Shown here: positions 1 through 47,397 of the stretch, in pieces
Layout of the letters: each line of letters begins with the position of its first letter
Numbering within the stretch: the first letter of the stretch is position 1
NCBI GenBank assembly: GCA_022842935.1
Contig: JALHOP010000023.1
Span: 1-47,397, forward strand
DNA: 47,397 nucleotides
Source: Myxococcota bacterium
GTDB lineage: Bacteria; Myxococcota; XYA12-FULL-58-9; JALHOP01
Direction of reading: 5' to 3'
Made by a program: the position numbers and the translations under genes
Notes under the pieces: generated by a model
Databases searched by the model: none
Told to the model about the DNA's origin: nothing
The model's input: the letters and a program-made list of their open reading frames with translations, nothing else

Positions 1-203
1 AACTCAGGTCGGCTTCAACTGGGAGGCGAAAAGCGACGTCGATGGATGCGTGTTGTTGTTGACAGCCGAGCCTCTATTGGCTGTGAAAGATGGCCGTCGC
101 CGGCCTGGTGCAGAGTTGTGCGCTATGCCGGTGTGGCGCGCAACGGGCTAGAACTACGCGAGTGAAGCCGGCGAACTCGCGGCGCATCGCCGCGAGGCCT
201 TGC

Positions 204-224
204 GGCCATCTTGGATTGGGCGCG
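204..224. repeat. 21-bp direct repeat copy 1 (GGCCATCTTGGATTGGGCGCG), just downstream of the 286-aa gene
   Basis: Read directly from the sequence. It matches 1135-1155 at 20 of 21 positions. Confidence 0.8.
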
Positions 225-247
225 CTCAACGCCACTGACATCTGCGT

Positions 248-1108
248 TCACGCTTTCTGCCAAAGCAGATGCAGCTCACCGTTGTCGCCTGGACCGACCG
301 CAAAGAACCAAACCTTCTCGAAGCGATGGTCGCGCCCGTCGAGGAGCGCTTTCGCCCGAGCCTGGCCCGTCCCAAACAGCCCGCTCACTCCCATCTCGTA
401 GATCAACAACCACAGCTTGCCGCCGTACCCGCCATAGTGTTTGTCCAGCTTCACTTTTACGGCGTCGGGCAACGCCGCGTCGACGTCGATACCTGTCATG
501 TTGATGCCGCTACTGAACCGCATTCTGAATGGCACCTCGGGCGCCGCGACCCGCGTTACAGTGGGCCAGAGCTGAATCTTGCTGACATCGTCGGTGATCA
601 ACTCTTCAACGCGGCTGTCGCGAGTTGGCTCTAGCTTCGCAAAGTGTCCAATGTGATCTCGCAGCCACGTCTCGAGCAGCTTGAGCACGGCTTGTCCCTC
701 CTTGCTTTTCAAAGCTGGCAGCACGGCGCAGCTCTCCCACAAGTTCAAGTAAAGGCCAGCGAGGCGATCCGCGACGTCGTCGATCGCGTTGAGGAGTGCG
801 GTTGTGAACAGCTCCCGTTGACGTCTGACGATCATCTCGTGCGCCAGTACAGATTCGACGACTTCGACACCTAGTTTGCTGTCATCGAGTTTCCCCTCGA
901 GGTCTGGCCAATCATTGTGCTGATCTTTCTTCTTCAGCTCTGTGACGATTCCCTTGGCTACAAGAGCCTTTTGAAACTTTGCTACTACCCAGGTTTCAAG
1001 CTCGCCTGGGTCCGTGGGAGGCGTTTCGATGACCGTCGCCACCGAGCCGTCTGCCCCGTAGACGACATAACCAGCCTTCTTGCTCGGCTTCTTCGGTCGC
1101 TTTGTCAC
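248..1108 (-). CDS. Hypothetical protein, 286 aa. Last gene of the integrase-linked cassette. No recognisable motif.
   Basis: Long ORF in the lower-GC island, same strand as and 60 nt downstream of the HTH-fusion gene. Lys-rich N-terminus (MTKRPKKPSKK). Flanked by 21-bp direct repeats. Confidence 0.6.
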   Translation of the reverse strand: MTKRPKKPSKKAGYVVYGADGSVATVIETPPTDPGELETWVVAKFQKALVAKGIVTELKKKDQHNDWPDLEGKLDDSKLGVEVVESVLAHEMIVRRQRELFTTALLNAIDDVADRLAGLYLNLWESCAVLPALKSKEGQAVLKLLETWLRDHIGHFAKLEPTRDSRVEELITDDVSKIQLWPTVTRVAAPEVPFRMRFSSGINMTGIDVDAALPDAVKVKLDKHYGGYGGKLWLLIYEMGVSGLFGTGQARAKALLDGRDHRFEKVWFFAVGPGDNGELHLLWQKA

Positions 1109-1134
1109 TCTACACCTCTCAAACGAGCCCCCGA

Positions 1135-1155
1135 GGCCAGCTTGGATTGGGCGCG
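1135..1155. repeat. 21-bp direct repeat copy 2 (GGCCAGCTTGGATTGGGCGCG), in the intergenic region between the 652-aa and 286-aa genes
   Basis: Read directly from the sequence. It pairs with 204-224. Confidence 0.8.
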
Positions 1156-1168
1156 ATCCGCGGGTCTG

Positions 1169-3127
1169 CTATAGCAATCTGCGCGTGTAGAACGTGGTGA
1201 AGCTATTCGCGATTAGGGTGTGGCGCGAGATGACGCGCATCGTGGACCGCGTACTCTTCTCAATGAGTCGGTAGTTGTCGTGGTCGATGACGATCTCCGA
1301 CTCGAGTTCGTTACGCACCAAGGCCCGGACGAGTCTCGCGCACGAGTCAATGGAACGGACCACGAGGATCCCGTTCAGAACCCCGGTGCTGAGAATCACC
1401 TGCAGCGCCAGGGGATGTTGCTCGCGGAAGAGGTGTGCGCGCTTTTCGAAGTTAACTGCGACCGCAACGAGGATGCCGACCAAGTGAGGGCGTACGTCAG
1501 TAGGAACCGCAGACGGAGCTTCGCCCTTCACCACCTTATCCAACCAGCTGCGATAGTTTGATCGCTCGGACTCCTCAGGAATCCGCGATGCCTCTCCGTA
1601 GAGATCAAAGTCGGCCCAATGCGCCACCGTTGCTTGCGCGAGCGTCGCATCGCTCGCTTTGCTCAAGCGGATAGTCAGCAGACGTGACAGCAGAGCCTGC
1701 TGATCCATGGTCTCGTCCGCCTCCCGATCCTCCTCTGTCCCTTCCTTTGAGATCTGAGTTTGCAGGTCAACGCGGGACAAGAGCCCCAGCGACTCTGTAT
1801 CGACATTCGCGTCCGGGGCGAACAAGCGCGGGACGTAGACGATCACAGGCTTGCCTTGTCCCAACGCCACCGAGGCTTCGGAATCCTTGCCAAAGGTGTC
1901 GGTCTTTTGCGCCATGTACAGTGTCATGGCGGATCGACGAAGCATCAGCGCCTCGACCAAGCCCTTGGCTACTCGATCTTCAATCCACGACTGCGTTGGG
2001 TTGAAGTACCTGAGCTTCAGAGGGCGAACGTCAGAGTGCTCGAATAGCGCGCGGCAGAAGGCGTTGACCGAAACGAAGTCTGCGTCCGAGCGCATTGACG
2101 TGGCCACGTAAACGTCAAGGTGGTCGGCGGCTAGGTAGCGCGCCAGATTGCGCTGTGCAGTTTCCTGCGTATCTGCCATCCGGGTGAGGTCGGACTCCTC
2201 TTTGGGGGCGAGTCGTACCGCTTCGCGTCTTAGCGCATCGGTGTCCTTTGAGAAGAGCGGGGACAAGAAGTCGTGCGGCAGGCTTGAATTGAACTTTCGC
2301 AACAAGCTGGCCATCTTGCGTTTCCGCTTCTCGGTGAACCGCGACAAACCGGTTCCTTTCTCCTTATCTAACGCGTCGGCGACCTCGACCAAGAACGCCG
2401 CAAGCAGACGTCGCTCATCGGATTCCTGCCTCGCCTTCTGCGCAGATATGTAGCCCAAGTCGGGGAGTCGCTCGTCAGCGATGGTTTCGATCCCATCCCA
2501 ATTGCTTCGCGACCGAAACGCCTCATCATCCTTGGATTGAAGGGGTGCCAACATTGCCCGGAGGTCTTCCGCTTGATTGAGCGTGCGGTAGGCGTCCTCA
2601 AAGGTGCTGAATAGGCGGATCACCTCGGCCTGGTACTTTCGCACCTGCTTGTTGAAATCCGCTGGTGACCGAAGAGCGTCTGGTCCGAGATATCTGGCAA
2701 AGAACTCGGACGAACACGGTTCCACGTCGTAGTAGACGAGCACGGAATTGAAGGCGTCGTAAGCCTGGTCCTCAGTGCGGTCGATTCGCGACAGGTTTAG
2801 AACCTCAGCCTTCGCCACGTCTGCGGTCGGCTCGTCGTGGTAGCGTAGGGATACCGGTCGACCAACGAGTTCGCCCAAAGCCTCCTCGAACGCCAGCTGG
2901 GTCTGGTACTCCGCGTCGAGGAAGTCCTTCCAGAACTTCGGCGGAATGCCCAGATACTCGCAGACTGCGGTCAGAACATCTGGCGTTGGGACTCGGCGAC
3001 CCTGCTCGAGATGCGCGACGACCGAACGATTCGTACTGGCCGCTTTCGCGACGGCGTCCTGCGAATCACCGCGTTGCTCGCGAGCCGCCTTTACCTGCTC
3101 GCCTAGATCCTGCAGGTGCACCGCCAT
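1169..3127 (-). CDS. Fusion protein, 652 aa: N-terminal XRE-family helix-turn-helix plus a central Rossmann-like nucleoside 2-deoxyribosyltransferase-like (NDT/SLOG-type) domain and a C-terminal region of unknown function
   Basis: Residues ~10-65 (QDAVAKAASTNRSVVAHLEQGRRVPTPDVLTAVCEYLGIP) are a typical XRE HTH. Residues ~330-440 contain VYVATSMRSDADF ... TDTFGKDSEASVALGQGKPVIVYVP. This resembles the NDT signature D-x-G-x-x-E-x-G-x-A-x-x-x-GK-x-V (Lactobacillus NDT ...ELGYALSQGKYVLLVIP, recalled from memory). Lower GC than the backbone. Confidence 0.6.
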   Translation of the reverse strand: MAVHLQDLGEQVKAAREQRGDSQDAVAKAASTNRSVVAHLEQGRRVPTPDVLTAVCEYLGIPPKFWKDFLDAEYQTQLAFEEALGELVGRPVSLRYHDEPTADVAKAEVLNLSRIDRTEDQAYDAFNSVLVYYDVEPCSSEFFARYLGPDALRSPADFNKQVRKYQAEVIRLFSTFEDAYRTLNQAEDLRAMLAPLQSKDDEAFRSRSNWDGIETIADERLPDLGYISAQKARQESDERRLLAAFLVEVADALDKEKGTGLSRFTEKRKRKMASLLRKFNSSLPHDFLSPLFSKDTDALRREAVRLAPKEESDLTRMADTQETAQRNLARYLAADHLDVYVATSMRSDADFVSVNAFCRALFEHSDVRPLKLRYFNPTQSWIEDRVAKGLVEALMLRRSAMTLYMAQKTDTFGKDSEASVALGQGKPVIVYVPRLFAPDANVDTESLGLLSRVDLQTQISKEGTEEDREADETMDQQALLSRLLTIRLSKASDATLAQATVAHWADFDLYGEASRIPEESERSNYRSWLDKVVKGEAPSAVPTDVRPHLVGILVAVAVNFEKRAHLFREQHPLALQVILSTGVLNGILVVRSIDSCARLVRALVRNELESEIVIDHDNYRLIEKSTRSTMRVISRHTLIANSFTTFYTRRLL

Positions 3128-3256
3128 TGCGTACCTCCGAGTTTGGAGACGCGATCACATCAAAATACACCCGGCCGTCAAGAAGTAGCGCCGCCGTGAT
3201 GAGGACATTGCCAATGCGGCCGCCCGGAGACGGCCGACTAGACTAGTAGCTTGTCG

Positions 3257-3955
3257 TCAGGGCTGCGGGCGCGGCAGTGCGGCGGGACGTTCTGGGCGTG
3301 CGGGACGAGGGTATTCCCCGTTGAGCACCTTGCGAGTTCGTTCGTCGATCAGCCGTTGAATCTCAGCGAGCTCCGCTTTGAACTTCTCGCTACCCAGGTA
3401 GGAAGCATCCGTCACGACGAGCAAACGCTCGTCGAGCGTTGATGCGGCCGCCATAAAGGCGGAAGCGTTGTAAGTGACCGCGTCGTGAAAGGCTTTGACG
3501 GAAGGAATGTACGCTTTGGACAAATCGTAGTTCTGCTGCAACGCGAGCTGGTCGTAGCTGCTTCTAAGGGTCTCAGTGATCGCGCCTGCGTGTAGGTACT
3601 CTTGCGTGAGCGCAATTGTGGCGGCGTCGAGTAGGTCAGTCGCCGTTTCGTCAGCGAGTGCGGTGTAGAGCAGGTTGAAGAACAACCCTTCCGCGGTCAC
3701 CTCACGCACGCTGGTGGAGAGTTCTAGATCTCGAATCTTGGTGGCGCGCTCTAGGTTGTAGTGAACCTCCCATCTCGCAAGCTCTAGTTTCCGAATGGCG
3801 CGTTCACGAGCGTCTCTGGCGGTCTGCTGATGGGTGCGCTCCCAGACGTCTGCGGCTTGGACCTTGCCGGCCGCATAACCAACCGTCAGACCAACCATGG
3901 TGACCAAAAGTTGCACCACGATAGCGGGCCAGTTTTCCGACAGATATTTCCGCAC
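3257..3955 (-). CDS. Membrane-anchored protein, 232 aa: one N-terminal transmembrane helix followed by a helical soluble domain. First gene of the cassette after the integrase.
   Basis: GTG start. Hydrophobic stretch WPAIVVQLLVTMVGLTVGYAAG at residues 9-30. Pro/Arg-rich C-terminal tail. Same strand as the integrase and the HTH fusion. Confidence 0.5.
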   Translation of the reverse strand: MRKYLSENWPAIVVQLLVTMVGLTVGYAAGKVQAADVWERTHQQTARDARERAIRKLELARWEVHYNLERATKIRDLELSTSVREVTAEGLFFNLLYTALADETATDLLDAATIALTQEYLHAGAITETLRSSYDQLALQQNYDLSKAYIPSVKAFHDAVTYNASAFMAAASTLDERLLVVTDASYLGSEKFKAELAEIQRLIDERTRKVLNGEYPRPARPERPAALPRPQP

Positions 3956-3967
3956 GAGGTTGGTCTT

Positions 3968-3981
3968 CTGGGCGCGCGCCC
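3968..3981. promoter_or_regulatory. Perfect 14-bp palindrome TGGGCGCGCGCCCA, 13 nt upstream of the membrane-protein gene start. Candidate operator.
   Basis: Read from the sequence. Its half-site TTGGGCGCG is shared with the 21-bp direct repeats at 204-224 and 1135-1155. Confidence 0.3.
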
Positions 3982-4040
3982 AATGTGTTTTTGTACGACA
4001 CCGTATCTACCACGCCTTCTTGCCCCCCGCCGCTCCGCCA

Positions 4041-5381
4041 TTACTCCCCCCGCACCCGCCGGAATGCAGCGATCACGGCATTTTGCAGCGTTTTGTAGAA
4101 CTCCGGACGCGTGGCGCGGCTCGCAACGTCTGGCGGTAGCGTGGCGCGGGCAGTTGCCCAGGCTTCCTCTGGCGGTAGGTCAATGCGCAACCAGCCGGGC
4201 CGTTCTTCGACTGCCGCGATGCCTTCCAGCCGGACCGTCGCCTCTTTCGTGATGAGGAGGGCGTGCGCGACCCGAGTCGGGCCGTCGCTCGCGCCGAAGA
4301 CGACGCGCAGACGAGCCGTTGGGTTGGCGGTGGGATGCGCGGAAGCCTGTGCTGCTGAGCCCCCAGGGTCGAGCGCGTCGAGTGGACTCTGCGGGTCGGA
4401 GCGAGTCGTCGTGATGTGTGTGTAGAGACGCGTCGTCTCGAGATTGGCGTGGCCGAGAAAGTCTTGGATGAGACGGAGGTCCGTACCGCCTTCCAGCAAA
4501 TGCGTTGCGAATGAGTGGCGTAGCGAATGGCACGTGACGTTCGCGCGTAGGCCAGCGAGCTCGGCGGCGCGCCGGAACATGCGTTGAGCGGTGCGCGGCG
4601 ACAGGTGGCGGCGGTCGTTGGCGCTCGAGGGGAAAAGGAAACTCTCCGGGGTGGCGGCGGTGCGCAGAGCCAGCAGCCAGCGCTTCCACTTCGTTGGCAT
4701 CAGCGCGCGGCGGTCTTTTGCGCCCTTGCCTCTGAAAACCCGAATGCTGCCCGACTCGAAGTCGAGATCGCGCCAGCGGACGCGGCACATCTCGCCGACG
4801 CGCATGCCGGTCGCGTACAACAGCCCCAGCAGCAGCTTGTCGCGCCGCGCCGGCGCCGCAGCAAGCAAGCGCAGGATCTCGTCGCGGCTCATCACCGTCG
4901 GTAACGACCGCGCGCGTCGCGGTGTGACGAGACCGGTTGTCGCTGTGAGACAGCACATCTTGTCGAACACGGTGCGGAGCATCGAGAGGTTACTTGCGAC
5001 CCATGATGCGCTCGCGCCAGCATCCACGAGGAACTCGAGATACTCGCGCACCAGCTCGCGGTTTGTCTCGGAGGCCGGTGCTTGCGACCAGCGCAGGAAC
5101 TGCATCAGCGCACCCAGGTACGTCTTCACGGAGCGCCGGCTGTAGAAGCGGATGCGCAGCTCGCGCCGGATCTTGCGCACGAACATGCTCGACGAAACAT
5201 TTGCCCGCGTCAGGTCCACGACCGCATGCGATGGGCCGAGCGCGTCATCGAATGGTCGGCGCGGTCCGAACCGGCCGCGCGCGATCCGGTAGACACGACC
5301 ATCGTTATAGGTGTGCGAGTCGATGCGGCGGCCCACGCGACGCTCGAGTGCCAACCCCGTGCCAACGGATGACCAGGCCAA
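4041..5381 (-). mobile_element. Tyrosine site-specific recombinase (phage-integrase / XerD-like family), 446 aa, with N- and C-terminal extensions
   Basis: Catalytic region HSLRHSFATHLLEGGTDLRLIQDFLGHANLETTRLYTHI with the R...HxxR...Y signature. Core-binding-like N-domain (RRSVKTYLGALMQFLRW). About 65 extra residues after the catalytic Tyr. Confidence 0.9.
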
Positions 5382-5891
5382 GAGGCGTTGGCGGGTCTCG
5401 ACAGCTGTCTACTGGCGTGCGTGTAGCAACATGAGACACGAATCTAGCGCGGGACTGCTCGCTCAGGGCTTGTTCGGCGGCAGCGGCTTGAGCTTATCGA
5501 GCTCGGTGGCCATTTCCTCGAGCGCCGCCGCGCGACCGCTTGCGAGCGCGTCGACACCGTCTTCGCGAGCGAGGTTGCGACCGGCCCAGTGAGAGGACCT
5601 CGGCGGCCCGTGACTGACAAAGCGCTTCCATCAACGCAAGCGTCTGACACTGGACAGGGCCTTGTGTTTCCTATGCACCGACACGCTCGTCGAAATCGAC
5701 CGCGAAGCGCTGGCGTCGATCCTCGGATGTCAAAGGCGCTCCCGCCTTCCGCGTCCAGGGACGGGAAGGCCTGTTCGCCGGTTTGCACGAGGGGTGTCGC
5801 GGGCGGCCGAGCACGACAGCTGGGTGACGTTGAAGAAGCGGGACTGAGCCGGTCACCAAAGACCACGTCGATCAGTCCCGCGCTTCAGTTT

Positions 5892-8765
5892 CTATTCAGC
5901 TGCGCTCGCCCACCCGAATGGTAGACATGTATAGGTCACCTCTTGACCAGGCTTCGCGGCGATCGCGCGGATCTCCGCGTCATCGAGCACCGAGCCGCCA
6001 TCGTCGGGCTCGAAGAAGCCATCGGGCTGCAGCTTGTAGGTGCGCGCGCGACCTTCGGTGACGAAGCGTGCGACGAGGTCGCACTCGCGCGCTCCGGCGC
6101 CCAGCACCTTCGATACGAACGGCGTCTTGGCACGCGCGACCAGCAAGTCGATGCGTGGCCCAACGCTCGCGGCGTTGTCAGCGCGCAGGGTGACCTGCTG
6201 ACCAACGACCGGTGCCAAGTCAGTGTCGAAAGCGAGCAAGTATTGCTCGACGTCACGTCGCTGGGGGTCGCCGCCGGTGAAGCCCACCCGGCCGTCGTAC
6301 GTCGGGTTGAAGACGACCTGCTGCAAGAACCGAAACAGCGTATCGGTACTGCCGTCGAAGGCGTATCCGGTACCGCGGACCTGGGCGCCCTGATAGCCGT
6401 TGTCGCCGAGGTTGATGTGGTCGACGGCCGGCGAGCCGAACATGCCAACCTTGTGGACCATGTTCCGCAATTGCGGAATCTTGAAGGTCTGCGGTAGCGC
6501 TTCGAAGCTCGATTGACCGTCGGTCCCGAAGAAGCCCTTCGCAGGGTCGAGGGTGTGGCAACCCTGGCAGGTGAAGCCAAACCCGGCGATGGGTAGACCG
6601 TCGGAGAAATGGCCAAGCCCGGTCGCGATGGGCTCGTTGGGCGAGCAGCGCGCAACGTTTCCAGAGACGCTCGGGGTGCCGGCGCATCCCAGATAAAACT
6701 GGCGGCCACGCTCCTGACTTGCGTTCAAGCCATTGTCCAGCGCGCGCACCGGGTTCGGTGGCATGACGACCGAAAGCGTGAACGCCGTGAATGCTTGCAT
6801 CGCCTCGCGCGGCAGAGGCTCGGCGCGCCCAAGCAAGTCCTGAAAGGCGCCGATGAAGTTGTTGAACGACAGCTCGGCGTCATACGGGGGCGCCTTGCTC
6901 GTGTCCGTGCCGAAAGCGCCCGAAACCCGGTCGCCACGCCAGTGCATGGGACCGTGATTTACTAGACCGCGCAGCGTTTGCGTGGTCAGCGGCCCCTTCA
7001 TGGGATGCAGGGCGTCCACTTCGCCGGTCCCGTTGATGGTGGGTTCTGCGCCGAGCCCGAGGCGCACGGGCACGGGGCTTATCACCACCTCCCCGTCTGG
7101 ATTGCCGAGGTCCCAAGCCAGGTGGTCGTCATCGGCGAATATATGGCAGCTCGCGCACGCAGCTTCGCCGTTCGAAGACAGGCGCCCGTCGTAGAGCGCT
7201 GGTCGGCCGGTGGTCACCACACCCGGCTCAGGGTTTGCGAGGGTGCGATGGCCGCTTTCTTTTGCCGTTGCGAGGTCGATCACGGAGACGCCGTTGTCGA
7301 AGCGCGTCGCGACATACAGGCGTTGTCGTCCGCTATCAAGGACAACACCCGATGGGCCGCCGCCCGAGACGTCCAGGTAGCCGGCACTCGCAACGCGTGG
7401 ATCGAAGCTGTCGTTCTCGAGCGCTGCAGTCGATAGCACTCCGACTTTTGCCGAGCCGAATCCCGCGACGTAGAGCGTCGCGCCATCGGGGCTGACCACG
7501 ACCTCGAGGGGCGTCGACAAGCTGTGGCTGGCAGTGTCCGTGGGCGCCGGCAGGACGTCGTAGGCGATGTGCTTGTTGAGGTGACGCGGGCGCACGCTCG
7601 CCCCGTCGACGACGGTGATGCGCGATTCGGCGAGGTGACCTTGCAGGGTGGTGGCCGCGTACGTGCCCGGCCCTTCGAAGCGCAGGTCGTTGCGCGCCTC
7701 GGTGTTCGAGACATACACCACGCCGGTTACGGGGTTCACGGCGACGTTGAAGAGTGTCGTGCCAAGGCCCGCGTATGTCGCGACCGTCGCGAGATTGCCG
7801 GTGTCGATCGCGAAGAGGTCTTGGTCGGGGAGGTCGAAGGTCGCGGCCGCGGTCCAGTCGCGTCCCAACACGTCCCGCCAGACGCCATCGTTGCCGGTCT
7901 TGAGGATGACCGCGACTGGAGGTGCGGGAACGCCGTCGTGACTGGTCGCAGGGCCGGGCGGAGCACCAGGGACCTCGATGCCCAGCTTGACGCATGTCGA
8001 GGTCACTCCTGGGCCATCGAAACCGGCGCACGGTAGTGTCGGGGGCGTCACCGTGGTGCGGTTCCCCGACTTGAAGACGGCCACGTAGACCCGAGCACCG
8101 TCTGGCGAGACCGCGAGACCACGTGGGGAATCGCCGAAAAACGAAAGGATGCGCAGCGGTGTGCCGCCGAGCGTGTCGCCGAGGTTGTCGCCATCGAAGA
8201 CCCAGACGTCGGCACGCCCGATGCCTGGTGTCGTCAATAGCGGATCGCCGGCGCCGGGCACGTTTGCGATCGACGGGTCGGAGCGATGCTGGCCGCGATG
8301 CGCCGTGCTGATGAATGCGCGCCGACCCTCGGGGCCAGCGAACACAATGTCTTGTGGCTCGTCGCCCACCAGCAAGGTTCGCACCACACGTGGCGGGCTT
8401 GTCGTCGTGTCCACCACGCTGACGCTATCGGAGAGGTGATTGACCACCCACACTTCGCCGTTGGCGCGCGCTGCGACAGCCACGGGCTCGAGGCCGACGT
8501 GCGTCGAGCTCACGAGCGTTAAGCCGTCAGCACTCACGTCGAGCACGTCGAGCGTGGCGTTGGGTGTGTTCGCGACGAAGAGTCGGCTACCGTCAGCGGA
8601 CAGGGCGAGAGGGCGGACAGGGCCGCTTTCGAAGGTAAAGGTGGGTGTAAGTGTGCTCGACGTCGGTGTCACCACTGGCAAGTCGACCGGGTCCTTGTCG
8701 TCCGAACAGGCGCTGGAACAACAAACGAGTGCAATGAGCAGCGGTGTGGTCGTGGATATTTTCAT
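5892..8765 (-). CDS. Secreted lipoprotein: YVTN-type beta-propeller fused to a di-haem cytochrome c peroxidase / MauG-like domain
   Basis: Start at the internal Met (MKISTTTPLLIALVCCSSACS, lipoprotein-like signal). Two CXXCH haem-binding motifs (ACASCH and CQGCH) in the C-terminal half. Repeated LYVA/VSVID propeller blades in the N-terminal half. Confidence 0.7.
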   Translation of the reverse strand: MKISTTTPLLIALVCCSSACSDDKDPVDLPVVTPTSSTLTPTFTFESGPVRPLALSADGSRLFVANTPNATLDVLDVSADGLTLVSSTHVGLEPVAVAARANGEVWVVNHLSDSVSVVDTTTSPPRVVRTLLVGDEPQDIVFAGPEGRRAFISTAHRGQHRSDPSIANVPGAGDPLLTTPGIGRADVWVFDGDNLGDTLGGTPLRILSFFGDSPRGLAVSPDGARVYVAVFKSGNRTTVTPPTLPCAGFDGPGVTSTCVKLGIEVPGAPPGPATSHDGVPAPPVAVILKTGNDGVWRDVLGRDWTAAATFDLPDQDLFAIDTGNLATVATYAGLGTTLFNVAVNPVTGVVYVSNTEARNDLRFEGPGTYAATTLQGHLAESRITVVDGASVRPRHLNKHIAYDVLPAPTDTASHSLSTPLEVVVSPDGATLYVAGFGSAKVGVLSTAALENDSFDPRVASAGYLDVSGGGPSGVVLDSGRQRLYVATRFDNGVSVIDLATAKESGHRTLANPEPGVVTTGRPALYDGRLSSNGEAACASCHIFADDDHLAWDLGNPDGEVVISPVPVRLGLGAEPTINGTGEVDALHPMKGPLTTQTLRGLVNHGPMHWRGDRVSGAFGTDTSKAPPYDAELSFNNFIGAFQDLLGRAEPLPREAMQAFTAFTLSVVMPPNPVRALDNGLNASQERGRQFYLGCAGTPSVSGNVARCSPNEPIATGLGHFSDGLPIAGFGFTCQGCHTLDPAKGFFGTDGQSSFEALPQTFKIPQLRNMVHKVGMFGSPAVDHINLGDNGYQGAQVRGTGYAFDGSTDTLFRFLQQVVFNPTYDGRVGFTGGDPQRRDVEQYLLAFDTDLAPVVGQQVTLRADNAASVGPRIDLLVARAKTPFVSKVLGAGARECDLVARFVTEGRARTYKLQPDGFFEPDDGGSVLDDAEIRAIAAKPGQEVTYTCLPFGWASAAE

Positions 8766-9035
8766 GGGAAGGCCGCCAAGAACTTTCTCATCACTGTTGA
8801 ACACCGGCGAGGCCAATTCGTTGCACCCAATTCGGCTGGGACCGCATGCGAGGCTCTGTCGAAGACTGGCGTGCCACACAGAAGCGCGGATCACGGCGCT
8901 GCACCGAGAAGCGCGGCGCGCCCGAGTCGTGACCGCGGGTCATGGCTCGAGCAAGCGCGCGAGGAAGGCGCGAACGACCCGCGGGACGCCGATAGGGCTT
9001 GCCAGGCCGAGTGCTTCGGGAGACGACCGAGCACC

Positions 9036-9362
9036 ATGAGCGACAACCTCGAATGGTCCCGCACGTTCCGCAGAGTGCTGGCCAGCACGGTGAGCTTTTT
9101 TCTCCTCGCGATCATGGCGATCGTGCTCGGCTTCACCCGCGGTCACGGCTTCGTGCCACCCTCCTTCGAGAGCTCACCGCCCGCCGTGCTGCTCGTCTAC
9201 GGAGTGGGTCTGGGCTTTCCCGCGTTCAGCGCGTTCTGCCTGCTGGTCGCTTGGGTTCGGCTGAGCGAAAAGCGCTACGGCGTGGCGCAACGCCTAGCAC
9301 TCGCGCCGTGGGGTTACTTCGCCGTCTTCATGACGTTGCTAGCGCTGCTACTGCGCCGCTGA
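9036..9362 (+). CDS. Small hydrophobic membrane protein, about 108 aa from the internal ATG. Hypothetical.
   Basis: Three to four hydrophobic helices (FFLLAIMAIVLGF, VLLVYGVGLGFPAFSAFCLLVAW, YFAVFMTLLALLL). GC3-rich codons. Confidence 0.35.
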   Translation: MSDNLEWSRTFRRVLASTVSFFLLAIMAIVLGFTRGHGFVPPSFESSPPAVLLVYGVGLGFPAFSAFCLLVAWVRLSEKRYGVAQRLALAPWGYFAVFMTLLALLLRR

Positions 9363-9375
9363 CAAACAGCCTTGC

Positions 9376-10368
9376 TCAGACGCTTGTCGAAGACGCGCCC
9401 GGCATGTGCGAGTGGGCGTGATAGCTGCTCCGCACCAGCGGACCACTCTCGACGTGCTTGAAGCCGCGCTTCAAACCCTCTTCCTTCAGGAAGCGGAACT
9501 CGTCGGGCGTGTAGAAGCGCGCGATGGGGGCGTGCTTCTTGGTTGGGTTCAGATATTGGCCCAGCGTGAGCACGTCGCATTCGACCTGGCGCAGATCATC
9601 CATCACCAGAAGCAGCTCGTCGATGGTCTCGCCCAAGCCAACGATGACACCTGTCTTCGTGGTCATCGCCACCGGCTTGCCGCTGCCGTTGTCGCCCTTG
9701 CGATAGGCGTCCGCGCGAGCGAGCAGCTCGAGGCAACGCGCATAGATACCCTTTGAGCGCATCGCCTTGTAGAGGCGGGGAACGGTTTCGGTGTTGTGGT
9801 TCAACACCTCGGGCCGCGCGTCGAGAACCTTACGCAGAGAGGCGTGGTCACCCATGAAGTCAGGGATGAGGACTTCGATTTTGGTGCCCGGCTTGCGCTC
9901 ACGAATGGCGTTGATGGTGTCGACGAAGTGATAGGCGCCGTAGTCGGGCAGGTCGTCGCGGTCGACGCTGGTGAGGACCGCGTGGGTGATGCCCAAGCGT
10001 GCCACGGCCTCGGCGACATTCGCGGGCTCTTGTGGATCGGGCAGGTTCTTTGGCCGACCGCTGATGACGCTGCAGTAGCGGCAATTGCGCGTGCAGACCT
10101 CGCCCAAGATCATGAAGGTCGCGGTCTTGTGCTGGCCCCAGCACTCCCAGATGTTCGGACAGCGCGCCTCTTCGCAGACGGTATTGAGCTTCAGGTCGCC
10201 GAGGAGCTTTTTGACGTCGTTGTAGGTCTCGGTGTTCTGGACCTTGATGCGCATCCACGGGGGTCTGCGAGCACCGGCCCCTTCGCGGGCAACAGGAGTG
10301 ACGGGGGTGTCTTTGGTTGCTACGTCGGTCACGCGTGCATTCCTGCTACGTCGGAACGCACATGGCAA
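9376..10368 (-). CDS. lipA: Lipoyl synthase
   Basis: CEEARCPNIWEC and CTRNCRYCSV cysteine clusters (both 4Fe-4S sites). The start may instead be the internal Met at 10254. Confidence 0.9.
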   Translation of the reverse strand: MPCAFRRSRNARVTDVATKDTPVTPVAREGAGARRPPWMRIKVQNTETYNDVKKLLGDLKLNTVCEEARCPNIWECWGQHKTATFMILGEVCTRNCRYCSVISGRPKNLPDPQEPANVAEAVARLGITHAVLTSVDRDDLPDYGAYHFVDTINAIRERKPGTKIEVLIPDFMGDHASLRKVLDARPEVLNHNTETVPRLYKAMRSKGIYARCLELLARADAYRKGDNGSGKPVAMTTKTGVIVGLGETIDELLLVMDDLRQVECDVLTLGQYLNPTKKHAPIARFYTPDEFRFLKEEGLKRGFKHVESGPLVRSSYHAHSHMPGASSTSV

Positions 10369-10663
10369 GGGTTGCCGGCGCGCATGTCGATTCGCCCCGA
10401 AAATCGGTGACGCGAGCCATGTTCAGGCGTAGCAACCTCCATGAGCGCGAGAGCCTTGAAGGCGACCGGGGCGAGCGCGTTGGCCCAGGTCCTCGCCGCG
10501 CGAAACGCCGTTTGCCCATCCGACTATGCCGCTGTTTCAAACAACCCATCGTCCAGGTTCGCGCGGTCCCAGGGTCGCCGCGTGAACATTCGACGAAACG
10601 CTAGAAGCGGAACCGCCATCGCGGCGTAGCTGGGCCGCGGGTTTGGCAGCCGAATGGTGACAG

Positions 10664-11377
10664 CTATCGGGTCAACCCATCCGCGGAGCCACGCGGAATC
10701 GAGCTGCCCTCCATCGTCGTGATGTCGGGGCACAAGTCGCGGTCCAAGACCCGGGCGCAATGCCGCGCGAGGTGCTCTTCCACCTCGGCGAGGGCGACCT
10801 TGCGGTCGAGCAGCGCCTCGAGTGAGGTCACACCGCGCCCATGGATGCCGCACGGGACGATGGTCTCGAAATGCGCGAGGTTCGTGCCGACGTTGAGGGC
10901 GAAGCCGTGCATCGTCGTCCAGCGCGCAACGCGTACCCCGATGGCCGCAACCTTGTCGTTGCCCACCCATACTCCGCGCAGACCCTCGACGCGGGTGGCG
11001 TCAACGCCGTAGTCCGCGCACGTCGCGATGAGCGCCTCTTCGAGGTTCCAGATGAAGCGGCGGATGTCCTTCTCGCCGTCACGGAGCTTCACGATAGGGT
11101 AGCCCACGACTTGGCCGGGCCCGTGATACGTCACGTCGCCGCCGCGCGATGATCGATGCAGCTCGATGCCCATCGCCGCGAGCTCCTGCGGCGTGCGCCT
11201 CAGATTGTCGAAGCCGTCGAGCCCGCTGTTCTTGCCGAGCGTGACCACGGGGTCGTGCTCGAGCAAGAACAACGTGTCAGGCTCGGTGTCCGCTAGAACA
11301 GCCGCATGCCGAGCTTCCTGCAGGGCCAGCATCGGCGCGTAACCGATGCGACCCATCCGGACGGCGTGCAGCTTCAC
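10664..11377 (-). CDS. lipB: Octanoyltransferase (lipoyl(octanoyl) transferase)
   Basis: Typical LipB N-terminus and RGGDVTYHGPGQ.VGYP motif. Directly downstream of the E2 gene. Confidence 0.85.
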   Translation of the reverse strand: MKLHAVRMGRIGYAPMLALQEARHAAVLADTEPDTLFLLEHDPVVTLGKNSGLDGFDNLRRTPQELAAMGIELHRSSRGGDVTYHGPGQVVGYPIVKLRDGEKDIRRFIWNLEEALIATCADYGVDATRVEGLRGVWVGNDKVAAIGVRVARWTTMHGFALNVGTNLAHFETIVPCGIHGRGVTSLEALLDRKVALAEVEEHLARHCARVLDRDLCPDITTMEGSSIPRGSADGLTR

Positions 11378-11381
11378 CGGC

Positions 11382-12863
11382 TCAGAGCTCCGATTCGTCG
11401 AACTCTTCGATGTTCTTCTTCACCTTGGCCATGAAGTTGTCGGCCACGGCGCCGTCGATGAGACGGTGATCGAAGCTGAGCGACAAATAGGCGCGGGTGC
11501 GAATTGCGATCGCGTCGTTGATGACGACCGGACGCTTCTCGATGTTGGCGACGCCCATGATGGCGACTTGCGGCTGATTGATGATCGGCAAACTGATCAT
11601 CGGACCGATCTGGCCAGGGTTCGTCACGGTGAACGTACCACCGCTGATCTCGTCGGGCATCAGCTTGCGGTTACGCGCCCGCGTCGCAAGATCGACGCTG
11701 CGCCGAGCAAGACCTAGCAGATTGAGCTCGTCGGCGGAGTGGATGACCGGCACGATAAGGCCCCAGTCGAGAGCCACTGCGATGCCGAGGTTGATGCTGC
11801 GGTGATAGATGACGTTGGTGCCATCGAGACTCGCGTTGAGCACCGGGAAGCCCTTGAGAGCATCGACCACGGCCTTCAGCACGAAGCCGTTGTAGGTCAG
11901 GTTGACGCCATGACGCTCTTCCCACAACGCTTTGTGCTTGGCGCGCAGCTGCGCGACCTTGGTGAAGTCGATGTCCCAGACCGTGTTCACATGAGCGGAC
12001 ACGCGGCGTGACACCACCATGTGCTCGGCGATTTTGGCGCGCATGTTCGAGAGCGGCTCGACGCGGTCACCCTCGAAGACGCGTCCACGATAAGCGTCCG
12101 GCACGGGTGCACGCACGTCATAGACATTGCCGCCGCCAGCCGATGGGGCACCTTGCGCCGGTAGCAGTTGCGACTGCGGCGCGCCCTTCGTCGCGACGCC
12201 CGCTGAGGTGCTAGCGGCGCGCTGCGCTTGTGGCGCCTGCTGCTGCGGCCCGCGCTCCATGTAGCCCATGATGTCGTCTTTGGTGACGCGGCCCGACATC
12301 CCAGAGCCCTCGATCTGCGTGATGTCGATGTCGTTCTCGGCGGCGATCTTGCGCACTAGCGGCGAGCTCTTGGTCTTGCGGCGCTCCTCGTCGCTGACGC
12401 CGTTGGTGGCGTGCACGGCCTTCGGTGGCTCAGCCTTCGGAGCCTCGGCCTTCGGCGGTCGGGTATCTGCCTTCGGCGGCTCGGCTTTCGGTTGTTCGAC
12501 CTTCGGGGCAGCGGCCTTCGGAGCCTCGGCCTTCGGTGCCTCCGCTTTAGCGGCGCCGGCGCCCTTCTCTCCCGCCTCGCCGATCACGGCGACGACGCTA
12601 TTGACCGCGACGGTCGCCCCGTTCTGCGCCTTGATCTCGAGCAGCACGCCCGCCGCTGGTGACGGGATCTCGGCGTCGACTTTGTCGGTCGAAATCTCGA
12701 ACAACGGCTCGTCGCGGTTGACGGTATCGCCAACCTTCTTGAGCCAGTTGGTGATGGTTCCTTCGGCGATAGATTCGCCCATCTGAGGCATGATGACGTC
12801 GGTTGCCACGGTCAGATCTCCCTGGTGGTTCAGCGCGCGCGTCCTACCAGGGATCGCGCCCAA
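11382..12863 (-). CDS. 2-oxo acid dehydrogenase E2 component (dihydrolipoyllysine-residue acyltransferase), single lipoyl domain
   Basis: Lipoyl domain IMPQMGESIAEGTI...EISTDKVDAEIPSPAAGVL. Ala/Pro/Lys linker. Catalytic DHRLIDGA motif near the C-terminus. Confidence 0.85.
   Translation of the reverse strand: MGAIPGRTRALNHQGDLTVATDVIMPQMGESIAEGTITNWLKKVGDTVNRDEPLFEISTDKVDAEIPSPAAGVLLEIKAQNGATVAVNSVVAVIGEAGEKGAGAAKAEAPKAEAPKAAAPKVEQPKAEPPKADTRPPKAEAPKAEPPKAVHATNGVSDEERRKTKSSPLVRKIAAENDIDITQIEGSGMSGRVTKDDIMGYMERGPQQQAPQAQRAASTSAGVATKGAPQSQLLPAQGAPSAGGGNVYDVRAPVPDAYRGRVFEGDRVEPLSNMRAKIAEHMVVSRRVSAHVNTVWDIDFTKVAQLRAKHKALWEERHGVNLTYNGFVLKAVVDALKGFPVLNASLDGTNVIYHRSINLGIAVALDWGLIVPVIHSADELNLLGLARRSVDLATRARNRKLMPDEISGGTFTVTNPGQIGPMISLPIINQPQVAIMGVANIEKRPVVINDAIAIRTRAYLSLSFDHRLIDGAVADNFMAKVKKNIEEFDESEL
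12416..12548. repeat. Imperfect ~15-bp tandem repeats (GCCTTCGGNGNCTCN) encoding the AEAPK-type flexible linker of E2
   Basis: Repeated gccttcgg cores visible in the sequence. They translate to KAEAPKAEAPKAAAPK... Confidence 0.6.
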
Positions 12864-12922
12864 ACGACAATCCGGGGGAGGCCCTGGCAGGAATTTTGAC
12901 GGAATGATCCACCGCCCTCAGA

Positions 12923-13477
12923 GTGCGGCGCATGCGCAACAACATCGGCATCGACCTGAACTTCTCGTGCCTCTACCCCTATCCGGCCCAGCGGAAGGAC
13001 CGCCGTCTGCGCGACCGTGCGGAGCCGTCGACGGACTTCACCTGGGAGATGGACGCCCCTTGGAACGAGCAGCTCAAGAGAAGCGCGGCCACCTCGCCGA
13101 TGGCGCGCCGCGAGATCGAATTCGTCTATGAGCTCGAACGAAAGCTTCAGCAATGGGAACAGGCACAGAAGGACCGCCGCAAGCTTCTGCGCGCTCCGGT
13201 CATGACGCGCGTCCACATCGACGGCCAGGAACACATGTTGGCTTGCGATGTCTCGACGCGTGGCCTGCGTTGTTCGGGTCGGCCCAAGAAGGCGACTCTC
13301 GATGTCGAGTTCAAGATACCTGGCCTACCGTTCCCAATCGACGCCAAAGCCGAGGTCATTGAGTACTTCGACCGTCCGGTGATTCCGCTCGTCAACATGC
13401 GATTCATCGACCTGGACACCCCATACGAGAGCCACATCCAGGACTATGTGAACCGCAGACTTGCCCACACGTTGTAG
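12923..13477 (+). CDS. PilZ domain protein (c-di-GMP binding)
   Basis: RxxxR (RRLRDR) and D-x-S-x-x-G (DVSTRG) PilZ signature motifs. Confidence 0.5.
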   Translation: MRRMRNNIGIDLNFSCLYPYPAQRKDRRLRDRAEPSTDFTWEMDAPWNEQLKRSAATSPMARREIEFVYELERKLQQWEQAQKDRRKLLRAPVMTRVHIDGQEHMLACDVSTRGLRCSGRPKKATLDVEFKIPGLPFPIDAKAEVIEYFDRPVIPLVNMRFIDLDTPYESHIQDYVNRRLAHTL

Positions 13478-13905
13478 CGGCCGCAGTCTCGGTGGGATGA
13501 CGTTCGTAAACCGCGCAGCAAACCACCTGCGTGCTCTCCTCGTGGGGGTGCGTCGCGTCGCGGTGGTCGGCTGCTCGCCTAAGCCTTATCGGCAGAGTCA
13601 CCAGGTCGCCGCCACGATGCAGCGGCGAGGTTTCACCATCGTGCCGGTCCATCCGGCCGGCGGGGTGATCCTGGGCGAAACCGCTTTCGCGGACATTTCA
13701 CAGATGCCGGACGACTACTGCATCGACATGGTCAACGTTTTTCGACGGCCCGAGGCTACCGCCTGACTAGTCGCCGAGGCCAAGCGTCTCGGCGCGCGCG
13801 GTCTGGCTTCAACATGGCATCGAGAGCAGCGCGTGCGCGGACGCCGCCCGCGAGCACGGCATCATGTGTGTCATGAACTGTTGCTACTGCACCAGCCGCA
13901 GGTGA
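13461..13905 (+). pseudogene. CoA-binding (YccU-like) protein gene disrupted by an in-frame TGA (13764-13766) and a +1 frameshift about 40 nt later
   Basis: Frame 0 gives VAVVGCSPKPYRQSHQ...VNVFRRPEATA-stop-LVAEAKRLGARG. The +1 frame continues with VWLQHGIESSACADAAREHGIMCVMNCCYCT, which matches the conserved C-terminal half of CoA-binding proteins (WLQ.G...A...G..VV..C). Confidence 0.5.
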
Positions 13906-14381
13906 CCGCGAACCCCCGGTGTCTTGGCGATGTGCTTGAGCTCCGAGACGTCCTCGACGATGCGCTTGATGTAAGCCATCGCGGAGCTGCCCTCGTCATG
14001 GATCTGCTCGGCGACCAAGGGGCGCTTGTCGACGTAGCGATGCACCGCCAACATCGCTTCCGGGGCGAGCCTCAGAAAGCGTAGCGACAAGCCGATGCCG
14101 CGGGGAACCTCCACGAGGTCGACGACGCGGCAGGTGCAGCGGATGGCCTGGGTGTCGCCTGGGAGAGTGAAACGAACTGCGATGATCTGACCTGGCCAGC
14201 GCGGCCGCGTGGTTGTGACCAACATGCCACCCAGGCTGACGTCGTGCGCTACCATCCAGGTGCCGTCGCCCGTGCACTCGACCTTGATGGCAATGTCGGC
14301 GCGCGGCAGTTGGCGGCGCTCGCCGCCCTCGTCTTGCGTTCTCATGCGCTCATTGTGCGAGGACCTTTCGCAAAACCGCAA
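13884..14381 (-). CDS. PilZ domain protein
   Basis: RQLPR (RxxxR) and DVSLGG (DxSxGG) motifs. Confidence 0.5.
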   Translation of the reverse strand: MRFCERSSHNERMRTQDEGGERRQLPRADIAIKVECTGDGTWMVAHDVSLGGMLVTTTRPRWPGQIIAVRFTLPGDTQAIRCTCRVVDLVEVPRGIGLSLRFLRLAPEAMLAVHRYVDKRPLVAEQIHDEGSSAMAYIKRIVEDVSELKHIAKTPGVRGHLRLVQ

Positions 14382-14811
14382 AATTTCGTCCGCTTGATCG
14401 GCAGCAGGCCCGGTGCGATGCCTTAAGCGTGGTGTCTAAGGGAGCGCTCCAGTGGCAGCCAGAGACGCGCGTCGGCCCCACAACCGACGTGTTTGGCGCT
14501 GGCTGTTCCAAACATGGTTTCGAAGCGTCTCGAACGATACCCCACACGGGGCTGTACGCTTCGGCGTACGCCTCGCTCGAGCCTGAAAAGCTTGCTCAAA
14601 GGAAAACGGAAGCGACGTCTCATGGCCGAGCGGAATTGGCTCTGGCCTTGCGCCGGGACGCCTCTGGGCGGCGATGGCCTGCCTCGCCATGCTCCGAACC
14701 GGCCCGCGCGCGGGCAAGGCGGAGCAGCGGGGCTCGTCCGGCCGCCCACGCGACCCAGCCCGCCACTGTCCATGGCAGAGCCGTGAGACGTCCTTCTATC
14801 GAGGTGATGTG

Positions 14812-15903
14812 ATGTTCAAGTCGGTACTTGTCCGCGAAAACGAACGAGGCATCGAGCGCGTCGACGGAAGGGTGCGCGCCATCTTGCAACCGGGTCGCTA
14901 CACGACCTTCGGCAAGCGTACCGTCGAAGTGGTTTCGACCAAACCGACCTTCTTCGTGCATGACGACCTCGAGATGATCGCCAAGTCGGGGCTGCTGCGT
15001 GAGGAAGCCAAGGTGATCGACCTCAAGGTGCATCAACGCGCCTTACTCTGGGTGGACGGTCGCTTTCACGCGGCGCTCGTGCCCGGCCTCTGGGTGGTCT
15101 GGGCCATCAAGCGCGAGGTCAAAGTCGACATCTACGAGGCGGCGACGCTCGCGTTTTCGCACCCCGAGCTCTCGACCATCCTCGAGATGCCGAGCGGGCA
15201 GAACGCCCTCATGTCGGTCGTCGTGAACAACGGAGAAGTCGGCGTTCTGAAGAAGAACGGCGCCATCGCTGAGATCCTAGAGCCCGGTCGCTACGCCTTC
15301 TGGAAAAACGTCGCCAAGCTCGAGGTGCAGGTCGTCGACACGCGTGAGATCGTCCTCGACATCGCCGGGCAGGAGATCATGACCGCCGACAAGGTGACCC
15401 TGCGCATGAACGCCATCGTCACCTACCGCGTCGCCGACGTGAGAAAGAGCCTGAGCGAAGCGCAAGACTTCAAGCAGGCCATCTATCGCGACTCGCAGCT
15501 CGCTTTGCGGGCCATCGTCGGTACGCGCGAGCTCGACACGTTGCTTGCGGCAAAAGAAGAGGTGGCAGCGGAGCTCATGGGTAGCATGGCGCCGCGCGCG
15601 CTCGAGCTTGGTGTGCGCATCGTCAGCGTTGGTGTCCGCGATGTCGTTCTCCCGGGCGATATGCGCGAGCTGCTCAACAAGGTCACCGAAGCGCGCAAAG
15701 CCGCCGAGGCCTCGTTGATCACCCGGCGTGAAGAGACCGCCGCGATGCGCAGCCACGCCAACACCGCCAAGCTCTTCGAGAACAACCCCATGCTCATGCG
15801 CCTGCGTGAAATCGAGGCACTCGAGAAGATCGCTGACAAAGCGAAGTTGAACGTCGTGCTTGGCGAAAAGGGTCTGGCTGAACGAATCGTCAATATGCTG
15901 TGA
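14812..15903 (+). CDS. SPFH/band-7 (slipin-like) domain protein
   Basis: Start at the internal ATG with GAGGTG 6 nt upstream. Band-7 core (TADKVTLRMNAIVTYRV...AIYRDSQLALRAIVGTRELDTLL). C-terminal coiled-coil with ARKAAEA. Confidence 0.7.
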   Translation: MFKSVLVRENERGIERVDGRVRAILQPGRYTTFGKRTVEVVSTKPTFFVHDDLEMIAKSGLLREEAKVIDLKVHQRALLWVDGRFHAALVPGLWVVWAIKREVKVDIYEAATLAFSHPELSTILEMPSGQNALMSVVVNNGEVGVLKKNGAIAEILEPGRYAFWKNVAKLEVQVVDTREIVLDIAGQEIMTADKVTLRMNAIVTYRVADVRKSLSEAQDFKQAIYRDSQLALRAIVGTRELDTLLAAKEEVAAELMGSMAPRALELGVRIVSVGVRDVVLPGDMRELLNKVTEARKAAEASLITRREETAAMRSHANTAKLFENNPMLMRLREIEALEKIADKAKLNVVLGEKGLAERIVNML

Positions 15904-15945
15904 GCAACCGCGCGGGGCCGCGAAGGGTAGCCGCCGCTCGCGACC

Positions 15946-17925
15946 TCAGGGCGCCGCGTAAACTCCAGGTCGCTCGCCAAACGGCCCGCCGGCGCCGACG
16001 TACGTGACCCCGTCACCAGAGCACCCTAGCGCAGTCGAAGTGACGAACGGGTCGACCACGACCGGCGCGCCAGTGGTGCCAACGCGCCAGAGGATCATCT
16101 GGCTCCCGGCTGGCTCGAGGAAGTGAAATGCGGTGCGCGCAAGGCAGACGCCCTGCGCAGCGATCGTTCCGTCGAAAAGAGGACTTCCATCCACATCGCG
16201 CACGATGAGCTCGGTGCCGCGCCCGACGACGAAGCGGCTACCCAAATAGCCTTGAATGGTTGGTGAACCCGTAAAGCCGCTTGGCAGCAAGGCGGAGGGC
16301 CCAATCAAGGGCATGTAGATGTTGGCTAAGCCACCCGATGTGAGATCGCCTACGAAGATGACGTTCGAGCCATCGCTTGGCCCGTCGAGACTCGCGGGAT
16401 AAAAAGCTCCGAAATCGCTAACCGGTGTGCATGCGGGGCTGAGCTGGTCGAGGTCACATACCTCGAGCACACTACCAACCGCCGCGAAGAACGCCCAGCG
16501 ACCATCGCGGGAGATACCCGTGCCGACCTTCGTGTTGGCCCGCAGCAGATCGTTCGTACCGAGCGAGAAATCGAGCACCCGCGCTTCCGCCTCGAGTGGT
16601 GTCGCCGTCGGGCTTCGCTGGTAGATGAGCCGCGTGCCGCCGAGTGAGAACCCGCCAGCGTTGGTCGCGCGGTCATCGACGAGCGAGCTCGCGCCGCTCG
16701 ACAACAGAACGCGGCGGATGCTGAAGACGGAGCCGGCCCCAACCTCGTAGAAGAGGCTCGCGCTATCGTTGCTCACCAAGACCAGGCCGACGTCGATGCC
16801 GAACGACTGGTTGGCGAAGCCGGGAGAGCTCAGCAGGCCTGATGGTAGACCAGCCCCACCCTGGTAGATGAAAGCGTCCGCGTTGCCCGCACTGCGGAGG
16901 CTGCTAAACGACACTCCGGTCGGCACCGACGTTTCGCTTTGGCTGTCCCAGACGACGATCTGATTGTCGTCAGCGTTGTAAGCAACGTAGCGACCCGAGT
17001 TGGTGAGGCGGCCGCCCGCGGTACCGGTGGCGACCTGAGTGACCGCAAGTGGGCTATGGCGGACATAGCTCAGGGTTACTCTGCCGCCACCGTCACGCGA
17101 CGTTTCAACGAGGGTCGCGGGAGCACCTGGGGGGGAGAACACGGCTTCGATTGCGAGACCGATCGCAACCTGGGCACCACTGGCGACATCGACCGCATCG
17201 ACTTGGGCGAGCCCAGTTGAGACGATGAGCACCCCCGGCTGGGACGTTTCGATGACGATGCGAACTTTCTCGACGAGGCGCTCGCGGGCACCCGTTGCGA
17301 GGTCGTAGCGCCAGAGGTCATCGCCGTCGAGGGCAGGGCGTGGCAATTTCAGCGCAACGTAGTCACCACTAGGGCTGAACCACGCTCCGTCCGTCCGAGC
17401 GACATCAGCGAGAAGAGCGCCACGCGTGAGATAGACTTTCTCAAGCGTTTGCACCCCCGGCGCCACAAGGACCTGAAGGCTGGCGTCTTCGTATCCGGGA
17501 GTGCTTACACGCAAGGTGTAGACCCCCAGCCTGACCTCATCGAACACGAAGTCACCGTTCACGTCCGTGCTCGTGGTGAGCGGCGAGCTAGCGCCATCGA
17601 GCCTTACCTGCACACCCTCGGAACTGGCACGGGCCGCGACCACGACGCTTCCACGAATGTCTCCGGATGTTGCCCCACTGTCGATGGGCAGCGGCGCACT
17701 CGTACCGTCGGGGCACGTGATGACGCCGGCAGCGATGGTGCACGGCTCCGAGCCCGGTATCACAACCTCTGTTCCATCATCGCACACGACTTTGCGCTCG
17801 CCCCCCGCCTCGACGACCGAACACGAGGCGCCAGGCGCGCCTGCGGGCCCCGCGGGTCCGTCGCTGCCGCTGCAGGCGACGAGGAAAACAAAGGGAACGA
17901 GGTGAAAACTGGTGCGGTTGGGCAT
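15946..17925 (-). CDS. Lipoprotein with a collagen-like GPAGPAGAPG segment, a carboxypeptidase-regulatory-like domain and beta-propeller repeats
   Basis: Lipobox FLVACSG. GDFVFDEVRLGVYTLRV motif typical of CarbopepD_reg. Gly/Ser/Thr-rich beta-rich remainder. Confidence 0.5.
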   Translation of the reverse strand: MPNRTSFHLVPFVFLVACSGSDGPAGPAGAPGASCSVVEAGGERKVVCDDGTEVVIPGSEPCTIAAGVITCPDGTSAPLPIDSGATSGDIRGSVVVAARASSEGVQVRLDGASSPLTTSTDVNGDFVFDEVRLGVYTLRVSTPGYEDASLQVLVAPGVQTLEKVYLTRGALLADVARTDGAWFSPSGDYVALKLPRPALDGDDLWRYDLATGARERLVEKVRIVIETSQPGVLIVSTGLAQVDAVDVASGAQVAIGLAIEAVFSPPGAPATLVETSRDGGGRVTLSYVRHSPLAVTQVATGTAGGRLTNSGRYVAYNADDNQIVVWDSQSETSVPTGVSFSSLRSAGNADAFIYQGGAGLPSGLLSSPGFANQSFGIDVGLVLVSNDSASLFYEVGAGSVFSIRRVLLSSGASSLVDDRATNAGGFSLGGTRLIYQRSPTATPLEAEARVLDFSLGTNDLLRANTKVGTGISRDGRWAFFAAVGSVLEVCDLDQLSPACTPVSDFGAFYPASLDGPSDGSNVIFVGDLTSGGLANIYMPLIGPSALLPSGFTGSPTIQGYLGSRFVVGRGTELIVRDVDGSPLFDGTIAAQGVCLARTAFHFLEPAGSQMILWRVGTTGAPVVVDPFVTSTALGCSGDGVTYVGAGGPFGERPGVYAAP

Positions 17926-18092
17926 TCTGCGGAGCTCCGATTGTGCCGGGTAGCATGAAGGCTATTGGGCTGAAAAGTCGCCGACGTTCGTTGGGGCTTG
18001 GGGGCTAAACGATTGGGTGGCTGAGAGCAGCGAGGGAATGTGCCCGGGCACTTCCGCGCCGTCGTTCGTTCGCGCTATAAGCGCGACCGCCT

Positions 18093-20795
<2,703 letters not shown>

Positions 20796-20836
20796 GCGGG
20801 CAAGGCGAGCTGAAAAGGCTCTAGAGCGTAGGTGTT

Positions 20837-21784
20837 CTAGAGCCCCGGCGCGAGCTGGCGCCGCAAGATATCCACGTAGTCTTCCATGCGGCCCATCCAT
20901 TCCATGCGGCCATGCATGCCAACCACCCGCTGATAGTAGGGGTCGAGCTCGGTCCGGTCCATGGGCTCGGTCGGGTCCATGTCGAGGCCGTGGATGTTGG
21001 TCTCGACGGCGGCACTCGCGGCGCTCGCGACTTGGCCCTGAGGCGCGCCATCTTCGTTGTCCCGGCCCTGCACGAGTACGTTGACGTGACGGCGCTGCGC
21101 ATAAGCTGGGCAGGTCGCCATTGCATCCGCTGCAGCGGACACCACCTCGCCAATCTGCGTACCGCCCATCATGCTTCGGCGAAGGGTGAGGAGACGATCA
21201 GCATACGCATTCATCTTCTCGCGGCTATCGAGGACAGCCCAGCCTTCACAAGCCGGCGTCTCACGCGCGTCGGGGCTGAAGAAGCCATTCACGGCGTAGC
21301 CCACTTGCAACGGCAAGACCGCGATACCGCCATCGGGACCGGCGAGCGCATAGTCTTGAACGATCGGGTCGCGCAGCGCGTTGGCGACCGCCAAGAGCTG
21401 AGCTGCGAACATTTGCTCACGAACCCGCGAGGCCGGAACGCCGCCGGGGCGCGGGTCGGGCCCAAAGACGTTACGCGCGTGTGCGTTCTGGTCTCCGTGG
21501 ATGGAGCCGCTCCCGTCGAAGCCGAGAACGATGCAGGCGTTCAGGCGCTGGCGCGGCCCCTGGACGGAAACGCCGGCTTGCACACCGGGAGGCGATGGGG
21601 CTGCCCCGGGTGCCGGAAAGGTCGCCTGCAGGTGCGGGGGCACGGGTCGGAGCATGGCGTCGGTCGGAGCCGTCGGCGGCTGCCGCGACAGGTCTGGCGC
21701 CGCGTAGGTCCGCAACATGTCAGCGCGAAACGGCGAACGGCAAACTACGCCCAGCTCGGTCATCAGGGTCAGTATCGGGCGCAA
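20837..21784 (-). CDS. VWA-like domain protein (possibly DUF1194-like). The N-terminus may start at a later Met.
   Basis: MIDAS-like DGSGS motif followed by Thr/Asp positions (GGTQIGEV). The rest is not recognised. Confidence 0.35.
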   Translation of the reverse strand: MRPILTLMTELGVVCRSPFRADMLRTYAAPDLSRQPPTAPTDAMLRPVPPHLQATFPAPGAAPSPPGVQAGVSVQGPRQRLNACIVLGFDGSGSIHGDQNAHARNVFGPDPRPGGVPASRVREQMFAAQLLAVANALRDPIVQDYALAGPDGGIAVLPLQVGYAVNGFFSPDARETPACEGWAVLDSREKMNAYADRLLTLRRSMMGGTQIGEVVSAAADAMATCPAYAQRRHVNVLVQGRDNEDGAPQGQVASAASAAVETNIHGLDMDPTEPMDRTELDPYYQRVVGMHGRMEWMGRMEDYVDILRRQLAPGL

Positions 21785-21799
21785 GCGACGGAAGTTTCG

Positions 21800-22375
21800 T
21801 CAGGACGCCGTGTGGTCGCGGCGCCAGCGCACGACTAGCGCCAAGAGCGGCGCGCTGATGGCGACGAGCACGAGCTTGACCGCGTATTGCCCGAACAGGA
21901 GCCGCGGTAGGTCAGCGACCGTACCCGCGAAAGCGATGCCAACGAAGATCACCGTGTCGACGAACTGAGCCACCGCGGTCGCGAACGCAGCCCTGACTGC
22001 GACGCCTAAGCCCGGCTTGTGACGCCGAATGATGTCGTAAATCCAGACGTTCTCGAGCTGCGCCACAATGAACGCGACAAGGCCCGCGCCGGCGATGCGT
22101 GGGGTCACCCCGAAGACACGCGCATAGGCAGCGTCGTCATCGAAGCCCGAAGCCGGTGGCACGATCACGATCATCACGAAGCAGGCGAGCGCCACCGACA
22201 GCGCGATGAAGCCGTGGCGCACGAAGCCGCGCGCAAGGGCTGCGCCGTGCATCTCGTTCACGTAGTCCACCAACGCGAACGAGAGCTGATAGACGACCAC
22301 TGTCGCCGACGCGGCAAGCGAGCCCAAGGCCATCAACTTGCCGCCGCCAGCCAAGCCGCAAACCACCAACGTCAC
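21800..22375 (-). CDS. Integral membrane protein, VUT/YhhQ-like (queuosine precursor transporter family). Tentative.
   Basis: Multiple transmembrane helices. LSFALVDYVNEMHG resembles the conserved DxxxE-containing segment of DUF165/YhhQ. Confidence 0.35.
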   Translation of the reverse strand: MTLVVCGLAGGGKLMALGSLAASATVVVYQLSFALVDYVNEMHGAALARGFVRHGFIALSVALACFVMIVIVPPASGFDDDAAYARVFGVTPRIAGAGLVAFIVAQLENVWIYDIIRRHKPGLGVAVRAAFATAVAQFVDTVIFVGIAFAGTVADLPRLLFGQYAVKLVLVAISAPLLALVVRWRRDHTAS

Positions 22376-22431
22376 GTAGAGAACCCGGAGGGTCTCCTCG
22401 CTCGGGAGGCGCTGTATACCGCTCGTCTCGT

Positions 22432-23097
22432 TCAGCGCTTCTTCGCTTTGCCCTTGGGCGTTTCGGTAACGGCAGCTGCAGCCTGCGCCTGCGCGTCAGC
22501 CACGGCTTGCGCCGCCTGAGCTTCCGCCGCCGCTTGGGCTTGCGCTTGCGCTTTGGCTTCTTTGGCTTTGGCTTCGCTCGTGGACGCTAGGGCGGACAGG
22601 CCCTTCTCGAAGTCGCTACCGACCATGGTGTCCATGTCGTTGAACAACGTGAACGCCTTCATGACGAAGTTCTTCTGGCCGCTCATCGCCCAGGTCGTCT
22701 TGGTACCCTCGCCTTCAGGGGCAAACGTGAAGACGACGTTGTTGGTGGCCTTGAAGGGCTCGAGGAACTCGAGCTTCACGTCGACGCGCTCGGGCATCTT
22801 GGTGGCGGTAATGGTCATCTGACCCGCTCCGACGTTCTTGTCCTTCGAGCTCCACGCGTAGGCCGCGCCGACTCCCGATGGGGCTCCCGAAAAGGTCTTC
22901 TCCATCGCTGGGTCGAGCTTCTCCCACGGCGACCAGTTGGGCCAGCTGTGGAAGTCATTCACCTCTGCGAAAACGATGGCCGGCGGCGCTGCCATGACCG
23001 CTGTGCGCTCCACCGTGAAATCGGCAGGCTGCATCGCGACAAAGACGCCAAATGCGGCAAGTACGACGACCAGACCACCAATGATCTTGAGTGCCAT
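22432..23097 (-). CDS. SRPBCC-superfamily (START/Bet v1-like) protein with an N-terminal membrane anchor and an Ala/Gln-rich C-terminal tail
   Basis: Start at the internal Met MALKIIGGLVVVLAAFGVFVAM. FHSWPNWSPW motif typical of SRPBCC/YndB-like proteins. Low-complexity AQAQAQAAAEAQAAQA tail. Confidence 0.5.
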   Translation of the reverse strand: MALKIIGGLVVVLAAFGVFVAMQPADFTVERTAVMAAPPAIVFAEVNDFHSWPNWSPWEKLDPAMEKTFSGAPSGVGAAYAWSSKDKNVGAGQMTITATKMPERVDVKLEFLEPFKATNNVVFTFAPEGEGTKTTWAMSGQKNFVMKAFTLFNDMDTMVGSDFEKGLSALASTSEAKAKEAKAQAQAQAAAEAQAAQAVADAQAQAAAAVTETPKGKAKKR

Positions 23098-23972
23098 GGA
23101 GAGCTCCCGCGGAAAGTAGGCGGATGTTGTCTCCGAGAGGCAGGACGCAAAGCAAGCTAGGAGGAGTCGTATGTTCGCATCCACGTCTGCCCAGCTCCCG
23201 CCCGTAGGGTATCCAGGACGTTTGTTGGGCCTGGTAGGGCAGGATTCGCGCTTTAGCTTTGGAGGATCGTGCCTTCACGGCGGCTTCCGTGCCAGCCGCG
23301 TCTGCAAGGGCTCGACGATTCCGCAGAGGGCCTACCCGAGATGATCGGGACAGAACCGCGCGCCATCTTCAACTACTTGCGCTCGCTGCCGCCGACCCAG
23401 CACTACATCGGGCCGCCGGTGCTCAGAGCGACCGAAGACCCGAACAAGTACGCCGCGTCCAAGGCGTTGCAGTCCGGCTAGCGAAAGACACCCAGATGGA
23501 TCTCGACTACCTCGAGCGCGCCGGAGTGCACCATCTCAACGTTGAAGGTGATCGTCATGCTGGTGGCGCTCGTCGCCGCTCCACGCAGCCCGACGCCTAG
23601 CGCTCGCCACGTCGGTGCCCACGTGCATCACGAAGCCATTCGCCAAGCCCGGGGTGAGGCGAGATCCTCGCTTTCGGCAGCGCTCGCCGACACCAGATGT
23701 TCGGTCATCAGCGCGAACCACGGCGAGTCCTCGATGTACGACTTGGCCGCCCAGTTGTAGAGTCGCGAGGCTGTTGGGCTACTCCCCGGGGCTGAGCAAT
23801 GGGTCGAACGAGGTAGATCGCAGGAGGTCTTCACAGACCCGCCCGACCTCGGAGATGTGTCGCGAGGCGGGTCAACGCCAGCGAACCGCAGGGTTGCGCG
23901 CCAAGGCCGCACTCTGGTTACACTGCATCGGGCAAAGACACTCAGGGCGCGTAAGCCGAGCCAGGACGTGCG

Positions 23973-26030
23973 ATGGTGATCACCTTTCGTTCCCTATGGG
24001 CACGTATCGCGTGGCTAGCGATCGCTGCCGGCTGCGGAGATAGCAGCGGCGACATTCGTTCAGTCGCCGTCACACTTGGACCCGAAGGCGGAAGTGTTGC
24101 GGGCCCTGATGGTGTCCGACTCGATGTTCCGCCTGGCGCTCTGAGTGGTGAAGTGACCTTTCGGATAACGCGAGGCGGCAGTGCAGCGCCGCCAGTACCG
24201 GGTGGCGCCGAGATCGTTGGTCACATCTATGAGCTAACGCCGCACGGCACTGAGCTCGGCGCTGGAGCGGTGGTCACCCTGCCCCTTACCGAGGGGGCGA
24301 TTGCGGGGCGTCCGGCATTCCTGATGAAGGCCAGTCCAGGCGGTCGCTGGACGGTTCTTGGTCCAGCGCTCGGTGACAGCGCGACCGGTAGTCGCAACAT
24401 CGCGTCTTTGTCGTACATCGCGGTGGCAGCGTGCACGAACGAAATCCCGGCGCAGCTCACCGTGTCTCAGGTGTGCCCTGCCTTGAGCTCGCTGACCTTG
24501 GAGCTACTCGACAGCAGCGGATTACCTTACGCCCCTACAACGCCGCCGCAGCCAGTACTCACGGTGGGGAGTCCGGCGACTTTGACCGTCCGTTTGACTT
24601 GGACGCGCCCTGAAGGGATCGATAGACTCGACGAACTCAGTACCGGCACCGCGAGTGCTGGTGGGTTGCTCGTTCGCACCTCGGGGTATAGCTGGGGCAG
24701 CGCAGCGCCACACGATGAAGCGGTCGACACCAGCGTCACGCGCACCTTCAGCGTCGATGTGACTCCAGGGCAGGTGGCCGAGGCGGATACACCAGGTGGC
24801 ATCGTACGCGCCCTGTGGGCCGAGGCACGTTACGATTTTCTGCGCGCTGGCGCGTGGCCGGGCGCAGCCTGGCAGCACGGTGCCTACATCCCAATCCGCA
24901 TCGTTGGAACAGGCTTATTGGGGGGCGTACCGTCGGTCGACAGCCAGTCGGCCCCGTCCAGTGTTGACGAAGGCAGTCAGGCGGCGCTCGTCATACGCTA
25001 TCGAAGTGACGGACCGACGACGCTCCTTTTGCAACGCTTCGTCACAGGTGCTTGGAACGATGTCACCAGCGCCGACTCCATCACGTGCGGGAACCCGTGC
25101 GCCCTTTCAACGCCAGCGTTAGAGGCGACGGACAACGGTGCTCAGTTCCGCGTGCGGCTCACCAATGCGCAGGGCAGCGTGGATAGTGACGTAGTGACCA
25201 TCGCGGTGAACCTTGCACGCAATCCCACGTTCGTCACCCAGCCATCCCCGCTGACCGTCGCGATTGGGCAACCAAGCTCCTTCAGCTTCGCGGCGAGCAG
25301 CGATAGCGGCAACTTTAGTTTTCAATGGCTTGTGGATGGCCAGGCCCTGGCCGACGGCACGAACATCGCGCTCAACGGCCCGCTGCAATTCGCGACGGTC
25401 AGCGGAGCCACGGGAAGCGGTACGAGTGGCGCGTTGACACTCGCCAACACGCCGCTGGCCGCCGACGGCACGTCGATCGCTGTGCGCGTAACACGCGTCG
25501 CGGGCGGCCAAACCATTGAAGCCTTGAGCGCTTCCGCGAGGCTCAGCGTAAACGAGGTCAACACCGCTCCGCTGCTAAGCATCGCACCCGGCACGGGAGG
25601 GTACATATGGAGGGGCACGGGGAACAATAGCCAGCCGGTTACGCTTCCCGTTAGTCTGGTCGACGATGCTGAGCTCTCCGATACCATCCAGCTCCGAATC
25701 GATGTCACGGACCCGTTTTCGCGGGTCGGTTCGCTAGTCGTCGGAGGGAACTCGGTGATCGGCAACTCGATCACGCTAACCAACTCCTACGTCAATATCG
25801 CGACCATCTTGAACGGCTTGATCGTCTTCACGCCAGCGTCATTTTTCGAGGGCAGTGGTGATTGCAACCAGCCGTGCCTAAGCCTCAACGTGCAGGTCAA
25901 CGATCTAGGAAACCGACAAGGGGATGGTCCACTCACGCCGCTTACAACGTCGCTCGTGGTCGAAGTCTTGATCGACGATATCGATGACATCGCCGGCGGC
26001 ACTTATCCACCGTGGCCGGCCGTCCCGTGA
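23973..26030 (+). CDS. Large secreted lipoprotein with repeated beta-rich (Ig-like) modules. Function unknown.
   Basis: Signal plus lipobox (LAIAAGCGDSSG). Ser/Thr/Gly/Val-rich repetitive composition. GC3-rich codons. Confidence 0.5.
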   Translation: MVITFRSLWARIAWLAIAAGCGDSSGDIRSVAVTLGPEGGSVAGPDGVRLDVPPGALSGEVTFRITRGGSAAPPVPGGAEIVGHIYELTPHGTELGAGAVVTLPLTEGAIAGRPAFLMKASPGGRWTVLGPALGDSATGSRNIASLSYIAVAACTNEIPAQLTVSQVCPALSSLTLELLDSSGLPYAPTTPPQPVLTVGSPATLTVRLTWTRPEGIDRLDELSTGTASAGGLLVRTSGYSWGSAAPHDEAVDTSVTRTFSVDVTPGQVAEADTPGGIVRALWAEARYDFLRAGAWPGAAWQHGAYIPIRIVGTGLLGGVPSVDSQSAPSSVDEGSQAALVIRYRSDGPTTLLLQRFVTGAWNDVTSADSITCGNPCALSTPALEATDNGAQFRVRLTNAQGSVDSDVVTIAVNLARNPTFVTQPSPLTVAIGQPSSFSFAASSDSGNFSFQWLVDGQALADGTNIALNGPLQFATVSGATGSGTSGALTLANTPLAADGTSIAVRVTRVAGGQTIEALSASARLSVNEVNTAPLLSIAPGTGGYIWRGTGNNSQPVTLPVSLVDDAELSDTIQLRIDVTDPFSRVGSLVVGGNSVIGNSITLTNSYVNIATILNGLIVFTPASFFEGSGDCNQPCLSLNVQVNDLGNRQGDGPLTPLTTSLVVEVLIDDIDDIAGGTYPPWPAVP

Positions 26031-26240
26031 TCCGTTCTAGCGGAGACCTTAGCTTGAGCTCCGACGACAAGACGCGCATCACGCGAGGTTTCGCCGTCGA
26101 GCTCAACGGCAACGCCGGCCCCTTCCGCGCGAACACTTCGACGACTTTTGCGTAAACGCGCCCCGCTACGGTTAGGCCTTCGCGCCGATGACCTGGCCGT
26201 TCACGTGGGACGCGAGGCACGGTTGGAGCGCAGCGCCTGC

Positions 26241-27452
26241 CTACTTGGATGCGTAGGGTCCAGTCGTCACGGGCGGCACGACCTCGGCAGCGGGTGCGGG
26301 CAACTGCTTGGGAGCCTCGGTGGGTGGTGGCAAGGCAGGCCGGTCGCGCTTGAAGGAAGGCAAGTAAGCGACGATGCGCGCGAGGAACGCGGCGAATGCC
26401 GAGGGCTGGGGGGGCGGCGGTGCGGGTGGTGGTGGCGGTTCCGGCGCACAGATGACCTGAAGGACCTGATCTTCGCTGTAGTGAAAGCCGTGGCTCGCGT
26501 CGGTCGAGCGCTCGTAACCAACCAGGGCACCCATGAGGTCGGGGCGCGCGCGCAGCCGCTCCGCGAGGTTCTGCAGGAGGAACGGCAGAAAGACAGCCTT
26601 GTCGATGCTAGCGTTCGGGCCCACGCGATCGGTGAGCCGACTCAAGAGCTGCGAGCTACGACCAATGACCACCACGGCGCCCGCCGGGACGACATTGTGG
26701 TATCCGTCTTTGACACGGCGGCTGTCCGCGATCACGGAACAGTCGCGTTGCAGGCTCGGCGAGGCTTCGCCGAACGGCGAGCCCCCCGCGACCGAGGTCG
26801 TCTGCACGTAACGCTCGACCCTGGCGAGCGCTTCACTGCAGAAGTCGTCGACCACGGCACGCGCTGCCTTCAGCTCGACGGTCGAGCACGGAGTACGAAA
26901 ACCAATGTCACCACGAAGCTTGATGGCCTCGTCCGACGAAGCTGCTTGCGCCGCCAGCGCCTTGCCCACGTAAACGGGGTCACGCAGCGCGACGGCCGCG
27001 ATGCCCCGACCGCGAGCGTGGCGCTCCACCGCAGCGAGCTCGAAACCGTGCTCCTCGAGGTGTTTCTTCAGCGCGACGATCGCCTGGTCGGTGAGCCGGG
27101 TGAGGTCAACGACGTTCTCACCGTGTTCGCCAAAAGCCTCGTTCACGAGCCCGTAGAGATGATTGCCTGCGAACAGACGCACGATCGCCGCGTGCTGGAG
27201 CTCACGCCCGTCGAGGATCGCGCGCTCGGCATAGGGATTTTGTGGGAGCGCTTCGAGCTTGGCGAAGTGGCTGTCGATCTGGGCATCGGCGTCTTTGACG
27301 AGCGCTGCGACGACCCCCTGGGCCTTGGCGAGCATGGCAGGCTCGCTGACCTTTAGACCGACCTCCTCGAAGACGTTGCTCGTATCGAGGGCCGCGACAA
27401 CCGGCTGGCTACGGATGTTGGCAGCGTTTTCCAAAGGTACCGATCTCCCCAA
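26241..27452 (-). CDS. Hypothetical protein with a Pro-rich C-terminus (PPPPPAPPPPQP)
   Basis: Long GC3-biased ORF. No recognised catalytic motif. The long plus-strand ORF at 26148-27356 is judged to be its shadow. Confidence 0.4.
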   Translation of the reverse strand: MGRSVPLENAANIRSQPVVAALDTSNVFEEVGLKVSEPAMLAKAQGVVAALVKDADAQIDSHFAKLEALPQNPYAERAILDGRELQHAAIVRLFAGNHLYGLVNEAFGEHGENVVDLTRLTDQAIVALKKHLEEHGFELAAVERHARGRGIAAVALRDPVYVGKALAAQAASSDEAIKLRGDIGFRTPCSTVELKAARAVVDDFCSEALARVERYVQTTSVAGGSPFGEASPSLQRDCSVIADSRRVKDGYHNVVPAGAVVVIGRSSQLLSRLTDRVGPNASIDKAVFLPFLLQNLAERLRARPDLMGALVGYERSTDASHGFHYSEDQVLQVICAPEPPPPPAPPPPQPSAFAAFLARIVAYLPSFKRDRPALPPPTEAPKQLPAPAAEVVPPVTTGPYASK

Positions 27453-27545
27453 AGTCGAGCTTGAGCGAGCTTATCGGCAGGTCCTTGCACGAGGTTTCGG
27501 GTGAACGTCTCTGACGACTAGCCAGCAGGCGACGGCCGAGGCAAA

Positions 27546-28778
27546 GTGCCGGCGATGCGTCTCCCTCTGGCAATCGCGCTTGCGGCCCTGCTTTGCGCCT
27601 GTGGCACCAGCATCGAAGAGGGCATGGATACCGCGAACGACCTGCTCTACCACAAAGAGTACGTCGAGTCGGAGCGCCTCTACCGCAAGCTCCTGCGCCG
27701 TCTCGAAGACCATGGCCGCAATCTGTCCGACGCCCAGGAAAACGAACGTCTCGCCGTCCTCGACCGCCTGGGTAAGCTCAACGCGCTCTACCTTCATGAC
27801 TACGATGCGGCCATCAAGTTCTATCGGCAGCTCGTGAAGCTGTACCCGCGGACCGACCAGGCCATGGCGGCGCTCGCGACGGTCGCCGACGTCTACCAGC
27901 ACAAGATTGGCAACGTGCCGGCCGCCATCGAGGTGTATCAGGAGCTGGTACGCGGGTTTCCCGAGAGCGGCGAAGCGCTGCGAGCACGCTTGAAAATCGC
28001 GCACGCCTATTTCGAGCTAAAGAACTACGACCAGGCCCGCCGCGAGGCCGAGGCGCTCATCGCCAGGGCTCCAAGCAGCACCGAGGCCGCCCAGGCACAG
28101 TTCGAAATCGCGAATTCGTTCTATTTGCAGGAGCGCTACGCCGAGGCGGTCGCAAGCTACGAGCACCTCCTTGCGGCCCAGCCCGAGCGCGAGCTCACGG
28201 CCTTGGTGCTCTTCGAGCTCGGAAATTGTTTCCAAGAGACTGGCGAGATGTCGCGAGCGCTCGCTTATTACTACGCGTGCCTCATGGATCATCCCGACCC
28301 CATGCTGGTGCAGCGGAAGATCAAACGTGTTCGCAAGCGAATCGACAACACCAAGCCTGCGGACGTCGAGTTGCCGGCCTATCTGCGCGACCGCCTCGCG
28401 GCCATCCGGGGCCTTCCTTTCGGCGTTCACGTGGCGAGCGCGCCAGACGTGCGCACTGGCATCGACGCCGAGAAGCCCATGCCGAGCGAGCCGCGCAAGC
28501 GTCGCGAGGAGTCGGTCGTGAGCCCGACGGCGCCCCCCGAGCCGCAACGCAAGAAGAAAGAGGCGGCGCCCAAGCCCGAGGCAACTCCGGGCGATCAGCC
28601 CGCGGAACAGACACCGCAGCCATCGGAGACCCCGGTGCGCGAGCCGCCGGTCGAGAAGCCGCCGGCCGAGGCGCCGACACGCCGCGATCCAGCGCCGGCA
28701 AAAGAGCCCCCCAGGGAAGCTCCACCGGCGCCTATCAAGGAACCGCAAACGCCGCCACCGGCAACAACGACGCCTTGA
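27546..28778 (+). CDS. Tetratricopeptide-repeat lipoprotein with a Pro/Glu-rich C-terminal tail
   Basis: Lipobox LLCACG. Repeated TPR-like helical pairs (AIKFYRQLVKLYP, AIEVYQELVRGFP, AHAYFELKNYDQA, ANSFYLQERYAEA). Confidence 0.65.
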   Translation: MPAMRLPLAIALAALLCACGTSIEEGMDTANDLLYHKEYVESERLYRKLLRRLEDHGRNLSDAQENERLAVLDRLGKLNALYLHDYDAAIKFYRQLVKLYPRTDQAMAALATVADVYQHKIGNVPAAIEVYQELVRGFPESGEALRARLKIAHAYFELKNYDQARREAEALIARAPSSTEAAQAQFEIANSFYLQERYAEAVASYEHLLAAQPERELTALVLFELGNCFQETGEMSRALAYYYACLMDHPDPMLVQRKIKRVRKRIDNTKPADVELPAYLRDRLAAIRGLPFGVHVASAPDVRTGIDAEKPMPSEPRKRREESVVSPTAPPEPQRKKKEAAPKPEATPGDQPAEQTPQPSETPVREPPVEKPPAEAPTRRDPAPAKEPPREAPPAPIKEPQTPPPATTTP

Positions 28779-28809
28779 CCCCTCCTCGGGCGCGGGCGTA
28801 GCGCCTGGA

Positions 28810-29406
28810 TTAGGCTGCGTCCGCAGGGCGCTCTACGTCGGCCGGCGCTTCGACCTGGCCCGGAGACGGAAGGGCTCGGATCTCATTGGCGACGTTGTCG
28901 AAGCGAGCCTTGCCGCCGCTAGCCGTCTCGGCCGCGGCGATACCGGCAACAAGCATCGTCACCGCGCTCCCAATCACACCGGCCAGGAGCTGCATATCCG
29001 CAGGCACGCTCGTAAACACGGCGAGCGCACCGAGGGTCAGCGCAAGCCCCCCAGCCGCGCAACGCAAGATCATGCTCGAAGCCGCTTGCGCACGATCACG
29101 CGCGAGGACACCCGCGCGAATGATCTCGAAACGCTCGTATTCGTGCGGGGTGAGCACCCCGTAGGCATCGGCGGGCGACACACGCGAGCCTCCGTCCACG
29201 ACCTCACTGAAGTCGAGCTTCGCGCGCAGCGTGTCGGAGAGCTTGCGATCGTGGCGGGCGATGTCGGCGACTTGCACCAGCGGACCAGGTTGCGAGGCAA
29301 GCACCTTGGGCTTTGCGGTCACCAACACCAACGGCTGACTTTCTTGCGGGGCCACCAGAGGCATCGCGGGGACGAAGGCACTGGGAGTCTTGACGTCAGC
29401 GGCCAT
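28810..29406 (-). CDS. Hypothetical protein with two C-terminal hydrophobic helices
   Basis: ORF with GC3 bias. GGLALTLGALAVFTSV and LLAGVIGSAVTMLVAGIAAA segments. Confidence 0.35.
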   Translation of the reverse strand: MAADVKTPSAFVPAMPLVAPQESQPLVLVTAKPKVLASQPGPLVQVADIARHDRKLSDTLRAKLDFSEVVDGGSRVSPADAYGVLTPHEYERFEIIRAGVLARDRAQAASSMILRCAAGGLALTLGALAVFTSVPADMQLLAGVIGSAVTMLVAGIAAAETASGGKARFDNVANEIRALPSPGQVEAPADVERPADAA

Positions 29407-29616
29407 GAGCGCAACCTCGTTGCCTGGGCTTATCGGCGCGGGAGCTCGGTTGAGCGCGGAAACCCAGACTGAAGACCTGTCACTATCGATGGGTAGGTGC
29501 GCCTTAGCGACGCGGTTGGCTTTCGACGAGCGCGAGCTTCTCGGCGCTGACTGGCGGTATGACCTCGGGAGCGGCGAGCGCCTTGACTGGCGTTGGGGTC
29601 AGCCGAGCACTCACGC

Positions 29617-30477
29617 TCAACGCAGATACTTGTGCACGAGTGGGCCAAGCTCGGCGACGCGCGTTTTCGGGATCGAGGCGCGGTCCGTAACGATGGCGAC
29701 CGCGAGCGCGCTTGCACAGGCGCAGCGCACGTCGAGGCCAGCTATGGTTGGGAGGGCCCTCTCGAGTAGCTTCTGAGCGCGCGCGCTGTTTGCCTTGAGA
29801 ATGGCGATGACCGCGTCGACGGTCACGGGCTCGGCGCTCACGTGCCAACAGTCGTAGTCGGTGACCAGCCCCAAGGTCACATAGTGGAGCTCGGCTTCGC
29901 GGGCGAGCTTCGCCTCAGGCATCGCCGTCATGCCAATGATGTCGAAGCCCATGGCGCGGTAGGCGAACGACTCTGCGCGCGTCGAAAACTGTGGACCATC
30001 GATAGTGACGAGTGTTCCGCCATCGTGGACGTTCAAGCCCAGCGCGCGGGCCTGTGCCACGAAGTGTTTTGCCGCCGTGACGCAGACAGGGTCCGCCATG
30101 CTGACGTGCGCGACCACGCCTTCACCGAAGAACGTGCGGTCCCTGCCTTGTGTGCGGTCGATGTACTGGTCGGGTACCACGAGGTCGCCTGGGTGAATGT
30201 GCTCTTTCAATGATCCGACCGCTGAAACGGACACAAGCCACTCGACCCCGAGCGACTTCATGGCGAAGACGTTAGCGCGGTAAGGCACCTCGGCGGGGGT
30301 CAAGCGATGACCACGTCCGTGGCGCGGCAAGAAGACCAGCTGCGTGTCACCGAGTCGGCCGGTGACCAGGGTGTCGGAAGGAGGCCCATAGGGCGTCACG
30401 ACGTTGACCTCTTGCACGTCGGTGAGCCCTTCCAAGGCGTAGAGCCCGCTCCCGCCGATGATTCCGATGGTGGTCAT
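29617..30477 (-). CDS. mtnP: S-methyl-5'-thioadenosine phosphorylase (PNP/MTAP family)
   Basis: MTTIGIIGGSGLY...VTPYG...RHGRGH...VSAVGSL...LVVPDQYIDRT hallmark MTAP motifs. Confidence 0.8.
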   Translation of the reverse strand: MTTIGIIGGSGLYALEGLTDVQEVNVVTPYGPPSDTLVTGRLGDTQLVFLPRHGRGHRLTPAEVPYRANVFAMKSLGVEWLVSVSAVGSLKEHIHPGDLVVPDQYIDRTQGRDRTFFGEGVVAHVSMADPVCVTAAKHFVAQARALGLNVHDGGTLVTIDGPQFSTRAESFAYRAMGFDIIGMTAMPEAKLAREAELHYVTLGLVTDYDCWHVSAEPVTVDAVIAILKANSARAQKLLERALPTIAGLDVRCACASALAVAIVTDRASIPKTRVAELGPLVHKYLR

Positions 30478-30526
30478 GAAGCCTCTCTTGCTTCAGAGCG
30501 TCCCAAGGGTAAAGCTCAAGCGCGCG

Positions 30527-30862
30527 ATGCACGACCACTACTACGACTCCAAAGACCTCGGCCGCTTCCCCGAAATCGGCAAGGCGGCCCCCGACCTCGC
30601 CAAGAAGTTCTTCGATTGGTACGGCGCTGTCTTCGCAGACGGCGCGCTCAGTGCAAGAGAGAAGTCACTCATCGCGCTCGCGGTGGCGCACACGGTGCAG
30701 TGCCCCTATTGCATCGACGCGTATTCGAACGACTGTCTCGCGAAGGGCTCGGACATCGAGCAGATGACCGAGGCCATCCACGTAGCCGCCGCTATTCGGG
30801 GCGGCTCGTCACTCGTCCACGGCACGCAGATGCGCGCTCACGTCAAAAAGGTTGGGATGTAA
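30527..30862 (+). CDS. AhpD-like (carboxymuconolactone decarboxylase family) peroxidase-like protein. Matches the arsenosugar-biosynthesis-associated peroxidase-like family.
   Basis: CPYCIDAY motif in an ~110-aa AhpD-core-sized protein. It ends directly at the start of a radical-SAM ArsS-like gene. Confidence 0.5.
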   Translation: MHDHYYDSKDLGRFPEIGKAAPDLAKKFFDWYGAVFADGALSAREKSLIALAVAHTVQCPYCIDAYSNDCLAKGSDIEQMTEAIHVAAAIRGGSSLVHGTQMRAHVKKVGM

Positions 30863-31894
30863 ATGCCGTCTTTGCTGTCGCGCAGAGTACCGCTCGCCAG
30901 CAGCTCCGAGCAGCTAAAGACGCTCGAGGGTTTGCCGGTCGCGCGTGAGTTTCACGAGGCATTGAAAGACTCGGCGCTCGTGCCCTTTCGGCCAACCCGT
31001 ATCGAGGTCTTCCAGCTGAACGTCGGAAAGCTCTGTAACCAGACGTGTCGGCACTGTCATGTCGACGCCGGCCCCGACCGGCGCGAGCAAATGTCGCGCG
31101 AGACCATGCAGCTCTGCCTGGACGCGATCGCTAAAACAGACATTGCCACGGTGGACATCACAGGCGGTGCTCCCGAGCTCAACCCCCACTTCGAATGGTT
31201 CGTCGCCGAAGTAAAGAAGCTCGGGCGCCATGTGATCGACAGATGCAACCTGACGATCCTCGAGACGCCCTCCCACGCGCATCTTCCCGCGTTCTTCGCC
31301 GAACACGGGGTCGAGGTGGTTTGCTCCCTGCCCCACTTCCGCGCCACCAACACGGACGCGCAGCGCGGCGAGGGCGTCTTCGACAAGTCGATCAGCGCCC
31401 TCAAAAAGCTCAACGCCGTCGGCTACGGGGTCGGCGCTGGTCTGCGCCTCGTGCTCGTGACGAACCCGGTCGGTGCTTTCCTCCCAGCCGCCCAGGCCTC
31501 ACTCGAGAAGGAATGGAAGCGCGAGCTCGACCGTCTGCACGGCATCAAGTTCGACAGCCTCTTTTGCCTCACCAACATGCCCATCAGTCGCTACCTCGAG
31601 TGGCTCATGGAAACGGGCAACCTCGAGGGCTACATGGAGCGGCTGGTGAATGGCTACAACCCCGCCGCTGCCGCCAACGTCATGTGTCGCAACACCATCT
31701 CCGTGGGCTGGGACGGCAAACTCTACGATTGCGACTTCAACCAGATGCTCGACATGGAGGTCGACGCCACGGTCCCCCGCCATATCCGCGACTTCGACAA
31801 GGCGGCGCTCGAGGCGCGCACCATCGTCACGCACCGACACTGCTTTGGCTGCACTGCCGGGGCCGGCTCGAGCTGCGGCGGCACGACAACCTAG
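30863..31894 (+). CDS. arsS: Radical SAM protein, ArsS-like (arsenosugar biosynthesis radical SAM family)
   Basis: CNQTCRHCHV (CxxxCxxC) radical SAM cluster motif. C-terminal CFGCTAGAGSSCGG motif characteristic of ArsS-type proteins, where one Cys can be Sec in some species. Adjacent to the AhpD-like partner. Confidence 0.55.
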   Translation: MPSLLSRRVPLASSSEQLKTLEGLPVAREFHEALKDSALVPFRPTRIEVFQLNVGKLCNQTCRHCHVDAGPDRREQMSRETMQLCLDAIAKTDIATVDITGGAPELNPHFEWFVAEVKKLGRHVIDRCNLTILETPSHAHLPAFFAEHGVEVVCSLPHFRATNTDAQRGEGVFDKSISALKKLNAVGYGVGAGLRLVLVTNPVGAFLPAAQASLEKEWKRELDRLHGIKFDSLFCLTNMPISRYLEWLMETGNLEGYMERLVNGYNPAAAANVMCRNTISVGWDGKLYDCDFNQMLDMEVDATVPRHIRDFDKAALEARTIVTHRHCFGCTAGAGSSCGGTTT

Positions 31895-31992
31895 GCTAGA
31901 CCCGGCTGACGCAATCGGCCGTCCGAATCCCGCGCAACATTCGCGCTCTCGGCGGGATAACTAGGGACCAAGCCCCAAAAAGGTAGCAATCC

Positions 31993-33291
31993 ATGACGAA
32001 GGTCGGCCATCTCCGAACCCAAGGCACGCGTGTTTCCTCTCCCGGCGAAGCCCCGTCGGCGGCTCCAGGCCTTACGAAGCTTCATCCCAAGCTGCGGCGT
32101 GCGACGCGTACCCCCGACAGCACTGTCCGCGTTGGCGGACCGAAGCTCGTCTCGCGGCTTGAAGCGATCGCCAGGAACAACCCGGACGCCGATCCCATCG
32201 CGCACACCAAGTACCTCTCCTCGGTCGAGCTCCTTGGCCGCGGCAGCCCTTCTGTGGGGTTCGACAAAGCCTCGGCGTACATGGCCGACCTGATGAAGAA
32301 GTACGGCATGGAGGGACCGAATCCGAGTGACCCCTCAGGGAACCCGTACTACCAAACGTTCGACCTCTTTTCGCTTCGTCGCGACGACCACGCGCACATC
32401 GCGCCGCGCAGCTTCGGCCGTGACCTCTTCGAGGGTGGCTTCTATCTCGACCACACTGTCGACGGCGACGAGAAGGACCTCATCAAGCAGCTCTGCCGCA
32501 AACACGGCATCGGCAACTACGACGGTCGCTCGGACATCGCGCCACGCGAAGAGCTCACCGCGGACAGCCTGCGCAAAAACGGCGTCGTGGCCCAAAAGGT
32601 CCAGAACGTCATGGGCGTCATGCGGGGCACCGGTCCGCAGAAGGACGAATACATCGTCCTGATGGCGCATCTCGACCACCTGGGCGGCACGCCGGAGCGG
32701 TTCTTCCCCGGCGCTTCGGACAACGCCTCGGGCTCGGGCACCAACGCGGCCCTCCTGCCGATGCTCGCGGAGCTGCAGAAGTCGGGCAAGCTCAACCGGT
32801 CGGTCCTGGTGATCTGGACAGCGGCTGAAGAGAAGGGCCTGGTCGGCGCCAACTACTTCATCAAGCATCCACTTCCCGGCATCCCTCTGTCCGCGATCAA
32901 GGGCTCCATCAACAACGACATGATCGGGCGCTTCGAAGCGGACCGAATGTCGGTCATCGATACGACCCGCGGTCAGAAGACCTTCCTCACCGACGCGTTT
33001 GCTTACGCGCAGGAGAAACTCGGCGACCGCAAGTTCGCGGTGGTCAACCGCGACATCAACTCGTTCGAGGGACGTCAGGACAACCAGGTGTTCACACGCG
33101 CCGGCATCATCACGCTCTTCAACTTCGAGGGGCTGACGCGTCGAACGGGCGGTGGCAGCGAGAACCCCGACTACCACAAGACGACGGACACCTTCGAACG
33201 GCTCATGGCCGAGAACAAGGGCGAAAAGCTGCTTCGCTTCCGTGATCTGAACCTGCACATGCTCGAATACGCGAGCAACGCCAAGCTGTGA
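31993..33291 (+). CDS. M28-family zinc peptidase (aminopeptidase-like)
   Basis: LMAHLDHLG and GASDNASGSG (GADDNASG-type) metal-binding motifs. EEKGLVGA follows. Confidence 0.6.
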   Translation: MTKVGHLRTQGTRVSSPGEAPSAAPGLTKLHPKLRRATRTPDSTVRVGGPKLVSRLEAIARNNPDADPIAHTKYLSSVELLGRGSPSVGFDKASAYMADLMKKYGMEGPNPSDPSGNPYYQTFDLFSLRRDDHAHIAPRSFGRDLFEGGFYLDHTVDGDEKDLIKQLCRKHGIGNYDGRSDIAPREELTADSLRKNGVVAQKVQNVMGVMRGTGPQKDEYIVLMAHLDHLGGTPERFFPGASDNASGSGTNAALLPMLAELQKSGKLNRSVLVIWTAAEEKGLVGANYFIKHPLPGIPLSAIKGSINNDMIGRFEADRMSVIDTTRGQKTFLTDAFAYAQEKLGDRKFAVVNRDINSFEGRQDNQVFTRAGIITLFNFEGLTRRTGGGSENPDYHKTTDTFERLMAENKGEKLLRFRDLNLHMLEYASNAKL

Positions 33292-33482
33292 GCGATGGCG
33301 AGCGGCTCGATGAGGTCGAGATCAAGCTTGCGTTCACGGAGCGGCGGGTAGAAGAGCTGGACGACGTGGTGCGCAAGCTTTCGGAGACCATCGATCTCCT
33401 GGTAGTCGAAGTGGCCCGCTTGCGGCAGCTCTCGGAACCTCGGGAGTTGCCGCCTGGAAACGTGAAGCCGCCGCACTACTAG
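33288..33482 (+). CDS. slyX: SlyX family protein
   Basis: GTG start overlapping the upstream stop (GTGA). Coiled-coil ERLDEVEIKLAFTERRVEELDDVV aligns with E. coli SlyX. Diagnostic C-terminal PPHY. Confidence 0.6.
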   Translation: MSDGERLDEVEIKLAFTERRVEELDDVVRKLSETIDLLVVEVARLRQLSEPRELPPGNVKPPHY

Positions 33483-33573
33483 GAGCCCTTTCGGGCAGGC
33501 AGCCCGAAAGGCTCCTACGCAGCTTCGCTGCCGGGTATAACGCTCCGCAAACTGGCGACCAGAGGTCGCCCCA

Positions 33574-34062
33574 ATGAGACACCCGATGCGCTACGACCAC
33601 CCGATCCGCACCCTCGCAGGCGAACCCACGACCTTGGCCGACTACAAGGGCAAGGTGCTGCTCATCGTGAACACGGCGAGCGCCTGCGGCTTTACGCCGC
33701 AATACAAAGGGCTCGAAGATCTCTATAAGCGCTACAAAGACCGCGGCCTCGTGGTCATGGGCTTTCCGTGCAATCAGTTCGGCGGCCAGGAGCCGGGCAG
33801 TAACGACGAGATCGCGAGCTTCTGCGAGACGAACTACGGCGTCACATTCCCGATGTTCGACAAGGTCGACGTGAACGGGCCCTACGCGCATCCGCTGTTC
33901 GCCGAGCTCAAGTCGCAGGCCCCCGGCATTCTGGGCACCGAGGCCATCAAGTGGAACTTCACCAAGTTCCTGGTCGACAAGACCGGCAAGGTGGTGAAGC
34001 GCTTCGCTCCGAATGACGAGCCAAAGTCGATGGCGGACGACATCGAGAAACAGCTCGGCTGA
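33574..34062 (+). CDS. Glutathione peroxidase
   Basis: VNTASACGFT active-site region, FPCNQFGGQEPG, and WNFTKFLVD motifs. Confidence 0.8.
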   Translation: MRHPMRYDHPIRTLAGEPTTLADYKGKVLLIVNTASACGFTPQYKGLEDLYKRYKDRGLVVMGFPCNQFGGQEPGSNDEIASFCETNYGVTFPMFDKVDVNGPYAHPLFAELKSQAPGILGTEAIKWNFTKFLVDKTGKVVKRFAPNDEPKSMADDIEKQLG

Positions 34063-34106
34063 GGTGCCAGCCTGACACCGCGTCAGGGCGCACGCCGCTC
34101 AGGCCC

Positions 34107-35015
34107 GTGGCGATAAGCTGGACCATGTCGGGTCCCACTACGCTGCCTGTGCAAACGCGGGTCGAAAGCTCGCTCGTCACGTTGAACATAGCGTCTTCGC
34201 TCGGCGAAGTCGTGGTGGTGTCTCCTACGCCCTCGCCGCAGGCGGCCTACGAGCGCGCCCTCGCGCTCATCGAGGCGACACGCAAGGAGATCGCTACCGT
34301 AACCCGCGTGAAAGGTCCCGACGTCGCACCAAACGCCTTGGACGTCTGGATGCAGCAGAACAAGGATCCTGCCGGCGCGGTCGCTTTGACGACCTCTATC
34401 CTTTCATGCATCGCAAGCGTCGGCTGGTTCATGGCGGGTGAGCCCACGACCGCGGTCTGCGCGGGAGCGGCCGGGGCTGCCGCTGCGCTGGCAGTCGCCC
34501 GCATCGTTGGGGCGCAGAACCGCATCTACGCCGCGCGCGAAAAACGCCGTACCGATGTCATCGACACTGCCGACCTCGACCGCATGCTCGCGAGCGTTCG
34601 CAAAGCGAAGCCCGAGGAGCGTGCCTTGGTCGAGCCCTTCGTCAGAAAAGAACTTGGCCGTGTCGACACCTCGCTCTCCGCTAAAGCGGCAGCGACGCGT
34701 GATCGCCTGTTGCAGGGACTTCCGACTCTCGACCCCGTCAGTGGCCGCGCTGCGCGGCTCGCCTTCATGGTCGATTCCCTGCGCCACGGCGGGGAGCTCC
34801 GGAGCATTCTGAGGCAGCTCCGCGCTCTTTTCGCCGAAGCCTCGGCGGAAGAACGTTCGGTCCTCGCCGCGAATCTCGAGGCCGGCGCCTTCGAGGGCGA
34901 GCGCGCCCTGGCACGGGGGGAGATAGAAGACATCCGCGCGCTCTACGCACTCATCGAAGAGGCCCAACGCCCGGGGCCAGAGGCGACTTCTGAGAAGGCA
35001 AAGCTTCCCTCATAG
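34107..35015 (+). CDS. Hypothetical protein with central hydrophobic segments and a C-terminal Ala/Glu/Arg-rich helical region
   Basis: GC3-biased ORF. ILSCIASVGWFMAG and AVCAGAAGAAAALAVARIVGA segments. Confidence 0.4.
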   Translation: MAISWTMSGPTTLPVQTRVESSLVTLNIASSLGEVVVVSPTPSPQAAYERALALIEATRKEIATVTRVKGPDVAPNALDVWMQQNKDPAGAVALTTSILSCIASVGWFMAGEPTTAVCAGAAGAAAALAVARIVGAQNRIYAAREKRRTDVIDTADLDRMLASVRKAKPEERALVEPFVRKELGRVDTSLSAKAAATRDRLLQGLPTLDPVSGRAARLAFMVDSLRHGGELRSILRQLRALFAEASAEERSVLAANLEAGAFEGERALARGEIEDIRALYALIEEAQRPGPEATSEKAKLPS

Positions 35016-35052
35016 CCAAGCCCCCCCACGGCGTGTATAAGCCGCCGCCTTC

Positions 35053-36858
<1,806 letters not shown>

Positions 36859-36867
<9 letters not shown>

Positions 36868-39800
36868 CTCGTATTCGACGTTGAGCGCCGCCCGGTTCAA
36901 GCACGACACGATGGCGACACCCTCGACCAGCGAGACCTGGCGAACCTGACAATCGCCGAGGTAGCGCACGTCCCAGGTGTCCCCACCATCGACGCTGATC
37001 GACGTGTAGCTGCTAAACTGACACGAGGATGCCACGACCTCTGGACGGCCAGGCAGCGAGGCAATCATGCGGCCATAGGAGCAGTACTCTTCGAACGGGC
37101 CATTGGTCGGTGACGAGAAGGTCGAGCCCCCGTCCGTCGACGTCACTAGCCGGCCATAGACATCCGCGATACGCATGGTGGCACCGAATGGCCCGTCGAA
37201 AACTTCGATAGCCGTCGGGCTCATATCGGGCACCTCGACCAAGGTGCGCTCGCCGGTGAGCCAGCTCACCCGCCACAAATAGGGGCCACCCACGTTGAAG
37301 TCGTAGCCCGCGTAGTAGACGATGTCCTGCGATAGCGGACTCACCCACGCGGTGGGCGAAACATACTGAAACTCCGGCACGTCGCAGGGGCGCTCCTCGT
37401 AGGTGAGCCCACCATCGAGAGTGCGTCGGCAGGTGCCGAAGCCGAGCGCGTAAAAGACCAACGGGTCGTCGAGGCTGATGGCACCAACGCCCCACCAGGT
37501 GCTGACCCCGCCGTCGGGAGCGTAGTTGACGGTGTTGAAGCCGTCTTGGGTCGCCCAGATCTTCGTGTCGTAGGTACCGCCGAAAGCCTCGCTACGTAGG
37601 TAGACGGTTCGCGGAAACTTCGGATTGACGTGAAAGACCGGCGTGATCTGAACCGCATAGTTGCCTACGCGGTCCCAGGTTTCGCCCGCATCTTCGGTGG
37701 CGAAGATGAGCACCGGATCGCCGCTCGCCGCGTAAGCATGCACACGCGATGAGGACACGACCGCCGGCCGCAGCGCATCGAACGTCCCCGGTGTCGCGAT
37801 CCGCTCGAAGGTCGTCCCCGCGTTCCTCGACAGATACAGAGAGCCACCCGTTTGCAACGCAATGGAGCTGCCATCGCTCGCGACCGACATTTGCGTCGAT
37901 TCGTTGTTGAAGCCCACCGCGATGGTCCCGCCGGGCAGCGCCGTCCACACCGGCGTGCGCGCATCCGGAGCACTCTCGATCACTGTCGTGGTCGAATCGC
38001 CACTGAAGCGATACGCAAAGCCGTTACTCGCGAGACCCCACGAAAGGGACAGATTGTCGTAGCCGGTGTTCGCCGTCCAGGTGAGGCCATTGTCGATGCT
38101 CTGACGTCCCCGCTTGTAGACATAGCCAGCATTCACCGGATCGAAGCGTGGGATATCTCGGGTGTCCGCGAAATTGGGCGCCGAGGTCGCGGTGAACGAC
38201 GCTCCACCATCCAAAGACTGATAGAGCCCCCCGCCCGAGTTCGCGAAGTAGAAGTCGGCGAGCTTGATGGCTGGGTCGAGCGGGCTGTGCACCATGGACG
38301 CGGTGTAAAACGTCGAGACGCCCGGCAGGGTGTAGTAGAGATTCCAAGTGCTGCCGTAGTCGTCCGAGTAGTGGAGCTGATTGGCAGCCCACGCCCAAAG
38401 TCGGCCGTTCCCGTCGACGCTGATACCGCGCGTTTCCCAGTAGCCGTAGAGCGTAGCGTTATTGAGCGGGCCCGTACGGATGCTCGGGCACGTAGCGCCC
38501 CCCCGGCTATCGATGCGGTAGTAGTTGGTGTAGTTGTCGAAGACGTAAGCTCTGCCATCAGGTGCGGGCGAAACGAAGATCGTCCCGACGCCGTCTAGGT
38601 TCGACCCTTGCCCCGTCGTGCACATGCGTTCCCACGTCACGCCGTTGTCGACCGAGCGGTGCAACATGCCATCGATGGTTTGCGCGAAGAGCGCGCCGTC
38701 GGGGCGTAACGCGACCTCTCGCGCCCAGGGCAGATCGGCGAGTGGGATACGCATGTCGTTCATGAAGAGCAAGACCTCGAATGCGACCGAGTCGGGGGTG
38801 ACATCGGTGGCGCCGACGTTCACAACCTCGTTGCCAAGGCGTTCGCCACGGTAGTACGCGACAGCGGACTGCTGCCCACTCGCGATGAAGAGCTCCGTGA
38901 GCTCGTCACTCGCGCATGTCGGATCGCCGTGGATAGTGCCGTATCCGCCCGAGACGACATCGAGGTAGCGAGCGTTGGTCGGCCCCGTCGGATTGCCGAA
39001 CTGGTCGAATAGTTCGACGTCGATGGCCACGCAGCTTCGCAAGTTCGCGCGGTCAGGCCCCTGCACGTCGAGCCGGGCAGGCGGACCGGCCCTGACTTGG
39101 AGTAGTCGCGCCCCGGGCACCGTGAGCGTGCCCCCTGTCGTGGTCACCGAGTAGCTGGCCACGCTTGTCGACCGCACGTAGAAGCTGACCTGGCTGCCAA
39201 GCGCGGGGATGGTGACGGTGCCCTGAGGTGCTGCGCAGTCGATGTCCGCGTAAGCGGTCAGGCTCGAAGGCGTTGGCGCAATCGATACTGACTCGGCTGC
39301 GAGGACATCGCTGACAGCTCCAGCGGCGTTGACGCTGAACAAGGTGCCCGGAACGCACTCTCCGGTGATCGCGGAGCTACCGAGTTCGAGGCGGAGCGCG
39401 CTCGCGGCGGCGATGACGTCGACGGGCTTGCTGGCGGCGGTCAAGCCACTAGAAGTAGCGCCGAGGGGGATGGCGGCGCCTAAGCTTGCGCCCCGCAGGT
39501 AGAAGCGACCAAGCGACTCGCCAGCGAGAATGCTGACTGCGGTGGTCGCGGTCGTACAGTTGCTGTCGCTGAATGTTCCAAGCGTCGACGCGAGGGTCGC
39601 CGTGATTGCGGGGCCATTCACGAGATTGCCAAAGGCGTCGGTGCGCTCGACAGCGAAGGGGTAGCAGCCGTTCTGCGACAGACGCGCAGCACCGCCCAGG
39701 CGCAGCGCCGACGCAGCGCCCGCGCTCACCTGGAGCTGGATGGTGCGGGACTGCGACTCACTGAGGCTCGCGGTGAAGCTAGCACTGCCCACTCTCGTGG

Positions 39801-40785
39801 CGCGCACGTACACGGTGGTGGGTGTTACACCGCTCACGCGAGCGACCGATATTGGGGGTGTGGCGCAGGCACTATCCGCGAAAACGGATGCATCGATGCC
39901 ACGAACGGCGACGTCGATGGAGCTCACCTGAAGGGGCGCGCCAAGTTGGTCGACGATCGACAGCGCGAAAGACTTGCATTCACCCGCGGTGATCGGCGCG
40001 ACGTCGGTCGCGGGGTTGATGGCGAGGCGATACTGTGGATCACCGGCGACATCGACGCGGGCATTGCCCTGAGCGGTGCCACCCACCGTCGCGGTCACGG
40101 TGATGTCTCCGGGGACACCGAAACGTGCGTAAGCGATGGTGCTCTCACGGCCTGCGGTAAGCGAAAACGTGCTGCGGGCCTCGGTGCAGCCTTCGGTGCC
40201 GAAAAAAGTCGTGCCTGGTGCGGCCAAGGAAACGGTGACCCCACCTCCGACGCCTGCTGGAGCACCACTCGCATCGGCAGCGGCGAGCCAAATGGGCACA
40301 CACGCGCCAACGTCTGCGTAGCGAACGCCGCCGACCCGGATCGTGGTGTAGGTGCCGCTGATGGCGCGCGCCTCGAGGAGAGCTTCGCCACCAACGTCGG
40401 TACCGCGCGCTTGGGCCCTTAGGCGTCCCGCGCTCTTCGCGGAGAGATACGCAACCGCTCCGCGGGTGGCCACGCCTTGCACGACGGTCGACGCTGGGAC
40501 CGAACAGCTCGCGTCGGCGTACCACGAAGCATCACCCGAGAGCGCGAGGCGCACATCACGCGTCGGGCGCACGGTGGTGCCGCCGTCGAGCTGGACGATC
40601 TGCGCAGGCGCGCACGTCGATTGAGCGAGCTGATCGGGCGCGATGACGGTCAGCCCGACGAGATTGCCATCATCACAGTTTTCTTTGCACTCATCGTCGC
40701 CGCAGCGGGCGAGGACCAAACCAAGGGATAGGCAGGAGAAAGCCAGCACCAAACGTGAGGGGGTCACGCATTCGCTCCGCGGCAA
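36859..40785 (-). CDS. Very large (1308 aa) lipoprotein: N-terminal Ig-like beta modules plus a C-terminal BNR/Asp-box repeat beta-propeller region
   Basis: Lipobox GLVLARCG. At least nine S-x-D-x-G-x-T-W/F Asp-box repeats (SVDNGVTW, SDDYGSTW, SLDGGASF, SIDNGLTW, SRNAGTTF, TEDAGETW, TLDGGLTY, STDGGSTF, SVDGGDTW). Confidence 0.6.
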
Positions 40786-40904
40786 AATCGCAGCCTTCGA
40801 GCTAACGAGCTCGACGACGAGTTACAGACCTCGGAACGTAGGGGATTCCGGAGGATGATGCCAGCGCAACCGACTGATCGCGTCGCCCCACCGTCGCACG
40901 GGTG

Positions 40905-43505
40905 TCAGGAGCCAGTCCCTTTGCCGTCCCCGAGGGCTGGTCGCTCCTTGGTGTCTTCGGTGGCCGATGACTTGGGAGCGACCTCCGCCTGTTGCGCGGG
41001 CGCTTCGGCGACGCCCTGCGCGTCAGCTTGCGCGTCGCTCGCCGTATCCTCGTTCGATGCAACGCTGGCGATGGGACTGCCCAGCGCGATGCGCTCGGCG
41101 CGAAGCCGCCGCGTGATGGCGAAGAACAAGTCGCTCTTGGCGCCATACGTTTCGCGCGGCGAGGCTACGTTGGCGACGATGTTCATGACGTAGCCGCGAT
41201 CGTCGACGTCGTCGATGAAGACGGCTGGTTTCGGGTCCTTGAGCAGCTTGTCGAGCTTTGCTGCTTCGTCGAGGATGACGTCCCGCGTGCGGTTCGGGTC
41301 TTCGCCGTAGGCGATACGCAACAAGAACTGCACCTGTCCGCGCACACCAACGCGCGTCTTGTTGACGACTGGCTTCGAGATGAGGTCCGAGTTCGGAACG
41401 ACGAAGGTCGAACCGTCACCGAGCAGGATCTCGGTCGCACGCACGCTGATCTTCTTCACATCGCCCGTCGAGCCGCTGACGTTGACCAGGTCACCGACCT
41501 TGATGGGGCGTTCGACCAACAAGATGAGACCACTCACGAAGTTGCTTATGATCGCCTGCAGACCGAAGCCAACGCCGACCGACAGGGCGCTTGCGATGAG
41601 GGCGACCTTGTCCAGTGAGACGCCAAGGTAGGCGACGGACATGAGCACCGCTCCGACGAAGCCCAGGTACCCGATGCCAGTCGACAACGAGTTACGCGCG
41701 CCGGTATCGAGGCTCGTGTGTGGGAGGTAGCTGTTCTCGAGCCAGCGTCGGACGGTACGCGTCAGCAGCCACACACCAGCGAAAACCAAGAGGGCACCAA
41801 CGATCGCGCCAGGCGATATCGTCACCTCACCGACCTTGAGATCGGCAAGCCCGTCCTGGATGCGACCGGCGACGCTGGTGACGTCCTCCCCGCCGAGGCG
41901 CAGCAGAACCAGACGCGCGGCGATGTACACGAGAGCAACACGAGAGACTGCCGCCAGTACCACCGCGGTCTGCTCGATATACGCTGGCGAGAACCCGATC
42001 GACCGCCGTAGCAGACGCCCGAGCGGGAAATGTTCGGACAGGATCGCGTCGAACACCTCGTCGGCGAGTCGCAGCAGTAGGAACAACGAAGCAAAGACGA
42101 TGCCGACCTGCGTAAGCTCGCGGACGATGAAGATCGCAAAAGCGTTGTAGCCGAGGACGAGAGCCACCGGCGCGACGAGCACGCAGATCCACGCGACTCC
42201 AGACAGGAGCGCGGCCGGAACAGGATTGTATGGCTTGTCGGTGGTTCGCCGACGCGGCGGGTTCGCGGTGAGCTCTTGACGAATGCCACCCAGGCGGGCG
42301 AGCCCGACCGCTAACACGGACAAAATAGCCAAGGCGAAGAGCGTACGGCCAAGGATGGCGACGTGAAGGCTGGTGCCAACAGCGTCGTTGACGCGCTCTA
42401 AGACCACGCGGCAAGCAACGAGAATGGCCGCTGCGGTTGGCAGCCCGCGAAGGCGTGCGACTTGTGCGTCGCTCCACCAGACAAGACGCCATTGAGGGGC
42501 GCGCGGCTGCAGCCATGCTCGTGCAAGGCCAATCGTGAGCGCCACGATTCGAACCGCGGCAACGAAGGTCGCGACGATGCTGGCCATCAGGGGTGTCAGC
42601 GCGTCGGTCGCTTCGAGCGTGTCCGCGACGAGGCTTGCGCCGAAAACCGGAAACACCATGCAAACAATGACCGTCCAAATCGCGAAGAGTGTGCGCCGCA
42701 GGTGATTGTCGGGGAGCCAGCGCAACGCGAGCTTCTGCCCAAGGCGGAGCACCAAGGCCGGGCCGACGATCGCGATCACGAAGGCAAGCAGACAGATGAG
42801 CGCGAAGTGACTTTGCGCGTCGCCCGTCATCGCGTTCGCAAGCGCACTCGAGCTCTCGCTGTACCGCAGCTGCAGACGTTTCGCGTCGATGGGGAAATTG
42901 CCGGTGACGGCGCGCCAGTAGGTGAGCCCCAGGATGCTCGTGGTCCGCGCCGAGATCTCAGCCGAAAACATTTGACGGCGGTGCTTTGCGACCGTGGCGA
43001 CGAGCTCGCGCTCGCGGATCTGCAAGATCTTGGCACGCTTGGCTGCATCGTCCCACTGTTGGCGCTTCTTGATCTCCTGCGCGCGATCCGCTGCGACGGT
43101 CGGGTCTTCGGGTGGGTCGGTTGGTCCGGGTGCTTGGCCGAGCTGCGCGAGGCGAGCGTCGATCCCCTCGATGTAGGGTTCGAGCTCACCGACAATCGCG
43201 GCCAGCTCGTCGCCAAGTGGGTTGAGCCTCTCCTTGATGGCGAGCAGCTGGTCCTGATGGAGATCCTCGAGCTTGAGCTGCTTCTCGATATCCTCGATGG
43301 CGCTATCGACGATGGCGAGGCGCTCGAATGGCGTTTTCGGAGCGGCGTCCGCCGTAGAGGACGCGGGCGTCGCGGCGACCGGCTCAGCGGTGTCTCGCGC
43401 GTTCTTCGGCGCGGCAAAGACCTGCGCGGGCACGAGGAGTCCCGCGATCAGCAAAATTGTAGGCACGACGAGTCTCAGTTCGCGGCGAGCCCAGAGGTCC
43501 CGCAT
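40905..43505 (-). CDS. MscS-family mechanosensitive channel, MscK/KefA-like. Signal peptide, long periplasmic coiled-coil domain, multi-TM region, C-terminal MscS domain.
   Basis: Signal peptide. Coiled-coil N-domain. More than 10 TM helices. GDLVNVSGSTGDVKKISVRATEILLGDGSTFVVPNS matches the MscS beta-domain signature. Confidence 0.8.
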   Translation of the reverse strand: MRDLWARRELRLVVPTILLIAGLLVPAQVFAAPKNARDTAEPVAATPASSTADAAPKTPFERLAIVDSAIEDIEKQLKLEDLHQDQLLAIKERLNPLGDELAAIVGELEPYIEGIDARLAQLGQAPGPTDPPEDPTVAADRAQEIKKRQQWDDAAKRAKILQIRERELVATVAKHRRQMFSAEISARTTSILGLTYWRAVTGNFPIDAKRLQLRYSESSSALANAMTGDAQSHFALICLLAFVIAIVGPALVLRLGQKLALRWLPDNHLRRTLFAIWTVIVCMVFPVFGASLVADTLEATDALTPLMASIVATFVAAVRIVALTIGLARAWLQPRAPQWRLVWWSDAQVARLRGLPTAAAILVACRVVLERVNDAVGTSLHVAILGRTLFALAILSVLAVGLARLGGIRQELTANPPRRRTTDKPYNPVPAALLSGVAWICVLVAPVALVLGYNAFAIFIVRELTQVGIVFASLFLLLRLADEVFDAILSEHFPLGRLLRRSIGFSPAYIEQTAVVLAAVSRVALVYIAARLVLLRLGGEDVTSVAGRIQDGLADLKVGEVTISPGAIVGALLVFAGVWLLTRTVRRWLENSYLPHTSLDTGARNSLSTGIGYLGFVGAVLMSVAYLGVSLDKVALIASALSVGVGFGLQAIISNFVSGLILLVERPIKVGDLVNVSGSTGDVKKISVRATEILLGDGSTFVVPNSDLISKPVVNKTRVGVRGQVQFLLRIAYGEDPNRTRDVILDEAAKLDKLLKDPKPAVFIDDVDDRGYVMNIVANVASPRETYGAKSDLFFAITRRLRAERIALGSPIASVASNEDTASDAQADAQGVAEAPAQQAEVAPKSSATEDTKERPALGDGKGTGS

Positions 43506-44281
43506 TGAGGTGCGCGACCGGCCGCTTTGGCCTTGGCGCGCTCACCTTCCGCCATCGCCATAGACTCCTTGAGTCCCGCGATGCGTGACGCGTTTGCTGG
43601 GTGCGTCGACATCCACTCTGGCGGCTCCTGGCCCCCCGATGCCTTACCCATGTTTTGCCAGAGGTCCACGGACTCCTTCGGGTCGAAGCCCGCAGCGGCC
43701 ATGAGCTCGAGACCAATGTGATCGGCCTCGGACTCCTGCGTACGGCCATGGGGGAGAACGACGCCGAACTGGGCGCCAACCCCGAGCGCGCCCATGATGA
43801 GGTTGCGCTGGGTCGGATTGCCTCCAACGAACGCCTCCACAACCGATAGACCTTGCTGCAACATCACGTTTTGAGAGACGCGTTCGTTGCCGTGCCGGGC
43901 GAGCACGTGCCCGACCTCGTGGCCCATGACGGTGGCCACTTGGTCCTGGTTGACTGCGACCTTGAGCAGGCCGGTGTAGACACCGATCTTCTTGCCGGGG
44001 AGCGCGAAGGCGTTCACCTGGTCGGACTCGAAGACTTTGACGTCCCAAGCGCCCTGGTACTCCTTCGGCAGTACGGTGGTGATGCTCTTTGCGATGCAGT
44101 CGACGTATTGGGTGGCCTGTGCGTTCTTGGTGACCGGAGTCTCTTTTTGGATCTCGGTGAACGCTTGAGCGCCGAGCTGATCCATCTGGTCATCTGGGAC
44201 CAGAATGAGCTGTTTACGACCCGTGGGTGAGGTCGCGCATCCGGCTAGCGCCAGGGAGAAGATCGCTGTAGTCCATTTCAT
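43475..44281 (-). CDS. M48-family zinc metallopeptidase lipoprotein (YcaL/BepA-like)
   Basis: Start at the internal Met (MKWTTAIFSLALAGCAT lipobox). HEVGH zinc motif. Downstream ESEADHIG third-ligand region. Confidence 0.7.
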   Translation of the reverse strand: MKWTTAIFSLALAGCATSPTGRKQLILVPDDQMDQLGAQAFTEIQKETPVTKNAQATQYVDCIAKSITTVLPKEYQGAWDVKVFESDQVNAFALPGKKIGVYTGLLKVAVNQDQVATVMGHEVGHVLARHGNERVSQNVMLQQGLSVVEAFVGGNPTQRNLIMGALGVGAQFGVVLPHGRTQESEADHIGLELMAAAGFDPKESVDLWQNMGKASGGQEPPEWMSTHPANASRIAGLKESMAMAEGERAKAKAAGRAPQCGTSGLAAN

Positions 44282-44401
44282 TCTAAGTTTCTCCGTGTCG
44301 CCCAGGGCGAACGACGTGGCCAAGAGCTAAAGTCATCCGCGCCGAGCTGGTCGGGTACGATAGGCAGACTTCGAACCGAGACAATATCCAGGAGTCATTG
44401 A

Positions 44402-44863
44402 GTGTCAGACATCGCGAAGCGCTTGGACGACGACTTGAAGACCGCCATGAGGGCCAAGGACCAGGCGAAGGTGGCTTGTGTGCGCCAGCTTCGCTCCAAG
44501 GCGCAAGAGGCGATGAACGCCGCCGACTTCAAAGGTCCCGCCGACGACGCCTTCTATCAGAAGGTCATCAACAGCTACGTGCGCATGCTCGAGAAGGGTA
44601 TCGCCGACCTCGGGGCCGCTGGCGATCGGGGTGCCGCCCTGACCACCAGCTATCGCAACGAGATTGACTATCTCTCCCAGTTTCTGCCCAAAATGCTTTC
44701 CCCTGACGCCACCGCGACGCTGGTGAAGAACACCGTCGTCGCGCTTGGCGCCAAGGAATCGAAAGATGTGGGCCGCGTGATCGGCGCCATCATGAAAGAG
44801 CACAAAGGTCAGGTCGACCCAGCGTTGACGCGCAAGCTGGTCGAGGAGGCACTCAAAGTATGA
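44402..44863 (+). CDS. GatB/YqeY domain protein
   Basis: N-terminal DDLKTAMRAKDQ...RQLRS plus C-terminal EIDYLSQFLP ... VKNTVVALGAKESKDVGRVIGAIMKEHKGQVD, typical of YqeY. Confidence 0.6.
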   Translation: MSDIAKRLDDDLKTAMRAKDQAKVACVRQLRSKAQEAMNAADFKGPADDAFYQKVINSYVRMLEKGIADLGAAGDRGAALTTSYRNEIDYLSQFLPKMLSPDATATLVKNTVVALGAKESKDVGRVIGAIMKEHKGQVDPALTRKLVEEALKV

Positions 44864-45485
44864 CGGTTGCCACAGCGCTGGCGTTTATCATCGCCGTAGC
44901 CCCTGCTTCCGTAGGCTCCGCTGGTGCTGTCAGCACTGTCCTTCGCGGCCTCGCCTCGCGTTTCGCGGCCTCGGATACGGGTCCCGACCGACAAGCCCAA
45001 ACAGTCCCCAGGGGCGTACGCCACGCGGTCGCGGCGCGACCCGATCGGCAACGCGGTATGAGTCGCTACATCTTGGTGCGTCACTGTGAGAAGGCCGGCG
45101 GCGCTACTGATCCCGGTCTCACAGCCGAGGGTGAGGCTCGCGCCCAAGCGCTGGTGAACGCCATCGGAGAAGAGAAGGTCGACGTCATCTACTCAACACC
45201 GTTCAAGCGCACCCAGGCGACGGTGCAGCCGCTCGCAGCGGCGAAACACGTGAGCGTCTCGATCGTCGAAGGCACCAACGACAAGGCTTTCGCCAAACGG
45301 CTGTTGACCGATCACAAGGGTCAGGCCGTGGTCATCGCGTCGCACATCAACGTCATCCCCGATCTCGTCAAGTTCCTCGGCGTCCATGAGAAAGTAACGC
45401 TCGATGAGGGCGCATACGGGGACATGTTCATCGTCGACGTCGACGCCAAGGGTCGTTCCCGGCTGACCCGGGCGCGCTTCGGGGA

Positions 45486-45489
<4 letters not shown>
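44860..45489 (+). CDS. Histidine phosphatase superfamily protein (SixA-like). The true start may be the internal Met at 45058.
   Basis: YILVRHCEKA (RHG-type catalytic motif variant). Size and layout of the SixA branch. ATGA overlap with yqeY. Confidence 0.5.
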
Positions 45490-47279
<1,790 letters not shown>

Positions 47280-47280
47280 A

Positions 47281-47397
47281 CCGAGAGCCGATGACCGAGA
47301 GCCGATGACCGAGAGCCGATGACCGAGAGCCGATGACCGAGAGCCGATGACCGAGAGCCGATGACCGAGGGCCGAGGACCGAGAGCCGAGGACCGTG
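47281..47397. repeat. Tandem array of a 14-bp unit (CCGAGAGCCGATGA): six perfect copies then two degenerate copies, running to the window edge
   Basis: Read directly from the sequence. It begins 1 nt after the ABC transporter stop codon. The unit length is not a multiple of 3. Confidence 0.85.

Follow-up and report, generated by a model that had tools for sequence, protein, structure and literature searches.

A probable integron-like array with fused cassettes headed by a tyrosine recombinase in a Myxococcota genome

Results

Organization of the locus

The stretch of DNA analysed here, referred to as the window, is a whole MAG contig of 47.4 kb (47,397 nt) from a Myxococcota bacterium, and it begins inside a minus-strand array, in the integrase-proximal end of the latter. 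We consider it likely that this locus is an integron-like array with fused cassettes, composed of an attI-like site, a three-gene composite cassette, an attC stub and a full attC, and headed by a tyrosine recombinase. In minus-strand order, the recombinase gene (5381..4041) is followed by the attI-like box (3987..3976), three cargo genes, the attC-like site (224..73) and the contig end (Table 1). The case is built on the observed sequence anatomy, the fold and its covariation, the organization of the arrays, the boundary signature that related arrays show, and the finding that the recombinase family is associated with arrays of this kind.

Table 1. Features of the array in the window, all numbered from the first nucleotide of the contig
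Feature	Coordinates	Strand	Basis and remarks
Distal R' half GCCAATAGA, aberrant	81..73	-	within the 152-nt element
First R' base A	82	-	within the 152-nt element
Spacer TCAC	86..83	-	within the 152-nt element
L' box CGGCCATCTT	96..87	-	within the 152-nt element
R''-spacer-L'' arm (21-mer copy 1)	204..224	-	R'' CGCGCCCAAT at 224..215; spacer CC; L'' AAGATGGCC(G) at 212..203
attC-like element, 152 nt	73..224	-	covariance model (CM), nhmmer and DNA fold; after the 286-aa gene
286-aa ORFan	248..1108	-	ORF listing; between the two repeats; cassette cargo
Orphan 5' arm, holds 21-mer copy 2 (1135-1155)	1122..1155	-	nhmmer, model positions 1-34 only
652-aa protein, N-terminal XRE-type HTH	1169..3127	-	PF13560/PF01381, residues 7-65; cassette cargo
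232-aa protein	3257..3955	-	ORF listing; first gene past the attI-like box; cassette cargo
Putative composite cassette, 3.9 kb, three genes	82..3983	-	from the attI-like crossover to the sole full attC; GC 58-59%
attI-like box, CACA followed by TTGGGCGC	3976..3987	-	54 nt past the recombinase stop
Tyrosine recombinase, 446 aa	4041..5381	-	PF00589; upstream of and co-oriented with the cassettes

The 21-bp repeat pair

The initial annotation had described two 21-bp direct repeats that bracket a gene for a 286-aa protein, and both the positions and the 20/21 identity of the copies were confirmed by a pattern search and by shuffling. With up to 3 mismatches allowed, GGCCANCTTGGATTGGGCGCG had two matches in the 47,397-nt window, at 204-224 and 1135-1155 as read on the plus strand; the chance expectation was 0, and 100 dinucleotide-preserving shuffles produced no match. 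The copies differ only by T versus G at 209/1140, and the ungapped likeness around the pair extends over 35 nt with 83% identity (193-227 versus 1124-1158). All genes at the locus are located on the minus strand. In this direction, copy 224..204 begins 23 nt past the stop codon (248-250) of the 286-aa ORF (1108..248), and copy 1155..1135 is located inside the 60-nt spacer that separates the stop of the 652-aa gene (1169) from the GTG start (1108) of the 286-aa gene. The island context suggested earlier agreed with the base composition, the GC content being 58% to 59% in positions 1-4000 versus 60% to 67% (mostly 62% to 67%) elsewhere in the window. No tRNA genes were found in the window, and the region is therefore not a tRNA-targeted island.

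The downstream copy runs on for another 131 nt as a conserved element, whereas the upstream copy does not. The proposal of a cassette-type or att-like exchange point was thus correct in kind, in that the 21-mer corresponds to the R''-spacer-L'' arm of an integron-type attC, but the two copies are not equivalent sites. Nor do they represent a target-site or att duplication created by insertion of the 286-aa gene, since the downstream copy belongs to a conserved element of 152 nt, about 34 nt of which are shared by the upstream copy.

The full attC-like element

A covariance model (R1) matched positions 224..73 with a score of 149.5 bits (E 7e-35), which was the sole full match in the window, and nhmmer recovered the same element at E 3.8e-46. 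The CM scan identified no further copies of the approximately 150-nt element in the rest of the 47-kb window, and a search of Rfam gave nothing relevant in positions 1-4100. Copy 1 of the 21-mer aligns with positions 1-21 of the element consensus and pairs with 87-96 in the consensus and in the DNA folds.

The DNA fold of 224..73 had a z-score of -3.4, with an R-box stem that does not form. At the position of the aberrant distal half, all 25 of the best-scoring related elements (> ~120 bits) read CACATT, and most of these go on with GGGCG; the intact form of the R' box was taken to be TTGGGCGCG. The element is located 72 nt from the contig end, where assembly errors are plausible, and the aberrant R' half (81..73) near this end is a counter-point to the integron-like reading. 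It was also noted that the half could have arisen from a 7-nt flip, an idea that we mention in passing.

Related arrays and the fold of the element

A search of related genomes for further copies of the 21-mer, as the initial annotation had proposed, yielded 11 copies in one related MAG and 1 in a Myxococcota MAG. In all 12 cases the 21-mer marks the start of one and the same sharply bounded element of about 150 nt; 10 of the elements are full-length and 2 end earlier. Using the covariance model, we identified 33 strong copies, which were co-oriented within every locus and spaced 0.4 to 1.7 kb apart. In about half of the inter-element gaps (14 of 31), one sense-strand ORF started and ended at most 30 nt from the flanking elements. 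The partial copies in the related arrays end at differing positions. The initial annotation would have been refuted by a dispersed, REP-like repeat with no link to the locus; the 21-mer is frequent in the related MAG but always occurs within co-oriented cassette arrays.

The element folds like an integron attC, with an R box CGCCCAAT/ATTGGGCG of 8 bp in the consensus fold, a bulge of 2 nt versus 4 nt, an L box AAGATGGCCG/CGGCCATCTT of 10 bp, and a branched tip. Pairing was observed in 93.6% of the cells of the consensus fold, as compared to 27% to 52% when the partners were slid. Compensatory changes were found in 8 pairs, a count reached in only 2 of 500 shuffles, and the single-strand DNA fold of a copy from the related MAG had a z-score of -6 to -7. 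The architecture of attC, in which R''/R' and L''/L' are inverted repeats, a spacer is left unpaired, the loop varies and a single strand can fold, was recovered in the consensus, the covariation and the predicted DNA folds. Furthermore, an RYYYAA-type R'' is located beside the ORF stop and a TTRRRY-type R' at the distal end, as in canonical cassettes. The canonical triplets AAC (R'') and GTT (R') are replaced by AAT/ATT in nearly all 33 copies, which we list as a further counter-point to the integron-like reading. In arrays next to homologous recombinases, the R' triplet was ATT in loci L016 and L017 and GTT in loci L014 and L018.

When the distal R' of each element in the related arrays was compared with the R'' of the next element and with its own, the next element was the better match in 13 cases and the worse in 5, with 9 ties; for intact neighbours only, filtered by hand, the figures were 9 versus 1. 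A distal R' that resembles the R'' of the next element is the signature of an integron-type crossover; it is seen here in the related arrays, the window having one full site only.

The terminal inverted repeats of the element, CGCGCCCAAT/ATTGGGCGCG, are 9 to 10 nt long, and together with the length of about 150 nt, the many copies per genome and the strong hairpin they recall a non-autonomous palindromic repeat of the MITE, REP or BIME type that spreads between genes, in which case the nearby recombinase would be incidental and the upstream 21-mer a broken copy. We regard this explanation as very unlikely. No target-site duplications flank the elements, which have one orientation per locus, alternate with single compact ORFs of like orientation, occur only in co-oriented arrays and are absent from the rest of the 47-kb window. 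Their outer R' half co-varies with the next element and not with its own partner, unlike in a self-contained transposing unit. Moreover, a half-site adjoins the recombinase gene in two genomes, and homologous recombinases in distant lineages have their own versions of such arrays.

The orphan stub

The match of nhmmer to the upstream copy (1122..1155) had an E-value of 3.5e-4 and aligned positions 1-34 only, and the covariance model gave no match to this segment. Its L'' box contains an A to C change on the minus strand at 1140, at a position (column 17) that is kept in 29 of the 31 related elements. On neither strand did the 60-nt spacer with the stub (1109-1168) fold better than background (z +1.0 and +0.5). 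Inside the 286-aa ORF (1041..1028), at about the spacing of an attC, the L' arm had a 13/14 match whose E-value of 9.5 is too weak to use. We also searched for a second attC in the spacers 3128-3256 (129 nt) and 1109-1168 (60 nt) by CM, nhmmer, DNA folding and a home-made R/L-box grammar, the last of which is unspecific, and none was found over background. We infer from these features that the stub is the remnant of an attC formerly located after the 652-aa gene: a deletion would have taken this site beyond about 34 nt and left the stub at 1155..1135.

The 2 copies might instead be functional double-stranded core sites, arranged as direct repeats like those of Xer/dif or Cre/lox, with the 286-aa gene as the excisable unit. 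They are indeed direct repeats around a single gene, and each combines a half-site of the R type with one of the L type (GCGCCCA ... TGGCCGC, inverted repeats that agree at 6/7 positions around 8 nt). As a duplex, the 21-mer offers the R and L box sequences found in the folded site; the recombinase, too, aligns gaplessly to Xer and lacks the insertion that IntI uses for folded attC. We nevertheless find core sites of this kind improbable, because the sole difference between the copies, the A/C change in the conserved L'' position, indicates decay rather than maintenance. Across the 33 elements, both arms are conserved together and co-vary as a hairpin, which would be needless for a duplex core. 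The repeat unit in related arrays is always the whole 150-nt element, the boundary signature puts the crossover in R', which lies outside the 21-mer at the opposite end of the element, and the other partial copies are truncated at varying points, as random deletions would leave them.

It had also been suggested that the repeats are operators for the adjacent HTH protein or terminator/promoter modules, and they could in addition be 3'-UTR stem-loops. On the coding strand, both copies closely follow a stop codon, the neighbouring gene encodes an XRE-type HTH protein, and the full element is highly structured. However, the spacer with the upstream copy is unstructured relative to background, the 152-nt element has no T-tail, a scan for terminators made no call at either copy, and Rfam gave no match. 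More than 30 copies are present in related arrays, and the stretches read (5-8 kb for each locus) yielded no homologue of the HTH protein. The elements are conserved in the manner of a DNA recombination site, and we hold a regulatory or RNA role to be extremely unlikely. The same scan, covering positions 1-5600, revealed no sigma-70-like promoter.

Cargo genes and the composite cassette

The 286-aa and 232-aa proteins had no matches in Pfam, NCBIfam or PADLOC, and the 286-aa protein was the sole member of its family among 5.8 billion proteins. An exact-protein look-up returned no record for the 286-aa and 652-aa products. Outside its HTH domain (residues 7-65), no part of the 652-aa protein was assigned to a family. 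In tblastn searches against all fetched related loci (stretches of 5-8 kb), none of the three cargo proteins, including the HTH protein, had a homologue.

No recognizable attC was found in the 129-nt spacer between the genes for the 232-aa and 652-aa proteins, which is another counter-point to the integron-like reading. With the attC after the 652-aa gene cut to a stub, the 286-aa gene would be fused into a three-gene composite and could not be excised alone; the 286-aa ORFan is thus probably no longer independently mobile. The full site lacks the outer R' half, for which reason the composite cassette may be frozen as well. As a counter-point to the integron-like reading, the window by itself contains one full site, one stub and one composite cassette, and the evidence for arrays comes from other genomes.

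The attI-like box and the loci of homologous recombinases

The attI-like box is the sole exact match to the R' consensus in the window and abuts a palindrome, TGGGCGCGCGCCCA (3969-3982). Its distal half is complementary to the R'' CGCGCCCAA of both 21-mers, and the crossover would be located between 3984 and 3983. An equal box, GACATTGGGCGCT, was identified after the homologous recombinase gene in locus L004. The window and L004 thus share a CACATTGGGCGC box after the recombinase gene, with different first cassettes, that of L004 being a ParE toxin module, and with recombinases that are only about 46% identical. Two other assemblies (L016 and L017) encode an identical homologous recombinase, and are about 99.5% identical (395 nt compared) up to ...ACTG/TT, after which the cassettes differ. 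This is the sole direct evidence for a cassette swap, and it comes from a recombinase that is 45% identical to the one in the window.

Co-oriented arrays of same-type repeats were located downstream of the recombinase gene in 6 of the 9 homologue loci read, representing 5 lineages (L004, L014, L016, L017, L018, and L021). The contigs of L019 and L020 end at most 300 nt from the recombinase gene, and L015 was the only one of the 9 loci read with no array downstream of the recombinase homologue. Counted by lineage, the homologues head attC arrays in 5 of the 6 other lineages that have readable downstream DNA.

The recombinase

The recombinase gene is located directly upstream of the attI-like box and adjoins the cassette array. 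The protein matched Pfam PF00589 at 5e-42, and the alignment shows its catalytic R, K, HxxR, H and Y motifs. Its best PDB match was 2a3v (IntI4), which was also the top match by Foldseek. The score against TIGR02249 (integron integrase) was 189 bits, which is under the cutoff of 265 bits, and the score against NF011946 was 136 bits versus a cutoff of 435. The recombinase is closest to VchIntIA, but residues 170-231 of VchIntIA, which make up the IntI-specific insertion, are replaced by 22 amino acids. This additional domain near patch III, on which the intI_Cterm profile of IntegronFinder is based, is also absent from the homologue P0029 and from all 49 aligned family members. The core of the protein has the length of an Xer protein and can be aligned with XerA, XerC and XerD with no gaps, and it is accompanied by a conserved N-terminal extension and a family-specific C-terminal domain of about 90 amino acids. 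The family has about 1000 matches in public data, from Planctomycetota, Myxococcota/'Deltaproteobacteria' and relatives.

The passages on the IntI additional domain in PMC8352920 and PMC9668308, which cite Messier and Roy (2001), treat this domain as needed for attC recombination. The lack of the domain in the recombinase is a counter-point to the integron-like reading, and the real enzyme could be a canonical IntI encoded at another place in the genome. Our literature search returned no description of an insertion-less integron integrase or of an 'atypical integron' of this kind, although absence from the literature searched is no proof of novelty.

Discussion

By analogy with integrons, one DNA strand of the element would fold in vivo and thereby join R'' to R' and L'' to L' in two duplexes that bind the recombinase and are parted by a bulge. 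The recombinase, presumably the one encoded by the adjacent gene, would exchange strands in R' at a predicted cleavage position of A/TT. Recombination between two attC sites would excise a cassette as a circle, and recombination between attI and attC would insert it beside the recombinase gene. For this type of attC, no product of recombination was seen, be it an empty site, a circle or one cassette present in two places.

The locus and its relatives resemble sedentary chromosomal integrons such as the Vibrio cholerae superintegron with its VCRs of about 120 nt. In both, promoterless cassettes are arranged in tandem in the same orientation, mostly with a single ORF of mostly unknown function and with toxin-antitoxin cassettes among them. 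Each cassette carries a long imperfect palindrome (R''/L''...L'/R', with an unpaired spacer and a variable tip), and the attC sites are alike within an array. The crossover falls in R', so that the outer half goes with the next cassette, and an attI half-site, here a putative one, is located beside the recombinase gene. Unlike in V. cholerae, the recombinase has no IntI insertion but a different, C-terminal extra domain, and its gene is co-oriented with the cassettes rather than divergent. Furthermore, the triplets are AAT/ATT rather than AAC/GTT, the bulge is 2 versus 4 nt, and no Pc-like promoter was found.

In fused cassettes of resistance integrons, known from class 1 integrons, the attC between two cassettes is lost or truncated. 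With truncation, a stub is left, and the pair behaves as a single mobile unit. The arrangement described here is similar, with two once-separate cassettes apparently joined via a truncated attC, but the fusion is read from sequence and the stub keeps the proximal arm (R''-L''). Xer/dif systems and pdif modules share with this locus the Xer-like recombinase core. Their sites differ, as those found here are 150-nt structured palindromes in arrays and not duplexes of the 28-bp dif type, and they do not have paired XerC/XerD-type half-sites in alternating orientation.

A co-oriented integrase gene with attI past its 3' end is also seen in the 'inverted-integrase' integrons of Treponema and others, which are known from phyla outside the Proteobacteria, Planctomycetes among them (Cury et al. 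2016, PMC4889954; Ghaly et al. 2021, PMC8352920). The published members were found through the IntI additional domain and keep it, whereas the family described here lacks the domain and falls below the NCBIfam cutoffs for integron integrases. By the IntegronFinder definition of 2016, attC sites with no IntI_Cterm-positive protein nearby, the related arrays would probably count as CALINs. The loci in the related MAG would qualify for this class, which asks for two or more attC sites without an integron integrase nearby, but the window has one full attC and a stub. In contrast to a CALIN, a conserved tyrosine recombinase with intact catalytic motifs and an attI-like site adjoins the array, which is therefore probably not 'integrase-less'.

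A broader proposal, to which we give about as much credence as to its opposite, is that the insertion-less recombinase family, with its private C-terminal domain of about 90 amino acids and its N-terminal extension, is the cognate enzyme of large co-oriented attC arrays. These arrays would form a distinct class of integrons that current tools score as 'integrase-less' CALINs, and the enzyme would read the folded attC by a different structural solution.

An unexplained pair of repeats has thereby become a map that holds an attI-like site, a probable composite cassette of three fused genes, the stub of one attC and, at the end, a second, damaged attC, and that shows cassettes losing their independence. 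Integron biology holds that the IntI-specific insertion is what lets a tyrosine recombinase use the folded, single-stranded attC. In several phyla, bona fide attC arrays are headed by a conserved family that lacks the insertion. Should a canonical IntI act in trans, the role of the conserved recombinase linked to the arrays still needs explaining. If the family is the active enzyme, a class of integrons escapes the definition on which detection tools rely, and part of the puzzling excess of CALINs would be explained. The family would then also represent a second structural solution for hairpin recombination sites, which would be relevant to the engineering of structure-specific recombinases.

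The Repeated 21-mer and Its Gene Neighborhood

The repeat GGCCANCTTGGATTGGGCGCG has 2 exact occurrences in the window, at 204-224 and 1135-1155 (plus strand), with no others at up to 3 mismatches and no matches in 100 dinucleotide-preserving shuffles of the window. The copies are identical to each other at 20 of 21 positions, and a weaker likeness reaches to about 35 nt. The window corresponds to a complete MAG contig. Genes in this region run exclusively on the minus strand; each copy follows a stop codon on that strand, and the pair brackets the 286-aa gene, as the initial annotation had claimed. The GC content is 58% to 59% in the first 4 kb, as compared to 60% to 67% (mostly 62% to 67%) in the remainder of the window.

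Features of the window discussed in the text
Feature	Coordinates	Strand	Position
Tyrosine recombinase, 446 aa	5381..4041	minus	first in gene-strand order
Recombinase C-terminal domain, residues 345-446	4044-4349	minus	
attI-like box CACATTGGGCGC	3987..3976	minus	54 nt past recombinase stop codon
Perfect 14-nt palindrome TGGGCGCGCGCCCA	3969-3982		abuts attI-like box
Apparent composite cassette	3983..82		
232-aa ORF	3955..3257	minus	second
652-aa protein, N-terminal XRE-type HTH domain	3127..1169	minus	third
21-mer copy, upstream	1155..1135	minus	between 652-aa gene and 286-aa ORF
Putative attC remnant	1155..1122		
286-aa ORF	1108..248	minus	between 21-mer copies
L'-like match	1028-1041	minus	inside 5' end of 286-aa ORF
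21-mer copy, downstream	224..204	minus	after 286-aa ORF
Full 152-nt element	224..73		
Outer half of R' in full element	73-81	minus	
ORF with 15-nt-period repeat	11382..12863	minus	
15-nt-period repeat CGGCCTTCGGTGCCT	12416-12542		
597-aa ORF	45486..47279	plus	
14-nt tandem repeat GACCGAGAGCCGAT	47279-47395		far contig end

Other repeats were also noted. The 14-nt unit is present in 8.4 near-perfect tandem copies that begin at the stop of the 597-aa ORF, while the imperfect 15-nt-period repeat, of about 8 copies, is probably a low-complexity coding repeat.

An Element With attC-like Architecture

In a scan of 185,579 species-representative genomes, the 21-mer was found 11 times in CAZAER01, a related MAG labeled as uncultured Bdellovibrionales, and once in a Myxococcota MAG, and the few remaining matches, in unrelated genomes, resembled chance or coding matches. 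When the related MAG copies were aligned in gene sense, it always represented the first 21 nt of a conserved element of about 150 nt with sharp boundaries, full-length in 10 of the 12 copies. In the window, such an element begins at the downstream copy but not at the upstream one. A search with a covariance model trained on 11 full-length elements recovered 33 strong copies in the loci of these related MAGs, here called the MAG loci, and a single one in the window.

The layout in gene sense is CGCGCCCAAT-CC-AAGATGGCCG ... CGGCCATCTT-TCAC-ATTGGGCGC, and in the consensus, an outer stem of 8 bp (CGCCCAAT/ATTGGGCG) leads through an asymmetric internal loop, with CC opposite TCAC, into a 10-bp inner stem formed by AAGATGGCCG and CGGCCATCTT and on to a branched tip with a small hairpin that varies by compensatory substitutions, such as CTCGCG/CGCGAG, GTCGCG/CGCGAC, and CTCGAC/GTCGAG. 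Over the 33 elements, 93.6% of the cells were paired, as compared to 27% to 52% with the partners slid, and double changes were observed at 8 pairs, a count reached in only 2 of 500 shuffles. The single-stranded DNA fold of a MAG copy had a z-score of -6 to -7 on either strand. Covariation and folding thus reveal the layout of an integron attC site, in which the R and L boxes are separated by an unpaired spacer and the tip is variable. Like integron attC sites, the element has an RYYYAA-type box adjoining the ORF stop and a TTRRRY-type box at the distal end, but its triplets are AAT/ATT rather than the canonical AAC/GTT, and its bulge has 2 nt on one side versus 4 nt on the other, which also departs from the canon.

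Arrays in Related Genomes and the Cassette Boundary

The elements within each MAG locus are co-oriented and spaced 0.4 to 1.7 kb apart, and about half of the gaps between them (14 of 31) contain a lone sense-strand ORF with both ends within 30 nt of the flanking elements. No target-site duplications were found beside the elements. In integrons, the crossover occurs inside R', and the outer R' half belongs to the next cassette; it should therefore complement the R'' of the next attC rather than its own. This comparison relied on natural variants of the outer R box (CGCGCC, GCCGCC, GTCGCC, GTCGGC, GACGCC, and CGCGTC). In the related arrays, the distal R' was a better match to the following element's R'' than to its own in 13 cases and a poorer one in 5, with 9 ties, and for pairs of intact neighbors, with the output filtered by hand, the balance was 9 to 1 for the next element, including several 10/10 matches.

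This signature would place the exchange point between CACA and TTGG, and it is strong evidence that the element is not a self-contained repeat of the MITE or REP kind. Since the elements are also uniformly oriented, alternate with ORFs, and lack target-site duplications, we consider a MITE- or REP-like origin very improbable.

It was also noted that 29623-31890 in the window is 80.5% identical over 2.3 kb to 3778-6044 in L010, a comparison locus from the Myxococcota MAG JBDHVB010000078.1. An array of the same attC type lies about 1 kb from those genes in that MAG and about 25 kb from them in the window; its location thus differs between relatives.

A Putative attC Remnant and an Apparent Composite Cassette

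At the upstream copy, about 34 nt of the element are left, running from R'' through the spacer and L'' into the start of the tip hairpin, and nhmmer aligned this stub to model positions 1 to 34 only. It is directly followed by the start signals of the 286-aa gene, a ribosome-binding site and a GTG codon. The stub departs from the consensus once, by an A-to-C change at 1140, in an L'' position kept in 29 of 31 related elements. Among the MAG arrays, further partial copies end at varied positions, a pattern that sporadic deletions would produce. Most simply, the stub is read as the remainder of an attC that formerly closed the 652-aa cassette, and whose loss would have joined the 286-aa cassette to its upstream neighbor. 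No recognizable attC was identified between the 232-aa and 652-aa genes by the covariance model, nhmmer, DNA folding, or R/L-box grammar, and the genes downstream of the recombinase look like one composite cassette of 3.9 kb. The 286-aa protein is an ORFan, and ORFans are typical cassette cargo.

The L'-like match inside the 286-aa ORF agrees with the attC consensus L' arm at 13 of 14 positions (E 9.5) and its distance from the orphan arm is roughly that expected within an attC; either a complete attC that has decayed and been overprinted by the beginning of the ORF, or chance, could account for it.

That the repeats instead serve as an operator, terminator, or RNA module is hardly credible, since the 60-nt spacer holding the upstream 21-mer had no fold above background, there was no T-tail and no Rfam match, dozens of copies occur in the related arrays, and no homolog of the HTH protein was found in the stretches read. 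As read from the sequence, the pair consists of one attC arm of the integron type and what is left of another attC, both close to the integrase end of a cassette array. The cassette or att-like option of the initial annotation was right in kind, although wrong in detail.

At the presumed exchange point (marked by a slash), the window's full element has TCAC-A/GCCAATAGA, and its outer R' half is not TTGGGCGCN. At the same point, all 25 of the best-scoring related elements (above about 120 bits) read TCAC-A/TT, most continuing with GGGCG. As a consequence, the R-box stem cannot form. The 16 nt beyond the aberrant R' resemble the sequence after one MAG element. A flip of the R' box is conceivable, AGCCAAT being the reverse complement of ATTGGCT, and an assembly error near the contig end, 72 nt away, is equally possible. 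If real, the sequence would leave the terminal site crippled and the composite cassette frozen.

An attI-like Site and Arrays Beside Homologous Recombinases

The R' consensus is matched exactly only once in the window, by the attI-like box, whose distal half, TTGGGCGCG, complements the R'' of both 21-mers, in agreement with the prediction of the cassette rule. At the equivalent place after a homologous recombinase, the MAG locus L004 contains GACATTGGGCGCT, beyond which a ParE toxin cassette precedes a full element. This first cassette (310-840, minus strand) encodes the ParE toxin (PF05016, 9.9e-15) and a 74-aa upstream partner, and is a toxin-antitoxin cassette, which are common in chromosomal integrons. 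The palindrome beside the box in the window is followed by a T-run on the plus strand and was called terminator-like by the scan.

Nine loci with recombinase homologs were fetched, and 6 of them, from 5 lineages, contained co-oriented repeat arrays directly downstream (L004, L014, L016, L017, L018, and L021), with repeats of about 130 to 300 nt, or at least 300 nt in L014. The R''/L''...L'/R' arms were read in all of these but L021, for which the evidence is the detection of the array itself. In L019 and L020, the contigs break less than 300 nt from the recombinase gene, as expected beside a repeat array, and no array was found downstream of the homolog in L015. The latter, in a 12.7-Mb genome, is followed at 11735-16094 by a second tyrosine recombinase, an IS91-like Y2 transposase, and a group II intron reverse transcriptase. 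Contigs with the recombinase family (L018 to L021 and the window) tend to stop just downstream, after 264 nt to 5.7 kb in L018 to L021, which fits with repeat arrays breaking short-read assemblies.

The same 430-aa recombinase is present in L016 and L017, which represent 2 assemblies and share about 99.5% identity over the 395 nt compared, as far as ...GTACTG/TT, beyond which the cassettes differ (TTGGCAG... and TTAGGTG...). The junction corresponds to the canonical G/TTRRRY insertion point, and we take the divergence as direct evidence that cassettes have been exchanged next to a recombinase of this family. In both loci, 6 direct repeats of 13 to 14 nt (TTTTCAGTTGCGRC / TTTTCTCTGCGAC) are located at 11327-11410, between the recombinase stop and the attI crossover, and are candidate accessory binding sites.

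The Recombinase Family

The 446-aa protein contains a tyrosine-recombinase catalytic domain with the catalytic residues present, and among solved structures it comes closest, in both sequence and predicted fold, to the Vibrio cholerae integron integrase (PDB 2a3v). The alignment is split, with residues 170-231 of VchIntIA, the IntI-specific insertion region, corresponding to only 22 residues. The alignment to archaeal XerA-type recombinases is gapless. The protein also falls below the NCBIfam integron-integrase cutoffs (189 versus 265 bits and 136 versus 435 bits). Such Xer-like character is what would be expected if the 21-mers were duplex core sites, at which direct-repeat recombination excises the 286-aa gene. 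This is nevertheless improbable given the hairpin covariation of the element, the crossover signature at its far end, and the decay of the upstream copy.

About 1,000 public relatives of 430 to 490 aa were identified (1019 proteins at E <= 1e-20 among the 8000 candidates scored), from MAGs of Planctomycetes and Deltaproteobacteria and, where named, annotated as XerD or site-specific integrase. In all 49 aligned family members the insertion was missing, and all shared the N-terminal extension TYNDGQPYRPARGRYAPR and a conserved C-terminal domain of about 90 aa. This domain, predicted to consist of 4 strands and 3 helices (pLDDT 83-93), has no Pfam model, and among 1.8 billion representatives it was found only at the C-termini of the recombinase family or in short fragments.

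The IntI insertion has been taken as defining and necessary (PMC4889954, PMC8352920, PMC9668308). In the literature searched, we found no account of an insertion-less recombinase family heading arrays, which does not prove absence. As judged from the alignments and gene neighborhoods, the recombinase is a relative of IntI that lacks the IntI hallmark domain and is consistently linked to attC-type arrays, and it is this identity that raises the finding above the routine.

Follow-up and report, generated by a model that had tools for sequence, protein, structure and literature searches.

A widespread HTH-fused protein family with a predicted NDT-like core in a lower-GC patch of a Myxococcota contig

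The nucleoside deoxyribosyltransferase (NDT) superfamily comprises NDT/PTD, DNPH1/Rcl, MilB/BlsM and YtoQ, and its known NDT enzymes are oligomers of ~150-170 aa. The immune effector of retron Ec86 (Eco1) likewise has an NDT-like domain, coupled to a part that binds nucleic acid, and has been reported to deplete adenine derivatives (10.1101/2023.08.16.553469). This effector needs a reverse transcriptase and msDNA. XRE-type HTH domains are found in regulators such as HipB, CapH and the restriction-modification controllers C.BclI and C.AhdI, the controller (C) proteins being stand-alone dimers of ~80 aa.

The 652-aa protein described here has a central three-layer α/β domain whose best non-HTH structural matches are enzymes of the NDT superfamily, but this domain is set within a 650-aa protein, where it is preceded by an HTH and a helical domain of ~260 aa and followed by a C-terminal domain of ~210 aa, and the core gave no sequence match in Pfam or the PDB. 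As in retron Ec86, the NDT-like domain is joined to a nucleic-acid-binding part; unlike the retron, however, no reverse transcriptase was found among the adjacent genes of 78 related loci, an Rfam search of the window (the whole stretch of DNA analysed, 47,397 nucleotides) returned no match, and no PADLOC retron model was matched. Its N-terminal 60 residues match C.BclI, C.AhdI, HipB and CapH in sequence and structure, yet this HTH is part of a large protein of enzyme-like character, and some family members have lost or replaced it. In contrast to the SLOG/LOG and TIR proteins of Thoeris and CBASS-type systems, the 652-aa protein gave no SLOG or TIR profile match, and inspection of the genes adjacent to it in related loci revealed no cyclase, ThsB or SMODS partner.

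The gene lies close to one end of the window among co-directional ORFs, and all four minus-strand genes that the preliminary description had placed within positions 248-5381 are present. The features of the locus are as follows.

193-227, strand unspecified: copy A of direct repeat D1, starting 21 nt downstream of the stop of the 286-aa ORF
248-1108, minus strand: 286-aa ORF
1124-1158, strand unspecified: copy B of direct repeat D1, starting 11 nt downstream of the stop codon of the 652-aa gene
1169-3127, minus strand: 652-aa ORF
2903-3540, minus strand: segment common to ENA contig L088 (blastn, L088 1905-2537, 96.2% nucleotide identity)
3128-3256, minus strand: spacer upstream of the 652-aa gene, with GGAGG as ribosome-binding site, 7 nt ahead of the ATG
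3257-3955, minus strand: 232-aa ORF
4041-5381, minus strand: tyrosine recombinase ORF, 446 aa

A drop in GC content had also been proposed for this region. The dip exists but its size had been overstated: 50-58% against ~68% was claimed, whereas we measured 58.5% over positions 400-4000 against 64.0% in the remaining window, where no 3.6-kb stretch falls below 61.1% (mean 64.1%, sd 0.8%). The GC1/GC2/GC3 pattern is coding-like in all three low-GC ORFs (232, 652 and 286 aa). The recombinase gene has a GC content of 66.3%, as the backbone does, and therefore lies outside the low-GC segment. Since the window is the entire contig and begins 247 bases past the last (286-aa) ORF, the far end of the island is out of view. 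The island is flanked by LipA, LipB, 2-oxoacid dehydrogenase E2 and GyrA, which belong to the backbone and not to a defence island. A search of the window for tRNA or tmRNA genes found none, leaving a tRNA-linked island unsupported, and promoter and terminator scans returned no more than expected by chance. Overall, a resident Xer/IntI-like tyrosine recombinase may well be bordered here by a small patch of foreign DNA, mosaic and lower in GC, that holds one conserved gene and two orphan ORFs.

The 652-aa protein (AlphaFold model: pLDDT 89, pTM 0.82) begins with the XRE HTH, followed by a helical domain, the NDT-like domain and a C-terminal domain, at the following positions.

2933-3109, minus strand: XRE/Cro-C1-type HTH, residues 7-65 (HTH_31, E=2e-13)
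2138-2932, minus strand: all-helical domain, residues ~66-330, from the secondary structure of the model
1808-2125, minus strand: predicted NDT-like Rossmannoid domain, residues ~335-440, with motifs DVYVATSMR (β1 loop) and DTFGKDSEASVALGQGKPV
1877-1879, minus strand: codon of E417, the candidate catalytic Glu, invariant in alignments
1172-1807, minus strand: C-terminal helical and small α/β region, residues 441-652, with the invariant motif HPLxLQ...GVxNGxxVxR

The N-terminal XRE-HTH recognised from the sequence alone was borne out by profile and by structure: PF01381 and PF13560 scored above their curated cutoffs and the model displays a five-helix HTH fold, the closest solved relatives of which include C.BclI and C.AhdI. 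The profiles of Pfam, NCBIfam, PADLOC and PHROGs matched the HTH only, as did a Foldseek search against the PDB and a search of PDB sequences with the family profile A1. The helical domain gave weak matches of the PlcR/ComR type only; tblastn coverage of distant relatives indicates that it is retained in HTH-less relatives from about residue 100 on. The C-terminal region has no known fold. A promoter-like stretch, TTGACG...TGTGAT, can be read in the spacer at 3128-3256, which is conserved in L088; it is a putative promoter of the 652-aa gene, which the consensus promoter scan did not pick up.

The central domain had been proposed to be NDT/SLOG-like. Its fold is predicted by the model to be of the NDT-type Rossmannoid kind, the NDT enzymes being its top structural matches once the HTH is set aside, and to this extent structure comparison upheld the proposal where sequence profiles did not: outside the HTH, no Pfam or NCBIfam family, including PF05014 and its relatives, was matched at E<=1, the NDT, SLOG and TIR Pfam families did not match HTH-less relatives, and the HTH-less core profile A2 found nothing among PDB sequences at E<=10. 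E417 is invariant (65/65 and 16/16 aligned sequences), and the DSE/GKP motif singled out earlier proved invariant across the family. This invariant Glu follows a Gly-containing loop and precedes a GKP-hydrophobic strand, an arrangement that may correspond to that of the NDT superfamily. In an hhalign comparison with a manually entered sequence of Lactobacillus NDT, the catalytic segment of the latter aligned with this one in register, the Glu of GMELGY lying opposite E417, at a probability of only 10.6%; hhalign against DNPH1 gave no meaningful alignment. The β1 loop of the 652-aa protein, Y-x-A-T-S-M-R, resembles Y-F-C-G-S-I-R, the phosphate loop in DNPH1.

Searches for homologs of the 652-aa protein returned 641 matches at E<=0.001 among 8,000 scored candidates, and the 120 homologs listed share 51-69% identity over 88-100% of the query. 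The family core forms 603 clusters at 50% identity, with members in more than 10 phylum-level lineages, and 109 stretches were confirmed by tblastn in a collection of one genome per species (185,579 species). The protein tree cuts across taxonomy. In the branch that includes the window protein an XRE HTH precedes the core. One clade lacks the HTH, keeps the whole core and appears more diverse at 50% clustering; in one relative, a TIR domain occupies the place where the HTH would be. The family was absent from 2.9 million viral contigs and from 72,556 plasmids. It is widespread, uncharacterised and horizontally spread, patchy across phyla, and beyond its HTH it is not described in Pfam, NCBIfam, PADLOC or PHROGs; a literature search found no description of it or of the 8xMP membrane protein introduced below. 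PADLOC v2 (models up to 2023, covering Thoeris, CBASS, RosmerTA, PsyrTA, ShosTA, retrons and others) matched only the HTH region of the 652-aa protein, through HTH_VI, RmrA (residues 8-77) and CapH, and none of the other three proteins, in agreement with the initial view that the locus corresponds to no known defence system.

No neighbour is conserved across the 78 related loci. The gene is usually solitary, works as a stand-alone gene and, alone among those of the island, is conserved; it is preceded by a ribosome-binding site of its own, and the region upstream of it is conserved as well. It is solitary in Hyalangium, in Gallaecimonas and in a marine deltaproteobacterial lineage, and in loci L085/L086 it makes up an integron cassette by itself, between attC sites that run from GCCTAAC to GTTAGGC/GTTAGAC. 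Several lineages hold it as a single chromosomal copy among housekeeping genes in a stable context; such a setting, without mobile elements, had been named in advance as one that would speak against a defence island, and it applies to several lineages only. Two kinds of partner recur in part of the family. A D12 (Dam-type) methyltransferase gene lies within 5 kb in 12 of the 78 loci and directly adjacent in 8; the two genes are on the same strand in 10 of these 12, across several phyla and in variable order, and in one clade most members are paired in this way, in another clade half of them. The 8xMP membrane protein follows the gene in 8 of 78 loci, and in four of these (L020, L055, L058 and L063) its start codon overlaps the stop codon of the family gene. 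In a few loci the neighbours are thymidylate-kinase and dCTP-deaminase-like genes.

The preliminary description had joined the 652-aa gene and its two adjacent ORFs into a three-gene cassette, and an integrase-mobilised defence system in which the HTH-NDT protein works with a TM protein and the 286-aa protein would be in keeping with the co-directional, tightly packed arrangement and the shared lower GC of these ORFs; in other clades a small membrane protein, the different 8xMP, does follow the family gene. The predicted N-terminal TM segment of the 232-aa protein is indeed apparent as one strong hydrophobic stretch (residues ~11-29, mean Kyte-Doolittle 1.96), but this protein is not an 8xMP, and the sole outcome of its homolog search was a 94-aa fragment on a single contig that lacks an intact copy of the ORF. 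This fragment, the only content of its 90% cluster, is 95% identical to residues 139-231, so that the 232-aa ORF is itself mosaic, with only codons ~139-231 common to the sole related contig. The 286-aa protein, correctly described as having no recognisable motifs, belongs to no family in Pfam, NCBIfam, PADLOC or PHROGs and matched only itself among 5.8 billion proteins; its ORF displays a GAGG-type ribosome-binding site and a coding-like GC pattern. A phmmer search with both ORFs against all ORFs of 80 related loci revealed no relative. The segment shared with L088 extends from the first 75 codons of the 652-aa gene (75/75 residues identical) across the spacer and the 3' third of the 232-aa ORF; homology breaks at window position 3540, inside the 232-aa ORF, and nothing of the remainder of L088, a contig of 1.2x coverage that may be chimeric, was found in the window. 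The same 652-aa gene is found in two different contexts at 96% nucleotide identity. The co-occurrence of components across genomes that marks a multi-gene defence operon was not observed, gene-order comparison revealing no constant partner, and the recombinase shares the GC content of the backbone. The three-component system is largely refuted, and we regard it as the least probable of the readings considered here; a defence role plausibly attaches to the single gene, or to the methyltransferase-paired gene in other clades, and not to the trio.

The tyrosine recombinase was confirmed beside these ORFs by PF00589 (Phage_integrase, E=5e-42, 143.9 bits, cutoff 27.1), by an N-terminal SAM-like domain and by its readable GMRVGE, GKGAKDR, HSLRHSF, LGHANL and RLYTH motifs, which carry the R...K...HxxR...H...Y residues. 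An integrase-linked island had been suggested, but the GC of the gene is backbone-like, and integrase linkage occurs in just 4 of the 78 loci. It could be imagined that this recombinase takes up cassettes, promoterless or self-contained, on the downstream side of its gene in an integron-like array, with the D1 repeats as its recombination sites and the three ORFs as independent cassettes. Its best scores are to the XerA (NCBIfam, 196.8 bits, cutoff 220) and integron integrase (TIGR02249, 188.9 bits, cutoff 265) models, it has a C-terminal extension of ~100 aa and an IntI-like C-terminal motif, SPLDAL, and it stands, at backbone GC, upstream of co-oriented ORFs of lower GC, two of them orphan; D1, a 21-35-nt direct repeat found twice in the window against 0 expected by chance, brackets the 286-aa ORF exactly, and a member of the 652-aa family sits between attC sites beside a true IntI in L085/L086. 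Each of these two model scores is under its curated cutoff, however, the TIGR02249 match consists of two stretches with the middle missing, and side-by-side reading with the true IntI of L007 revealed that the IntI-specific insertion of ~40 aa before the HxxR box is absent. Direct reading of the inter-ORF spacers of the window, one of only 60 bp, found no attC site (imperfect palindromes with R'' RYYYAAC and R' GTTRRRY cores), the clear attC sites of L085 serving as positive control. D1 is absent at the 3540 breakpoint and from all 80 related loci, and is therefore not a family-associated element. An integron proper is ruled out for the window by the missing insertion and the spacers without attC sites, and a cassette array of the looser kind seems very unlikely.

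We consider that the 652-aa protein could well be an autonomous nucleotide N-glycosidase-type enzyme, prone to horizontal transfer, with an autoregulatory HTH and plausibly engaged in conflict or defence. By analogy with NDT, DNPH1, MilB and the retron Ec86 effector, the NDT-like domain would bind a nucleotide and cleave its N-glycosidic bond through E417; the HTH would repress the promoter of its own gene or tether the enzyme to DNA, and the whole would act in conflict or defence as a self-contained single-gene module, which in other clades would have a Dam-type methyltransferase, a small membrane protein or both as partners. A conflict role is hinted at by the mismatch between tree and taxonomy and the 109 stretches in 185,579 species, by the methyltransferase and 8xMP pairings and the relative with TIR for HTH, by the thymidylate-kinase and dCTP-deaminase-like neighbours, the low-GC patch and the two contexts at 96% identity, and by the adenine-derivative depletion reported for the Ec86 effector. 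Observations that run against it are the want of an NDT, SLOG or TIR profile match, the hhalign figure of 10.6% and the DNPH1 comparison without result; the failure of any defence model to match beyond the HTH and the absence from the viral contigs and plasmids searched; and the stable housekeeping contexts of several lineages together with a window backbone that is no defence island.

The same architecture would also suit a one-component regulator of housekeeping or metabolic character, unconnected with immunity, in which the NDT/SLOG-like domain only senses a nucleotide or nucleoside and the HTH controls target genes. We find this unlikely: the HTH-less clade keeps the whole core, which implies that core function is independent of DNA binding, and invariant acidic, Ser and Arg residues appear, as judged from sequence, to occupy the catalytic and phosphate-binding positions of NDT enzymes. 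The TIR fusion, the capture as an integron cassette, the pairing with methyltransferase and membrane protein and the tree that cuts across taxonomy likewise argue against a regulator. The methyltransferase loci raise the further idea of a restriction-like module, with the family as 'R' partner of the Dam-type enzyme, a controller-type HTH fused to an NDT-fold glycosidase that would attack unmethylated DNA or its nucleotides, and the window copy as a solitary R gene. The recurrent, mostly same-strand adjacency to the D12 gene in several phyla, its concentration in two clades and the closeness of the HTH to C.BclI and C.AhdI favour this idea. In about 85% of loci, however, among them the window and all of its clade, no methyltransferase is encoded near the gene; no D12 gene was found anywhere in the window, so that the methyltransferase linkage of a type II restriction-modification system is missing there. 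Two methyltransferase loci also encode a small conventional REase-like ORF, so that the family gene may simply adjoin an ordinary restriction-modification system there, and we know of no NDT-fold DNA glycosylase. This makes the module quite improbable. Only slightly less doubtful is a version in which the family is a self-contained immune enzyme, an NDT-fold N-glycosidase gated in expression by its fused controller-type HTH, which would destroy a nucleotide pool or modified nucleotides specific to phages, or excise bases from DNA, and which in some clades would have the Dam-type methyltransferase for self-protection and 8xMP as a second effector.

What has been isolated is a sharply delimited, widespread family of which four profile libraries describe the HTH only; its core is NDT-like and looks catalytic, and two further domains match no known fold. 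Its associations are telling, with capture as an integron cassette, pairing with Dam methyltransferases or with small membrane proteins, and fusion to TIR. If the protein is instead a nucleotide-sensing regulator, it would provide a new sensor domain for XRE regulators. Should it turn out to be an immune N-glycosidase, defence would gain a nucleotide-targeting form encoded by a single gene, and perhaps a glycosidase-based restriction-like module too; were the restriction-like and immune reading to hold, restriction would here be built on a glycosidase fold not so far used for that purpose.

The preliminary description had proposed a three-gene defence cassette beside an integrase in a lower-GC island, and the four minus-strand ORFs underlying it are present where they had been placed:

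4041-5381, minus strand, tyrosine recombinase of 446 aa (Pfam Phage_integrase, E=5e-42)
3257-3955, minus strand, 232-aa ORF with one strongly hydrophobic N-terminal segment
1169-3127, minus strand, 652-aa protein with an XRE-type HTH at residues 7-65 (Pfam)
248-1108, minus strand, 286-aa ORF

The 232-aa and 286-aa ORFs, and the 652-aa protein outside its HTH, had no match in Pfam, NCBIfam, PADLOC or PHROGs. All three ORFs downstream of the recombinase showed coding-like GC1/GC2/GC3 values, with a GC3 of 0.67-0.72; most backbone genes lie at 0.77-0.85 and two go down to 0.69-0.73. The compositional dip is real (58.5% GC over 400-4000 vs 64.0% in the remaining window, where 3.6-kb stretches average 64.1%, sd 0.8%, and never go under 61.1%) but smaller than had been described. 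The recombinase gene is backbone-like at 66.3% GC, and the backbone adjoining it is housekeeping (LipA, LipB, 2-oxoacid dehydrogenase E2 and GyrA). Neither a tRNA gene nor an Rfam match was found within the window, and since the window is the whole contig the far end of the island is out of view. Between the start of the recombinase gene and the stop of a 1000-aa gene, 407 bp are enclosed by a 16-nt inverted repeat (5446-5461/5869-5884; 94% complementary), which could mark an edge of the island or be what is left of a small mobile element. This minus-strand 1000-aa protein (5892-8894) gave weak lactonase/beta-propeller matches and carries two CxxCH motifs, CASCH and CQGCH, suggestive of a putative di-haem domain. 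Strongly negative AT skew (-0.36 to -0.49) at 12201-12800, inside the E2 gene, probably marks an Ala/Pro-rich linker region.

The two supposed partners were found to be orphans. Among 5.8 billion proteins the 286-aa ORF matched only itself, the 232-aa ORF gave zero matches in the protein search, and phmmer (E<=1) detected no relative of either in any related locus. The 90% cluster of the 232-aa ORF holds one other entry, a 94-aa fragment located on ENA contig L088. This contig (coverage 1.2x, possibly chimeric) is 96.2% identical in nucleotide sequence to window 3540-2903, continuing to its own end through the spacer and into the 652-aa gene, whose first 75 codons it covers (75/75 residues identical). 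Homology ends abruptly at window 3540 (L088 1905), inside the 232-aa ORF (codon ~139); upstream of this breakpoint L088 has an RND efflux gene in the recombinase's place and no recombinase, and no part of its remaining 1.9 kb occurs in the window. Common to both is therefore the start of the 652-aa gene with ~410 bp upstream, and the supposed transmembrane partner is not intact even in this nearest, possibly chimeric, relative. With orphan partners, no general neighbour and the 232-aa ORF broken in L088, the three-gene system as proposed is not supported, and we give it almost no chance of being correct.

The 652-aa protein, in contrast to its neighbours, is one of a large family whose members vary very little in length. 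It had 641 matches at E<=0.001; among the 120 matches listed, identities were 51-69%, mostly over the full length (~650 aa), and the sources were Myxococcota, Acidobacteriota and Gammaproteobacteria. A genome scan extended the family to Verrucomicrobiota, Bacteroidota, Sericytochromatia, Planctomycetota, Campylobacterota and others, and in an exhaustive search of 1.84 billion representatives residues 310-652 recovered 603 clusters (50% identity). The named members all carry the sole annotation 'HTH domain-containing protein'. Two forms exist, one of ~650 aa with the HTH and one of 450-600 aa without it. The HTH-less relatives, 28-37% identical, keep all core motifs (DVYVATSMR, RYFDPTQ, DKGLVEALMLKR, DTFGKDSE, AQGKPV, HPLxLQ and GVANGVLVVR) and, from residue ~100 on, most of the helical domain, making the HTH accessory to a conserved three-part core. 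In one such relative (P0208; locus L089 6001-8088, 695 aa), a solitary gene on a forest-soil metagenome contig, an N-terminal TIR_2 domain (E=1e-15) replaces the HTH. No family member turned up among 2.9 million viral contigs or 72,556 plasmids. Its neighbour-joining tree cuts across taxonomy, a pattern indicative of horizontal transfer.

Clustering all ORFs called within 5 kb of the family gene, across 78 related loci, revealed no general neighbour; a D12 Dam-type methyltransferase cluster occurred in 12/78 of them, a small membrane protein known to Pfam as 8xMP in 8/78 and tyrosine recombinases, counting the window's, in 4/78. Further contexts sampled with precomputed Pfam annotation agreed. 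In Hyalangium (69% identity) the family gene stands alone amid metabolic genes, in Gallaecimonas alone amid housekeeping genes, and in a marine deltaproteobacterial lineage in an identical housekeeping context in all 24 contigs read; in Pyrinomonadaceae it follows a methyltransferase after 60 bp. Recurrent Pfam families among 129 directly adjacent ORFs were MethyltransfD12 (8), 8xMP (5), thymidylate kinase (3) and dCTP-deaminase-like (2). The methyltransferase, of PADLOC class type II or orphan, lies upstream or downstream, on the strand of the family gene in 10 of the 12 linked loci. Three loci have the order methyltransferase, family gene, 8xMP, as apparent operons:

L011 8013-11416, with a 33-bp gap between family gene and 8xMP
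L020 9013-12420
L058 9175-12422, with the family gene split into 329 and 304 aa, suggesting a frameshift or pseudogene

In L020, L055 and L058 the 8xMP start and the stop of the family gene share 4 bp; in L063 the overlap is 13 bp. Two further loci (L015 9492-12915, L026 9980-13355) combine the methyltransferase with a small REase-like ORF of 170 aa (MIKGGxGGxxTQTGLxFE...), which suggests that the family gene there lies beside, or between the two genes of, a conventional type II restriction-modification pair. The methyltransferase linkage could mean that the family is a methyltransferase-paired restriction-like enzyme, the window copy being a solitary R gene. The linkage is clade-specific on the neighbour-joining tree, covering most of a Bacteroidota/Acidobacteriota/Campylobacterota clade and half of a second but none of the window's Myxococcota clade, and the window encodes neither a D12 methyltransferase nor an 8xMP protein; we regard this reading as quite unlikely.

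Contigs L085 and L086 carry a textbook integron (L085 7180-13105), in which four co-oriented ORFs of 301, 654, 146 and 75 aa form an array that diverges from a true IntI with its extra domain. The family gene (654 aa) is the second cassette, very large at ~2.3 kb in L085, and its flanking spacers share an element of ~140 bp running from GCCTAAC to GTTAGGC/GTTAGAC, with attC sites in L085 at:

about 9706-9846 and about 11963-12109 (R'' GCCTAAC, R' GTTAGGC/GTTAGAC)

A HerA-like ATPase gene lies across intI from the array in L085. Moving on its own as an integron cassette, the family gene is functionally self-contained. A non-canonical cassette array was also considered for the window. Its recombinase scored best against XerA (196.8 bits, cutoff 220) and the integron integrase (188.9 bits, cutoff 265), both below cutoff, the latter model aligning in two pieces; it shares a C-terminal SPLDAL motif with the IntI of related locus L007 and is without the ~40-aa IntI insertion. 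About 65 N-terminal residues precede its SAM-like domain, a C-terminal extension of ~100 aa (residues ~340-446) has no family match, and its TTG start has no ribosome-binding site, leaving the true start codon uncertain. A 35-nt direct repeat, D1 (GGCCA(T/G)CTTGGATTGGGCGCG; two matches vs 0 expected by chance), has one copy shortly after the stop codon of the 286-aa ORF (193-227) and one shortly after that of the 652-aa gene (1124-1158), bracketing the 286-aa ORF exactly. We read its arms as a possible imperfect palindrome around an 8-nt spacer, resembling a recombinase core site. D1 was absent from all 80 related loci and the window's spacers hold no attC-like sites; such an array appears very improbable.

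The preliminary assignment of the central domain as NDT-like held for the fold and the DSE/GKP motif, and failed for formal family membership by sequence. Structural matches included YtoQ (8.6), MilB (8.3) and LOG/MoCo-carrier proteins (9.2 and 8.3). In an hhalign comparison with Lactobacillus NDT, TLYMAQKTDTFGKDSEASVALGQGKPVIVYVP aligned against GVYIPDEEDVGLGMELGYALSQGKYVLLVIP with a probability of only 10.6%, and in this alignment the invariant E417 falls on the catalytic Glu; the comparison with DNPH1 failed. The core is NDT-like by fold and, tentatively, by motif register, and a member of NDT by no curated profile. Both the HTH and the recombinase fit into known families as ordinary members. 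For two of the three core domains no fold is assigned; the core is described by no PADLOC model (2023), and no published description was found.

The comparisons establish the family's architecture, fold and invariant motifs, and show that the gene is autonomous and has spread horizontally. By analogy with NDT, DNPH1, MilB and the NDT-like effector of retron Ec86, which is reported to deplete adenine derivatives (10.1101/2023.08.16.553469), the central domain would bind a nucleotide and cleave its N-glycosidic bond via E417, and the T-S-M-R loop may hold the 5'-phosphate. The HTH would probably mediate autoregulation from the conserved upstream region, which contains a GGAGG ribosome-binding site and a TTGACG...TGTGAT stretch. 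A ligand-sensing XRE regulator is an alternative that we consider unlikely, though with a real chance; the HTH-less relatives with their intact core motifs speak against it. We favour a putative conflict or defence role from the methyltransferase, 8xMP, TIR and integron-type associations; stable placement among housekeeping genes, and absence from mobile replicons, speak against such a role. The remaining interest lies in the single-gene family and not in the trio, and we class this family as a putative nucleotide-processing enzyme of Rossmannoid type, in a setting that is mobile and possibly immune.

What the first reader, a model, noticed from the sequence alone, without database searches (positions are those of the whole stretch)
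1169..3127. 652-aa protein: XRE helix-turn-helix fused to a degenerate nucleoside 2-deoxyribosyltransferase-like Rossmann domain
The N-terminal ~65 residues are a textbook XRE HTH. Residues ~330-440 carry DVYVATSMRSDADF ... LYMAQKTDTFGKDSEASVALGQGKPVIVYVP. The tail ALGQGKPVIVYVP is strikingly close to the active-site region of Lactobacillus nucleoside 2-deoxyribosyltransferase (...ELGYALSQGKYVLLVIP, recalled from memory). The segment preceding the GK is 4 residues shorter, and the acidic residue (DSE) is shifted relative to the catalytic Glu. This suggests a divergent or regulatory version of a nucleotide-binding or -cleaving fold. DNA-binding domains fused to NDT-like domains are unusual. About 200 residues follow that I cannot assign.
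Basis: partly seen in the sequence, partly recalled or inferred. Interest (0 to 1): 0.7.

Follow-up and report, generated by a model that had tools for sequence, protein, structure and literature searches.

The report
HTH-fused NDT-like nucleotide glycosidase candidate
This gene encodes an unnamed 652-residue protein that joins a DNA-binding head to an apparently intact nucleotide-cleaving domain of the deoxyribosyltransferase/TIR type; it moves between distant bacteria and often sits beside DNA methylases and defence genes, so it is a good candidate for an undescribed anti-phage or nucleotide-pool enzyme.

Summary
The ORF at 1169..3127 (-) is real. It has a GGAGG ribosome-binding site and more than 700 full-length homologues at 54-69% identity in about ten phyla. 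Residues 7-65 are a canonical XRE helix-turn-helix.

Profile alignments place E417 in exact register with the NDT nucleophile E98, D410 on D92 and Y340 on Y7. The motif Y340-x3-S344-x-R346 plus T411 copies the Rcl/DNPH1 5'-phosphate-binding pattern. These residues are (near-)invariant, also in HTH-less relatives (28-36% identity in the loci examined).

The gene is usually solitary. In 12 of ~80 genomes a D12 adenine DNA methylase lies nearby, directly adjacent in 8. In 7 an 8xMP membrane protein lies alongside. One relative carries a TIR domain in place of the HTH.

Best reading: a nucleotide N-glycosidase of a conflict/defence type, with the HTH as an add-on. The substrate and any defence role are untested.

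The parts
1169..3127 (-). Whole gene, 652 codons plus a TAG stop at 1169-1171
   Evidence: ORF list. GGAGG 8 nt upstream of the ATG. 720 homologues.
2930..3127 (-). Residues 1-66: XRE-type helix-turn-helix
2198..2929 (-). Residues 67-310: all-helical domain with no detectable relative. Includes the invariant L224-G-Y226 (within LPDLGYISA), H285, S289, L291-F292 and D295.
1808..2197 (-). Residues 311-440: NDT/Rcl-like Rossmannoid catalytic core. Strands: beta1 VYVA 339-342, beta2 374-375, beta3 401-405, beta4 428-431.
2090..2110 (-). Y340-V-A-T-S344-M-R346: beta1 motif with the catalytic-site Tyr and an Rcl-type phosphate-binding Ser/Arg
   Evidence: Translation. hhalign places it on Rcl SVYFCGSIR (Y13/S17/R19) and on NDT TIYFGAGWF (Y7). 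Invariant in 116 sequences.
1877..1900 (-). D410-T-F-G-K-D-S-E417: loop and helix start carrying the predicted nucleophile E417 (codon 1877-1879), the ribose ligand D410 and T411 (the Rcl S87 position)
   Evidence: Translation. hhalign E417<->NDT E98 and D410<->D92. E417<->Rcl E93 and T411<->S87. Invariant.
1433..1807 (-). Residues 441-565: helical insert between beta4 and the rest of the fold, variable in length among relatives
   Evidence: Secondary structure. The profile domains of distant relatives skip positions ~370-490.
1172..1432 (-). Residues 566-652: conserved C-terminal alpha/beta module (HPLALQVILSTGVLNG..., strands 587-634). It probably supplies the last strand and helix of the NDT fold.
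   Evidence: Conserved in distant relatives at profile positions 490-579. With the insert removed, hhalign runs on from beta4 into HPLALQ<->KPINLM of NDT (weak).
3128..3256 (-). Upstream intergenic region: ribosome-binding site and an 8-nt inverted repeat CGGCCGTC/GACGGCCG (3172-3179 / 3229-3236)
   Evidence: No sigma-70-like promoter found by the scan. No operator shared with 48 other loci.
1124..1158 (-). 35-nt repeat just downstream of the stop codon, with a second copy at 193-227 downstream of the next gene
   Evidence: the 20-nt core GCGCCCAATCCAAG[C/A]TGGCC occurs twice against 0.01 expected.

Best explanation
The gene encodes a multidomain enzyme. Its catalytic heart (residues ~311-440, plus the C-terminal module) is a divergent but intact member of the nucleoside 2-deoxyribosyltransferase / Rcl-DNPH1 / MilB group of N-glycosidases. 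E417 is the predicted nucleophile or general base that attacks C1' of a ribose or deoxyribose. Y340 would position it and D410 would hold the sugar hydroxyl. S344, R346 and T411 would bind a 5'-phosphate. The substrate is therefore most likely a phosphorylated nucleotide, such as a (d)NMP or a modified (d)NMP, or NAD(P)+ as for the retron-Eco1 NDT-like effector. A free nucleoside is less likely.

The ~520-aa core (helical domain, NDT-like domain and C-terminal module) is the ancestral unit. The window's clade added an N-terminal XRE HTH. I take the HTH to be an add-on that either autoregulates the gene, as the C proteins of restriction-modification systems do, or tethers or gates the enzyme on DNA.

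The family behaves like a horizontally moving conflict/defence gene. It is mostly a one-gene unit. In a minority of loci it forms a tight operon with a D12 N6-adenine DNA methylase and/or an 8xMP membrane protein.

Shown here: gene, domains, fold, register of the catalytic residues, conservation, phyletic pattern and neighbour statistics. Inferred: catalysis, substrate class, role of the HTH and any defence role.

For: Active site: hhalign puts E417 on NDT E98 and on Rcl E93. It puts D410 on D92, and Y340/S344/R346 on Rcl Y13/S17/R19 with T411 on S87. Y340, S344, R346, D410 and E417 are invariant in 116 homologues and T411 is conserved in 91% of the wider family. All 37 positions conserved in at least 90% of the wider family lie in residues 327-428.

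The HTH is accessory: 99 of 101 distant representatives lack it. One relative, P0231, has an N-terminal TIR domain instead.

Mobility and conflict flavour: 83 loci in ~10 phyla among 185,579 species genomes, in a pattern-limited scan. The flanks are unrelated in most loci. In the window the gene sits in a low-GC islet next to a tyrosine recombinase, and integrases are nearby in 3 other loci. Truncated or frameshifted copies occur in six genomes.

Recurrent neighbours: D12 methylase in 12 loci, of which 8 are directly adjacent on either side. 8xMP membrane protein in 7 loci, with 4-bp start/stop overlaps in L026, L061 and L062. Thymidylate-kinase-like protein in 4 loci (3 immediately adjacent), matching PADLOC PDC-M51B. 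TM-fused dCTP-deaminase-like protein in 2 loci. PNP_UDP_1 effector-like protein in 3 loci. In L026 and L062 the trio methylase-gene-8xMP is a minimal islet inserted after glnS.

Precedent: the retron type II effectors combine an NDT-like domain with a DNA-binding domain. The Eco1 effector hydrolyses NAD(P)+.

Against: The positions of NDT D72 and N123 could not be matched. The N123 position appears to be Ala574 in a weak alignment.

No relative was found in PADLOC, in 50,697 phage genomes, in 72,556 plasmids or in IMG/VR. Most loci lie among ordinary metabolic genes, so the defence-island signal is partial and was not tested against a background.

Sequence conservation (54-69% identity across phyla) is higher than is usual for defence genes.

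No conserved operator was found upstream, so the role of the HTH is unsupported.
Confidence: 0.45

Rival explanations
1. Nucleotide-sensing transcription factor (one-component regulator). The NDT-like domain has become a ligand pocket, or a ligand-consuming enzyme as in NadR, BirA or NrtR. It tells the XRE HTH when to bind DNA.
Against: 99 of 101 distant family members have the whole conserved core but no HTH, so the core function does not need DNA binding. The full NDT catalytic set (Tyr/Asp/Glu) is invariant. There is no conserved regulon and no conserved neighbours in most loci. No shared operator was found in 49 upstream regions. The sporadic distribution, 83 of 185,579 species in a pattern-limited scan, is unlike a housekeeping regulator.
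Confidence: 0.17
2. Restriction-like DNA base-excision enzyme. The HTH and helical domains read DNA, and the NDT-like domain flips out and excises a base (glycosylase) from foreign DNA. A D12 adenine methylase protects the host, by analogy with the R.PabI restriction glycosylase and its adenine methylase.
Against: About 85% of loci have no methylase nearby, which a classical restriction enzyme could not tolerate. HTH-less relatives lack an obvious DNA-reading domain. No NDT-fold enzyme is known to act on polymeric DNA (my knowledge). L018 and L034 have other candidate partners for the methylase: a GIY-YIG/DUF4357 protein and a DndB-like protein. The methylases are much less conserved than the focal protein and only loosely co-vary with it (32-75% against 45-94% identity, Pearson 0.52, Spearman 0.23 with p 0.06).
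Confidence: 0.13
3. Nucleotide-pool sanitising or salvage enzyme, not immunity proper. It would be a DNPH1/MilB-like hydrolase that removes a modified (d)NMP, for example N6-methyl-dAMP released from Dam-methylated DNA, or hydroxymethyl-pyrimidine nucleotides. The HTH would give substrate-responsive autoregulation.
Against: A 650-aa four-domain protein is far larger than any known sanitiser (140-170 aa). The phyletic pattern is rare and patchy. The kinase, deaminase and PNP neighbours have defence-type features: PADLOC PDC-M51B, PDC-M60C and PN-superfamily effector hits, and transmembrane tails. One relative is TIR-fused. The gene is coupled to a membrane protein in 7 loci.
Confidence: 0.15

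Closest known systems
Nucleoside 2-deoxyribosyltransferases (Pfam PF05014; L. leichmannii NDT 1F8X, PTD 1S2D, 7M5H, 7O62, 6EVS)
   Different: No HMM-level similarity and 11-15% identity. The domain is embedded in a 652-aa protein with an HTH, a 240-aa helical domain and a ~125-aa insert inside the fold. It has a Ser/Arg phosphate motif that NDTs lack. The N123 (5'-OH ligand) position is apparently Ala.
Rcl/DNPH1 (2'-deoxynucleoside 5'-phosphate N-hydrolase; 2KHZ, 4FYH) and MilB CMP/hmCMP hydrolase (4OHR)
   Different: hhalign probability is below 5%. Those enzymes are ~150-aa single-domain dimers of core metabolism or antibiotic biosynthesis. This protein is a large multidomain, horizontally spread protein.
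Retron type II effectors (Retron-Eco1/Ec86, Sen2 RcaT): NDT-like N-glycosidase plus DNA-binding domain
   Same: They combine an NDT-like catalytic domain with a DNA-binding domain in one polypeptide, within a defence system. The Eco1 effector hydrolyses NAD(P)+ and is switched on when a phage methylase methylates the DNA it is bound to (PMC7736814; PMC12673091). Here a DNA methylase is the commonest neighbour.
TIR-domain NADases (SARM1, ThsB, TIR-STING, TIR-SAVED)
   Different: Lower Z than the NDTs. No Pfam TIR hit. TIR domains lack the beta1 Tyr/Ser/Arg motif.
XRE-family HTH regulators and R-M controller (C) proteins
   Different: Those are 70-120-aa dimeric repressors. Here the HTH is about 10% of the protein and is dispensable in most of the wider family.

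Membership tests
XRE helix-turn-helix (Pfam HTH_3 / HTH_31) | Profile match above the curated cut-off | tested here: met
   HTH_31 scores 50.7 bits (cut-off 27) and HTH_3 scores 43.1 bits (cut-off 23), residues 7-65.
XRE helix-turn-helix (Pfam HTH_3 / HTH_31) | Five-helix lambda-repressor-like fold | tested here: met
XRE helix-turn-helix (Pfam HTH_3 / HTH_31) | Sequence-specific DNA binding to an operator | tested here: inconclusive
   No dyad or k-mer is shared by 49 upstream regions beyond shuffled controls. Binding itself cannot be tested with these tools.
Nucleoside 2-deoxyribosyltransferase family (PF05014 / PF15891) | Profile-HMM match at or above the gathering score | tested here: not met
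   The window protein has no hit at E<=1. Only 1 of 30 family cores hits PF05014, at E 0.037. No PDB NDT is found by hmmsearch with the family profiles.
Nucleoside 2-deoxyribosyltransferase family (PF05014 / PF15891) | NDT-type Rossmannoid fold | tested here: met
Nucleoside 2-deoxyribosyltransferase family (PF05014 / PF15891) | Catalytic Glu (E98 of LlNDT) at the start of the helix that precedes G-K-x-V-beta4 | tested here: met
   hhalign aligns E417 to E98 without a gap (probability 27-54%). E417 is invariant in 116 homologues and conserved in 99% of the wider family.
Nucleoside 2-deoxyribosyltransferase family (PF05014 / PF15891) | Tyr on beta1 (Y7) and Asp before the Glu (D92) | tested here: met
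   Y340<->Y7 (low-mact alignment) and D410<->D92. Both are invariant.
Nucleoside 2-deoxyribosyltransferase family (PF05014 / PF15891) | Base/5'-OH ligands D72 and N123, and the C-terminal carboxylate from the partner subunit | tested here: inconclusive
   With the insert excised, HPLALQ aligns to KPINLM, which puts Ala574 at N123 (weak). D72 could not be placed. The oligomeric state cannot be tested here.
Nucleoside 2-deoxyribosyltransferase family (PF05014 / PF15891) | Deoxyribosyl transfer or N-glycosidic hydrolysis activity | not testable with these tools
   Needs biochemistry.
Rcl/DNPH1 nucleotide N-hydrolases | Y-x3-S-x-R on beta1 and a Ser six residues before the catalytic Glu (5'-phosphate site) | tested here: met
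   DVYVATSMR against SVYFCGSIR and T411 against S87, in the hhalign low-mact alignment. The Rcl sequence was verified against 2KHZ. The alignment probability is very low (1-4%), so this is a motif match rather than proof of homology at family level.
TIR domain | Pfam TIR/TIR_2 match, with TIR as the best fold match | tested here: not met
LOG/SLOG | PGGxGTxxE and GGGxxG motifs, with LOG as the best fold match | tested here: not met
Retron type II system | An adjacent reverse transcriptase and msr/msd ncRNA | tested here: not met
   No RT family is among the families recurring in 118 immediate neighbours. No RT-like cluster appears in the +/-5 kb neighbour clustering. ncRNA was not searched.
Type II restriction-modification system | An obligatory cognate methylase next to the restriction component | tested here: not met
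   A D12 methylase is present in 12 of ~80 loci, directly adjacent in 8, and absent from the window.
Known anti-phage systems (PADLOC v2) | Match of the non-HTH part to any defence-protein model | tested here: not met
   Only HTH-containing models match, over residues 7-77.

The most novel reading that the evidence does not exclude
This may be a retron-free counterpart of the Retron-Eco1 effector. In this reading it is a DNA-bound nucleotide/NAD(P)+ N-glycosidase, and its HTH reads the methylation state of DNA. That state would be set by the neighbouring D12 adenine methylase or by an invading phage methylase. A change in methylation would switch the NDT-like domain on, depleting a nucleotide pool or producing a signal for the coupled 8xMP membrane protein. 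It would be a new one- to three-gene immune system that uses DNA methylation as its alarm.
Probability: 0.12. Interest if true: 0.85.

Novelty: new variant of a known kind. Interest (0 to 1): 0.62.

Why it matters
The NDT/Rcl/TIR group of N-glycosidases is central to nucleotide salvage and to NAD+- and nucleotide-depleting immunity. This is a large family: 731 clusters at 50% identity, found in ~10 phyla. It is strongly conserved and its non-HTH part matches no Pfam, NCBIfam or PADLOC model. It carries an apparently intact active site of that type inside a new architecture. If it is active, it adds either a new anti-phage effector or system, possibly linked to DNA methylation, or a new class of nucleotide hydrolase. 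It would also give a name and a testable function to proteins now annotated only as 'helix-turn-helix domain-containing'. The invariant E417, Y340, D410 and R346 give immediate mutational handles.

Tried and rejected
- Sequence-level routes to a named family all failed for the non-HTH part. This covers Pfam, NCBIfam and PADLOC on the protein, phmmer/hmmsearch against PDB sequences with the protein and with two family profiles, and Pfam on 30 family cores.
- Foldseek against the PDB returned only HTH hits and one weak ThsB hit. The afdb50 library was unavailable.
- Integron cassette idea. The window integrase scores below the integron-integrase cut-off and lacks the IntI-specific segment. No RYYYAAC...GTTRRRY site flanks the gene in L012, L020 or L061. 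The 35-nt repeat downstream of two window genes does not look like attC. Rejected for the window and left open for L012/L020, whose integrase does look like IntI.
- Prophage repressor idea. No relatives in phage GenBank, PLSDB plasmids or IMG/VR, and no tRNA in the window.
- Conserved operator. None found by dyad or 7-mer counting against shuffles. By eye, GATC is not enriched in the 70 nt printed upstream of each start.
- PD-Lambda-5 link. The PADLOC PD-Lambda-5_B hits of neighbours are generic D12-methylase similarity, much weaker than their Type II methylase hits. The focal protein does not match any PD-Lambda-5 model.
- A deeper NDT profile from a database search gave only narrow Lactobacillus NDTs and did not raise the hhalign probability.
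- Conserved partners of the HTH-less relatives: none found.
- The window's own record and organism could not be retrieved.
Full report
**1. The observation**

The minus-strand ORF 1169..3127 (652 aa, ATG start) exists as described. A GGAGG lies 8 nt upstream of the ATG. I re-translated the key codons: YVATSMR is 2090-2110 and DTFGKDSE is 1877-1900.

It is a real gene. A search with residues 72-652 found 720 proteins at E<=1e-3. The best 120 are 54-69% identical over essentially the whole length. They come from Myxococcota, Gammaproteobacteria, Acidobacteriota and others, and nearly all are annotated only as 'helix-turn-helix domain-containing'. An exhaustive profile search found 731 clusters at 50% identity.

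**2. What can be named by sequence**

Only the N-terminus can be named. Pfam HTH_31, HTH_3 and HTH_19 match residues 7-65 above their cut-offs. NCBIfam and PADLOC hit the same 60-70 residues and nothing else.

No PF05014, PF15891, TIR or LOG model matches. PDB sequence searches with the protein and with family profiles find no NDT. When 30 diverse family cores were scanned one by one, a single one touched PF05014, at E 0.037.

**3. Structure**

With a 116-sequence alignment, AlphaFold gave a confident model: pLDDT 89.9 and pTM 0.84 for the full length, and 90.3 and 0.86 without the HTH. The layout is as follows.

- Residues 1-66: HTH.
- Residues 67-310: an all-helical domain.
- Residues ~311-440: an alpha/beta core with strands 339-342, 374-375, 401-405 and 428-431.
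- Residues ~441-565: a helical insert.
- Residues 566-652: a beta-alpha-beta3-alpha module.

**4. Do the catalytic positions line up?**

I verified my recalled sequences of L. leichmannii NDT (100% identical to 1F8X) and of rat Rcl (2KHZ).

hhalign of a 30-sequence alignment of family cores (A3) aligns TLYMAQKTDTFGKDSEASVALGQGKPVIVYVP to GVYIPDEED-VGLGMELGYALSQGKYVLLVIP. This puts E417 on the nucleophile E98 with no gap between the Glu and the GK, and D410 on D92. The probabilities are 27%, 54% against an NDT+PTD mini-profile and 37.5% against a 122-sequence NDT family alignment.

Extended alignments put DVYVATSMR on NDT TIYFGAGWF (Y340<->Y7). They also put it on Rcl SVYFCGSIR (Y340/S344/R346 <-> Y13/S17/R19), with T411 on Rcl S87 and E417 on E93.

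The probabilities are modest and the Rcl alignments are very weak. Still, every alignment gives the same register, and that register agrees with the order of secondary-structure elements in the model.

Y340, S344, R346, D410 and E417 are invariant in 116 homologues. In a set of 92 sequences dominated by HTH-less relatives (28-36% identity to the window protein in the loci), all 37 positions conserved in at least 90% of sequences fall between residues 327 and 428, including T411 at 91%.

The site looks intact. It also has an Rcl/DNPH1-style phosphate-binding signature that true NDTs lack.

If the insert 440-565 is cut out, the alignment continues from beta4 into HPLALQVILSTGVLNG <-> KPINLMSWGVSDN. 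This suggests that the C-terminal module completes the fold and that residues 441-565 are an insertion. That step is weak. It places Ala574 at the position of NDT N123, the 5'-OH ligand. That would fit a phosphorylated substrate, but this is inference.

**5. The family**

Three blocks recur in the distant relatives (median 522 aa): the helical block, the NDT-like core and the C-terminal module. 99 of 101 distant representatives have no HTH. One, P0231, carries an N-terminal TIR domain instead. The HTH is therefore an accessory of the window's clade, not part of the core function.

**6. Distribution and context**

A scan of one genome per species (185,579 species) found 83 loci. The scan was limited by its search patterns. 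The phyla include Myxococcota, Verrucomicrobiota, Acidobacteriota, Bacteroidota, Pseudomonadota, Campylobacterota, Planctomycetota, Elusimicrobiota, Ignavibacteriota and the non-photosynthetic cyanobacterial lineages. Six copies are truncated or split. No relative exists in 50,697 phage genomes, 72,556 plasmids or IMG/VR.

Most flanks are unrelated to one another. Clustering ORFs within 5 kb, and scanning 118 immediate neighbours against Pfam and PADLOC, gave these recurrent partners.

- A D12 N6-adenine DNA methylase in 12 loci. It is directly adjacent in 8, either upstream, downstream or convergent, with gaps from -41 to +85 bp. These methylases best match Type II/orphan methylase models at E 1e-97 to 1e-100.
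- An 8xMP membrane protein (PF24838) in 7 loci, mostly just downstream. Its start overlaps the focal stop by 4 bp in L026, L061 and L062.
- A thymidylate-kinase-like protein in 4 loci (3 immediately adjacent), matching PADLOC PDC-M51B.
- A transmembrane dCTP-deaminase-like protein in 2 loci.
- PNP_UDP_1 proteins in 3 loci, matching the PADLOC PN-superfamily effector and PDC-M60C models.
- An integrase in 4 loci, including the window.

In L026 and L062 the trio methylase-gene-8xMP is a minimal islet inserted after glnS. No nuclease domain turned up among the genes beyond the methylase that I scanned in L022, L024, L026, L032 and L062 (L013's methylase is at the contig end; L023 was not scanned). 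L018 has a GIY-YIG/DUF4357 gene and L034 a DndB-like gene next to the methylase.

The methylases are more divergent than the focal proteins (32-75% against 45-94% identity). They co-vary only loosely: Pearson 0.52, but Spearman 0.23 with p 0.06. This argues for repeated juxtaposition rather than one inherited operon.

The HTH-less relatives have no recurrent partner. No operator-like dyad or k-mer is shared by 49 upstream regions.

**7. The window itself**

The gene lies at the left end of the contig in a ~4-kb stretch of lower GC (58-59% against 62-67% over most of the window). It is downstream of a Xer/integron-like tyrosine recombinase (4041-5381), which scores below the integron-integrase cut-off and lacks the IntI-specific segment. 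Two ORFs without any family flank it. One is 232 aa (3257-3955) with an N-terminal hydrophobic helix. The other is 286 aa (248-1108).

The rest of the window is housekeeping: lipA, lipB, a 2-oxoacid dehydrogenase E2 and gyrA. No methylase or 8xMP gene is present here.

**8. Interpretation**

Shown:
- a real, widespread and strongly conserved gene;
- an XRE HTH;
- an NDT-superfamily fold;
- an invariant Tyr/Asp/Glu set in the NDT register, plus an Rcl-like Ser/Arg/Thr;
- an HTH that is dispensable in the wider family;
- a patchy phyletic pattern, mostly solitary, with a significant minority linked to adenine methylases, a membrane protein and defence-type nucleotide enzymes.

Inferred: the domain cleaves an N-glycosidic bond of a phosphorylated nucleotide, that is (d)NMP, a modified dNMP or NAD(P)+. 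The protein acts in inter-genome conflict. The HTH either autoregulates or couples the enzyme to DNA.

The nearest mechanistic precedent is the retron type II effector. It combines an NDT-like N-glycosidase with a DNA-binding domain. In Retron-Eco1 it hydrolyses NAD(P)+ and is triggered when a phage methylase methylates the bound msDNA (PMC7736814; bioRxiv 10.1101/2023.08.16.553469; PMC12673091).

Three rivals cannot be excluded without experiments: a nucleotide-sensing regulator, a methylase-paired restriction glycosylase, and a modified-nucleotide sanitiser. I give the conflict-type nucleotide N-glycosidase reading about 0.45, and the fold and active-site assignment alone about 0.85.

**9. 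Novelty**

I found no paper describing this family. Its fold and chemistry are of a known kind, but the architecture and gene associations are new. The architecture is an HTH or TIR head, a novel helical domain, and an NDT-like core split by a large insert. I rate it a new variant of a known kind, of moderate to high interest.

Noticed in passing
window 193-227 and 1124-1158: A 35-nt direct repeat (83% identical; 20-nt core GCGCCCAATCCAAG[C/A]TGGCC) sits just downstream of the stop codons of two consecutive genes, the 286-aa ORF and the focal gene. Expected by chance: 0.01 copies. It does not look like a canonical attC site, and no T-run terminator follows it.
   Followed up: partly
window 4041-5381 (-): This is a tyrosine recombinase that scores between XerA and integron-integrase models but below both cut-offs. 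It lacks the IntI-specific segment. It borders a low-GC stretch (58-59% at 1-4000 against 62-67% over most of the window), which suggests a small integrated islet cut by the contig end. No tRNA is present in the window.
   Followed up: partly
window 3257-3955 (-) and 248-1108 (-): Two flanking ORFs (232 aa with an N-terminal hydrophobic helix; 286 aa) have no Pfam, NCBIfam or PADLOC match. They do not recur next to homologues of the focal gene in 80 other loci.
   Followed up: partly
L012:4943-6076 (-) and L020:3960-5102 (-): Integrases sit divergently 1.6-2.6 kb upstream of the focal homologue. The L012 integrase carries the integron-integrase signature segment ([23 protein letters not shown]); the L020 sequence clusters with it but was not inspected. 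No attC-like site was found next to the focal gene with a simple pattern/fold search.
   Followed up: partly
L007, L057, L062, L068, L077, L083: The focal homologue is truncated or split into two ORFs in six genomes. In L062, for example, it is split into 7797-8786 and 8834-9748. These are either pseudogenes or MAG assembly errors.
   Followed up: no
L018:9777-10265, L026:9740-10225, L062:9745-10239, L061:9752-10915, L066:1102-2244, L029:306-842: A small membrane protein of the Pfam 8xMP family (PF24838) lies next to the focal homologue. Its start overlaps the focal stop by 4 bp in L026, L061 and L062. In the two Sulfurimonas loci it is fused to a longer C-terminal extension; the one scanned (L061) shows a weak, sub-threshold OmpA-like match. 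I found no literature on this family.
   Followed up: partly
P0231 (L005:6001-8088): This distant family member (28% identity) has an N-terminal TIR domain (TIR_2, E 1.2e-15) where the window protein has its HTH.
   Followed up: partly
L035:5772-9803: The ORF containing the focal homologue is 1343 aa long in an uncultured gammaproteobacterium. This is either an over-extended start or an N-terminal fusion of ~680 residues.
   Followed up: no
L033:6839-7657 (-) and L038:9181-9984 (+): dCTP-deaminase-like proteins (PF22769) with C-terminal transmembrane helices lie immediately next to the focal homologue in two Bacteroidota/Elusimicrobiota loci. This architecture is reminiscent of nucleotide-depleting defence proteins.
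   Followed up: partly
window 3172-3179 / 3229-3236: A perfect 8-nt inverted repeat, CGGCCGTC/GACGGCCG, with arms 49 nt apart, lies in the 129-bp region upstream of the focal gene. There is also an overlapping palindrome at 3228-3239. Neither is shared with other loci.
   Followed up: partly

Follow-up and report, generated by a model that had tools for sequence, protein, structure and literature searches.

The locus described here raises the question of whether an MTA phosphorylase (MTAP) encoded back to back with the radical SAM enzyme ArsS could be the enzyme that removes adenine during arsenosugar synthesis. Arsenosugars are the main organoarsenicals of algae and seafood. The pathway leading to them was proposed decades ago and, to our knowledge, ArsM and ArsS are the only enzymes of it that have been identified. 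In Synechocystis sp. PCC 6803, where arsS is co-transcribed with arsM, the two proteins are described as catalyzing the first arsenosugar steps (Xue et al. 2019, Cheng et al. [quoted passage not shown] As far as these accounts extend, ArsS function has been shown experimentally for the Synechocystis enzyme only. Where the removal of adenine from the product is concerned, one review goes no further than to postulate an 'adenosyl nucleosidase', and no named enzyme for this step was found in the texts searched.

The ArsS locus and its AhpD-like partner

All three open reading frames that the earlier note on this DNA had placed between positions 29,617 and 31,894 are found in the window, i.e. the whole stretch of 47,397 nucleotides that was analyzed, and they are arranged as follows.

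29617..30477, minus strand: MTAP paralogue (clade A, ArsS-linked), 286 aa; TIGR01694, PF01048
30478..30526, no strand: divergent intergenic spacer from the MTAP start to the AhpD-like start, 49 nt by direct reading
30527..30862, plus strand: AhpD-like (CMD-fold) CxxC protein, the usual ArsS partner, 111 aa; TIGR04169, PF02627
30863..31894, plus strand: ArsS, radical SAM enzyme, Cys form, 343 aa; TIGR04167, PF04055, PF12345

The MTAP start codon reads CAT on the plus strand (30475-30477) and lies 49 nt from the AhpD-like ATG at 30527, in agreement with the divergent spacing of 50 nt proposed earlier, while the AhpD-like TAA (30860-30862) abuts the ATG of ArsS. The mechanical reading frame of the AhpD-like gene opens at 30458 and its HMM match begins at residue 26 of that frame; we set the start at the ATG at 30527 on the basis of the 111-aa homologues and the beginning of the HMM match. 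Two blocks of the spacer, TCTTGC..(G)AGA and GGTAAAGCTC, are common to the related loci L081, L082, L166 and L167 (surveyed loci carry the prefix L), and in L083 the MTAP and AhpD-like start codons overlap (CATG). A consensus scan detected neither a sigma-70 promoter nor a terminator at the locus; TTGCTT...TAAAGC in the spacer resembles a -35/-10 pair by eye, in a stretch for which that scan was negative. Rfam gave no match and the tRNA search no hit, at the locus or in the window. Horizontal transfer of the triad was also considered and was rejected because there is no anomaly in base composition, the GC content being 0.627 at 30-32 kb versus 0.636 for the window.

The radical SAM protein scores 439.2 bits against the ArsS equivalog model TIGR04167 (cut-off 300, E = 7e-132), whereas the runner-up radical SAM model in NCBIfam reaches only 38.6 bits; the HpnH model is matched weakly, at 29.5 bits. 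Its earlier designation as ArsS, rather than as a member of another subfamily, is therefore confirmed at the level of the HMM. Pfam assigns PF04055 (Radical_SAM, 37.3 bits) and PF12345 (DUF3641, 181.9 bits). Both motifs noticed earlier are present, namely C58-x3-C62-x2-C65 (CNQTCRHC) near the N-terminus and CFGCTAGAGSSCGG at the C-terminus, and C58, C62, C65, C327, C330 and C338 are invariant in an alignment of 15 sequences. These positions are all Cys and there is no in-frame TGA, which identifies the Cys form and not the selenoprotein form. The protein is 55-72% identical to ArsS of surveyed loci from many phyla (58% to that of the cyanobacterium L063), and its identity to homologues of its own lineage reaches 91%. 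By equivalog-level homology to the Synechocystis orthologue, it would be expected to adenosylate dimethylarsenite with the 5'-deoxyadenosyl group of SAM.

The AhpD-like protein scores 177.3 bits against TIGR04169 (cut-off 120, E = 7e-53), a family curated under the name 'arsenosugar biosynthesis-associated peroxidase-like protein'. It matches PF02627 (CMD), carries a CPYC motif, and weakly matches the AhpD portion of NF041537, a family of selenoproteins in which ArsM and AhpD are fused. Our surveys covered 80 GTDB ArsS loci, 160 survey loci, and 165 loci in all; the ArsS scan of metagenome contigs, with a best match of 72% identity, constitutes a second unbiased survey and not a sample of the clade of the window. 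Unbiased clustering of open reading frames ranks the AhpD-like family first among ArsS neighbours, and a co-directional homologue immediately precedes ArsS in 63 of the 80 GTDB loci and in about 130 of the 165 loci overall, so that the pairing, already taken as characteristic from the letters alone, is indeed the dominant context of ArsS. We assign the ArsS and AhpD-like identities of the gene pair with high confidence. The pair itself is ordinary: it occurs in many phyla, has already been named by NCBI, and is annotated automatically. The survey met this core frequently, among soil Myxococcota, Acidobacteriota, Nitrospirota, Bacteroidota and further phyla. Many lineages other than cyanobacteria possess ArsS, and its occurrence in a non-cyanobacterial genome, singled out in the earlier note, is not noteworthy; the capacity to form adenosyl-arsenic compounds would accordingly extend far beyond phototrophs.

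Within the 47 kb of the window, neither Pfam analysis of the approximately 31 long open reading frames nor tblastn revealed arsM, TIGR04282, TIGR04283, arsR, arsC or PiT. No methyltransferase is present among these frames, and tblastn with an ArsM-like query was also negative. Of a complete arsenosugar cluster, the window thus lacks ArsM as well as TIGR04282/TIGR04283. Since there is no arsM and no arsenosugar glycosyltransferase in the window, the arsenosugar end product implied by the pathway proposed earlier is not supported here. Across the 165 ArsS loci, an ArsM-like neighbour occurs in 33, TIGR04282 in 35 and TIGR04283 in 23, the latter two mainly in loci of the Bacteroidota type; ArsR, ArsC or PiT accompany ArsS in others. 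The AhpD-like gene is the sole neighbour, with no arsenic gene near, in 79 of the 160 survey loci. Lipoyl synthase, another radical SAM enzyme, is also encoded in the window.

Origin and active site of the ArsS-linked MTAP

The MTAP exceeds the TIGR01694 cut-off (302.8 versus 274.85 bits, E = 1.5e-90) and matches PF01048 (PNP_UDP_1), while it stays below the cut-offs of the PRK models built for individual clades, among them NF006492 and NF005657. The divergent MTAP/AhpD-like/ArsS triad recurs in L081, L082, L083/L084, L166 and L167/L168, with ArsS identities of 77-90% and MTAP identities of 73-88%. The outer flanks of these triads are TPR and M28 genes in L082 and L166, fliMOPQR in L083, DPBB, epimerase and AraC genes in L081, and, in L167, radical SAM, AsnS-like and GT28 genes together with DUF7660 and a methylase. 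No MTAP is found beside ArsS in any of the 80 GTDB loci or in the other Myxococcota ArsS loci (L003-L007, L009 and L085), and among the surveyed loci the MTAP-type linkage is restricted to one narrow lineage.

Clades A and B of the MTAPs are each monophyletic in 200 of 200 NJ bootstraps and are sisters in 188 of 200. Every clade-A MTAP with a readable context adjoins AhpD-like/ArsS. In clade B, as in two outgroup MTAPs, a homologous hypothetical gene lies directly upstream of MTAP; L173 additionally has the sigma54 activator common to clade B, and L175 ends before that point. Because clade B occupies the outgroup position, clade A appears to be the copy that has moved. Both paralogues are present in the MAG GCA_039809465.1, a bin and not a closed genome, in which the ArsS-linked MTAP (P0124) is 66% identical to a second MTAP of clade B on another contig (P0130), which occupies the ancestral position, and likewise in the ENA assembly ERZ2854929. 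On the sequence evidence, we conclude that the ArsS-linked MTAP is a relocated duplicate, with MAG bins as the basis for the two paralogues.

Compared with human MTAP (1CB0), the residues for phosphate, for adenine (D220/D222), and of the hydrophobic 5'-pocket are canonical. The changes specific to clade A are F38Y, S70A, L152F, E173D and A216G (human numbering), none of which is at a known substrate contact when all pocket columns are checked; two pocket positions, A94S and L279Q, are altered in clade B but not in clade A. A shift in specificity of the clade-A enzyme, as read from sequence, was rejected for lack of any change at known contacts, and the canonical pocket consequently provides no sequence argument for a new specificity.

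A proposed route for adenine removal and its alternatives

We propose, with a probability of roughly 55%, that the two-gene ArsS module and its dedicated MTAP paralogue carry out arsenic adenosylation followed by adenine removal. Dimethylarsenite would be provided by an ArsM encoded elsewhere or by the environment, and the AhpD-like CxxC protein would probably serve as a thiol-disulfide reductant that keeps the arsenical trivalent or makes it so. ArsS would then cleave SAM and combine the 5'-deoxyadenosyl radical with As(III) to form DDMAA, from which MTAP and phosphate would yield adenine and 5-deoxy-5-dimethylarsinoyl-ribose-1-phosphate. The last of these steps is suggested by the gene linkage, by the paralogy and by the analogy with HpnH/HpnG. 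A functional link between this MTAP and ArsS seems probable to us, and that the substrate of the MTAP is DDMAA, judged from sequence and analogy, we hold to be an evenly balanced proposition. The earlier note had already proposed adenine removal from the ArsS product by an MTAP-family enzyme; the idea has gained comparative support from the retained triad, the relocated paralogue and a Bacteroidota PNP, and it stays a proposal as to the reaction itself. Its description as a three-step module is overstated, the role of the AhpD-like protein being a putative one.

The Bacteroidota evidence is as follows. A PunA-type PNP is located inside Bacteroidota-type AhpD-ArsS-(TIGR04282-TIGR04283-ArsM) operons at 8 of the 160 survey loci, in at least five gene orders, versus about 0.5 loci expected by chance adjacency of a PNP-family gene, a rough estimate that takes 1-3 such genes per several thousand and approximately 8 genes inspected per locus. 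All eight operon PNPs have Asp at the position of N243 in human PNP and Ile at that of H257 (compare D220 and V233 in MTAP), implying that the base is recognized in the adenine manner and that the 5' pocket is hydrophobic. Any PNP-family neighbour is present at only about 5% of the surveyed ArsS loci, and most ArsS organisms would therefore need a housekeeping enzyme.

In the Bacteroidota, the CofC-like TIGR04282 protein could activate arsenoribose-1-phosphate with a nucleotide, and the GT2 protein TIGR04283 could transfer it. We tentatively suggest, at somewhat less than even odds, that adenine removal in arsenosugar synthesis is phosphorolytic and that phosphorylases were recruited for it twice independently, once as an MTAP duplicate and once as the MTAP-like PNP of Bacteroidota, with the product activated by TIGR04282 and transferred by TIGR04283 where these are present. 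The ArsS-linked MTAP and the operon PNP are two clonable candidates for the step. With either of them the intermediate is predicted to be a phosphorylated arsenoribose, which would explain the CofC-like and GT2 genes that come next in the longer operons. For lineages without TIGR04282/TIGR04283, it is pure speculation, and very improbable, that arsenoribose-1-phosphate might enter a route resembling MTA salvage or the DHAP shunt and end in dimethylarsinoyl-acetaldehyde, -ethanol and -acetate. These two-carbon arsenicals are proposed precursors of arsenobetaine.

Alternatively, the MTAP could be a methionine-salvage enzyme or a redundant paralogue, its adjacency to ArsS being synteny that was inherited within a young lineage and is devoid of functional significance. 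The canonical active site is compatible with such a role, and so are the divergent orientation, in which MTAP is not co-transcribed with the pair, and the confinement of the linkage to close relatives (ArsS identity at least 77%), as opposed to the other Myxococcota and the 80 GTDB loci. Mere inheritance, however, would hardly account for a triad that has persisted while both outer flanks were reshuffled at least four times, or for a duplicate that came to lie beside ArsS with the ancestral position still filled. A different PNP-family enzyme in Bacteroidota ArsS operons of several gene orders, at the above excess over the roughly estimated chance level, likewise argues against it, and we consider this explanation unlikely.

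The MTAP might also aid ArsS indirectly, by clearing inhibitory by-products of SAM, either MTA or the 5'-deoxyadenosine released by uncoupled cleavage. MTAPs accept 5'-deoxyadenosine, which inhibits radical SAM enzymes, and the canonical pocket would suit this task. Nevertheless, ArsS uses the 5'-deoxyadenosyl radical as a substrate, hence no stoichiometric 5'-deoxyadenosine is released. With many radical SAM enzymes per genome, including the lipoyl synthase of the window, and a second MTAP in the lineage, a dedicated copy at this very place would be poorly explained, and the Bacteroidota PNP has ArsS on one side and the glycosyltransferase-like genes on the other, the place expected of a pathway step. 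Clearance of by-products in place of the arsenical product is thus improbable.

Finally, it is quite improbable that the pair of this soil myxobacterium acts on another metalloid or nucleophile under an 'arsenosugar' label transferred from cyanobacteria, a view in keeping with the window's lack of arsM or any other ars gene, the many loci with an AhpD-like neighbour only, and the single experimentally characterized enzyme, but opposed by an ArsS above the equivalog cut-off, the very strong conservation of its family between phyla, in which every Cys motif is invariant, the ArsM-like, ArsR, ArsC or PiT neighbours at other loci, and the curated family of ArsM-AhpD fusions (NF041537).

Comparison with known systems

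The preferred reading, adenosylation by ArsS followed by adenine removal by the MTAP, can be compared with four known systems. The window MTAP shares its fold and its catalytic, adenine and 5'-pocket residues with the housekeeping MTAP (MtnP), as represented by the human enzyme 1CB0 and the metagenomic RsfP 4GLF; it differs as a lineage-specific extra copy that has moved beside ArsS, while a copy at the ancestral position persists. Synechocystis ArsS belongs to the same TIGR04167 equivalog and has the same Cys motifs as the window ArsS, and the same chemistry is expected by homology. Unlike in Synechocystis, no arsM is present in 47 kb, ArsS is paired with an AhpD-like protein and faces an MTAP paralogue, and the DNA belongs to an uncultured bacterium of the Myxococcota.

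The Bacteroidota operons (TIGR04169, TIGR04167, TIGR04282, TIGR04283 and the NF038099 ArsM) contain the AhpD-like and ArsS core in the order and on the strand seen in the window, and in both cases a phosphorylase of the trimeric PNP/MTAP superfamily is attached to it. The Bacteroidota enzyme is a PunA-type PNP, 25% identical to the window MTAP, co-directional and embedded, and followed by TIGR04282 and TIGR04283, whereas the window has a true MTAP in divergent orientation and no glycosyltransferase-like genes.

A precedent for the proposed chemistry is provided by the hopanoid side chain, in which radical SAM adenosylation by HpnH is followed by adenine removal by HpnG, a PNP homologue (PMC13459092). 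HpnG knockouts accumulate adenosylhopane, and the product of HpnG phosphorolysis was itself not observed (PMC13459092). The acceptor of HpnH is the C=C bond of hopene while that of ArsS is arsenic, and HpnG belongs to a subfamily different from MTAP; in HpnH/HpnG and in the proposed ArsS/MTAP pair alike, radical SAM adenosylation would be followed by adenine removal by a PNP_UDP_1-family enzyme, leaving a ribosyl derivative.

The ArsS, AhpD-like and MTAP genes and their surroundings

Three genes, all scoring above the NCBIfam curated cut-offs used for family assignment, make up the locus:

29617-30477, minus strand: methylthioadenosine phosphorylase (MTAP); TIGR01694, 302.8 bits against a cut-off of 274.85
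30527-30862, plus strand: AhpD-like protein; TIGR04169, 177.3 bits against 120
30863-31894, plus strand: radical SAM enzyme ArsS, 343 aa; TIGR04167, 439.2 bits against 300

The ORF calls match exactly the positions given in an earlier note, which had read the three products as ArsS, its AhpD-like partner and an MTAP-family phosphorylase; the TIGRFAM/NCBIfam search it had proposed bears out these assignments, and the Pfam matches agree (Radical_SAM and DUF3641 in ArsS, CMD in the AhpD-like protein, PNP_UDP_1 in MTAP). TIGR04169 is titled 'arsenosugar biosynthesis-associated peroxidase-like protein'. ArsS carries C58-x3-C62-x2-C65 and a C-terminal CFGCTAGAGSSCGG motif, and none of these six cysteines varies when the protein is aligned with 14 homologues. 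The AhpD-like stop codon (TAA, 30860-30862) is directly followed by the ArsS ATG. Since its homologues have 111 aa and the HMM aligns only from ORF residue 26 onwards, the AhpD-like protein most likely starts at ATG 30527, giving 111 aa and placing the MTAP start codon 49 nt away.

The window is ordinary chromosomal DNA of about 64% GC, with uncultured Myxococcota as its closest named relatives; its genes include gyrA, lipA/lipB, a 2-oxoacid dehydrogenase E2 subunit, typA/bipA, an M28 peptidase, a glutathione peroxidase and an MscS-type channel. No methyltransferase is found among its approximately 31 long ORFs, and tblastn with proteins from other ArsS loci gave no match within it for ArsM-like, TIGR04282, TIGR04283, ArsR, ArsC or PiT. 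The tRNA and Rfam searches of the locus and window gave no match, and a consensus scan returned no promoter or terminator.

The left end (1-5400) has a GC content of 0.589 against about 0.64, with a phage-type integrase (4041-5381, minus strand) and a 652-aa HTH protein (1169-3127, minus strand), and could be the border of an integrated element. A 198-aa ORF (28810-29406, minus strand) with no Pfam or NCBIfam match separates the TPR gene from MTAP; it looks like a genome-specific insertion because the TPR gene directly abuts MTAP in two related loci, L082 and L166. Two ORFs, each about 400 aa long, occupy nearly the same stretch (26148-27452) on opposite strands. The minus-strand ORF, which has no Pfam match, is probably the real one, since a 371-aa gene called on the minus strand of L082, flanked there by Polyketide_cyc2 and TPR genes, may correspond to it. 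A SlyX gene is called in L166 and L081 where the window has a 64-aa ORF (33288-33482, plus strand) between the M28 peptidase and glutathione peroxidase genes.

Distribution of the ArsS/AhpD-like pair and of the divergent triad

A protein search with ArsS gave at least 8000 clusters, many sources already using that name, and a pattern scan in which a single genome represented each GTDB species gave at least 600 matches. Among the matches listed, 80 GTDB loci were retained, with ArsS 55-71% identical to that of the window, from Acidobacteriota, Myxococcota, Nitrospirota, Bacteroidota, Planctomycetota, Gemmatimonadota, Cyanobacteria and others; the non-cyanobacterial setting stressed in the earlier note is thus not unusual. 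In a pooled survey of 165 loci (these 80, 80 from metagenomes and five from relatives), about 130 have an AhpD-like gene no more than 4 kb from ArsS, typically on the same strand and directly upstream. Unlabelled clustering of every ORF in this 4-kb range around ArsS ranks this family first, and NCBIfam confirmed the identities of representative neighbour proteins.

Neighbour families in the clustering (number of loci)
AhpD-like: 121
ArsM-like: 32
TIGR04282: 31
TIGR04283: 18
ArsR-like: 12
ABC ATPase: 11
PiT-like: 11
PNP/MTAP: 11

The pair is thus very ordinary, a module already known and annotated automatically. Nitrospira-type loci (L011, L018, L030, L032, L035, L036, L046, L073 and similar) have ArsS without the AhpD-like partner, in an ars-operon-like context of ArsM-like, ArsR-like, LMW-PTP-type ArsC and PiT-like genes.

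The MTAP is the sole part of the locus that goes beyond annotation. A window-type MTAP adjoins ArsS in none of the 80 GTDB loci and in none of the other Myxococcota loci (L003-L007, L009, L085); the divergent triad recurs in the window's own lineage.

Triad loci, with identity to the window's proteins and outer flanks
L081: ArsS 88%; DPBB, epimerase and AraC genes
L082: ArsS 90%, MTAP 84%; TPR gene and M28 peptidase
L083/L084: ArsS 77%, MTAP 73%; fliMOPQR (L083)
L166 (GCA_041288095.1): MTAP 88%; TPR gene and M28 peptidase
L167/L168 (GCA_039809465.1, GCA_034286235.1): MTAP 83%; in L167, radical SAM, AsnS-like and GT28 genes on one side, DUF7660 and methylase on the other

Since the outer flanks vary, the triad is the conserved unit. 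Around 5655-5662 of L083 no intergenic DNA separates MTAP from the AhpD-like gene: their start codons share bases head to head (CATG), so each promoter must sit within the opposite gene. The gene caller had cut the L083 MTAP short, to 260 aa; the full ORF begins MTTIGIIGGSG. In L167, past a 124-aa minus-strand ORF adjoining MTAP, a co-directional cluster (6388-10858) of radical SAM, Asn-synthase-like, GT28/UDPGT-type glycosyltransferase and two further genes is seen only in this MAG lineage.

Origin and active site of the ArsS-linked phosphorylases

The MAG GCA_039809465.1 carries, besides its ArsS-linked MTAP (P0124), a second MTAP (P0130) on a different contig, which shares 66% identity with P0124 and 68% with the MTAP of the window. 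Its context (sigma54-activator / hypothetical / MTAP / Ser-Thr-kinase) is repeated in L169 and L171/L172, and L169 shares one ENA assembly, with similar contig coverage, with L082. An NJ tree was built from 121 MTAPs, and a subset of 47 sequences was bootstrapped 200 times; the ArsS-linked proteins (clade A) and the second paralogues (clade B) are each monophyletic in 200/200 and sisters in 188/200, approximately equidistant from outgroup MTAPs. A homologue of the clade B upstream hypothetical lies directly upstream of the outgroup MTAPs P0153 and P0147, which implies that clade B keeps the ancestral position; in the outgroup locus L173 it is 34% identical to that of clade B (E = 1e-90) and is preceded by a 69% identical sigma54 activator, and L175 ends before the activator position. 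The clade A MTAP is thus a duplicate relocated beside the AhpD-like/ArsS pair.

Active-site residues were numbered on human MTAP, checked against 1CB0. Clade A is canonical at all phosphate, adenine and 5'-pocket positions (T18, Ser in clade A; R60, H61, H65, P69, F177, M196, T197, D220, D222, V233, V236), and none of its specific changes (F38Y, S70A, L152F, E173D, A216G) falls at a known substrate contact. The sequence is therefore no argument for a new specificity. MTAPs in general accept bulky 5' substituents, and the clade A sequence is compatible with such an enzyme. In clade B (L169, L170, L171; P0127-P0135), Ser replaces A94 in 9/9, with Ala in all 104 other MTAPs, and Gln occupies the L279 column in 9/9, where the alignment is less secure close to the C-terminus; the altered pocket positions are therefore in the copy kept in place.

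A PunA-type PNP (NF006054, 336 bits; 25% identical to the window's MTAP) lies inside the ArsS operon in 8/160 survey loci, all Bacteroidota-type, in at least five gene orders.

Gene orders of PNP-containing ArsS operons
L076, L080, L132, L134: AhpD - ArsS - PNP - TIGR04282 - TIGR04283
L045: AhpD - ArsS - TIGR04282 - TIGR04283 - ArsM - PNP
L157: TIGR04282 - PNP - TIGR04283 - AhpD - ArsS - ArsM
L057: PNP - AhpD - ArsS
L162: another order

Chance adjacency was roughly estimated at 0.5 per 160 loci, against the 8 observed, which are phylogenetically clustered. Aligned to human PNP (checked against 1PF7), all eight carry Asp at the N243 position and Ile at that of H257, equivalent to MTAP D220 and V233. 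This likeness on a PNP scaffold points to base recognition of the adenine type and to a 5' pocket that is hydrophobic; the nearest solved structures, 4M1E and 4LNA, carry the same residues, so that they are a subfamily trait rather than unique to ArsS-linked PNPs. This PNP recruitment is independent of the MTAP linkage. Neutral synteny, in which MTAP would stand beside ArsS with no functional tie, is unlikely given the outer-flank turnover, the relocation of the duplicate and this independent case.

Proposed adenine removal in arsenosugar synthesis

[quoted passage not shown]

From the observed gene identities, linkage, paralogy and residue patterns, we infer the catalytic steps in this organism as follows. 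ArsS would form DDMAA as its cyanobacterial counterpart does, and the MTAP paralogue would convert DDMAA and phosphate to adenine and 5-deoxy-5-dimethylarsinoyl-ribose-1-phosphate. For Bacteroidota, activation of the arsenoribose sugar would fall to the CofC-like TIGR04282 protein and its transfer to the GT2 TIGR04283 protein. The AhpD-like protein, through its CxxC pair, probably provides arsenic in the trivalent state or keeps it there, a thiol-redox role suggested by the curated ArsM-AhpD fusion families (NF041537).

MTAP might instead clear the by-products 5'-deoxyadenosine or MTA; however, ArsS consumes the adenosyl radical stoichiometrically and the Bacteroidota PNP is placed mid-operon, which makes this quite unlikely. 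That the window's ArsS homologue acts on a non-arsenic substrate is very improbable, considering the extreme conservation of the family and the frequent ArsM, ArsR and ArsC neighbours at other loci.

Adenine removal by the phosphorylase, as the earlier note proposed, thus gains comparative evidence from the retained triad, the relocated duplicate and the Bacteroidota PNPs, but is unproven. The MTAP-linked triad is a new form of the arsenosugar cluster, and its phosphorylase is a concrete candidate enzyme for this unassigned step. A precedent for adenosylation followed by adenine removal by a PNP homologue exists in hopanoid synthesis, where the radical SAM enzyme HpnH adenosylates hopene and HpnG removes the adenine, knockouts accumulating adenosylhopane (PMC13459092). 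Because of this precedent, and since the searchable texts name no enzyme, we adopt the model in which MTAP would remove the adenine of DDMAA.
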